The notes under the pieces: generated by a model
The model's input: the letters and a program-made list of their open reading frames with translations, nothing else
What the model was told of the DNA's origin: nothing
The model's database searches: none
Shown: positions 1 to 32,000 of the stretch, piece by piece
How positions within the stretch are numbered: position 1 is the stretch's first letter
Layout of the letters: each line of letters begins with the position of its first letter
Program-made: the position numbers and the translations under genes
Source: Opitutales bacterium
GTDB taxonomy: Bacteria; Verrucomicrobiota; Verrucomicrobiia; Opitutales; Coraliomargaritaceae
Reading direction: 5' to 3'
DNA length: 32,000 nucleotides
NCBI GenBank assembly: GCA_049606355.1
Contig: JBMYVL010000009.1
Span: 1 to 32,000 of the forward strand

Positions 1-779
1 GGCGCTAAGTTCTGATCGAGGTCCATGTGCTCGAGGTGGGCGCGCAGGTGGGTCTTATTGGTCGGGCGGTAGCTCAGCTCCACCGTGCCACCAGTTTTGT
101 TTGAGTATTCGTAAAGCTGGTCCAGGTCGCGCGACATATCCATGCCCATGAAGCGCACCGCCAAATCGTCGTTCACTACGTAGTTGGCGTCAAATTCACC
201 GCGCACATGGTTTTTGTTGCCAACGGTCCCTTTGATGCGAGTGAAGTCTTTATTGTGCTGCGCCATTTTCGGGACGCTGTTGATCAGACCGCCGGGATCT
301 GCCTGGCCATACATCAGGCTGTTCGCCCCTTTGACGATGTCGGCACGCTGAATATTGTAGCCGTCGCGCTCGAGTTCGCGCCAGAAGAGGTCATAGCGCT
401 GGGTCAGGCTGCGGAAGCCGCGAATGCGCAGGCGGTTTTCGGAGAAGCCATCGGGATCGCGGGATACACTGGCGGTCACTTGGTCCAGATCCTGGTCGTT
501 GAGGATGTTGAGGTCCTCCATGAGTTGCTCATTCACCACCGTGAGGGTGATCGGCGTGTTTTTCACCAATTCATTGGTGCGGGTCGCCGAGATCGAATTG
601 GCCGAGTAGTAGCCTTTGTCGTCTGCGGTGCTGACCACAAAATCATCCAGCACATACACTTCTTCGCTGGTGGGCGCAGGGCTCTCGCTCGGGGGGGGCG
701 TTGTGAGTTCCTGGGCGCTTGCGCTAGTAATGCTAGCTAAGCCCAGCAGGCTGAGCAGGTAGGGTAGGGTTCGGTTCAT
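1..779 (-). CDS. TonB-dependent outer-membrane receptor, N-terminal part. The gene continues past the left edge of the window.
   Basis: This ORF is absent from the supplied track because it has no stop inside the window. Reverse-complement translation from the ATG at 779..777 gives MNRTLPYLLSLLGLASITSASAQE, a signal peptide. It continues ...DDFVVSTADDKGYYSANSISATRTNELVKNTPITLTVV...RIRGF...IVKGANSLMYGQADPGGLIN, which are plug-domain signatures. The frame stays open to position 1. The + strand ORF 207..740 is its antisense shadow. Confidence 0.8.
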   Translation of the reverse strand, partial: MNRTLPYLLSLLGLASITSASAQELTTPPPSESPAPTSEEVYVLDDFVVSTADDKGYYSANSISATRTNELVKNTPITLTVVNEQLMEDLNILNDQDLDQVTASVSRDPDGFSENRLRIRGFRSLTQRYDLFWRELERDGYNIQRADIVKGANSLMYGQADPGGLINSVPKMAQHNKDFTRIKGTVGNKNHVRGEFDANYVVNDDLAVRFMGMDMSRDLDQLYEYSNKTGGTVELSYRPTNKTHLRAHLEHMDLDQNLA

Positions 780-992
780 ATCTGGGATCTCGATTTCGGT
801 TAATGAGGTTTATTAAAACTTTTAAACTTTGAGGCGACGCTGCTGAGTTGACAAGAAATTAAACATTAAGTACTCATAATTGTCAGTGGGCGCAGTACCC
901 GTTGTTTGACCCCGCAATGCAAGCTTTATGTGTGCGGCGGCGCCGCTAAGCTGCGTTTGCACAAACTTTTTAAAATCAACCAATCGTTATCC

Positions 993-1769
993 ATGTATCC
1001 AAAATACCTCCTTCTTCTCTTGATCACAGCGCAACTCGGTGCGCAATCTGCCTTGTACGAGGCCTTTGACACCGGCGAGGCGACGCGTGCTGACTGGCTC
1101 ACCGAGTGGCACCGCATGCAAGGCGTGGTCTCCGTGGTTCCGCAGGGGCTGGCCCTGGAGGGCTTGCCGGATCGCGGCGGTGCGCTGCAGCTGAGCAAAA
1201 AGGGGGAGGCACTCGCGCAGCACGGGGCGAGCATTGCCGGTACTTACTTTGGTGCTTTTCGAGTACAGGCGTCGGATTTGACTGACAACACCGTGCTGGG
1301 ACTGATGCTCAGCCGTGCCGCCAAAGTGGACGGCTTAAATCCCAAGACAGCGGCCATCAGTTTTTTGGTAAAGGGGTGGCAGACCAATTATGGTGTGCTG
1401 TTGATCGGTGGCCGCCCGATCAAGGCGACCGCAGGTGAGCCGATCGTACCCGGCGAGACTTACCTCGTCGTTTATCAAGTTGATCACAGTTCGTCCGGTA
1501 AGGCGCAGCTGTGGATTTTGAATGAGGCGCAGGCGGGCCATCACGCAGCGCAGGGCATTACTGCGGCGGCATTGAATGCGGCAGCACTGTCGGCAGAGGC
1601 CAGCGGTGTGATGCAGCGCGTGAGCGGCAAGATACAGAAGAAAAATCGCGTCGCGGTGATTAAGGGCGATGTCGTCGCATGTGTGGCAAAATACTGCCCG
1701 CAAGCAACGTTTGATGAAATCCGTATTTCGTCGGTCAGCCTGCAGGATGCAGTGGTCGCCGCTCAATAA
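993..1769 (+). CDS. Secreted hypothetical protein, possibly a concanavalin/LamG-like jelly-roll.
   Basis: The tracked ORF is 906..1769. The internal ATG at 993 gives MYPKYLLLLLITAQLGAQS, a canonical signal peptide. The mature protein begins LYEAFD and ends FDEIRISS, the same first-strand and last-strand pattern as the lectin-like modules at 4136 and 10162. It lies 23 nt upstream of the sulfatase gene and is probably co-transcribed with it. Confidence 0.6.
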   Translation: MYPKYLLLLLITAQLGAQSALYEAFDTGEATRADWLTEWHRMQGVVSVVPQGLALEGLPDRGGALQLSKKGEALAQHGASIAGTYFGAFRVQASDLTDNTVLGLMLSRAAKVDGLNPKTAAISFLVKGWQTNYGVLLIGGRPIKATAGEPIVPGETYLVVYQVDHSSSGKAQLWILNEAQAGHHAAQGITAAALNAAALSAEASGVMQRVSGKIQKKNRVAVIKGDVVACVAKYCPQATFDEIRISSVSLQDAVVAAQ

Positions 1770-1792
1770 TTGCTACGATTTATTTAACATAT

Positions 1793-3877
1793 ATGAACAC
1801 ACACCAATCCATCTCGTTTCTTCAGCGTCTACGCAATCACCTGAGCTGTAAGCCGATGCTGTGCGCAGTGGCTGCGCTGCTAGGCCTTGCGACTGTGACG
1901 ATCGCAGCGCAGCGCAGTGATGCCCAGCGCCCCGACATCGTCTTTATTTTATTGGATGATCTGCGCTGGGATGCGCTCAGTTTTATGGATCACCCCTATG
2001 TCGAGACGCCACATATCGACCGCCTGCGCGCGCAGGGTGCGATGATGCAAAATGCGTTTGTGACGACATCGATCTGCTGCCCCTCGCGCGCAACCTTTCT
2101 AACGGGTACGCTGGCCAACCAGCACGGGGTGATCGACAACGAGACCTCGGAGTATAATCCCACGGTTACGCCGCCGCTCACCAAGTACCTGCAGGAAGCC
2201 GGTTACCGCACGGCAATGATCGGCAAGTGGCACATGGGTAAGTCCGGTGCGCCGCGCCCGTACTTCGATTATTGGCTGAGCTTTAAAGGGCAGGGCGTTT
2301 ACAATGATCCGCTTTTCAACATTAACGGCGAAAAAATAAAACACAGTGGTTATACCACGGATTTGCTGACCGACTATGCGATCGATTTTATCGAGCAGCA
2401 GCCCTTGGATCAGCCTTACTTCTGTATGCTTTCCCACAAGGCGGTGCATGAACCCTTTCAACCGGCTCCACGCCACACCGATGCGTTTGGCGCGGCTACA
2501 GTGACGCCGGAACCGGCCAGTTGGTCCGAGGATTTTGCCGACAAGCCGGACTGGCACAAGCGCCAGCGCAGTCGTGATGTCCGCTGGCACTACCGTACCC
2601 GTGAGTATGAGACGGAGCAATTGCCTGACTCAGTGCCCCTCCAGCCATGGAAGTGGAACAACAAATATGTGAAGCAGTTGCGCTGCCTCGCCGCAGTCGA
2701 TGATGGAGTCGGCAAGGTGGTCGAAGCCTTGCGCCGGCGTGGTACGCTGGACAACACGCTCATCGTCTTCACCAGTGATAATGGCTATTTCCATCTGGAA
2801 CACCGCCGCTGGGATAAGCGCCTTGCGTACGAGGAGAGTTTGCGCATCCCGATGGTGGTCGTGTACCCCGGCCATATCGAAGCCGGCGCGTCGATCCCTC
2901 AGTTGATTACCAATGCTGACTTTGCCCCGACGGTTCTCGACTATGCCGGTGTGGCGATTCCGGAGCGCATGCAGGGCAGTAGTATGAAGCCGCTCTTCGA
3001 AGCGTCCGACCCGGAGTGGCGCGACTGCGTCTTCTATGAATATTGGAAGGAGTTGGTGCATGCCATCCCGGCGATGACCGCGGTCCGCACCGATCGCTAT
3101 AAGCTGATTAGCTTCCCTGAAATCGACGATATCGATGAGCTCTACGATCTGGAAAAGGATCCGCATGAAATGAATAATTTGGTGCTCGATCCCGCCCACG
3201 CAGACTTGTATCGCAGCATGCAGCAGCGCATGGCTGAGGAACGGGTGGCGAATCAGTGGCAGCAAAGAGTCTTTCCGAAAAATTTGCCCCGTGTGCGTGG
3301 TGTGGAAGGAGTTTTGCTGGATCTGGCGGTACAGGGCGATGCTGTGGTGGATCGCGCGGAGTCGGGGCTCGCTTTCAATGCTGAAGCGATCGACCTCCAG
3401 GATGATTGCCTGACGTTTGACGGTAAGCAGTCGGCAGTACGCGTTCCATTCCGTCCGCGGATCGATCCGGCCGCTTGGCCGTTTCAAATTGATGTGGAGC
3501 TCAAGCCGGAAGCCGACGGTGTGATTGCAGTACAGTCGACCCCGGGCTATGGCTATAAGCTGTTTGTGCAGGACGGTCGCCCGGGTGTCGCGGTTCATTG
3601 CAAAACTTGGATCGATACCACGACGGTCATTGATGCCCCGGATTCGATTTTGGGAAAGTGGACGCGCTTACAAGTGTCGATCGATTACAACCACTTGCAG
3701 TTGAAGGTAGATGGCAAAGTCGTCGAACAAGTCTCCTTGCCGCTGCCGTTCAAAGGATCGCCGAAGACGCCTCTTGTGCTCGGTAACAAAGGGCGTCATC
3801 CGGTCGCGAAGGGGATTCCCGATCATGCATTGGCAGGGTCGATTCGCTACTATCGTTTGACGCGGGGTAATCCTTAG
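1793..3877 (+). CDS. Cys-type sulfatase (S1 family) with a C-terminal LamG/concanavalin-like domain.
   Basis: - Sulfatase signatures are DIVFILLDDLRWD, SICCPSRATFLTG (the C-x-P-x-R formylglycine motif, Cys codon 2075..2077), IGKWHMG, and FTSDNGYFHLEHRRWDKRLAYEESLRIPMVV.
- The C-terminal ~170 aa (about 3370..3874) reads FDGKQSAVRVP...GKWTRLQVSIDYNHLQLKVDGK...GSIRYYRL, which is LamG-like.
- An alternative start at 1856 (MLCAVAALLGL...) is possible. Confidence 0.9.
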   Translation: MNTHQSISFLQRLRNHLSCKPMLCAVAALLGLATVTIAAQRSDAQRPDIVFILLDDLRWDALSFMDHPYVETPHIDRLRAQGAMMQNAFVTTSICCPSRATFLTGTLANQHGVIDNETSEYNPTVTPPLTKYLQEAGYRTAMIGKWHMGKSGAPRPYFDYWLSFKGQGVYNDPLFNINGEKIKHSGYTTDLLTDYAIDFIEQQPLDQPYFCMLSHKAVHEPFQPAPRHTDAFGAATVTPEPASWSEDFADKPDWHKRQRSRDVRWHYRTREYETEQLPDSVPLQPWKWNNKYVKQLRCLAAVDDGVGKVVEALRRRGTLDNTLIVFTSDNGYFHLEHRRWDKRLAYEESLRIPMVVVYPGHIEAGASIPQLITNADFAPTVLDYAGVAIPERMQGSSMKPLFEASDPEWRDCVFYEYWKELVHAIPAMTAVRTDRYKLISFPEIDDIDELYDLEKDPHEMNNLVLDPAHADLYRSMQQRMAEERVANQWQQRVFPKNLPRVRGVEGVLLDLAVQGDAVVDRAESGLAFNAEAIDLQDDCLTFDGKQSAVRVPFRPRIDPAAWPFQIDVELKPEADGVIAVQSTPGYGYKLFVQDGRPGVAVHCKTWIDTTTVIDAPDSILGKWTRLQVSIDYNHLQLKVDGKVVEQVSLPLPFKGSPKTPLVLGNKGRHPVAKGIPDHALAGSIRYYRLTRGNP

Positions 3878-3916
3878 GGTGCCTGCCGCTGCGTCGTTCT
3901 TTTTTAATTCATCCGT

Positions 3917-3945
3917 GCGACCGTTGCCGATTCGGCAACGGTCGC
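3917..3945. terminator. Perfect 13-bp stem / 3-nt loop hairpin downstream of the sulfatase gene. It may be a U-tract-less terminator or an RNA-stability element.
   Basis: The sequence is gcgaccgttgccg-att-cggcaacggtcgc. No T-tract follows it on either strand, though a T-run (3897..3905) precedes it on the + strand. Confidence 0.3.
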
Positions 3946-3973
3946 GATGGCCTTCGCCCGCCAAACGTCCCAT

Positions 3974-4003
3974 CGCAGTCACGCGACGGGGCGCAGTCAC
4001 GCG
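3974..4003. repeat. Direct 12-nt repeat cgcagtcacgcg, two copies 18 nt apart, upstream of the giant sulfatase gene. It is a candidate operator.
   Basis: The copies are at 3974..3985 and 3992..4003. The second copy runs into the perfect palindrome cacgcgtg. The repeat lies about 45 to 75 nt upstream of the ATG at 4049. Confidence 0.2.
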
Positions 4004-4048
4004 TGCAAAGTGCTTTGTTGGTAACCCGCCTACTACTTAAAAGCTAAA

Positions 4049-7000
4049 ATGATGCTCCAGCCCTTCTCCTTCTGCGTTGCGCTCGCCGCGCTGGCCGCCC
4101 TTGTTGTCGGGCGCCCAACGGCTTCGGCACAGGCAGTTCTCTTCAGCGATAATTTTGATTCCATCGTCAGCGCCGGATCTGACTATATCAGCGGCGCGGG
4201 AGAGTACTCCTACGGCTACGATTCTACGCCGAGTGGTTCTGCCACCAAGGCGATCAACTACGATCAATGGGCGCGCCAGGGGCAAAATTCGATCGCAAGC
4301 GATATCGATGGCGATGGTGATCGTGAGTTGCGACCCAATAAGGACGGGGCAAATAACGCCAAGCTGTGGGGTATTATTCTAAACCCCAGCCATTTCGCTG
4401 GCTATGGCGGGCAAACTTTAACCATCCGTATGGACTTGATTGGTGCGGATCCCGGGAATACGCGCATCTTTCTTGCCGCGGCCAACGGTTACGATGCCTC
4501 CGGTTCAAACACGCTCTTCATGGATGTAACCCAAGGTGGGTTCGGGACGTACACTTCAGCCTCAGGTACGGGGAGTACCACTGTAACTCAGCTGTTCGAA
4601 TATCAGATTCCGGATGAAACCGTTGGTGGATCCTGGAGCCGGGAGTTCACTTATACCGAAGGCGATGCCCTGATTTTGACCTTTGGTTCCTATAACTCAT
4701 CCTATGCCTTCGACAATTTGAGTATTAGCGACGCATCTGCGCCGCCACCACCGCCACCGCCACCGCCGCCGCCTGTTGATTTTGATCCGAATCCGGACGG
4801 TGGAGTGGAACCCGCGCCGCTACCGAGCCTGGATCCCGCACCGAATGTGGTGATCTTTATCGCCGACGATATGGGCATTGGCGACACCAGCGCGTACCAG
4901 GACTTGACGGGTAATGCCGATAGTGTGCAGATCGATACGCCCGAAATGGAGCGTCTGGCAAATCTGGGCACTCGTTTCACGGATGCCCACACCAATGGCG
5001 CGACCTGCAGCCCGACCCGGATCAGTCTGCTCTCGGGTACGTATTCCTTTCGCTCGCCTCTGAAGACGGCGGCAGTTCAGGACACGAACCACACGCACGG
5101 TGTGATCCTTCCGGGGCGCCGCACCACGATCGCTCATATGCTGCAGCGCGCCGGCTACCGTACCTATGGCTACGGCAAGTGGCACATGGCCCTCCGTGGT
5201 GATGCGGGGGCGGATACCAATAGCGATGGGATCCTGGATCAGACGGGCACGGGCATTGTTTACGAAGGTCCGATCGAGAGCGGCTTCGATACCTACACCG
5301 GTACGCCGGGTAACTTTAGCTACGCGGGCGCGATGCTGCAGGATAAGCAATACGTGCGATTCGGGAGTGCGGCTCCGAATGATTATTCGCTGGTGCCGAT
5401 CAACGATCCGAGTGCGCAGCCCTGGCTTGGCCAAGGGCCCAATCAGCCGACCGATCCGAATCTGTACAAGGTCCAGCCGGCCGTCTTTGAGAAGCTCCAA
5501 TCCGATCTCGCAAACCACATGGATTCGCAGGCTGACGAGCCCTTCTTTATCTATTATGCCTCACATTCGAATCACGACCCCTGGGTGCCGGCCAATTACG
5601 AGCCCGACCACCCCGACGGCCCGCGTGCCTCGCTCAATGACACCATCATCGATACGAATGTGACCAAGGCGGGCGGCATGATCGAGATTGCCACGGTTCC
5701 CGACAGCTCGGGGGATGGTATCCCCGATCCCGACTATTCGCTTTACGATGGCAACGGGACCTCTTGGATCTGGAACGATGCCCTGCGTGTTAAGATGTGG
5801 GATCATGTGACGGAGGTCGATGCGCAGGGGAACATCACTGTCAACGGCCCGACCAACCGCGCGATGATGGTGCAGGAAAATGATGTGATCGTGGGCTACC
5901 TGCTCGATTTCCTGGAGCAGACCGACGACCCGCGCAATCCGGGCCACAAGCTCATCGACAATACGATCTTTATCTTCACTTCGGACAACGGCGCGGATGC
6001 CAAGAGCGAAGCCGCTGTCGGTGCCTTGCCACAGAGTAGTGATGGCGTCATTACCGACCTGACTGGCTTTAAGGGCAGTCGCTGGGAGGGCGGTAGCCGG
6101 GTGCCGTTCATCGCGGCCTGGCCAAATCCGGCCGATGCCAATCAAGCCAGCGGTATTCCGGCCGGCGCCACCTCGTCGGCCATCTTTGGTCTCAATGATG
6201 TGTACGCCACGCTTGCCGAGGCGATCGGTCACCGACTGCATCCCGAGGAAGCGGTGGACAGTGAGTCTCTCCTGCCGGCCTGGACTGCTGGGCAGGGTGG
6301 TACGGTGCGTTCCACGGATCTGCTATCCAAGTTCCAGCAACGCATCTTTTCCCGACGCGGTGAGTTCAAGCTGGCGGCCCTCGATTCTGACTTTCCGGGC
6401 AGTTTAACGGTCGAGCAGGCCAGGCAGGACCGCTTCGCCGACAACAATGAGCTCGATTTCGATGACATGGTCATCGATACCGGGCAGTGGGCTCAGTATG
6501 TCCGCAAATTCGTCGACCTCTCGAATGACCTTAGCGAGTTGAACGATCTGGGTGCCACATCGATGGCCAATGACATGTTGGCGTCGCTGCAGACCCTGAC
6601 GACGCAAGGCTACAGCCGTGAGGGTGCGTCTGACTTTGAGAATGGGCTCAATTTTGAAGGGGGTGACTTGCAGACCGCTTCCAACTGGCACGCCTACAAG
6701 TCTTCCCGAAACGATCAACTGCCCAGCGGTGAAACCCCCGGCATTCTTGCCGAGGATGGCAGTGCCAGCGGCGACCTGAACGCGCTGACATTGGTGCACC
6801 GCGCGGGGACGCTGAGCTACAATCCGGGCACCAGTGGAGGCTTGAGCAATAGTCATTACGAACTCGATGGTGGCAGGCTGAATGTGAGCGACGACCTGCG
6901 CCTGAGCAACGCGCGCATGGAGCTCTACCGCGGCCAAGTCAACTTGGGCTTTAACGAACTCCAACTCACGGGCAGTAACGCGGTGGTGATTCTCTCAGGT

Positions 7001-9634
7001 GCAGACCTGACCGCTGCCCGGCTCTCGGTCGCGGAGGCCGCCGGCGCTACAGAAGGCTTCAAAATCATCCGTATTAAGGGGGAGGCAGGCACCCTGGAAC
7101 TCACCGGATATGATCCGATCGGATTTGCGGACGATGGTAGCGCAAGCAACGATTATATCGATTTCGTGACCGGAGCGCACGGCCGCTTGGTTACCACTCA
7201 AAGTGCCGCTTACTTTTCGGCGCTATGGGATAGTGGCCAACTGCGGATCGATGGCGCAGCCGGTGCTCCGGGTGCGTTCGACAGTTCCCCATTTCAGTTC
7301 ATTGCACTGGGGGATGGTCGCTACGCCCTCGAACTCGAGAGTGGTATAACGCCACCGCCCACGCCGAAGGAGCACATCACCTCCGGCCCGAACTTCATTA
7401 TCATCGTGCCCGATGACCACCGCTGGGATGCCACTAGCTTTTTGCAAAACCGCATCGTTTCCGACTTCGGTCGGATTCAGCGCTATCCCTATCTGACCGG
7501 CCCGGATCGCACGCCAAACATGGATCGCCTCGCCACCGAAGGGTTGTATTTTGACAACGGCTTTGTGACGTATTCGCTGTGCTCGCCATCGCGCGCCACC
7601 ATGCTGACCGGGGTCCAACCCTTTGTGCATGGCATCACTGCCAACGCGGACGAGTTTGATGTGAATGACGATACCTATGCCAAGCGGATGCAGGCCGCCG
7701 GTTGGTCGACCGGTTATTTCGGTAAATGGCACATGGGTAAGCAGACGGAGCGTCCCGGTTTTGACCACGTGCGTACCTTCTATGGGCAGGGCTCGTATTA
7801 TGAGGCGTCTTTTTACGACGAAGACAGCAATCTGGTACAAACCACAGGAGCCCGTAACACCAGTGGCGGGTCCGATGAGGACAACTGGGTGGACAAGGTG
7901 TCGACGGATTATCTGCTCAATTACCTCAATGCCTGCTACGCGGCAGATGAGCGTTTTCTGGCCTTCCTCGGCTTTAAGACGCCGCACGACCCGCGGGTGT
8001 CCGATGGTGTCAGTAATGCCCCGGTTGCCTCGAGCTCCGCCGCGAATTTCCGTGGGCTGTTTAGCGGCGTCACGCAGGTGGATGTGCCCAATTCGCTAAG
8101 CCAAAACGGCGATGCGCCCGTATGGAAGCCCAATACGAATCAGGGCCACGGCGGCAGCAACACGGAAGCCTACATGGAGCTGATTGCGGGGATCGACCAT
8201 CAGGTCGGTCGCGTCCTCGACAAACTGGATGCGCTTGGCATCGCCGAGAATACCGTCGTCATCTACATTTCTGACAATGGCTATTTTCGAGGCGAGCACG
8301 GGCTGGGGGACAAGCGCGCCGGCTATGAGGAAAGCCTCCGCGTGCCGTTTATGATTCGCTACCCGGCCATTCAGCCGGCAGGTGCCGGCCTGCTGCCGAC
8401 GGCGAAGATTGGCCTCAATTTGGACATTGCGCCGACGATTCTGGATATCGCCGGTCTCCCCGTCCCGCAACACATGCAGGGGCGCAGCCTGAAACCTTTA
8501 CTCGAAGGCACGGTGCCGAGCGATTGGCGCGAGTCCTTTGTCTTTAGTTACGTCGACGATCCGGAGTATGCGGCGACGGACCCTGCCGATATGGTGGGTA
8601 TTCGTACTGAGTCGGGCTATAAATTGATTCGCTATGCGGAGGACTCGGGCTGGGATGAGCTCTTCGATGTGCGTGCCGCCGCGCCGAACGATGCGAAGTA
8701 CGAAAACAACAACTACATCGCCGATTCCACTTACGCCGCCACCTTGGCGGACTTACAGCGAGACTTGGAGCTCGGCTTGCGTGCCAGTGGCCTCATGGAT
8801 ACGGTAGCGACGCGTACCAGCCGCCTGCCTTTTGAGACCGATTTCATCGCAGGCGACCGCTACCCCTTCCTGGTCGAGAAGTCCGCGGATCTCCAGAATT
8901 GGCAGACGACCGCCGCATTTGAGGGCAGTGGCGAAGTCGCGACCCTCGATCTCTCGGGTGGGGCGCCAGCCGCCTGGGACATCAGCGTGATCGGTGCGGC
9001 AGCCGACTACGCCATTCGCTACAATCCGCTGACCGAGACCACCGATGCGCTCGCGTCGGGCGAGGCGGTCCTCCAGTTCGGCGGCAAAGTCGAGACCGAT
9101 CGAAATGATGGCTATGATGCGGTGCTGGTCTTCGAACTGCCGGTACTCCCCGCCAATACTGTTCTCACCGCCGCGCAGTTGGAGATCTACGCGAGTCGAC
9201 AATGGGCACTGTACGATGCCGACCTCTGGGCGATCGGCATCCAGGCGGATACGACGCCACTCCTTGAGTATCACGAACACGAACCCTTTGCCGGTAATGT
9301 GAAGCTTCAGGACCGCTTGATGGATCATGGACTCGCTGCCGTGCCGACGTATACCACGGTGACCTCGAGCTTGGCCAATGGCCTGGCTCCCTATCTCCGC
9401 GAGTTCTATCAGGCCAACCCCGGTTACAGTGGGGGCCACTATCTTTTCCTGCGGATCAACAGCGATATTAACGTACGCGATCTGGCGCTGGAAGGAAATG
9501 ATGGTCGTAACTTCCGCGTGAGCTCGGCGAACAGCGCTTCAAACAAGCCCGTGCTGCACCTCTCGCACACGCCACCGTCTGCAGGGGAGCAGGAGTTCTA
9601 TCGCATCCGCTACGGCCTACCGACAGCACCCTGA
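4049..9634 (+). CDS. Giant secreted multidomain protein (1861 aa). Domain order is signal peptide, lectin-like module, Pro11 linker, sulfatase domain 1, unknown spacer, sulfatase domain 2, unknown C-terminal domain.
   Basis: - The signal peptide is MMLQPFSFCVALAALAALVVGRPTASAQA.
- The module at 4136..4732 is paralogous to the gene at 10090.
- An 11-Pro run occupies 4742..4774.
- Sulfatase 1 spans about 4841..6620. Its signatures are NVVIFIADDMGIGD, TCSPTRISLLSG (Cys codon 5006..5008), YGKWHMA, FIFTSDNGAD, and KGSRWEGGSRVPFIAAWP.
- Sulfatase 2 spans about 7388..8800. Its signatures are NFIIIVPDDHRWD, LCSPSRATMLTG (Cys codon 7580..7582), FGKWHMG, and YISDNGYFRGEHGLGDKRAGYEESLRVPFMI. Confidence 0.9.
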   Translation: MMLQPFSFCVALAALAALVVGRPTASAQAVLFSDNFDSIVSAGSDYISGAGEYSYGYDSTPSGSATKAINYDQWARQGQNSIASDIDGDGDRELRPNKDGANNAKLWGIILNPSHFAGYGGQTLTIRMDLIGADPGNTRIFLAAANGYDASGSNTLFMDVTQGGFGTYTSASGTGSTTVTQLFEYQIPDETVGGSWSREFTYTEGDALILTFGSYNSSYAFDNLSISDASAPPPPPPPPPPPVDFDPNPDGGVEPAPLPSLDPAPNVVIFIADDMGIGDTSAYQDLTGNADSVQIDTPEMERLANLGTRFTDAHTNGATCSPTRISLLSGTYSFRSPLKTAAVQDTNHTHGVILPGRRTTIAHMLQRAGYRTYGYGKWHMALRGDAGADTNSDGILDQTGTGIVYEGPIESGFDTYTGTPGNFSYAGAMLQDKQYVRFGSAAPNDYSLVPINDPSAQPWLGQGPNQPTDPNLYKVQPAVFEKLQSDLANHMDSQADEPFFIYYASHSNHDPWVPANYEPDHPDGPRASLNDTIIDTNVTKAGGMIEIATVPDSSGDGIPDPDYSLYDGNGTSWIWNDALRVKMWDHVTEVDAQGNITVNGPTNRAMMVQENDVIVGYLLDFLEQTDDPRNPGHKLIDNTIFIFTSDNGADAKSEAAVGALPQSSDGVITDLTGFKGSRWEGGSRVPFIAAWPNPADANQASGIPAGATSSAIFGLNDVYATLAEAIGHRLHPEEAVDSESLLPAWTAGQGGTVRSTDLLSKFQQRIFSRRGEFKLAALDSDFPGSLTVEQARQDRFADNNELDFDDMVIDTGQWAQYVRKFVDLSNDLSELNDLGATSMANDMLASLQTLTTQGYSREGASDFENGLNFEGGDLQTASNWHAYKSSRNDQLPSGETPGILAEDGSASGDLNALTLVHRAGTLSYNPGTSGGLSNSHYELDGGRLNVSDDLRLSNARMELYRGQVNLGFNELQLTGSNAVVILSGADLTAARLSVAEAAGATEGFKIIRIKGEAGTLELTGYDPIGFADDGSASNDYIDFVTGAHGRLVTTQSAAYFSALWDSGQLRIDGAAGAPGAFDSSPFQFIALGDGRYALELESGITPPPTPKEHITSGPNFIIIVPDDHRWDATSFLQNRIVSDFGRIQRYPYLTGPDRTPNMDRLATEGLYFDNGFVTYSLCSPSRATMLTGVQPFVHGITANADEFDVNDDTYAKRMQAAGWSTGYFGKWHMGKQTERPGFDHVRTFYGQGSYYEASFYDEDSNLVQTTGARNTSGGSDEDNWVDKVSTDYLLNYLNACYAADERFLAFLGFKTPHDPRVSDGVSNAPVASSSAANFRGLFSGVTQVDVPNSLSQNGDAPVWKPNTNQGHGGSNTEAYMELIAGIDHQVGRVLDKLDALGIAENTVVIYISDNGYFRGEHGLGDKRAGYEESLRVPFMIRYPAIQPAGAGLLPTAKIGLNLDIAPTILDIAGLPVPQHMQGRSLKPLLEGTVPSDWRESFVFSYVDDPEYAATDPADMVGIRTESGYKLIRYAEDSGWDELFDVRAAAPNDAKYENNNYIADSTYAATLADLQRDLELGLRASGLMDTVATRTSRLPFETDFIAGDRYPFLVEKSADLQNWQTTAAFEGSGEVATLDLSGGAPAAWDISVIGAAADYAIRYNPLTETTDALASGEAVLQFGGKVETDRNDGYDAVLVFELPVLPANTVLTAAQLEIYASRQWALYDADLWAIGIQADTTPLLEYHEHEPFAGNVKLQDRLMDHGLAAVPTYTTVTSSLANGLAPYLREFYQANPGYSGGHYLFLRINSDINVRDLALEGNDGRNFRVSSANSASNKPVLHLSHTPPSAGEQEFYRIRYGLPTAP
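4742..4774 (+). repeat. (CCN)11 low-complexity tract encoding 11 consecutive prolines, forming an interdomain linker.
   Basis: The tract ccg cca cca ccg cca ccg cca ccg ccg ccg cct is in frame with the CDS starting at 4049. The antisense ORF 4702..4995 reads it as poly-Gly and is an artefact. Confidence 0.95.
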
Positions 9635-9993
9635 TGGAGACACCATCGCATCTGCGGTCGCGGTCTCCTCTGCCAGCGGCGCTTGCGGGTGGGCTGCCCT
9701 GCCGCGCATCAACGGATGCGAGAGTGGGTGGGTCCCGCTGGGGCTCTGCTTTGCGCCCGAGTGTTTAGGATGGGCGCCCCGCTACGGCCTGCGACAAGCG
9801 CTTCGGTAGTCGTGTCGCCGCGTCGCAATGGGACGCTCGCTGGCAAAGAAGTGGAGACGAGCAGAAGAGAGGCGATAAGATGAATGTTTTATAGAAAAAA
9901 AGGTTACTTTTCGCTCAGCCAGCCCCATATTTATGAATTAAGTACTTGTTGGACAATGCCTTAATAAATTTTACGCAGTTTAAACTTTTTGGG

Positions 9994-10022
9994 TTGACTG
10001 AATTTATGACTTTTAGTTAATT
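9994..10022 (+). promoter_or_regulatory. Candidate promoter for the PEP-CTERM gene, inside a ~200-bp AT-rich stretch.
   Basis: TTGACT sits at 9994..9999, and TTAATT follows 17 nt downstream at 10017..10022. It is preceded by the AT-rich tttaaacttttt at 9979..9990. The -10 element is weak, so the call is tentative. Confidence 0.25.
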
Positions 10023-10089
10023 TTGTGGTTAATCCTAAATCCGTATTTCATAATACGTCTTTTATTAACCTACCCTCATTGATTACCCT

Positions 10090-10860
10090 ATGAAAAAACT
10101 AACCACCTCAGTCGCCTTAGTGGGCGCATTGTTTGTGACTTCGAGTGCATCGGCACAGACAGTTCTCTTCAGTGATGATTTTGACCCTACGTTTAGCGCC
10201 GGAGCTGAGTTCCTCAGCGGTGCTGGGCAGTATTCATTCGGCTACGACTCAACGCCATCCGGTGGCGCGACTAAAGCGATCAACAACTACGATCAATGGA
10301 TGCGCCAAGGTGCCAATTCCATCGCAAGTGACCTTGATTCGGATGGTGACTTGGAGCTGCGCCCCAATAAGGATACTGCTAACAACGGCAAAATGTGGAG
10401 TGTGATTCTCGACCCAGTTCACTTTGTGGGTCAGGGTGGTAACACACTTACCCTCAGTGTTGATTTGATCGGTGCTGACGACGGTGCGGCCCGTGTGTAC
10501 CTTTCGTCAGCTAGTGGTTATGACGCCACTGGTTCGAACGACTTGCTTGTAAAAGCTTCGCATGGTGGCTTAGCTACATCGAATGCATCCGGCACCGGCA
10601 GCACGGTTGTAACTGAGATCTTCGATGACGCTAATAATGGAGGCGGTATTGCAATTGCAGACACAACCGTCAGCGGAAGCTTTACGCAAGATTTCACCTA
10701 CACGGAAGGCGATGCACTGATCGTATCGTTCGGTGCGTACAACAGTGCGATTGGTTTTGATAATCTGTCTATTTCTGCTGTTCCAGAGCCGTCTTCATAC
10801 GCGCTGCTGGCAGGTGCCCTGGCGTTGACTTCGGTCATGCTGCGCCGCCGTCACGTATAA
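10090..10860 (+). CDS. PEP-CTERM-anchored surface protein with a lectin-like module, paralogous to the N-terminus of the giant sulfatase.
   Basis: - The signal peptide is MKKLTTSVALVGALFVTSSASAQ.
- The body (10162..10779) aligns by eye along its length with residues 30-228 of the protein starting at 4049.
- The C-terminus VPEPSSYALLAGALALTSVMLRRRHV (10780..10857) has the PEP motif, a hydrophobic helix and an Arg cluster. That is the PEP-CTERM exosortase sorting signal. Confidence 0.85.
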   Translation: MKKLTTSVALVGALFVTSSASAQTVLFSDDFDPTFSAGAEFLSGAGQYSFGYDSTPSGGATKAINNYDQWMRQGANSIASDLDSDGDLELRPNKDTANNGKMWSVILDPVHFVGQGGNTLTLSVDLIGADDGAARVYLSSASGYDATGSNDLLVKASHGGLATSNASGTGSTVVTEIFDDANNGGGIAIADTTVSGSFTQDFTYTEGDALIVSFGAYNSAIGFDNLSISAVPEPSSYALLAGALALTSVMLRRRHV

Positions 10861-10900
10861 GCTACTGGCTGAATTTTAAGGGATATGGGGATATTCCCTA

Positions 10901-10932
10901 AGAGGCGGACTTCGGTCCGCCTCTTTTTTTTT
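10901..10932 (+). terminator. Rho-independent terminator of the PEP-CTERM gene.
   Basis: The structure is gaggcggac-ttcg-gtccgcctc, a 9-bp GC-rich stem with a tetraloop, followed by nine T at 10924..10932. Confidence 0.85.
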
Positions 10933-10973
10933 AGCGTTTTCAAGTACTGGGTCGCGTGTGTAGCCTGGGGCAC

Positions 10974-11582
10974 ATGCAATGGATCATCGCCACGGGTAAC
11001 GTACACAAGGTCGAAGAGTTTGAAAGCTTACTGCACGGGCTCCCCGTTGAGTTACACTCAGCCGAGGTCTGTGGTGGTATGCCGCCGGTTGTAGAGGACG
11101 GCACAAGCTTTGTGGCCAATGCCCACAAAAAAGCCGCTGCGCTGCAGCGCGTGGCACCGCCGGGAGCTTGGATCCTGGCAGATGACTCGGGCTTGGAAGT
11201 CGATGCGCTGGAAGGGGCGCCGGGGGTGTATTCAGCGCGCTATGCGGGGCCGCAGGCGAGTGATGCGCAGAACGTCGCCAAGTTGCTCGACGCACTCCAG
11301 GAAGTCCCTGTGGCAGAGCGCGGCGCGCGCTTCCGCTGTGTGCTCTGTTTGATCGACCCGGATGGCTGGGTTACCCATTATGCGGGTGCCTGCGAAGGGC
11401 AGATCGCCAAGGGCAGCAGTGGCGCTGCCGGCTTTGGCTATGATCCGGTCTTTATACCGGCTGGTTATCGGCAGAGCTTTGCCGAGCTGGGGGATGTCGT
11501 GAAAAGCCAGCTCAGCCACCGCGCGCAGGCAGTTGCAGCCATGCGCGCAGTGCTTGAAGGTTCGGAGCTTGCAGACGCTTAG
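10974..11582 (+). CDS. rdgB: dITP/XTP pyrophosphatase (non-canonical purine NTP pyrophosphatase, RdgB/HAM1 family).
   Basis: Signatures are [64 protein letters not shown] and SFAEL...SHRAQA. The tracked ORF starts at GTG 10956, but the ATG at 10974 gives the canonical N-terminus. Confidence 0.85.
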
Positions 11583-13630
11583 GTCGGCTCCACCCACTTG
11601 CCGTGCGCCTGAATCAGCTCGATGAGGCGATCGAGTGCTTCGTTGGCGGGTACATTGTAGGCAACGCAGTCCTTGCCGACATAGAGATTGATCTTGCCCG
11701 GTGCGCCACCGACATAACCGAAATCAGCATCTGCCATTTCGCCGGGGCCATTGACGATGCAACCCATGATCGCAATGGTCACGCCTTTCAGGTGGTCGGT
11801 GCGGGCACGGATGGTTTGGGTCACGCTTTGTAGGTCAAAGAGCGTGCGGCCGCAGCTGGGGCAGGCGACGAATTCGGTTTTGGAGATACGTGCCCGGGCG
11901 CCCTGGAGGATGTTGTAGGCGAGGCTCGTGCCCTTATCGAGGCGTGGCTCCGTTTCGATACTAATCGCATCGCCGATGCCGTCGCAGAGCAGGGCACCGC
12001 TCAAGATGCTGGCTTCGATCAGGCGGTCGCTGAAAAAATCACGTGGAGCGAGCGTATTGGCGGCAGTGTTGCGCAGCCAGATCGGTACATCCGGCAAGTA
12101 GCTTTGGCTCACTGCGTGCAGTGCGCGATAATGCCCTACGGCATGGCTGTCGTCGTCGGGGCGCCGGCAACACAAGACTAAGCCTGCTGTGCCCATCGGC
12201 TGTAGTTGCGCGCCGACGGCTTCGCGCAGGGCTTGAGCGCTGCAGTCGAGGGCCAGATTGAAGCCATGTTCGCGGCAAAAGTGCAGGAGCTGGGCAGCGT
12301 AGTACGCGTCTTCCGCGGCGACCGTCTGTAATAGGGTAATGCCAGCCATGCCGTCCGGCCAGGTGTAGCGCTCCAGGTCGCTGAGGTCGATGGCCGCGCC
12401 GAGCTCTAAAATAAAGCATTGTACGACACTGTGCAGGGCCTCGTGCAGCCCGCTAAAGGCCTGCAGATCGTCCGTGTGATCGATGGCGACTTGTAAGCCT
12501 TCCAGGCGGCTCTCTTTGAGTTGAGTCTGGGTCTGGCATACCGCTTGAATGATGCCGGCCGCATCGCTCAGCGGCTCGGCCGCTTTGACGATCACTGCGG
12601 GTGCTGCGTCTCCGCCGATACGGCATTGCGGCCCAAGCTCCAGCACACGCGCCTGCCGGCGCTTGAATTGGTAGGGGTCGATCGAATCCTTGCTTTCGGG
12701 GTAGGGTGCCGGGCGCTGTTGCCACAGGGCCATTGCCTTATCCGCTAAATCGCGGGCTACCGGAATCTCGTAAATTGGGTCTTCGGTGAGTGAAACGCGC
12801 AGGGTGTCGCCGAGGCCATCGTTGAGCAGCGAGCCAATTCCGATGGCACTTTTGACACGGGCGTCTTCGCCATCCCCGGCTTCGGTCACGCCGAGGTGAA
12901 GCGGGTAGTGCATGTCCTCTTGTTGCATGCGGGCGACTGCCAAGCGATAGGCCTCAATCATTACCTTCGGATTGCTGGCTTTCATCGAGAGGCAAAGATT
13001 GCGGTAGCCGTGACTCTCTGCGATGCGAATAAACTCCAGCGCGCTCTCCACCATGCCGAGGGGCGTATCGCCGTAGCGATTCATGATGCGATCGGAGAGT
13101 GAACCGTGGTTCGTGCCAATGCGCATCGCGCGACCCAGTTCCTTACAGCGGCAAATGATCGGCGAGACCGATTCGTAGAGGCGCTCCAGTTCCTCGTTGT
13201 ATGCGGCATCGCTGTATTCCTGAACGGCGAATTTCTTTTTATCGGCGTAATTGCCGGGGTTGATACGCACCTTGTCAACATGCTTGGCAGCTTCCATCGC
13301 CGCAGCAGGCAGAAAGTGAATATCTGCCACGAGCGGTACCTCGCACTTCGCCGCGCGTACTTCCTTGGCAATCGCGCCCAGTGCGGCTGCGGCTTTTTTA
13401 TTCGGTGCCGTGATCCGCACAATCTCACAGCCGGCCTCGGCGAGAGCCAGCGTCTGCCGCACGGTTGCCGCGATATCCTGTGTGTTGGTGGTCGTCATCG
13501 ACTGCACCCGCAGGGGGTGGTGGCCGCCAATCCCGACACCGCCGACGGTGACGACCGAGCTGAGGCGGCGGACTGCCTGAAAGCGTGATGCACAATAATC
13601 GACTGCGGTGGCGGATGGGGTGCTCATCAT
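11579..13630 (-). CDS. ispG: 4-hydroxy-3-methylbut-2-enyl diphosphate synthase, long form with an inserted A*-type domain.
   Basis: - The TIM-barrel domain shows [22 protein letters not shown] and RINPGN...GTNHGSL.
- The Fe-S domain shows [14 protein letters not shown] and [22 protein letters not shown].
- About 275 aa (roughly residues 296-570, nt 11921..12745) lie between positions that are contiguous in the 372-aa E. coli enzyme. Confidence 0.95.
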
Positions 13631-13651
13631 CTCAATACGTATGGGCTTGGG

Positions 13652-15094
13652 CTAAGGCGTAAGCCCTGCGTCGTCAGCTGGCTCAGCGGGAGTCTCAACG
13701 GGTGCCTCATCTTTGATCAAACCGGCACTCCGCCCAACTCGACCGATGTCGAAGAAACTCACATAGGCGACAAAAGCCAGTAGCAGGAGCACAAAAGCAA
13801 ACTGTACGCGCTCCATCAGCTTGCGCGGTAGGGGGCGTCCGATGAGTTTGGCGATGGTCGCAAACAGCATGTGGCCGCCATCGAGCACCGGGATCGGTAA
13901 GAGATTAAACAGCGCCAAGTTGACGTTGATCAGCGCCAGGAACCAAATCAGGTCGACCCAGCCGTAGCGAGCCATCGTACTCAAGCCATGCACGATGCCA
14001 ACCGGGCCGCTCATATTACGCACTTTAACATCCGAATCTCGGTGGATCAGCGCGTACAGGGTCTGGCGCATGGTATTGGCAAATTGCAGCATTTGTTCGG
14101 CAGGATTGTAATGCACGCGCTCGGTCTTGAAGGGATAGTCGTAAGCGAAGCCGAAGCGTGGCAATTGTTCGCCCGCTTTGATGCGTGGCTGCACCGGTAT
14201 GACGATGGTGTCGCCGTCACGCTCGACGGTAATCGCAATGCTGCGATCGCCGTGGTTGGCTAAATAAGTGCTTAAGAAACCGCTTGAGATCACGCGCTCA
14301 CCGTCGAGCTCCAGGATGCGATCGCCGGTTTGCAGGCCGGCTGCCAAGCCGGGCATATCGGACTCCAAGTATACGATCATCGGGGCGGCATTGCGATCCG
14401 AGATCGGATATATGCCAAGGTGACGAATGCCTTCGGTGGAGACTGTTTCGGGATAAGCCGTGAGCGTCAGGCTTGCTCCATCGCGTAGAATGCCGAGTTC
14501 GACAACGGCCCGGCCATCCTGTGTGCGACCGGTACTGGTCATCAATGCATTTTGGTACTGCATCCAATTGCCGATGGCTTGCCCATCGACACTGAGGATC
14601 GTATCGCCTTTTTGAATACCGGCGGCTTGTGCGGGACCGACAACGGTCTGTTTGTCGGTATTGATAACCGTCTCGGCGATATAGCCGACTTCGGTAGTTT
14701 TGATGATTTCTCGACCGACACCCCATAACAGCAGCGAGAGAATGAAGGCGAGGATCAGGTTGCACACCGCACCCATCAGCGCGACGATCATTTTATCGGC
14801 ATACGAAATGGGCGGTAGTGTGGCACTGTCAGTGTCTTCGGCGCCCTCGAGTCGGCCCATGTCAGCAAGTTGCGGCAGAGAGACATAACCGCCGAGTGGT
14901 AGCAGTGAGACGCGAAAGTCAGTGCCGTACTTGTGCCAGCCAAACAAGCGGGGACCAAAACCGATGGAAAAGCGATCGGCGATGAGGCCGCGTTTCTTCG
15001 CGGCTAAGAAATGGCCGAGCTCGTGAATGAAAATGGAGAAGCCCAGGCAAAACAGGGCAATTGCGATAAACCAAAGATTTGTCAGGAGGGACAT
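13652..15094 (-). CDS. rseP: RIP site-2 zinc metalloprotease with PDZ domains.
   Basis: It carries the HELGHFLAAK HExxH motif in the first transmembrane segment, central PDZ-like segments, a C-terminal NLLPIPVLDGGH motif, and the conserved position after dxr. Confidence 0.9.
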   Translation of the reverse strand: MSLLTNLWFIAIALFCLGFSIFIHELGHFLAAKKRGLIADRFSIGFGPRLFGWHKYGTDFRVSLLPLGGYVSLPQLADMGRLEGAEDTDSATLPPISYADKMIVALMGAVCNLILAFILSLLLWGVGREIIKTTEVGYIAETVINTDKQTVVGPAQAAGIQKGDTILSVDGQAIGNWMQYQNALMTSTGRTQDGRAVVELGILRDGASLTLTAYPETVSTEGIRHLGIYPISDRNAAPMIVYLESDMPGLAAGLQTGDRILELDGERVISSGFLSTYLANHGDRSIAITVERDGDTIVIPVQPRIKAGEQLPRFGFAYDYPFKTERVHYNPAEQMLQFANTMRQTLYALIHRDSDVKVRNMSGPVGIVHGLSTMARYGWVDLIWFLALINVNLALFNLLPIPVLDGGHMLFATIAKLIGRPLPRKLMERVQFAFVLLLLAFVAYVSFFDIGRVGRSAGLIKDEAPVETPAEPADDAGLTP

Positions 15095-15105
15095 CGTTGA
15101 GAGTA

Positions 15106-16299
15106 CTAAAGTGAAGCGCCGTTGGAAGTTTGAGTTGGATTGAAGTTTCTCGCGACTGCTCGAGTGGCGGCATCGATTGCGAGTAAGGCTTCGACACTAT
15201 TGGGGGCAATGGTTTGCCCCTGATTCAGGGCAAAGTCGATGACCCGCGGAATGTCTAGATAACCAATCGCACCATCGAGGAACCGTGCGACGGCAATTTC
15301 ATTGGCGGCATTGTAGACTGCGGGGGCACTGCCACCTGCCTGCAAGGCTTCGTAAGCCAAGCGCAGGCAGGGGTAGCGAGCGAAGTCGGGGGCGCTGAAA
15401 TCCCACTGCATGGCTTGCTGGAAATCCAGCGTTGGCTCGACGCCTGGGGCGCGGTCGGGGTACAACAAGCAGTGTTGGATGGCAAAAGTCATCGAGGGGG
15501 GGCTGAATTGGCCTAAGATCGAACCATCGACAAACTGCACGAAGGAATGTGCGATACTCTGAGGGTGGAGGACGACTTCCAGGCGAGCCGCTTCCAAGCC
15601 GAATAGCCAGTGTGCTTCAAACAGTTCCAAGCCCTTGTTGGCCATCGTCGCCGAGTCGACGGTGATTTTACGACCCATCGACCAATTCGGGTGCTGCGTC
15701 GCATCCGTCGGTGTCACTGCTGCCAGTTGCTCGATCGGAGTGTCGCGAAATTGCCCACCGGAGGCGGTTAAAATGAGCTTCTGTACATGCTGCTGCGGGT
15801 GCCCTTCGATACATTGGAAGATCGCATTGTGCTCGCTGTCGGTCGGTAGTAGCGGCACGCCTTTGCGTCGGGCGGCTTCGATCACAAAGGCCCCGCCCAA
15901 TACCAGGAGTTCTTTGTTTGCCAGTGCGATTGCCTTGCCCGCATGAATAGCCGCGAGCGCCGGTTGCAGCCCGCAGGCACCCACCACGGCCAGCACGACC
16001 AGATCGGCATCCGCGAGGGTCGCCATTTCCACGAGGGCGTCCTCTCCTCCGTGCAGTTGCGTGCCATGCGGGAATTCTCCCGCTGCCTTCGCCGAAGTGT
16101 AGGCGGCTTCGTCGCTCAAGGCCGCATGCGGCACCTTGAATTCCTGGCAGATGGCTGCCAGCGCAGCGTGGTTGCTGCATGCCGCGACGCCGATCAGTTG
16201 CAAGCGGTCGGCATGTTGCCGCAGCACGCGTAATGTACTGCTACCGATCGAGCCAGTGGCTCCGAGCAGAACAATTTTTTTGCGCGCGGGATCACTCAT
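15106..16299 (-). CDS. dxr: 1-deoxy-D-xylulose-5-phosphate reductoisomerase.
   Basis: Signatures are KKIVLLGATGSIGSSTL (the NADPH-binding N-terminus), LANKE, DSEHNAIFQC, HPNWSMG and NAANE. Confidence 0.95.
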   Translation of the reverse strand: MSDPARKKIVLLGATGSIGSSTLRVLRQHADRLQLIGVAACSNHAALAAICQEFKVPHAALSDEAAYTSAKAAGEFPHGTQLHGGEDALVEMATLADADLVVLAVVGACGLQPALAAIHAGKAIALANKELLVLGGAFVIEAARRKGVPLLPTDSEHNAIFQCIEGHPQQHVQKLILTASGGQFRDTPIEQLAAVTPTDATQHPNWSMGRKITVDSATMANKGLELFEAHWLFGLEAARLEVVLHPQSIAHSFVQFVDGSILGQFSPPSMTFAIQHCLLYPDRAPGVEPTLDFQQAMQWDFSAPDFARYPCLRLAYEALQAGGSAPAVYNAANEIAVARFLDGAIGYLDIPRVIDFALNQGQTIAPNSVEALLAIDAATRAVARNFNPTQTSNGASL

Positions 16300-16308
16300 C
16301 GCTGGGTC

Positions 16309-17139
16309 CTAAAAAAGCGTGTATTTAAAAAGTAAATACCCAAGCGGTGCCGTTAGGATCAAACTATCGGCTAAGTCAAAAAAACCACCAATTCCGGGGA
16401 TAACCGTTCCGGAATCCTTTACCCCTGCTTGACGCTTGAATGCGGACTCAACGAGATCAGAGGCGATCGACGCAACCGCCACCGGAATGGCGATTAAAAT
16501 CGCCAGCCACCAAGTTAAGCCAGCGGGTGCCTGTGCGTGAAATAGGCTGAGTAGGATTAAGCCGACAAGGGCAGCGACGATGATCCCTCCGGCGGCTCCT
16601 TCGTAGGTTTTCTTGGGGCTAATCACCGACAGTGGAGTTCGTCCGATGCGCATGCCGACGAGCAGGCCCCCGACATCGGTGCTCTTCGCCACTGCCACGA
16701 TCCACACGGTTAAAAACACGCCGGTTCCGGTGCTGTACTCGTTGAGCTCAGCCAGGCGCACGATTTTGATGAGGAAGTGCAGCAGGTAGGGCACGTAGAT
16801 CAGACCGAAAAGGGTCGGCATGAAACTGCGTAAGCGCCCCGCTTGTAAGTCCATGCGAATAATCGTCAGGGTGAGGACCAGAAAGCTGAGCAAGAATAGA
16901 TCGTTTCCTGCATCTAAGCCCCCCATGTAGTAGGAGCCGACGGTAATGATGACACCGCCGCCGACACCCAGCGCTTTGATCGGATGCAGGCCCATCTTTT
17001 CAAACAGCTGATAGAGCTCCAGCTGCGTGAAGAGGGCGATGCCGGCAATCAGCAATACACCTGCATGGACTCCGAAGAGCAGGAGGGAGATACCAAGAAT
17101 CGCCCATAGGGCGGTGAAACTAAAAATACGCTGGCGCAT
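16309..17139 (-). CDS. cdsA: Phosphatidate cytidylyltransferase.
   Basis: It is a polytopic membrane protein with the C-terminal signature SAFKRQAGVKDSGTVIPGIGGFFDLADS, and it sits between uppS and dxr. Confidence 0.9.
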   Translation of the reverse strand: MRQRIFSFTALWAILGISLLLFGVHAGVLLIAGIALFTQLELYQLFEKMGLHPIKALGVGGGVIITVGSYYMGGLDAGNDLFLLSFLVLTLTIIRMDLQAGRLRSFMPTLFGLIYVPYLLHFLIKIVRLAELNEYSTGTGVFLTVWIVAVAKSTDVGGLLVGMRIGRTPLSVISPKKTYEGAAGGIIVAALVGLILLSLFHAQAPAGLTWWLAILIAIPVAVASIASDLVESAFKRQAGVKDSGTVIPGIGGFFDLADSLILTAPLGYLLFKYTLF

Positions 17140-17176
17140 CGGAAAAATGGGTGTCGTTTAGGATAGGAGCTGGGAA

Positions 17177-17926
17177 CTAAGCCTGCTGCAACTGCGAGCT
17201 GGTTTTTCCATAGCGTCGCTCGCGGGCGGCGTAGTCATCCAGCGCGGCTTTAAAATCGGCTTCGTTAAAGTCCGGCCAGAGTACCGGGGTAAAATGTATT
17301 TCCGCATAGGCGGATTGTAAAAGCAGGAAATTACTCAGGCGAGATTCTCCGGACGTGCGTATGATCAAATCCGGGTCGGGCATATCACCGGTGTACAGGT
17401 GCGGGCGCAGGGCATCGTAATCGAAGCGAGTGAGGTCGATGGTGCCGCGCTGGGCTGCTTGTGCGACGGCTTGGACTGCATCGACAATCTCGGTGCGGGC
17501 GCCATAGTTGAGTGCCAGACCGAGGGTATGCTCGCTGAATCCCGCAGTAGCTGCCTCCGCCTCCTGTAAGCGTTTCTGAATGTGCGCGGGCAGCTCAGTG
17601 TAGCGGCCGATCACGCGCAGACGAATTTTGCGTTTGAGCAATTCTTTCAACTGCTCCGCCAGAAACTGGTCGAGCAAGTCCATGAGCGCATCGATTTCAT
17701 CCTGTGGTCGATTCCAATTTTCGACACTGAAGGCATACAGGGTGACGTAGGGGACGCCATTGGCTTGTGCGGCTTGCAAGGTGCGCTTGACCGCTTCGGC
17801 GCCACGGCGATGCCCCTCGATCCGCGGCAACTTGCGTGCCTGCGCCCAGCGACCATTGCCATCCATGATGATGGCAACATGCTTGGGTGCTCCGTCGGCT
17901 TGGTCTGGATGTGAGGATGGGTTCAC
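17177..17926 (-). CDS. uppS: Di-trans,poly-cis-undecaprenyl-diphosphate synthase.
   Basis: Signatures are HVAIIMDGNGRWA, TLYAFSVENWNRP, DLIIRTSGESRLSNFLLLQSAYAE and ERRYG. Confidence 0.95.
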   Translation of the reverse strand: MNPSSHPDQADGAPKHVAIIMDGNGRWAQARKLPRIEGHRRGAEAVKRTLQAAQANGVPYVTLYAFSVENWNRPQDEIDALMDLLDQFLAEQLKELLKRKIRLRVIGRYTELPAHIQKRLQEAEAATAGFSEHTLGLALNYGARTEIVDAVQAVAQAAQRGTIDLTRFDYDALRPHLYTGDMPDPDLIIRTSGESRLSNFLLLQSAYAEIHFTPVLWPDFNEADFKAALDDYAARERRYGKTSSQLQQA

Positions 17927-18153
17927 TGCGGATTGGATGTGTGGCGTTGAGTCGATAGAAACGTGTAGGATGTTAAAATCGCCAATTCGTTCGGGTGCAA
18001 GGGTAGAGCAAGCTTAGTTATCGCGGTATTTTTGTGGGTTGAGGCGCTGTTAGAGGTCTACCAATTCGAAACATGCCAAGGGGTGAGAACGAGACGCTTC
18101 CGCTAAATCCGGCGGAGGCGGTGGTGCCTGCGATCGAAGCGCAGGCAGGAGCC

Positions 18154-18879
18154 TTAGATCTGATAGTCGGCGCTGCCGCTGGCCTCGTGTAAGCCGCATT
18201 CGCGCTTCAAACCACCAAAGCGAGTGTTTTCTGCACTCATGCCGGCTCCGAGTTTAGTGGTGCTGTGCCAATCGCCGACCGAGACATAGCCTTCATCCCA
18301 GAGCGGGTGGTACGGTAGCGCGTTTTCGCTCAGATACTGATAAATGTCACGATCACTCCAATCGAGGATCGGGTAGAGCTTCCAGGTCTTTTGCTGTTTC
18401 TCCGCAATGTGTCGCTCACTGCGGCTCGTCGATTGGCTACGACGCAGGCCGGATAGCCACGCGGTCGCGCCGAGTTCCTGCATGGCACGGTTCATTGGCT
18501 CAATTTTATTGATTCGATTGTATTTTTCGAGCCCTTGCAGCCCCGCTTCCCATAACTTGCCATACACCGCTTCCTGATAGGCCGCGGTTTGCAGCGGGCG
18601 ATAGGTTTTCAGGTTGAGTTGGAGGCGCTCGGTGAGCGATTCGGCAAAGCGGTAGGTTTCCGGAAAGAGATATCCGGTATCAATAAAAACGACGGGGATC
18701 TTGGGAATTAAACTCGTGACCAGATGCAACATCACGGCACTTTGAATGCCGAAGCTGGTACTCAGCACCAGTTGATCACCAAATTGTTCGTGGGCCCAGC
18801 GGACACGGTCGACCGCCGAAGCCGCCTCGAGGGCGTCCGATTGGCTGAGGGCATCCTTATCGCTGACATTCGCAAGCAT
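18154..18879 (-). CDS. cysH: Phosphoadenosine phosphosulfate (PAPS) reductase, thioredoxin-dependent type.
   Basis: From MLANVSDKD onward it is collinear with E. coli CysH: [48 protein letters not shown] and C-terminal KRECGLHE. I saw no CC...CxxC Fe-S motif. The tracked ORF (to 19158) over-extends 93 codons into the upstream gene. The start chosen is the ATG at 18879. Confidence 0.9.
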
Positions 18880-18935
18880 GGCGCTAATCTTTGGTTCTTG
18901 ACTAAAAAAGTCAAGATTTATGCCGCCGCTGCCAC

Positions 18936-20141
18936 TCAGGCCTCTGCGGGCAGTGGCAAGTCCAGGATTTCCCAAGGCAGGCCACGCTGCGGCAGCTCCT
19001 CCATGAACGGATCTGGGTCGTGCTGCTCCATATTCCATACCCCCGGTTGCTTCCACAAATTGCGCAGGATCATCTGCGCGCCGATCATTGCCGGCACTCC
19101 AGTGGTGTAGCTGATCGCCTGGCTGGACACTTCCTTGTAGCAGGCTTCGTGATCGCAACTGTTATAAATAAAGATGCGCTTTTTCTTTCCGTCTTTGGTG
19201 CCGACGATATCGCAACCGATACAGGTCTTCCCCTTTGTTCGTGGCCCTAAGCTCGCGGGGTCGGGAAGTACCGCTTTGAGGAATTCAAGCGGCTGTATGG
19301 ACTGGCCCTTAAACGTAACCGGCTCAATCGAGGTCATCCCGATGTTTTCCAGCACACGCAGGTGGGTGAGGTACTTGTCTGAAAAGGTCATCCAAAAGCG
19401 AATGCGCTGCAGGCCTTTGATGTTTTGGCACAACGACTCCATTTCCTCATGGTAGAGTAAATAAGCATCCTGAGGGCCGACGACTGGGAAATCGTAGACC
19501 TGGTGGACGCTCATCGGTTCGACCTCTTTCCATTCGCCGGCCTCCCAATAGCGTCCCTTTTGTGTGATTTCACGAAGGTTGATTTCTGGATTAAAATTGG
19601 TGGCGAAGGGGTAGCCGTGATCGCCGGCATTGGCATCGAGGATATCGATGGTATCAATGCTGTCGAACAGGTGCTTTTGTGCGTAGGCACAGAAGACATT
19701 GGTCACGCCGGGATCAAATCCGGAACCCAACAGTGCCGTCAAGCCGGCTGCCTCGAAGCGCTCTTGGTAGGCCCATTGCCATTTGTATTCGAACTTCGCT
19801 TCGTTGGGTGGCTCATAGTTGGCCGTATCCAGGTAATGGACACCTGCTGCCAGGCAAGCGTCCATCAGCGGGAGGTCCTGATAGGGGAGCGCCACATTGA
19901 TCACCAACTCGGGCTGTTCCTCCTTGAGAAATGCAGTGGTGGCGGCGACATCGTCCGCATCAATCGCCGCGGTGCGGATCGTGCGTCCTTGCTTGGCTTC
20001 AATGTCGGCAGCGATGGCTGCGCACTTGGTCTGGGTCCGCGAGGCAAGTACGATCTCGGTGAAAATTTCGGGCAGTTGTGCGCACTTGTGTGCAGTGACA
20101 TTACCGACACCGCCGGCTCCAATGATGACTACTTTTGACAT
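18936..20141 (-). CDS. Saccharopine-dehydrogenase-family enzyme, most like carboxynorspermidine/carboxyspermidine dehydrogenase.
   Basis: It has [20 protein letters not shown] (Rossmann N-terminus), ASRT..KC, DADD, and [12 protein letters not shown]...[32 protein letters not shown]. This pattern matches my memory of Vibrio CANSDH. No adjacent carboxynorspermidine decarboxylase is present. Confidence 0.7.
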
Positions 20142-20306
20142 GTCAGAACCATAAGGCGAACTCAGCTGCCTGCATCAAGACTTATTCCGCATCCACGCAC
20201 AGCTGTGTCATGGCTCTCGGACTTGGGCGACCCGGCGCATTTTGGTCTGAGGAAGAAGCCGGTGTCCTGAAATTGACAGCAGCGTGCAGATACTGGAACG
20301 TGAGGT

Positions 20307-20876
20307 ATGGCTATTGATGAAGAACTGACGTTAACCCGTGATACCACTGCGACCATTATCCCTGCAGGTGAACAACAGGTCCTGCCCGCGGGTACGCGTG
20401 CCATGATCTCTCAGGCACTCGGTGGTACAGTCACCATTCGTACCGACAGCGGCCTCTTTCGATTGGCCGCCAAGGATTGGGATTCTCTCGGAGCGGCCGC
20501 CGCCGCGGCCCTTCAGGAGGCCGTCGATGTGGAAGCAGCGTCCTCGACAACTGCGGCACCCTTTAGTGAGGAAGCTGTGTGGGATGCGATGAAGCAATGC
20601 TATGACCCCGAAATCCCCGTCAATATCGTCGATTTAGGCCTCATTTATGATTTGCAGTTATCCGGGCCGAATGACGCGGGCAAGCATACCGCTTGCGTTA
20701 AAATGACATTAACCGCTCAAGGGTGCGGGATGGGGCCGGTGATTGCCGATGATGCACGCCAGCGGATCGAGGCACTGGACGCCATTGAATCCGCTCAGGT
20801 CGATATTATTTGGGACCCACCTTGGACCCCCCATATGATTTCCGAAGCGGGTCGCTTGAAGTTGGGGCTCGATTGA
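20307..20876 (+). CDS. sufT: SufT-like Fe-S cluster assembly protein (N-terminal domain plus DUF59/MIP18 domain).
   Basis: The DUF59 core reads EEAVWDAMKQCYDPEIPVNIVDLGLIYD...VKMTLTAQGCGMGPVIADDARQRI...VDIIWDPPWTPHMISEAG. The N-terminal ~90 aa extension is typical of long SufT. A GAGG sits 5 nt before the ATG. Confidence 0.75.
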   Translation: MAIDEELTLTRDTTATIIPAGEQQVLPAGTRAMISQALGGTVTIRTDSGLFRLAAKDWDSLGAAAAAALQEAVDVEAASSTTAAPFSEEAVWDAMKQCYDPEIPVNIVDLGLIYDLQLSGPNDAGKHTACVKMTLTAQGCGMGPVIADDARQRIEALDAIESAQVDIIWDPPWTPHMISEAGRLKLGLD

Positions 20877-21675
20877 GGGCCTTGATGGCTTGGCCTTGGT
20901 AGCGCCCTTCGCGCAATTCGCCATGAAAGCTGCCGACGCTAACCTTGCTCTTTAATTTCAGTGGGATTGCCGGTTGGTCGTGGCTGAACCAGATCTCAAT
21001 CCGAGCGTCGGGGCTTTTTTCAAATACGCCGCGTAGTGTTTTGGTGGATACCTCAACAGAGTACGCATCCAACCGCCCCGCCTTGGTTTTCAGACTTGCA
21101 TGCTGCTGTTGGAGCCAGGCATCGATTACCACCAGTTTTTTGCCATCGGTGGTGGCTTGACTGAATTGCGGGTTATCCGCGAATGAATGCCGCGCAAGTG
21201 CGGTGATCAATGCCAGTGGGTCCATCGTGTCGGGATGGATGCTAATGGCATCGCGTGCGTGACCATGGTCTCGATAGGTGGCGGTGTGCTGTGTCCAATC
21301 AAAGTCGACTTCGATGTCACGTCGGGTACGCCCTTCATGCTGCTTTTTCTTGTAATGGATGGATCGTCCGTTGCTGGGGTCGATCCAGGATTGAATGTGG
21401 TCGCGCACTTTAAACAAAGTGTCGGCTAGGCCCCAGGTGCGCACGGTGAAATCAGCTTTCAGAGCTTCTAGCTCACTGCCAACGATCGTGGCAGTGGAAA
21501 ATGCTAAGCGAGCTTCGCCGACTTTGAGGAAGCTCCAGTAAAGGTCGTAGACAAACACGTCACCGGCTTGGAACTGTGGCAGCTTGTGTTCGGCGCTCCA
21601 ATTTGTCTGTACAGCACCACAAAGCAGAAGGAAGCTTGTCATCCACGTTAAAACGGTGCGTTTCATGCTAATCAT
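20806..21675 (-). CDS. Secreted DUF3108-family protein.
   Basis: It has the signal peptide MKRTVLTWMTSFLLLCGAVQ, so an alternative start at 21666 is possible. DUF3108-like pattern elements are GDVFVYDLYWSFLKVGEARLAF, DPLALITALAR, TDGKKLVVIDA and RIEIWFSHDQPAIPLKL. Its 3' end overlaps the 3' end of sufT by 71 nt. Confidence 0.65.
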   Translation of the reverse strand: MISMKRTVLTWMTSFLLLCGAVQTNWSAEHKLPQFQAGDVFVYDLYWSFLKVGEARLAFSTATIVGSELEALKADFTVRTWGLADTLFKVRDHIQSWIDPSNGRSIHYKKKQHEGRTRRDIEVDFDWTQHTATYRDHGHARDAISIHPDTMDPLALITALARHSFADNPQFSQATTDGKKLVVIDAWLQQQHASLKTKAGRLDAYSVEVSTKTLRGVFEKSPDARIEIWFSHDQPAIPLKLKSKVSVGSFHGELREGRYQGQAIKALNRAPTSSDPLRKSYGGSKVGPK

Positions 21676-21794
21676 GACCCTAGGAGGCGGTGCTTGTTCC
21701 GCAAGTCTGCGTTCTGATTCAAGTGTTGTGGATTTGCGCTGGCACGTAGCGTAGAATAAATTAAACCCGTTAGCGACTACTGATACGAAGCATC

Positions 21795-23204
<1,410 letters not shown>

Positions 23205-23235
23205 GGCGCTTTGGCTCTGGTGTGAGGGCGGCTCC

Positions 23236-23577
23236 TTACAGCGGGCAGCGATGCCGATGCTTGGCGATGCATCTGTAAATAGGATCCCGCAGAGCTCGCG
23301 GCAGTGTGAGCGCAAGCCGCGCAGGGATCCGGTAGCCGGTGCCCGTGTCGATCAATGCCTGCAGGATCGCATCTGAGCGTAGGAGTTGCGGCATGCCCTC
23401 ACGGTGGTAGACGACTGTGGTGACTTGATCCCTCAGTTTATCCGGCAGGAGCTGACGCGCGCATACACCCTGCAATGGTTCAAAGCGCAGGCAGGAATGA
23501 CGATCCAAGCCATTTAGGGTGCGAACGGCACGATTGCAGAGGCCGCACTCACCGTCATAAAAAAGGATTCCCGACAT
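23236..23577 (-). CDS. Thiol-disulfide oxidoreductase, DCC family (DUF393).
   Basis: The N-terminal ILFYDGECGLCNRAV carries the family-defining D-x-x-C-x-x-C motif, and the size (113 aa) is typical. Confidence 0.8.
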   Translation of the reverse strand: MSGILFYDGECGLCNRAVRTLNGLDRHSCLRFEPLQGVCARQLLPDKLRDQVTTVVYHREGMPQLLRSDAILQALIDTGTGYRIPARLALTLPRALRDPIYRCIAKHRHRCPL

Positions 23578-23705
23578 CCCTTGTAGTTTGCACGAAAACA
23601 GGACTTTGTCGAATTCCGACCTGCTGTGTTCAAGGGTCGAGTGTCCTTTCCTGGAAAGCGCTAAAGACGGTTGCGCCTGCGTGCGGCTTCGCTAAGGCTA
23701 GCGAC

Positions 23706-25763
23706 GTGGATTTTAAACTCAGTAGTGATTACGCGCCGCAGGGGGATCAACCGAGCGCCATACAGGCTCTGGTTGATTCCGTGCGGGCAGGGAATGATTA
23801 CCAGACATTGCTGGGCGTTACGGGTTCAGGAAAAACCTTTTCGATGGCAAATGTGATCCAAGAGTTGCAGCGGCCTGCGTTGATTATTTCTCACAACAAA
23901 ACCTTAGCAGCACAGCTGTATTCTGAGTTTAAAGCGTTCTTCCCCGACAATGCGGTGGAGTATTTTGTAAGTTATTACGACTATTACCAACCGGAAGCCT
24001 ACATCCCACAGACGGATACTTACATCGAGAAGGATTCCTCAATTAATGAAGCGATCGAGCGCTTGCGCATCGCGGCGTCCTCGTCACTGATCAGTCGTCG
24101 GGATGTGATTGTAGTTGCTTCGGTTTCTTGTATCTACGGTCTCGGATCACCCGAAGACTTTAAGGCGATGATGGTGCCGCTCGAACCCGGCATGGAAATT
24201 ACGCGCGATCGTTTCCTGGAGCGCTTGGTTGAAATTCTCTACGAGCGCAACGATGTCGATTTTAAGTGCGGCGCCTTTCGCGTGCGGGGGGACGTCGTCG
24301 ACATTTATCCCGCTTATATGGAGAGTGCCATTCGCGTTGAATTTTGGGGTGATACCATTGATTCAATTTTCGAGTTGGACCCAGTTAGCGGTGAAACGGG
24401 CTCACCCATTCAGCAGTTTCATTTGTATCCAGCTACGCAATACGTTACACCGAAAGATAAGATCGAAACTGCCGTGCAAGGGATACGGCATGAGTTAGAC
24501 GAGCGAGTGGCATGGTTTGAGTCGCACAATCGTTTGATCGAGGCGCAGCGAATTAAGATGCGTACCGAATATGACATCGAGCTGCTGCAGGAGATGGGCT
24601 TCTGTACCGGTATTGAGAATTATTCGCGCTACCTCTCAGGGAGACGCCCCGGTGATCGACCCTTCTGCTTGATCGATTTTTTTCCGAAGGACTTTTTGCT
24701 CTTTGTCGACGAGAGTCATGCGACCTTACCGCAGGTGCGAGCGATGTATAATGGCGATCGGGCGCGCAAGGAGCGCTTGGTTGATTTTGGCTTTCGTCTG
24801 CCCTCCGCTCTGGACAACCGCCCGCAAAAGATCGAAGAGTTCGAAGCTATAACGGGGCAAACGGTGTATGTTTCCGCGACGCCGGCGACGCATGAGTTGG
24901 AAGTTTCCAAAGTCATTGCCGAGCAAGTGATCCGTCCGACTGGATTGGTCGATCCAGACATGGAGTTACGTCCGATCAAAGGGCAGGTTGAAGATGTTAT
25001 TGGTGAAGTGCGAAAGGCGAGTGAAGCGGGTGAGCGCACGCTCATTACGACCTTAACCAAGCGTATGTCGGAGGACCTGAGTGATTATTTGCGCGAGGCC
25101 GGATTAAATGTGGAGTATTTACACTCGGATATTGATGCAATTGAGCGCGTGGAGATTCTGCGTCGCTTACGTAAAGGTGATTTTGATGTGCTGGTAGGCG
25201 TCAATTTGTTGCGTGAAGGCTTGGATCTTCCTGAAGTGGCTCTGGTGGCGATTTTGGATGCGGACAAGGAGGGTTTCTTGCGCAGTGCCACCAGTTTAAT
25301 TCAGACCGCGGGTCGTGCGGCGCGCCACGAGCGAGGCCGGGTCATCCTGTACGCGGATCGTCGTACCGATTCCATTGAGCGTACCTTACAAGTCACGCAA
25401 CAGCGCCGCGAAAAACAGTTAGCCTACAACAAGGCACATGGGATTACGCCGAAAAGTGTCGAGCGTGGGTTGGATGAGAGTTTGCATGCACCCGGTTATC
25501 AACAGCAGGAAGAAGAGCCATTGGTTGTTGCCGAATCCGAGGACCGTGATGTCGCTGCAGTGATTGCTGAGATGGAGGAGGAAATGCTGGAGGCCGCCCG
25601 ACAGCTGGCTTTCGAGAAAGCCGCACTGCTGCGCGATCAAATTGAGTGCTTGCAGGGTGGGCAACTGGACCCCGCAACGGGGGCCGCTAAAAAGAAGCGC
25701 GCGCGTAAGAAAAGCAAAGGAGTTTACAATGCCGCGGGTTTGCCGCGAAAACGAAAGCGTTGA
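23706..25763 (+). CDS. uvrB: Excinuclease ABC subunit B.
   Basis: Signatures are FKLSSDYAPQGDQPSAIQALV, LLGVTGSGKTF (Walker A), the helicase motifs DESH and QTAGRAARH, and the C-terminal UVR domain AFEKAALLRDQIECLQ. The tracked ORF starts at ATG 23475 and overlaps the DCC gene. No in-frame ATG lies between, and the GTG at 23706 gives the canonical N-terminus (M)DFKL. Confidence 0.95.
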   Translation: MDFKLSSDYAPQGDQPSAIQALVDSVRAGNDYQTLLGVTGSGKTFSMANVIQELQRPALIISHNKTLAAQLYSEFKAFFPDNAVEYFVSYYDYYQPEAYIPQTDTYIEKDSSINEAIERLRIAASSSLISRRDVIVVASVSCIYGLGSPEDFKAMMVPLEPGMEITRDRFLERLVEILYERNDVDFKCGAFRVRGDVVDIYPAYMESAIRVEFWGDTIDSIFELDPVSGETGSPIQQFHLYPATQYVTPKDKIETAVQGIRHELDERVAWFESHNRLIEAQRIKMRTEYDIELLQEMGFCTGIENYSRYLSGRRPGDRPFCLIDFFPKDFLLFVDESHATLPQVRAMYNGDRARKERLVDFGFRLPSALDNRPQKIEEFEAITGQTVYVSATPATHELEVSKVIAEQVIRPTGLVDPDMELRPIKGQVEDVIGEVRKASEAGERTLITTLTKRMSEDLSDYLREAGLNVEYLHSDIDAIERVEILRRLRKGDFDVLVGVNLLREGLDLPEVALVAILDADKEGFLRSATSLIQTAGRAARHERGRVILYADRRTDSIERTLQVTQQRREKQLAYNKAHGITPKSVERGLDESLHAPGYQQQEEEPLVVAESEDRDVAAVIAEMEEEMLEAARQLAFEKAALLRDQIECLQGGQLDPATGAAKKKRARKKSKGVYNAAGLPRKRKR

Positions 25764-25784
25764 TTCGCCGAGTCGTTGCTCGCT

Positions 25785-26852
25785 TCAGCTCAGTAACACC
25801 AAGTTGTCGCGATGGATGGCAACGGATGCAGGCTGGTTTTTATCCATTAAGACGCTTGCGCTGTAATCCACTTGCCCTTGGGCGATGACTCGTCCGCTGG
25901 CTTGACGAATCAGCACGATCGCGCCCGCTTCGAAGGGTCCCTTGACCTTTGAAATTCCCGCAGCTAATAAGCTCTTGCCGGACTGGATAATGGCAGCGGC
26001 GGCACCGTCATCAATGGTTAGTTCTCCTTCGCTGCCGTCCTGTATCGCGATCCAGCGCTTGTGTGATTTGATCGGCGCAGTGCTCGGTAAAAAGTGTGTT
26101 CCGACCGATTCCCCATTTAATAGTTTATCGAAAAGTTGAGCATCCTTGCCGCTACCAATGATCACTGCACAACCGGCACGATGCGCAATCTTAGCGGCTG
26201 TGAGTTTACTGGTCATCCCGCCGACAGAAGTTGTGTGCGTCGTGCCTTCAGCCATTGCTTCGATCTCGGGTGTGATGGCCTCGACGCAGGGCACCACTTC
26301 TCCGCTGCCTTGCAGGTCGATCAGACCCGGTATGTTGGATAAGATGAAGAGCATGTCCGCATTGACGACGCTCGCAAGCAATGCGGAAAGGGTATCATTG
26401 TCCCCAAATTTTATTTCATCCGCACTGATGCTGTCATTTTCGTTAACAATGGGGATCGTGCCGTTGGCTAGCAGGCATTCGACTGTGTTGAAGATTGCGT
26501 TATGGCGATGGCGGGCGCGCAGGTCTTCGCGGGTGAGTAAGATCTGCGCGACTGTGGTGTCGTGCGGGTCGAAACTTTGCTGCCATGTATTGATGAGAAT
26601 ACTTTGGCCAACGGACGCACAGGCTTGGAGTTGCGCGAGGTCTTTGGGGCGCTTCTCTAGCTTGAGCTTGCCCATGCCAAGCCCGACGGCTCCAGAGCTC
26701 ACCAGTACGACTTCGATGCCACGTGCCCGCAAGGTCATGACTTGCTGGCAGAGTGTATCAATGCGTTGGGTATCCAGATCGCCGATACCTGAGGTGAGGA
26801 CACCCGTGCCTAGTTTGATGACAACGCGTTTGGCCTGTGCGAGGGTGGACAT
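25785..26852 (-). CDS. proB: Glutamate 5-kinase with a C-terminal PUA domain.
   Basis: Signatures are KRVVIKLGTGVLTS, VLVSSGAVGLG, IPIVNENDS, GDNDTLSA and GGMTSKLTAA. The C-terminal stretch GELTIDDGAAAAI...GKSLLAAGI is a PUA domain. Confidence 0.95.
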   Translation of the reverse strand: MSTLAQAKRVVIKLGTGVLTSGIGDLDTQRIDTLCQQVMTLRARGIEVVLVSSGAVGLGMGKLKLEKRPKDLAQLQACASVGQSILINTWQQSFDPHDTTVAQILLTREDLRARHRHNAIFNTVECLLANGTIPIVNENDSISADEIKFGDNDTLSALLASVVNADMLFILSNIPGLIDLQGSGEVVPCVEAITPEIEAMAEGTTHTTSVGGMTSKLTAAKIAHRAGCAVIIGSGKDAQLFDKLLNGESVGTHFLPSTAPIKSHKRWIAIQDGSEGELTIDDGAAAAIIQSGKSLLAAGISKVKGPFEAGAIVLIRQASGRVIAQGQVDYSASVLMDKNQPASVAIHRDNLVLLS

Positions 26853-26903
26853 GTAGCGTTTGTTAGCAAAAAAAGGCGGACGAGCTGTTGAGCGGGCCTG
26901 CGA

Positions 26904-27461
26904 TCAAACTTTTTTCAAGTCCGCTTCCTTTTTACTGAGCTCGTCGTTAATTTTTGCGATATAGGTATCGTGCTCTCCCTGAATATCTTTTTCGTAGCGT
27001 TTGACATCATCTTCGGAAAGGCCGTCCTCCTTGGAGGCCTTCAGCAGATCCAGAGCATCGCGGCGCGCTTGGCGGACCCGAACGCGACCGTCTTCAGCCA
27101 TACCACCTGCCTGTTTGGCCAGTTCAGTGCGGCGTTCGCCGGTAAGTTCAGGCACGGGCACGCGCAAAATGCCGCCGTCAATGAGCGGATTGAAGCCGAG
27201 GTTGGCATCGATAATCGCTTTTTCGACATCCTTAATGATACTTTTGTCCCACGGTTGCACGACGATCGTACGGGCATCGGGTGTAGTAACGGCTGCGACC
27301 TCTTTGAGTGCCGAGCTCGCGCCGTAGGCTTCGACTTTTACACTATCGAGCATCGCTGGACTGGCCTTGCCGGTGTGTAAGCTGCCAAATTGGCTGAGTG
27401 TGTAGTCGACTGCTTTCTTCATGTCAGCAGTGGTGGTGGAGATGATTTCGTCGGGTTCCAT
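26904..27461 (-). CDS. frr: Ribosome recycling factor.
   Basis: It is 185 aa, with GSLHTGKASPAMLDSVKVEAYG, PWDKS, NLGFNP, ILRVPVPELTGERR and RRDA. Confidence 0.95.
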   Translation of the reverse strand: MEPDEIISTTTADMKKAVDYTLSQFGSLHTGKASPAMLDSVKVEAYGASSALKEVAAVTTPDARTIVVQPWDKSIIKDVEKAIIDANLGFNPLIDGGILRVPVPELTGERRTELAKQAGGMAEDGRVRVRQARRDALDLLKASKEDGLSEDDVKRYEKDIQGEHDTYIAKINDELSKKEADLKKV

Positions 27462-27508
27462 AAATTTGAAAATGCGGTGTGCTAGTGAGCGATTGTTGCT
27501 GAGGACTG

Positions 27509-28252
27509 TTATTCGTTAACGAGTGTACCGATGGATTCACCCATTACGGCTCGGTAAATCGAGCCCGGCTCGGTCATGCTGAAGACCAGAATTGGCATTT
27601 TGTTTTCCATGCACAGAGAGAAGGCTGTTGAATCCATGACATTGAGGCGGTCGCGCAAAGCATCGATGTACTTAAGTGAATCGTATTTGACCGCGTCCTT
27701 GTGCTGGGATGGGTCTTTGTCATAGATGCCGTCGACTTTAGTTGCTTTCATCAGCATGTCGGCGCCGATTTCACTCGAGCGCAGGGCTGCGCATGTATCC
27801 GTTGAGAAGTAGGGATTACCAGTACCCCCTGCGAAAATGACGACGCGACCGCGTTCTAAGTGGCGTGTCGCTCGGCGTACGATGAAGGGTTCAGCCAGTT
27901 TATCCATCGGGATCGCGCTTTGTAGGCGTACGGTGACGCCCAATTTTTCGAGGCGATCGAGAAAAGCCAGCCCATTGATGACCGTTGCAAGCATGCCCAT
28001 GTAGTCGCCGGTGGTGCGATCCACCCCCTTCATCTCGGCGCCGCTGAGACCGCGGAAAATGTTGCCGCCGCCGATGACCAAACCGACTTCGACACCAATG
28101 TCATAGACTTTTTTGACTTCCTCGCAGATAGTTTTGAGGATTTTCGGATCGATGGGTTCTCCATCTTCAGTGTTTCGCAAAACTTCACCGCTCAGTTTTA
28201 GAACGATGCGCTTGTATTTCGGTTGTGGGGCGGTTGGGTCTGATGCATCCAT
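27509..28252 (-). CDS. pyrH: UMP kinase.
   Basis: Signatures are [39 protein letters not shown] and [13 protein letters not shown]. It lies immediately upstream of frr, as in most bacteria. Confidence 0.95.
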
Positions 28253-28337
28253 TAAAGATGGTTTTAAACGGGTTTTTTATGTGTACGTCAATCCATGGAT
28301 GCAGGCGATCGCGCGGAAATATTCTTTCACAGAGTGC

Positions 28338-28365
28338 TTGACGCCTATAGCTTCGTTTCTACTGT
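28338..28365 (+). promoter_or_regulatory. Candidate sigma70-type promoter of the tRNA-Gln gene.
   Basis: TTGACG is at 28338..28343, a 16-nt spacer follows, and TACTGT is at 28360..28365. The mature tRNA 5' end lies 14 nt downstream of the -10 element. Confidence 0.35.
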
Positions 28366-28378
28366 CATCCGATTTTAC

Positions 28379-28452
<74 letters not shown>

Positions 28453-28459
28453 CTTTAAG

Positions 28460-28484
28460 CCCACCGCGTTGCGGTGGGTTTTTT
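28460..28484 (+). terminator. Rho-independent terminator after tRNA-Gln.
   Basis: The structure is cccaccgc-gtt-gcggtggg followed by tttttt at 28479..28484. Confidence 0.8.
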
Positions 28485-28580
28485 GTAGCCTCTACGTCAG
28501 GTCGCTGCTCGCTGGTGCCGCCTTCTCGCGGGAATTCTTGACGATTCCTGTGGATTCGCTACCTCAAACCTGTTCAACAG

Positions 28581-29843
28581 ATGTCAATGACGATGCAAAC
28601 CAGAGAAAATCAGATCGAAATCCTGTCTCCTGCCGGATGTTATGCATCGTTGCAGGCAGCGATTGATGGCGGAGCGGATGCGGTCTATTTTGGTCTCGCC
28701 CAGTTAAATATGCGTGCGCGCTCGCGGCGTTCATTCCACGTCGACGATCTTGCAGAAATCATGCAACGCTGCCGCAAGGGCGGCATCCGTGGTTACCTGA
28801 CCTTGAACACCTTGTTGTACGATCATGACTTGAAACTTTGTTATAAGTTATTGGAGACGGCCAAGGCGCAGGGCGTGCATGCCGTGATTGCCGCTGATAT
28901 GGCCTGTATTGTGCGTGCTCGTGAGCTCGGTTTGGAAGTGCATCTTTCCACACAGTTGTCGGTTTCTAATTTTGAGTCGTTTAAATTTTATGCGCAATTC
29001 TGCGACCGTATCGTATTAGCGCGTGAGCTCAATTTAAGCATGATCAAGAAACTGCGCCAGCAGGTGTTGGAGGCGGATCTGCGCGGCCCGTCAGGACGCA
29101 TCGTGGAGATTGAAGCCTTTGCGCACGGGGCTTTATGTATCGCGGTTTCCGGCCGTTGCGGGATGTCACTGTACACCGACAATGCCTCGGCAAACCGCGG
29201 TGGTTGCATTCAAAACTGTCGCAAGGAATACATCGTTAAGGATAAGGACAGCGGTAAAGAGCTGCGGATCGACAATAATTTCGTGATGTCTCCCAATGAC
29301 ATCTCCACGATCGAATTCTTGGATCAATTACTGGATGCAGGGGTACACACCTTGAAGTTAGAGGGCCGTGGTCGCTCCCCCGAGTATGTCAAATTAGTGA
29401 CGCGTGCCTACCGTGAAGCGGTGAATTCAGTTCTCGAAGACCGCTATACCCCGGAGTTTGTCGCCACCTTATTGGAGTCGATTCAAACGGTCTATAATCG
29501 TGGGCTTTCAGATGGCTACTACTTGGGTCGGGAGCAGGGCTGGTCGAAGGCGTATGGATCCAAAGCGACGCACCAGAAAGTTTTACGCGGCCATGTGTCG
29601 CATTATTATGCAAAAATCGGGGTAGCTGAAATCACAGCAGTCGGCACTGTTGAGGCAGGCGACTCATTCCTAATTATTGGCGATACCAGCGGTGTCGTTG
29701 AAGGAGAAGTGGGCAGCATGCATCTCGATTCCGGGGAGGTTCGCAGCGTCAAAGCAGGGGATGTCTTTTCCCTGAAAGTCAGTGAACGCGTACGCCGAAA
29801 CGATAAATTCTTTCTGCTGAAGCCGGCAGTGGTCCAAGTCTAG
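28581..29843 (+). CDS. Peptidase-U32-family protein (the UbiU/UbiV/TrhP/RlhA-type family of O2-independent Fe-S hydroxylases).
   Basis: The U32 N-terminus reads [32 protein letters not shown]. The four-Cys motif CIAVSGRC-x15-C-IQN-C, that is C-x6-C-x15-C-x3-C, occupies 29136..29219. [12 protein letters not shown] is present, and a C-terminal beta-barrel-like tail follows. Confidence 0.9.
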
Positions 29844-29854
29844 GAACTGCAGCG

Positions 29855-30082
29855 ATGAAATGGATCCCTATCGCCCACAAAAAACCGGAGTGCATCGGCT
29901 GTGCCTTATGCGCGGAGGTTGCACCGAATTACTTTGAAATGGATGCAGATGGCGAAGCGCAGTTAATTCGTGTGATTCGACGCAAAGATAAATTTGAATA
30001 CAGCGAAGGCTTTGCTGAGGATCGAGATGTTTTGGAAGCCGCAGCGGAAGGCTGTCCCGTCGACATCATTAAAATCGATTGA
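29855..30082 (+). CDS. Small single-cluster [4Fe-4S] ferredoxin (75 aa).
   Basis: It has CIGCALCAEVAP...EGCPVDIIKI, that is CxxCxxC...CP. It starts 11 nt after the U32 stop and is presumably co-transcribed. Confidence 0.85.
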   Translation: MKWIPIAHKKPECIGCALCAEVAPNYFEMDADGEAQLIRVIRRKDKFEYSEGFAEDRDVLEAAAEGCPVDIIKID

Positions 30083-30095
30083 CCGCAGTCGTTAC

Positions 30096-30128
30096 AAAAA
30101 AAGCCGCTCTTTACCGAGCGGCTTTTGT
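30096..30128. terminator. Bidirectional rho-independent terminator between the convergent ferredoxin and gyrA genes.
   Basis: The structure is aaaaaaagccgctc-tttacc-gagcggcttttgt. A 9-11 bp stem is flanked by an A-tract upstream and T residues downstream, so either strand reads a hairpin followed by a U-run. The run is stronger on the minus (gyrA) side. Confidence 0.7.
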
Positions 30129-30144
30129 ATCGATGGGGTACCCT

Positions 30145-32000
30145 TTAAGCTTCAGGAGCGTCTTCGGTAGAATCCGCATCCGCAGCGCCGGCTTCCTCTT
30201 CCTCGGAAGCGATCACCTTGGAAATGCCAATGAGTTCGTCCTTGTCGGCGAGGTTCACCAGCTTAACGCCTTGTGTTGCCCGACCCACGACGCTGACATC
30301 CTTGACGGGTGAGCGTACGGCTTGCCCCTTGAGAGTGAACATCATGATTTCATCTTCATCCGTCACGGAGAGTGCGCCTGCGACCTTCTCAGACTTGATG
30401 GCGATGATGCCGGAGCCGCCACGTGATTGCTGGCGGTAGTCTTCGAAACTGCTGCGCTTACCGAGGCCATTGGTGCCAGCGATGAGAAGCTTCGCGTTCG
30501 GATCGACAATTTCAATGCCCACCACTTTATCGCTTTCGCTCTTCAGCTTGATCCCGCGTACTCCGCGAGTGGCACGTCCTTGATCACGCAGATCCGTCTC
30601 ACAGAAGCGAATCGATTGTGCATTCGAAGTAATCAGAATGATATCGTCTTCGCCGGTAGTCAGACGTGCCCCCACCAGCGCATCACCTTCATCAATGTTA
30701 ATGCCAATGATGCCGCCCTTGCGGAAATTACGGAAGTCTGAGAGCAGGGTCTTCTTCGTAACACCGTTTTGCGTGGCGAGGACGATGCGCTGATCGGATT
30801 CGTCAAAGTCTTTGACGCAAATCATCGCAGCGATCTTTTCGCCTTCCTGTAACTCGAGAACATTGGCGATGGCACGACCCTTCGCGGTGCGACTGCCTTC
30901 GGGTATGTGGTAGACCTTTTCAACGTAGACGCGGCCACTGTTCATGAAACACATGATGTAATCGTGCGTCGAAGCAGTGAAGAGGTGCTCAACAAAGTCG
31001 TCCTCATACTGACCCGAACCAATTACGCCCTTACCGCCACGTTTTTGTGAGCGGTACTCGTCAAGACTGGTGCGCTTAATAAAGCCGTTGTGCGTAACGG
31101 TAATCATACATCCCTCGTTGGGGATGAGGTCTTCCATGCTGATGTCGCCATCGACAGAGATGATTTGAGCGCGGCGTGGGTTGCCGTATTTCTCTTTCAT
31201 TGCGCTCAGTTCTTCTTTGATCACTTCGAGCAGGCGCGACTCATTCTCCAGAATGTCTTTAAGCTCAGCAATCAAGGCCATAAGCTGCGCATATTCCTCC
31301 TCGATCTTATCGCGTTCGAGTCCCGTAAGTTGGTACAAGCGCAGTTCAAGTATGGCATTGGTTTGTACCTCAGTGAGTGGATACTTCGCCATCAAGCCCT
31401 GCTTGGCTTCGTCGCGGTTTTTCGAGGCACGAATAATTTTTACGAAGTCGTCGAGGTTATCGAGGGCGAGTTTATAGCCCTCGAGGATGTGTGCGCGTGC
31501 TTCGGCCTTACGCAGGCGGAATGCGGTACGCCGATAGATCACCTCGCGCCGGTGATCGATATAACAGCTGAGCATCTCCTTGATGTTCATCTGCTTCGGG
31601 CGTCGATTGTCGAGGGCGAGCAGAATCACGCCGAAGGAGCTTTCCAGCGCAGTGCTTTTGTAAAGTTGGTTGATGATCACGCGAGGGATCGCGCCGCGTT
31701 TGAGCTCGATGACGATGCGAGTCGTCTCGGTGGATTCATCGCGCAGGTCGGAGATGCCATCGATTGCCTTGTCCTTAATCAGCTCTGCAATCCGCATGAC
31801 CAGGGAGGCGCGATTCACATTATAAGGAATCGCCGAAATGATAATTTCTTCCTTCCCTTTGTTCTCAACCACTTCGGCGACACCGCGAGTGCGCACAATG
31901 CCACGTCCGGTTTTTAGATAGCTTTCGATTCCGGACTTACCATGAATAAAGCCGCCACCGGGGAAATCGGGTCCGGGGATCAGTTGGATCAGGTCATCGA
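30145..32000 (-). CDS. gyrA: DNA gyrase subunit A, C-terminal ~618 codons. The 5' end lies beyond the right edge of the window.
   Basis: The tracked ORF starts at an internal GTG (31896), but the frame stays open to 32000 and reads DDLIQLIPGPDFPGGGFIHGKSGIESYLKTGRGIVRTRGVAEVV, the canonical GyrA region. Downstream are the beta-pinwheel repeats of the C-terminal domain and an acidic tail, SEEEEAGAADADSTEDAPEA. Confidence 0.95.
   Translation of the reverse strand, partial: DDLIQLIPGPDFPGGGFIHGKSGIESYLKTGRGIVRTRGVAEVVENKGKEEIIISAIPYNVNRASLVMRIAELIKDKAIDGISDLRDESTETTRIVIELKRGAIPRVIINQLYKSTALESSFGVILLALDNRRPKQMNIKEMLSCYIDHRREVIYRRTAFRLRKAEARAHILEGYKLALDNLDDFVKIIRASKNRDEAKQGLMAKYPLTEVQTNAILELRLYQLTGLERDKIEEEYAQLMALIAELKDILENESRLLEVIKEELSAMKEKYGNPRRAQIISVDGDISMEDLIPNEGCMITVTHNGFIKRTSLDEYRSQKRGGKGVIGSGQYEDDFVEHLFTASTHDYIMCFMNSGRVYVEKVYHIPEGSRTAKGRAIANVLELQEGEKIAAMICVKDFDESDQRIVLATQNGVTKKTLLSDFRNFRKGGIIGINIDEGDALVGARLTTGEDDIILITSNAQSIRFCETDLRDQGRATRGVRGIKLKSESDKVVGIEIVDPNAKLLIAGTNGLGKRSSFEDYRQQSRGGSGIIAIKSEKVAGALSVTDEDEIMMFTLKGQAVRSPVKDVSVVGRATQGVKLVNLADKDELIGISKVIASEEEEAGAADADSTEDAPEA

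Follow-up and report, generated by a model that had tools for sequence, protein, structure and literature searches.

A predicted jelly-roll module shared by a double sulfatase and a PEP-CTERM protein in marine Opitutales

The locus and its counterparts in related genomes

The window (here, the whole stretch of 32,000 nucleotides that was analysed) comes from an Opitutales MAG and contains a sulfatase cluster, the features of which are collected in Table 1. A TonB-dependent receptor gene is divergent from this cluster and is cut by the left end of the window; an orthologous gene encoding 948 aa is found at the same place in the related loci L007 and L005.

Table 1. Coordinates of the features discussed, numbered from the first nucleotide of the window.
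Feature	Position	Strand	Remarks
TonB-dependent receptor, 5' part, Plug domain	1..779	-	PF07715 E=1e-8
First gene of the cluster, 287-aa secreted protein	906..1769	+	likely true start ATG at 993
S1 sulfatase with C-terminal Laminin-G-like domain, 694 aa	1793..3877	+	Pfam Sulfatase, SGSH_C; Laminin_G_3 sub-threshold
Giant ORF, 1861 aa, NCBI MGB0793202.1	4049..9634	+	
Signal peptide of giant ORF, MMLQPFSFCVALAALAALVVGRPTASA, cleaved before Q	4049..4129	+	cleavage site inferred from AxA rule
Module copy A	4136..4732	+	~199-aa predicted beta-jelly-roll domain; HMM E=2e-74
DxDxDG-type acidic loop, copy A, DIDGDGDRE	4301..4327	+	
Pro11 run, linker between module A and sulfatase domain 1	4742..4774	+	
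Sulfatase domain 1	4841..6229	+	PF00884 E=3e-34 when scanned alone
Sulfatase domain 2 and SGSH_C	7388..8770	+	Pfam, PDB sequence matches
PEP-CTERM gene, 256 aa, NCBI MGB0793203.1	10090..10860	+	
Module copy B	10162..10779	+	inside PEP-CTERM gene; polymorphic cassette
DxDxDG-type acidic loop, copy B, DLDSDGDLE	10330..10356	+	
PEP-CTERM sorting signal	10780..10857	+	VPEP motif, hydrophobic helix, RRRHV
Strong intrinsic-terminator-like hairpin closing the cluster	10900..10935	+	11-bp stem, 7 G-C pairs, T-run

The secreted protein encoded by the first gene of the cluster had no match in Pfam. It is 45% identical to the product of L005 3020-3817, and in L001, its domain forms the N-terminal part of a sulfatase (2942-5290; 35% identity to residues 13-272 of that sulfatase, E=6e-39). 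The 694-aa sulfatase encoded next is 71% identical to that of L001 (5290-7329) and 62% identical to that of L005 (3838-5916), and it is kept upstream of module genes in other lineages.

The giant ORF encodes, in order, a signal peptide, module copy A, a Pro-rich linker, a first sulfatase domain, an unassigned middle region, a second linker (TPPPTPKE), a second sulfatase domain and an unassigned C-terminal region. As a whole, the protein matches PF00884 at E=2e-76, and domain 2 contains the stretch that scores best. Both catalytic domains are predicted to be S1 formylglycine-dependent sulfatases, as both match PF00884 and carry the C/S-x-P-x-R motif. This motif reads CSPTR in domain 1 (5006-5020, residue 320) and CSPSR in domain 2 (7580-7594, residue 1178). 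The best PDB sequence matches are S1_15-type enzymes for domain 1 (9bas, 9bau, 6s20) and S1_11-type 6-O-sulfatases for domain 2 (5g2v at 6e-59, 7p24); the closest solved relatives of the two domains are carbohydrate sulfatases.

An origin of the giant ORF as an assembly artefact is ruled out by the collinear loci L007, L008 and L013 and by independent full-length proteins. L007 is 97.9% identical to the window over 20.3 kb, the junction of module and sulfatase is in frame in L013, and proteins of the full length (1860-1861 aa) occur in at least six independent assemblies (90% cluster). The ortholog in L005 is 65% identical, starting just past the linker, and has an unrelated N-terminal domain, which co-occurs with the module in the proteins P0041 and P0023. 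P0051 is a bare sulfatase, 78% identical to that of the window. Junction, module and profile queries retrieved no other fusion of the module to a sulfatase; they also missed the window's own 26-member cluster of giant proteins and therefore argue only weakly for the uniqueness of this fusion.

The PEP-CTERM protein consists of a signal peptide, module copy B and a C-terminal tail. The tail (residues 231-256, VPEPSSYALLAGALALTSVMLRRRHV) scores 22.3 bits against PF07589 (cut-off 20.7) and 20 bits against TIGR02595 (cut-off 16). No exosortase family member was reported among those of the window's ORFs that were scanned. In the 455-bp gap between the giant ORF and the PEP-CTERM gene, no match to a sigma-70-like promoter was found. 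A scan against Rfam returned a tRNA as its sole match.

Copies A and B represent two copies of one domain of about 200 aa, separated by 5430 nt from the end of A to the start of B. BLASTP aligns them with 129/206 identities (63%), 79% positives and E=5e-92. Along copy A, identity to copy B is 77% for residues 1-70, 54% for residues 71-140 and 66% for residues 141-198. A family HMM run against the six-frame translation of the window found A and B and no third copy. The first-pass annotation had proposed this similarity by eye, with roughly 70% identity in the first ~70 residues and a lower value towards the middle, and had quoted translations of both copies that we could reproduce; its count agrees with the identities by thirds. 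The same is true of the architecture that it described: both signal peptides end in ASAQ, both copies contain the acidic loop at the positions it gave, a Pro11 run joins copy A to two PF00884 domains, and the PEP-CTERM signal follows copy B directly.

Synteny of the module with sulfatases and a TonB receptor is seen in L001/L002/L003, L005/L006, L012, L015/L016, L026 and the window. The gene for the PEP-CTERM form terminates sulfatase clusters at their 3' end in at least three lineages, and a TonB-dependent receptor gene is often its neighbour. In the orthologous clusters of L005 and L001/L026, the anchored gene is present and the sulfatases have a different N-terminal domain or none. Whether the fused and the anchored gene are co-conserved had been raised as a question for a survey of other genomes, and the answer is divided: the PEP-CTERM form is co-conserved with sulfatases in these lineages, whereas the pairing of a fused with an anchored copy was found only in the species-level lineage of the window. 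Like those of related Verrucomicrobiota, these genomes are probably rich in sulfatases, so some of the adjacency between module and sulfatases could be due to chance.

A secreted domain family with a predicted jelly-roll fold

Neither copy belongs to a family in Pfam or NCBIfam, PDB sequence and profile searches with the module gave no match, and the Pfam HMMs place neither A nor B in a CBM family. These searches bear out the initial impression that the module is not a named CBM or Pfam family. Among 33 family members, one reaches CBM_6 at a sub-threshold E=0.016, and P0041 matches CBM_4_9 at E=2e-4 with 22.1 bits, below the cut-off of 25.9. No publication on the module turned up in literature searches combining PEP-CTERM with sulfatase, fucoidan, Coraliomargarita or PUL. 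Sequence searches gave 14 matches among 5.8e9 proteins and 37 matching cluster representatives in a set of 1.84 billion proteins. A Coraliomargaritaceae MAG is the one species representative that carries the module. The family appears to be restricted to a narrow set of marine Verrucomicrobiota that are Opitutales/Coraliomargaritaceae-like. Taken at the sequence level, the data support a discrete, previously unclassified domain that is presumably secreted.

The default form of the module is a signal peptide followed by the module and a PEP-CTERM tail. In other architectures, it is arranged in tandem together with TSP3 repeats, joined to an FGE-sulfatase-domain protein, or attached to one or the other end of an uncharacterised domain of about 750 aa; the enzyme-like part of P0038 had no match in the PDB. 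Judged by these architectures, the module is a self-contained accessory unit that has been shuffled between proteins.

AlphaFold predicts copy A to be an all-beta jelly roll (pLDDT 94.5, pTM 0.91) when given an alignment of 33 sequences; with 10 sequences, pLDDT was only 68. Foldseek matches of this model in the PDB are all jelly-roll binding domains, mostly sugar-binding, with E about 1e-4. They include the sugar-binding domain of Fbs1 (Fbs1 SBD), CBM22, CBM16, CBM6, CBM4, the CDTb/Ib receptor-binding domain with Ca2+, MAM and Eph LBD. Of the earlier suggestion that structure prediction might reveal a jelly-roll or CBM fold, the model bears out the jelly roll; its neighbours are CBMs and lectin-like domains. 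All of these matches are distant, with TM scores of 0.35-0.64 (up to 0.64 normalised to the target, below 0.5 normalised to the query) and 8-16% identity.

Both copies contain the sequence pattern of a DxDxDG calcium loop with a downstream acidic residue, located between the predicted strands 53-55 and 64-66. In a close subfamily of 12 sequences, D56, D62 and E64 are invariant, D58 and D60 are at least 90% conserved, and many loop positions show Asp, Asn or Gly without exception. More distant family members lack the motif. The pattern from which the first-pass annotation suggested that the loop could bind calcium is conserved in the close subfamily but does not extend to the whole family, in which the invariant residues are F7, W45, F171, D193 and N194. 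With a pI of about 4.05 and 24-26 D+E versus 7-9 K+R, the module is strongly acidic; it is also rich in Gly, Ser, Thr and Asn.

Cassette exchange of the module

Comparison of the window with L011, L014 and L031, and of L028 with L026, reveals that the core of the module has been exchanged between a conserved signal peptide and a conserved tail in two lineages. The flanks are 94-100% identical, whereas the core is 59-79% identical or unalignable. In L011 and L014, the segment corresponding to window positions 10148-10775 is replaced by a divergent allele. Positions 10168-10763 in copy B are 95.5% identical to a paralog in L031, exactly over the module. These between-strain comparisons show that copies have been exchanged by recombination, with apparent breakpoints at the borders of the module. 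The anchored partner is dimorphic within the species: compared with copy A, allele B is 63-65% and allele C 78-79% identical. In L014, allele C of the module occupies 555-1148. That allele C might be a recent assembly chimera of A and B was rejected, because its core shares only about 75% DNA identity with copy A; its recurrence on a contig of 6.3 kb, next to genes that are 99% identical, also speaks against a chimera. L004 is a hybrid of an L031-type upstream and a window-type downstream region with mosaic informative sites, and it ends 369 bp upstream at the end of its contig. An assembly crossover via the 95%-identical repeat and a real recombinant explain this hybrid equally well.

The module also changes faster than the sequences around it. 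Among five full-length homologs of the giant protein, module A differs at 3.0-4.5% of amino acids, as opposed to 0.2-1.1% for the other 1634 residues, and the variable sites lie in residues 69-137, most of them within 88-137. The dN of module A is 0.0144 versus 0.0014 for the attached catalytic domain, and the dN/dS of module B is 0.41-0.48 versus 0.10 for IspG. On these estimates, the module is the fastest-evolving part of its carrier proteins. Over longer times, dN/dS is 0.125 for A versus C and 0.235 for B versus C. The cassette alleles are old, with dS above 1. Between A and B, dS is saturated and dN is 0.28, which indicates that the split of these two copies is old as well.

Two readings of the module can be weighed against these data. 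The first is that it serves as a variable surface antigen or phage receptor under frequency-dependent selection by phages or grazers, so that swapping provides escape and the fused copies are by-products or donors. A core that in two lineages has two forms or resists alignment although its flanks are nearly identical, transfer between paralogs that is restricted to the module, and dN and dN/dS values raised relative to neighbouring sequence would all fit. Against this, dN/dS over long times stays far below 1 (0.125 for A/C, 0.235 for B/C), and the conserved linkage to sulfatases and a TonB receptor, together with the fusion to an enzyme via a Pro linker, suggests substrate processing. Nothing in the present data links the module to phages, and the reading is itself compatible with glycan binding. 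We consider it very unlikely as an explanation.

The second reading is paralogy without functional coupling: A and B would be old local duplicates of a generic beta-sandwich spacer or an aid to folding or secretion, and their proximity accidental. The age of the A/B split, the restriction of the fusion to one species-level lineage and the structural appearance of the family-wide invariant residues (F7, F171, D193, N194 and W45) are consistent with such an origin. It is made quite unlikely by the repeated independent recruitment of the module into sulfatase-related contexts (with two sulfatase domains, with an FGE-sulfatase-domain protein, and in the sulfatase clusters of three or more lineages), by the invariant Asp, Asn and Gly of the close subfamily, which suggest functional loops, and by the purifying selection that has been maintained.

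Pilin and adhesin cassette exchange comprises gene-conversion systems that vary surface proteins. The module resembles them in its variable core between conserved ends, in paralog transfer limited to the cassette and in the presence of several divergent, donor-like copies within the genome. It differs in that neither a dedicated recombinase nor repeat signals nor a silent-cassette array was seen, in the old age of its alleles, and in that exchange is deduced between strains and not within one clone.

Candidate functions and relation to known systems

We infer that the module, an unclassified accessory unit of predicted jelly-roll fold that is shuffled and exchanged, acts as a non-catalytic, CBM-like glycan-binding domain, and assign this reading a probability of about 0.5. 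The DxDxDG loop may provide Ca2+ assistance to glycan binding. When anchored by PEP-CTERM and exosortase, the module could be a surface glycan-binding protein that feeds the neighbouring TonB receptor and sulfatases, a functional analogue of the surface glycan-binding proteins (SGBPs) of Bacteroidota. When fused, it would hold the sulfatases on a sulfated polysaccharide. Through cassette exchange, strains might then come to differ in binding specificity or in the surface that they expose. The glycan-binding reading is weakened by query-normalised TM scores below 0.5 and by the lack of a CBM sequence link above threshold, and the acidity of the module is unexpected chemistry for binding sulfated or anionic glycans unless cations form bridges.

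In a bolder version, the anchored modules of marine Opitutales would be counterparts of SGBPs with a mobile specificity cassette. Gene conversion among anchored, sulfatase-fused and FGE-domain-fused copies would let strains of a single species direct their desulfation to different sulfated algal glycans, and the module would be the first member of a new family of CBMs that may depend on Ca2+ and recognise sulfated polysaccharides specifically. We regard this extension as speculative and unlikely to hold in full.

Alternatively, the module might attach its carriers to the envelope or matrix by binding the cell's own exopolysaccharide or coat, or itself, in which case the PEP-CTERM form would be a structural coat or receptor component. 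PEP-CTERM proteins are classically tied to exopolysaccharide/exosortase systems, as a passage of PMC4960237 relates (Haft 2006). The module shares with anchoring modules the fusion to various unrelated catalytic domains, its tandem arrays with Ca2+-type TSP3 repeats recall adhesin or matrix proteins, and coat proteins typically have an acidic, Gly/Ser/Thr/Asn-rich composition like that of the module. In most lineages, however, the anchored gene occurs without a fused copy, and the fold neighbours are ligand-binding modules that include no known docking pairs. Moreover, the anchored copy is swapped (30-79% identical) whereas the fused copy stays constant (about 96-97%), which is hard to fit to a co-evolved A:B interface. 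Attachment is in our view a doubtful explanation. It covers the homotypic docking of enzyme to surface that the first-pass annotation had offered, which finds no support here: because the anchored partner is dimorphic, the enzyme has no fixed matching surface partner, and a pairing that is confined to one species-level lineage and involves a partner varying by strain argues against co-evolved docking.

The CBM-like reading brings the anchored protein close to the SusE/F-like SGBPs of Bacteroidota. Like these, it is a small, secreted, anchored, non-catalytic protein beside a TonB receptor and degradative enzymes, and its binding-type domain is common to a surface protein and enzymes; its role here is deduced from context. 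CBMs common to multimodular surface proteins and enzymes have a precedent in a preprint (bioRxiv 10.1101/2023.09.07.556657). Unlike SGBPs, the protein has a PEP-CTERM/exosortase anchor and not a lipoprotein anchor, lacks a SusD partner, comes from Verrucomicrobiota and contains a domain family unrelated in sequence. No match to the SusD family was found in any locus annotation, even though a TonB-dependent receptor adjoins the cluster. The annotated loci do not show the SusC/SusD pair that defines a Bacteroidota-type PUL, and the likeness extends to function alone.

Verrucomicrobiota play a major part in degrading the sulfated polysaccharides of algae. To our knowledge, they lack the toolkit of SusD and surface-binding proteins that explains substrate capture in Bacteroidota, and we are aware of few descriptions of binding modules appended to sulfatases. 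The module has three ties to sulfatase biology (fusion to a sulfatase, fusion to an FGE-sulfatase-domain protein, and an anchored form beside clusters of sulfatases and TonB receptors), and it represents a clonable candidate for the missing capture or targeting function and for a new CBM family. Its border-matched cassette exchange offers a population-genetic handle on how strains diverge in substrate range or surface identity. If glycan binding were absent, an ordinary lineage-specific surface domain would remain.

Among substrates of the PEP-CTERM/exosortase system, including NF038120 (QFxxD), NF038126 (FxDxF) and the flocculation protein PepA (NF033554), the combination of signal peptide, single small domain and canonical tail is shared with the copy B protein. 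In contrast, the passenger of copy B scores far below every named subfamily cut-off (NF038120, 33 of 80 bits; NF038129, 29.5 of 65; NF038126, 23.6 of 50; NF033554, 16.9 of 80), and the module is also a passenger on enzymes without a tail. We know of no description of such a tail-less, enzyme-borne passenger for those subfamilies.

Type-B jelly-roll CBMs (CBM4, CBM6, CBM16, CBM22 and CBM61) share with the module the predicted fold class, the secreted location, the position at the terminus of an enzyme behind a Pro-rich linker, and tandem repetition. The module differs from them in lacking sequence membership, with sub-threshold Pfam CBM matches in single members only, and in its partners, which are sulfatases and an FGE-domain protein, with no identified glycoside hydrolases. 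Its size is comparable though somewhat larger, with 198 aa compared to 145-160 aa for the matched CBMs, and it has about 40 extra N-terminal residues. The N-terminal F-x-D-x-F and C-terminal F-D-N-x-x-I strands of the module form a pair that we take to resemble the strands closing the jelly roll of CBMs.

Two module copies and the giant double sulfatase

The N-terminal module of the giant sulfatase (copy A) and the module of the PEP-CTERM protein (copy B) translate exactly as read in the first-pass annotation, and they align end to end with 63% identity (79% positives, E=5e-92; 77%, 54% and 66% identity over successive thirds). Both signal peptides end in ASAQ. The DxDxDG loops, the Pro11 run, the two sulfatase domains of the giant ORF (motifs CSPTR and CSPSR) and the PEP-CTERM tail following copy B, which scores above curated thresholds, were likewise confirmed. 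A search of the six-frame translation with a 33-member HMM revealed no third module copy in the window. The copy B protein corresponds to NCBI MGB0793203.1, annotated solely as a PEP-CTERM sorting domain-containing protein.

Features of the window, in order of position
Feature	Coordinates	Strand	Remarks
TonB-dependent receptor	1-779	-	divergent from the cluster
ORF, 177 aa	207-740	+	wholly within the TonB-receptor gene; no family match; probably spurious
Unclassified 287-aa protein	906-1769		first cluster gene
Sulfatase with Laminin-G-like domain	1793-3877		
Giant sulfatase	4049..9634	+	1861 aa, open; next in cluster after the Laminin-G-like sulfatase
Module copy A	4136-4732	+	
DxDxDG loop, copy A	4301-4327	+	
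Pro11 run	4742-4774	+	
Middle region of giant ORF	6230-7345	+	~370 aa
C-terminal region of giant ORF	8771-9631	+	287 aa
PEP-CTERM gene	10090..10860	+	256 aa, open; after the giant sulfatase
Module copy B	10162-10779	+	
DxDxDG loop, copy B	10330-10356	+	
Strong terminator	about 10900-10925		after the PEP-CTERM gene
RdgB, IspG, RseP, Dxr and other housekeeping genes	beyond the terminator		
ORF, 469 aa	21795-23204	+	no Pfam match; just upstream of UvrB, amid housekeeping genes
tRNA gene	28379-28449	+	the window's sole Rfam match (60.1 bits)

The giant ORF is real. Its product exactly matches MGB0793202.1 from an Opitutales bacterium MAG, the 90% cluster of which holds six full-length copies (1860-1861 aa); these stem from independent assemblies, and one of them lies on an 880-kb contig. 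Among related loci, L007 (a long-read assembly with frameshifts) is collinear with the window over 20.3 kb at 97.9% identity, L008 (98.5%) extends across the junction to sulfatase domain 2, and L013 (98.4%) has the module and sulfatase domain 1 in one reading frame. The nearest solved relatives are S1_15-type enzymes for domain 1 and S1_11-type 6-O-sulfatases for domain 2, both carbohydrate sulfatase classes. The middle and C-terminal regions gave no significant family match, the sole hint being Sial-lect-inser (E=0.027).

The N-terminus of this catalytic partner varies. A bare form exists (P0051, 78% identity), and the ortholog in locus L005 is 65% identical from just past the linker onwards, has an unrelated N-domain of 228 aa, and lacks both the second sulfatase domain and the C-terminal region of the giant ORF. 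This variation is typical of accessory-domain shuffling. The L005 N-domain (L005 6023-6706; no Pfam match) resembles the post-module regions of P0041 (residues 447-778, 42% identity) and P0023 (residues 209-566, 34%), and represents another family of accessory domains, one that can take the place of the module as well as co-occur with it.

A rare predicted jelly-roll domain

No Pfam or NCBIfam model covers the module, searches of the PDB returned no sequence or profile match, and sequence membership failed for every CBM family and named PEP-CTERM passenger family tested; the searchable literature contained nothing on it. The module query found 14 matches among 5.8 billion sequences, and a profile search found 37 representatives at E<=1e-3 among 1.84 billion. 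One GTDB species representative, a Coraliomargaritaceae MAG, carries the module, and a metagenome scan added 13 loci, including a TARA Oceans scaffold. AlphaFold, run on the 33-sequence alignment A3, predicts an all-beta domain of about 15 strands (pLDDT 94.5, pTM 0.91). Foldseek matches of this model to the PDB are distant (E ~1e-4, query-normalised TM 0.35-0.49, target-normalised TM up to 0.64, 8-16% identity) and without exception fall on jelly-roll domains that bind ligands: the sugar-binding domain of Fbs1, CBM22, CBM16, CBM6, CBM4, CBM61, MAM, the Eph LBD and the Ca2+-binding receptor-binding domain of CDTb/Ib toxin. The earlier label 'lectin-like' therefore holds at the level of fold class only. 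Taken with the predicted model, these searches show a new, rare accessory domain of predicted jelly-roll fold, which we rate as a CBM-like family outside existing classifications, displayed through PEP-CTERM and exchanged as a cassette.

Of the 40 residues that are invariant in the close subfamily of 12 sequences, 24 fall in neither strands nor helix; Asp, Asn and Gly are frequent among these, which include the DxDxDG loop. Across the whole family only F7, F171 and D193 are invariant, and W45, F87, D100, Y173 and N194 come close. With a pI of ~4.05, the module is very acidic.

Glycan binding, as originally proposed, has roughly an even chance (about 0.5) of being the function of the module. 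By analogy, its way of working would most resemble that of a type-B CBM, and that of the anchored form a Bacteroidota SGBP: the PEP-CTERM protein would bind glycans at the cell surface next to the TonB receptor, while the fused copy would serve as a targeting module. Against this stand the distant structural similarity, the failure to find CBM family membership, the acidic surface and the confinement of the Ca2+-type loop to the close subfamily.

Architectures and gene neighbourhoods

Signal peptide, module and PEP-CTERM tail make up the majority of family members. Others carry 2-6 modules in tandem, together with TSP3 repeats and a ~70-aa C-terminal domain that ends FFR/FYR (P0015, P0016, P0020, P0041; loci L009, L019), or continue from the module into a C-terminal 'WGGF...PWVWSY' domain (P0029, P0035, P0039, L001 13188-14150). 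In P0038 and P0030 the module sits at one or the other end of an enzyme-like region some 750 aa long (P0038 residues 251-1017 and P0030 residues 1-797, 57% identical), with no Pfam or PDB sequence match, which may be an undescribed glycan-active enzyme family. The same region occurs in L019 8826-11801 and in the N-terminal parts of P0018 and L010 9476-10411.

P0082 combines a signal peptide, a B-type module, TSP3, the ~70-aa domain and an FGE-sulfatase domain (PF03781, SUMF1-like, E=9e-50). Its gene (L031 565-2655) lies outside the window in the same or a closely related organism, and its module shares about 90% or higher protein identity with copy B. It is unusual for a secreted FGE-domain protein and a sulfatase to bear one and the same module.

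The ~70-aa element, which ends in (K/E)FFR(V/L/F) or FYRI, closes many secreted proteins of these bacteria. It has no Pfam match and might be a sorting or attachment domain. BLAST links L004 3-230 to the C-termini of P0015, P0016 and P0040; in P0082 the element is internal. Only its terminal motif was recognized, by eye, in L005 6023-9685, P0018, P0023, P0041 and near 9540-9631 of the window, where the giant ORF finishes with ...EFYRIRYGLPTAP.

The cluster pattern of the window recurs in other lineages: L005/L006 encode proteins 62-65% identical to those of the window; L001, L002, L003, L015, L016, L012 and L026 show three sulfatases, then the module gene, then a TonB receptor along with a distantly related paralog of the module; and L010, L009 and L019 each have a sulfatase no more than 3-6 kb away. 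Owing to this recurrence, the anchored gene counts as co-conserved with sulfatases. The fused copy was seen only in the species-level cluster of the window. The claim of no other sulfatase fusions is weak, because three database searches missed the window's own giant-protein cluster (26 members), which the searched collection contains; negatives from large protein searches need caution for long multidomain proteins. Repeated recruitment of the module into sulfatase-related proteins and clusters is shown. Set beside this pattern, simple paralogy of the copies, free of functional coupling, seems improbable.

The first cluster protein contains a second unclassified domain, starting YEAFD and ending FDEIRIS, that resembles a jelly roll or LamG-like domain. 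This domain stands alone in the window and, as two copies, in L005 (2119-3817), and is fused N-terminally to a sulfatase in L001 (2942-5290; 35% identity to the window protein, E=6e-39), matching the free-versus-fused behaviour of the module. Locus L010, from the Coraliomargaritaceae MAG, has a frameshifted module gene that is split at about 10411; the protein encoded next to it (7794-9404, minus strand, 536 aa) combines a collagen-like (GPA)n triple-helix repeat with a bacterial TSP3 repeat.

Cassette exchange, history and rates

Loci L011 and L014 represent the same locus as window 9608-15973, with flanks 94-100% identical on both sides, and identity falls to 59-79% exactly over 10148-10775. 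The replacing core, allele C (P0001), shares 78-79% protein identity with copy A and 62-63% with copy B. One sample yielded both L013, with copy A fused to the sulfatase, and L014, with allele C. In a second lineage, L028 (P0003) and L026 (P0036, which keeps the gene order of L001) share 98.9% identity upstream and across the signal peptide and 96% across the tail, whereas the DNA of their cores is unalignable (34-65%). In L031, the P0082 gene matches the window at 95.5% identity over exactly 10168-10763, and sequence to either side is unrelated; this indicates that the module alone was recently transferred between the PEP-CTERM and FGE-fusion genes. These comparisons show recombination at the module borders. 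Locus L004, a hybrid of window-type and L031-type loci with mosaic informative sites, is as likely an assembly crossover as a real recombinant, because it stops at a contig end.

In a neighbour-joining tree, copy A and allele C pair and then join orthologous PEP-CTERM genes of another lineage, while copy B and the P0082 module (B') form a long separate branch. In the simplest history, whose order we infer, a C-like module would be ancestral at the PEP-CTERM locus, would have given rise to copy A by duplication onto the sulfatase upstream and, in some strains, the anchored copy would later have been overwritten from the B' paralog.

Homotypic docking of the two copies, the alternative first offered, is weakened because most lineages lack the fused copy and because the anchored partner ranges from 30% to 79% identity across variants while the fused copy stays at about 96-97%. 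We regard envelope attachment or self-docking as unlikely, and glycan binding remains the preferred reading.

For copies A and B, dN is 0.28 with dS saturated, and for copy A and allele C dN/dS is 0.125; both splits are thus old, and purifying selection acts on the module. Between strains, dN is 0.0144 for module A vs 0.0014 for the attached catalytic domain, and dN/dS is 0.41-0.48 for module B vs 0.10 for IspG. A role of the module as a variable surface antigen or phage receptor is quite improbable. Five other full-length giant proteins differ at 3.0-4.5% of amino acids in the module vs 0.2-1.1% in the other 1634 residues; the variable sites of module A fall at residues 69-137, mostly 88-137, a span that includes the third where A and B diverge most.

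Follow-up and report, generated by a model that had tools for sequence, protein, structure and literature searches.

The 1861-aa open reading frame (ORF) at 4049..9634 on the + strand of the window, that is, of the whole 32,000-nt stretch of DNA analysed here, is most probably a genuine gene fusion of recent evolutionary date, in which two adjacent sulfatase genes of the same orientation, members of a conserved glycan-utilisation cluster of marine Opitutales (Verrucomicrobiota), were joined in frame. Sulfatases control access to sulfated marine polysaccharides and are thereby part of ocean carbon turnover, and bacteria of the PVC group carry very large numbers of them, mostly with unknown substrates. 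The locus captures a change in such a repertoire, with the two adjacent genes of the earlier state and the fused gene of the later one both at hand; the break points can be traced to linkers between domains, and population data indicate that both catalytic domains are still under selection. Judged from sequence, the fusion points to two enzymes that may work on the same substrate stream, which gives it guilt-by-association value for two sulfatase lineages about which little is known and for three accessory domains that await characterisation. One and the same metagenome contains a fused (L164) and an unfused (L003) sister lineage, and this makes a natural experiment on why pathway enzymes fuse.

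Architecture of the fused protein and its locus

The ORF starts with ATG, contains no internal stop and encodes a secreted-type protein. Its parts and the neighbouring genes are as follows:

3..809, - strand: TonB-dependent receptor gene, partial, running off the window; 58-72% identical to receptor ORFs of L002, L003 and L004
906..1769, + strand: 287-aa ORF of the conserved cluster, syntenic in L002, L003 and L005
1793..3877, + strand: stand-alone sulfatase with a LamG-like C-terminus, closest to S1_11 (Pfam; 5g2v at 7.6e-87)
4049..4129, + strand: predicted signal peptide, aa 1-27, a hydrophobic core followed by an AxA site (...TASA, then QAV)
4130..4732, + strand: N-terminal module, aa 28-228, a beta-sandwich as in small PEP-CTERM proteins (paralogue identity, AF2 model)
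4733..4834, + strand: Pro-rich linker, aa 229-262, including P11 (sequence reading)
4835..6373, + strand: sulfatase domain 1, aa 263-775, closest to S1_15 (PF00884, solved structures)
5006..5020, + strand: formylglycine motif 1, CSPTR, Cys320
6374..7345, + strand: middle region, aa 776-1099, about 100 aa of low confidence and then an all-beta domain at aa ~880-1099 (AF2)
7346..7375, + strand: fusion junction and linker ITPPPTPKEH, aa 1100-1109 (homologue alignment ends)
7376..8818, + strand: sulfatase domain 2, aa 1110-1590, closest to S1_11 (PF00884 and SGSH_C, solved structures)
7580..7594, + strand: formylglycine motif 2, CSPSR, Cys1178
8819..9634, + strand: C-terminal region, aa 1591-1861 plus stop, a conserved domain without known function that is kept in stand-alone relatives of the second gene
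10090..10860, + strand: PEP-CTERM protein, local paralogue of the N-terminal module (PF07589 at the C-terminus; 59% identity)

Consistent with a first-pass annotation that had read two complete Cys-type sulfatase domains in this single ORF, a Pfam scan matched the full PF00884 profile twice, at aa 265-727 (119 bits; E 2.8e-34 when scanned alone) and at aa 1114-1469 (148 bits; E 6.1e-43), against a cut-off of 25 bits. The second sulfatase domain also has SGSH_C (aa 1415-1574). The whole protein contains just two [CS]x[PA]xR motifs, and the corresponding formylglycine signatures, CSPTRISLLSGT (aa 320) and CSPSRATMLTGV (aa 1178), can each be aligned with C69-R73 of ARSA; CSPTR and CSPSR lie exactly where that annotation had placed them. 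ARSA residues D29, D30, C69, R73, K123, H125, H229, D281, N282 and K302, numbered as in the human protein (the numbering of the reference used reproduces the published catalytic positions), are invariant in the alignment of domain 1, domain 2 and the gene at 1793..3877, so that neither domain lacks any of the 10 essential residues. The two domains count as different, as had also been proposed, because their mutual identity is just about 27-29%.

The solved structures nearest to domain 1 are S1_15A 9bas (3.5e-34), followed by S1_15B 9bau, 7oze and 6s20, which rank ahead of the next structures by 5-10 orders of magnitude and align in two stretches only, with long unaligned insertions between them. 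By these nearest structures, rather than by SulfAtlas models, domain 1 appears closest to subfamily S1_15: matches to the S1_15 sulfatases 9BAS, 9BAU and 6S20 (a GalNAc-6-O-sulfatase) range from 3.5e-34 to 1.2e-28 and no catalytic residue is missing, whereas the central insertions of domain 1 measure ~60 aa or more, and membership stays a lead because the N- and C-terminal parts alone align. For domain 2 the best structures are 5g2v, a GlcNAc-6-sulfatase (7.7e-61), then 9s03, 7p24 and 7lha; the S1_11 members named in PMC13063451 are among its top structures at rank 1 (5g2v, 7.7e-61) and rank 6 (7lha, 1e-43). By the same yardstick of nearest structures rather than SulfAtlas models, domain 2 would be closest to S1_11, a subfamily of exo 6-O-sulfatases whose activities include mannose-6-sulfate (PMC13063451). 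Exo-6-O-sulfatases of this subfamily (BT4656, PDB 5G2V; the L-galactose-6-sulfatase 7LHA/7LJ2; the mannose-6-sulfatase PbSulf2) are the best matches of both domain 2 and the gene at 1793..3877, and domain 2 shares with them the combination of Sulfatase and SGSH_C and the complete catalytic set. These enzymes are typically ~520 aa long with a single domain, whereas domain 2 follows another sulfatase in the fused chain and is extended by a C-terminal domain of 270 aa.

The first-pass annotation had further proposed an N-terminal module and two regions of unknown family, all of which were recovered: a signal peptide and beta-sandwich module are seen at the N-terminus, and the middle and C-terminal regions are without a Pfam match. 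The signal peptide aligns with those of stand-alone PEP-CTERM paralogues, the ASAQ junction being common to all, and aa 3-235 are 59% identical to the PEP-CTERM gene at 10090..10860. The module is also 60-77% identical to stand-alone proteins of ~250 aa (P0143-P0150), and its AF2 model (mean pLDDT 63, core 70-90) gave weak jelly-roll matches to MAM, Fbs1 and CBM domains (E ~2e-4, TM 0.33-0.43). The poly-Pro linker is also present in the first-half homologue P0005. The middle region is conserved in all first-half homologues, whose alignment stops at aa 1099; its aa ~880-1099 are modelled by AF2 at pLDDT >90, and a fold search of this domain against the PDB returned no match at E <1, the weak top ones being beta-helix proteins. 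Listed stand-alone relatives of the second gene (735-1037 aa) contain the C-terminal region. Sequence and profile searches of Pfam and PDB found nothing above threshold for the N-terminal module, the middle region or the C-terminal region, nor for the two modules that the fused protein has lost (the first-gene tail and the second-gene N-terminal module, see below). A derivation of the C-terminal region, as a split copy, from the beta-sandwich tail of the first gene was considered and dropped (hhalign E 0.03, probability 1.7%, 39 columns).

Around the fused gene, the sulfatase gene at 1793..3877 has orthologues in L002, L003, L005 and L084; the 287-aa ORF upstream of it has no Pfam match and, in L084 and L004, forms a single reading frame with the sulfatase-LamG gene. 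A terminator-like hairpin at 10900-10925 follows the PEP-CTERM gene and is the only convincing signal of a promoter and terminator scan whose counts were not above shuffled expectation. The extended locus includes TonB-dependent receptor, GH130 and mannose-6-phosphate isomerase genes beside the cluster. Neither a formylglycine-generating enzyme nor an anSME is encoded in the 32,000-nt window.

Origin and distribution of the fusion

The two halves of the protein correspond to separate neighbouring genes in relatives, in agreement with the earlier suggestion that the protein arose by fusion. Single-sulfatase proteins of ~1200 aa match the first half (aa 240-1099) at 47-76% identity, with all alignments stopping at aa 1096-1105, and the stand-alone proteins P0023 and P0024 match the second half (aa 1100-1861) at 72-74% identity, covering 99% of it. 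First and second gene lie adjacent, in that order and on the same strand, in L002 (10-nt gap), L003, L005 and L084, and in L167, which is more distant, the two are linked without being neighbours. The first gene of the nearest relatives (~1200 aa) encodes a signal peptide, N-terminal module, S1_15-like sulfatase, all-beta domain and TSP3-like/beta-sandwich tail, and the second gene, ~10-50 nt downstream (~1020-1040 aa), a signal peptide, N-terminal module, S1_11-like sulfatase and the 270-aa C-terminal domain. Missing from the window lineage is ~1.2 kb comprising the first-gene tail (~128 codons), the stop codon, the spacer and the second-gene signal peptide and N-terminal module (~275-285 codons), end points that are approximate given a closest unfused relative of only ~72-76% identity. 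An in-frame deletion of this ~1.2 kb most probably joined the neighbouring sulfatase genes into one ORF, and the N-terminal module of today has in turn been swapped with a PEP-CTERM paralogue. At the junction, the first-gene alignment stops at G1099 and the second-gene alignment begins at ITSGPNF, corresponding to aa 285 in the L002 second-gene protein of 1037 aa. The join (G1099, then ITPPPTPKEH, then ITSGPNF) falls within inter-domain linkers, and each remaining domain is therefore intact. Both break points match natural module boundaries, as second-gene proteins without the N-terminal module (735-790 aa) and a first-gene protein without the tail (P0017) occur. The junction-spanning tryptic peptide of the fused protein is ...YALELESGITPPPTPK (junction region nt 7331-7391).

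The fused ORF is found intact, at 1860-1861 aa, in at least six independent assemblies (P0001, P0294, P0295, P0298, P0300, P0307) from ENA, NCBI (Opitutales MAGs MGB0264330.1 and MGB0273178.1) and JGI; P0294 is identical to the window and the six full-length copies differ from it by 0-25 residues. JGI 3300046170, ERZ23492432 and ERZ27284531 are among the samples of origin. The form is confined to one shallow clade of 98.6-99.6% nucleotide identity. None was detected among 185,579 species-representative genomes or in a junction-spanning metagenome scan, and aa 662-1861, searched exhaustively against 1.84 billion representative proteins, revealed no fusion of the first-gene and second-gene families. 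A full-length query had returned relatives of the first half only, probably through poly-Pro words; the fusion survey used second-half, junction-spanning and aa 662-1861 queries.

Several other accounts of the ORF were weighed against fusion by deletion. That an assembly or sequencing artefact (a chimeric contig, a missed stop or a frameshift) joins two genes is scarcely credible, even though the architecture is rare, with two separated sulfatase N-domain matches in 1 of 122 sulfatase ORFs sampled from 83 related loci (the same gene, on L001), and one 142,645-bp contig of the cluster has the gene split into pieces of 189, 1011 and 650 aa. At least six independent assemblies exclude the mis-assembly or missed stop against which the first-pass annotation had cautioned, as do five DNA alleles, each with a single terminal stop and an invariant junction linker, and the copy on an 879-kb contig is intact despite frameshift-type splits in neighbouring genes. 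The same annotation had correctly observed that domain 2 resembles the gene at 1793..3877 more than it does domain 1, that the DNGYF...EESLR block is common to both, and, as found here, both are closest to S1_11 structures and have SGSH_C; its conclusion that domain 2 is a recent local duplicate of that gene, later fused, is nevertheless very unlikely. Domain 2 and the gene at 1793..3877 share a mere 32-35% identity, against 72-80% between domain 2 and second-gene orthologues and 70-72% between the 1793 gene and its own orthologues at the same foreign loci. They form separate old clades in a neighbour-joining tree, and a second-gene orthologue occupies exactly the position of the present domain 2. 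On these sequence comparisons the gene at 1793..3877 is an old paralogue of domain 2, not its source, and what appears as the local paralogue in the fused protein is the N-terminal module (of gene 10090..10860). An ancestral fused gene, later split by fission into the two-gene arrangement of relatives, is just as improbable. Fusion and fission do both happen in the cluster, since L084 and L004 have as one ORF what are here two genes, the 287-aa ORF and the sulfatase-LamG gene; the first and second genes, however, are separate in all relatives from 47% to 76% identity, fission would have to create the first-gene tail and the second-gene signal peptide and N-terminal module, and the clade to which the fused form is restricted has a nucleotide divergence of 1.4% at most.

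Selection and proposed function

Both catalytic domains are under purifying selection. Among five closely related alleles with 45 segregating sites in the catalytic domains, synonymous sites outnumber non-synonymous ones by 21 to 3 in domain 1 (p = 6e-11) and by 16 to 5 in domain 2 (p = 5e-7), and in the comparison of the window with L001 alone pN/pS is 0.03 for each domain. The middle region has 12 synonymous and 2 non-synonymous sites and the junction linker is without polymorphism. In the C-terminal region polymorphism is nearly neutral (10 synonymous and 15 non-synonymous sites; p = 0.064, not significantly different from neutral), so that constraint on part of the second half may be relaxed. 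This pattern, together with the youth of the fusion, its restriction to one shallow clade and the loss of two modules in the deletion, would suit a real fusion that is a deletion by-product on its way to decay, with one half, most likely the second, no longer useful, or with faulty export or folding. We consider such decay rather unlikely in view of the strong synonymous excess in both catalytic domains, the retention of all catalytic residues, the lack of any stop or frameshift in the five alleles, the recovery of the fused allele in samples from several sources and the dispensability of the lost modules in natural relatives.

A functional fusion would work as follows. The whole chain would be exported by its single predicted N-terminal Sec signal peptide, and a maturase encoded elsewhere would turn Cys320 and Cys1178 into formylglycine. 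The likeliest substrate of domain 1 is of the Gal/GalNAc-6-sulfate type, and domain 2 is most likely an exo 6-O-sulfatase on hexose or hexosamine. The two domains may take different sulfate esters off the same glycan or its oligosaccharides, and the fusion would hold two enzymes together at 1:1 stoichiometry. The chain could also be cleaved at a linker after export. The TonB-dependent receptor, GH130 and mannose-6-phosphate isomerase genes hint at a mannose-containing sulfated marine glycan, although the substrate is a guess. The earlier description of the protein as a putative multi-specificity desulfation machine for one heavily sulfated polymer is plausible. That the fusion is adaptive, with S1_15-like and S1_11-like sulfatases and a CBM-like module forming a cooperative two-site enzyme that takes two sulfate esters off one marine glycan (possibly mannose-containing) more efficiently than separate enzymes, is a tentative proposal that we consider possible and on balance doubtful.

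Comparison with known multi-sulfatase and fused proteins

Genes with two sulfatase domains have been reported in the Planctomycetes P1 and P2 from Porphyra blades (Kim et al. 2016, PLoS One, PMC4807772). As in the Opitutales protein, a single gene there combines two sulfatase domains of different evolutionary origin; the phylum is different, however, and the pair consists of an arylsulfatase-A-like and an iduronate-2-/choline-sulfatase-like domain. Unfused adjacent orthologues, break points and selection data are not part of that report (PMC4807772), and the Opitutales protein additionally carries three non-catalytic modules. Further public multi-sulfatase ORFs are P0162 (Planctomycetota MAG, PCH81286.1), P0201 (Bacteroidota MAG, MCP4310298.1), P0176, P0194 and the three-domain P0261. 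They likewise combine two or three full PF00884 domains in one ORF, mostly with a CxPxR-type motif for each (P0261 has two such motifs for its three domains), but are compact tandems of 950-1390 aa without the N-terminal, middle and C-terminal domains and represent unrelated fusions, none of which joins the first-gene and second-gene families.

Another relevant precedent is PbSulf1-GH195, a sulfatase-glycosidase fusion in the pathway for diatom sulfated mannan (PMC13063451). This enzyme also places two catalytic domains for one sulfated glycan in one secreted protein, where O. pacifica encodes two separate genes (PMC13063451). It differs in that the partner is a glycoside hydrolase, the sulfatase belongs to S1_51 and the activities were shown experimentally, whereas the Opitutales fusion consists of two sulfatases known from sequence. 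The Akkermansia sulfatase paper describes multidomain enzymes with a single catalytic domain each, and the SulfAtlas papers contain no discussion of two-sulfatase proteins; the literature searched yielded no fused two-sulfatase enzyme that had been studied biochemically. Fused multi-sulfatase proteins are thus already known, from public data and from PMC4807772 (2016), and the Opitutales protein adds another, a clean natural gene fusion that is, as far as the literature searched extends, a well-defined candidate for the first characterised two-sulfatase protein.

Two catalytic domains in one reading frame

The fused gene had been described in the first-pass annotation as a single ORF with two complete and different Cys-type sulfatase domains, and this description stands. 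The frame is uninterrupted. Pfam PF00884 (Sulfatase) matches it twice at full length, first at aa 265-727 and again at aa 1114-1469, with SGSH_C after the second match. Only two [CS]x[PA]xR motifs occur in the protein, at exactly the positions read earlier:

4049..9634, + strand: fused gene, uninterrupted ORF, 1861 aa
5006-5020, + strand: CSPTR motif, aa 320
7580-7594, + strand: CSPSR motif, aa 1178

Alignment with human arylsulfatase A, for which we used what we take to be the reference sequence (its numbering reproduces published positions), showed that all ten canonical residues (D29, D30, C69, R73, K123, H125, H229, D281, N282 and K302) are invariant in domain 1 (aa 263-775), domain 2 (aa 1110-1590) and the neighbouring stand-alone sulfatase-LamG gene (gene 1793), leaving neither domain short of an essential residue. 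The two domains share only ~27-29% identity. The best matches among solved structures are S1_15 sulfatases for domain 1, which has additional insertions (9bas, 3.5e-34; 9bau, 7oze, 6s20), and S1_11 enzymes for domain 2 (5g2v, 7.7e-61; 7p24, 7lha).

A mis-assembly or a missed stop between the domains, raised earlier as a caveat, is excluded because at least six full-length copies (1860-1861 aa) come from independent ENA, NCBI and JGI assemblies and all five DNA alleles (98.6-99.6% identical) contain the terminal stop only. The copies belong to a 26-member 90%-identity cluster and differ from the window protein by 0-25 residues. Two of them (MGB0264330.1 and MGB0273178.1) are MAG proteins listed by NCBI under 'Opitutales bacterium', and another lies on an 879,634-bp JGI contig.

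Segregating sites were counted among the five alleles and tested against neutrality with a binomial p.

Segregating sites in the fused gene among five alleles (region; synonymous; non-synonymous; p)
N-module and linker; 23; 17; 8.2e-6
Domain 1; 21; 3; 6e-11
Middle region (aa 776-1099); 12; 2; 1.7e-6
Domain 2; 16; 5; 5e-7
C-terminal region (window 8819-9631, aa 1591-1861); 10; 15; 0.064

Comparing the window with the fused gene of locus L001 alone, pN/pS is 0.03 for each catalytic domain. Because all five alleles share the fusion, this selection postdates it, and together with the intact catalytic residues it argues at the sequence level that both enzymes are in use. The C-terminal region may have come under relaxed constraint since the fusion, or it may be diversifying.

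Where the two halves come from

The stretch from residue ~240 to 1099 matches, at 47-76% identity, ~1200-aa proteins with a single sulfatase domain (P0002-P0019), encoded by what we call the first gene. These alignments all end at residue 1096-1105, beyond which the ~1200-aa proteins carry a ~125-aa tail of TSP3-type DxDxDG repeats followed by a small beta domain whose last residues are FYKVQVFLP; this tail is missing from the fused protein. The remainder, residues 1100-1861, aligns over 99% of its length with the stand-alone ~1020-aa products of a second gene (P0023, P0024) at 72-74% identity and, among the matches listed, is 41-66% identical to many other whole-query relatives of 735-1037 aa. 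The first and second genes adjoin on one strand in the nearest unfused relatives (loci L002, L084, L005 and L003), which bears out the earlier proposal of a fusion; L167, which is more distant, has both in one cluster but not side by side. In L002, a TARA scaffold, their positions are:

10001-13630, same strand as second gene: first gene
13641-16754, same strand as first gene: second gene

Homology switches from first-gene ...ALELESG1099 through a ten-residue Pro/Thr linker (ITPPPTPKEH), invariant among the five alleles, to second-gene ITSGPNF..., corresponding to aa 285 of the L002 second-gene protein. The simplest history is a single in-frame deletion of ~1.2 kb that joined the two genes. 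It took out the tail of the first gene (~128 codons) together with its stop codon, the spacer, and ~275-285 codons of the second gene that specify its signal peptide and N-module. Each end point falls on a module boundary that is also seen in natural variants: second-gene proteins of 735-790 aa lack the N-module, and P0017 is a first-gene protein without the tail. Gene content of the cluster varies: in L002, the unfused relative closest to the window, an additional sulfatase gene (819 aa, 7485-9944) separates the sulfatase-LamG gene from the first gene, and the window and L003 both lack it.

The first-pass annotation had instead derived domain 2 from a local duplication of gene 1793. Domain 2, S1_11-like as gene 1793 is, does lie closer to that gene than to domain 1. 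Identity between them is no more than 32-35%, however, against 72-80% between domain 2 and its second-gene orthologues, and the foreign loci that hold these orthologues also carry orthologues of gene 1793 (70-72% identical to it). In a neighbour-joining tree, domain 2 and gene 1793 fall in separate, old clades. Local duplication is thus ruled out, and the joining of adjacent first and second genes is retained.

The fused state is derived and recent, since relatives at 47% to 76% identity are all unfused and the fused copies form a clade whose nucleotide divergence is 1.4% at most. No fused copy was found among 185,579 species (one genome each), in JGI metagenome contigs scanned across the junction, or among 1.84 billion representative proteins searched exhaustively by HMMER with aa 662-1861; the matches of this last search cover query positions 1-437 or 433-1197, never both. 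JGI sample 3300046170 contains L164, which is fused, as well as L003, an unfused relative whose first half is 71% identical. The nearest genome is a Coraliomargaritaceae MAG; members of the 90%-identity protein cluster carry the NCBI name 'Opitutales bacterium'.

The accessory regions

Residues 3-235, including the signal peptide (window 4049-4753), are 59% identical to the PEP-CTERM protein of 10090..10860. This N-module region is 60-77% identical to stand-alone ~250-aa proteins consisting of signal peptide, module and PEP-CTERM anchor. Its identity drops to 30-33% against the N-modules of first-gene orthologues, whose cores reach 47-65%. Its greater closeness to the PEP-CTERM proteins indicates that the N-module was replaced through recombination with a PEP-CTERM paralogue, which makes the fused protein a three-gene mosaic. 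The N-module model is of moderate confidence (pLDDT 63, core 70-90) and shows weak similarity to binding domains of the jelly-roll type, among them MAM, the Fbs1 sugar-binding domain, a porphyran-binding CBM, CBM6 and CBM22 (E ~2e-4, TM 0.33-0.43), which fits a putative binding role.

The two regions called unknown earlier have no Pfam match above threshold. The middle region comprises a ~100-aa low-confidence stretch and an all-beta domain (aa ~880-1099, window 6680-7345, pLDDT >90) that is kept throughout the 1200-aa first-gene family. A PDB fold search with this domain gave no match with E <1, the weak top matches being beta-helices, and it may represent an undescribed fold. The 270-aa C-terminal region is conserved in stand-alone second-gene relatives and has no Pfam or PDB sequence relative, profile search included.

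Genomic context and known multi-sulfatase proteins

Housekeeping genes (ispG, rseP, dxr, cdsA, uppS, uvrB, gyrA) make up most of the window. At its left end the fused gene belongs to a conserved cluster with:

3..809, - strand: TonB-dependent receptor gene, running off the left end of the window
906-1769: 287-aa ORF, no Pfam match
1793..3877: S1_11-like sulfatase with LamG domain (gene 1793)
10090..10860: PEP-CTERM gene

The 287-aa ORF is separate in the window, L002, L003 and L005, and joined in frame to the sulfatase-LamG gene in L084 (442-3321, 960 aa) and L004 (14023-17055, 1011 aa), a further case of fusion or fission within this cluster. A perfect 12-bp stem-loop (3917-3945; GCGACCGTTGCC-GATT-CGGCAACGGTCGC) with no T-run behind it lies in the spacer upstream of the fused gene, and downstream of the PEP-CTERM gene, at 10900-10925, is a strong hairpin resembling a terminator (11-bp stem, T7). 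A tRNA-Gln (anticodon TTG) at 28379-28452, between pyrH-like and peptidase U32 genes, is unrelated to the fusion.

Just past the receptor, L164 (a longer contig of the same species; 1-6000) and L003 (200-4750) both carry a GH130 gene and one for a type I mannose-6-phosphate isomerase, and L164 has one more sulfatase gene there. This neighbourhood suggests a locus for a mannose-containing glycan. S1_11 members include GlcNAc-6-, L-galactose-6- and mannose-6-sulfatases (PMC13063451); given these activities and the GH130 and isomerase neighbours, a reasonable guess for the substrate would be a sulfated glycan with mannose or galactose in it.

Of the earlier interpretation, two functional-looking, different catalytic domains and their fusion hold, while the proposed origin gives way to orthology and the tree. 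Two-sulfatase proteins are rare but have precedents. Kim et al. (PLoS One 2016, PMC4807772) reported, in Planctomycetes P1 and P2 from Porphyra blades, single genes that combine sulfatase domains of two evolutionary origins, one arylsulfatase-A-like and one iduronate-2-/choline-sulfatase-like. In the set of proteins fetched, five other clusters from Planctomycetota, Bacteroidota and metagenomes have multiple PF00884 domains (two each in P0176, P0194, P0162 and P0201, three in P0261); these are likewise multi-sulfatase ORFs, but unrelated to the fusion in the window. No biochemical study of a two-sulfatase protein was found in the literature searched; there is a characterised fusion of a sulfatase with GH195, and in another species its parts are encoded separately (PMC13063451). 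The present fusion is a known kind of event that is unusually well documented, with both states available, break points mapped and evidence of selection.
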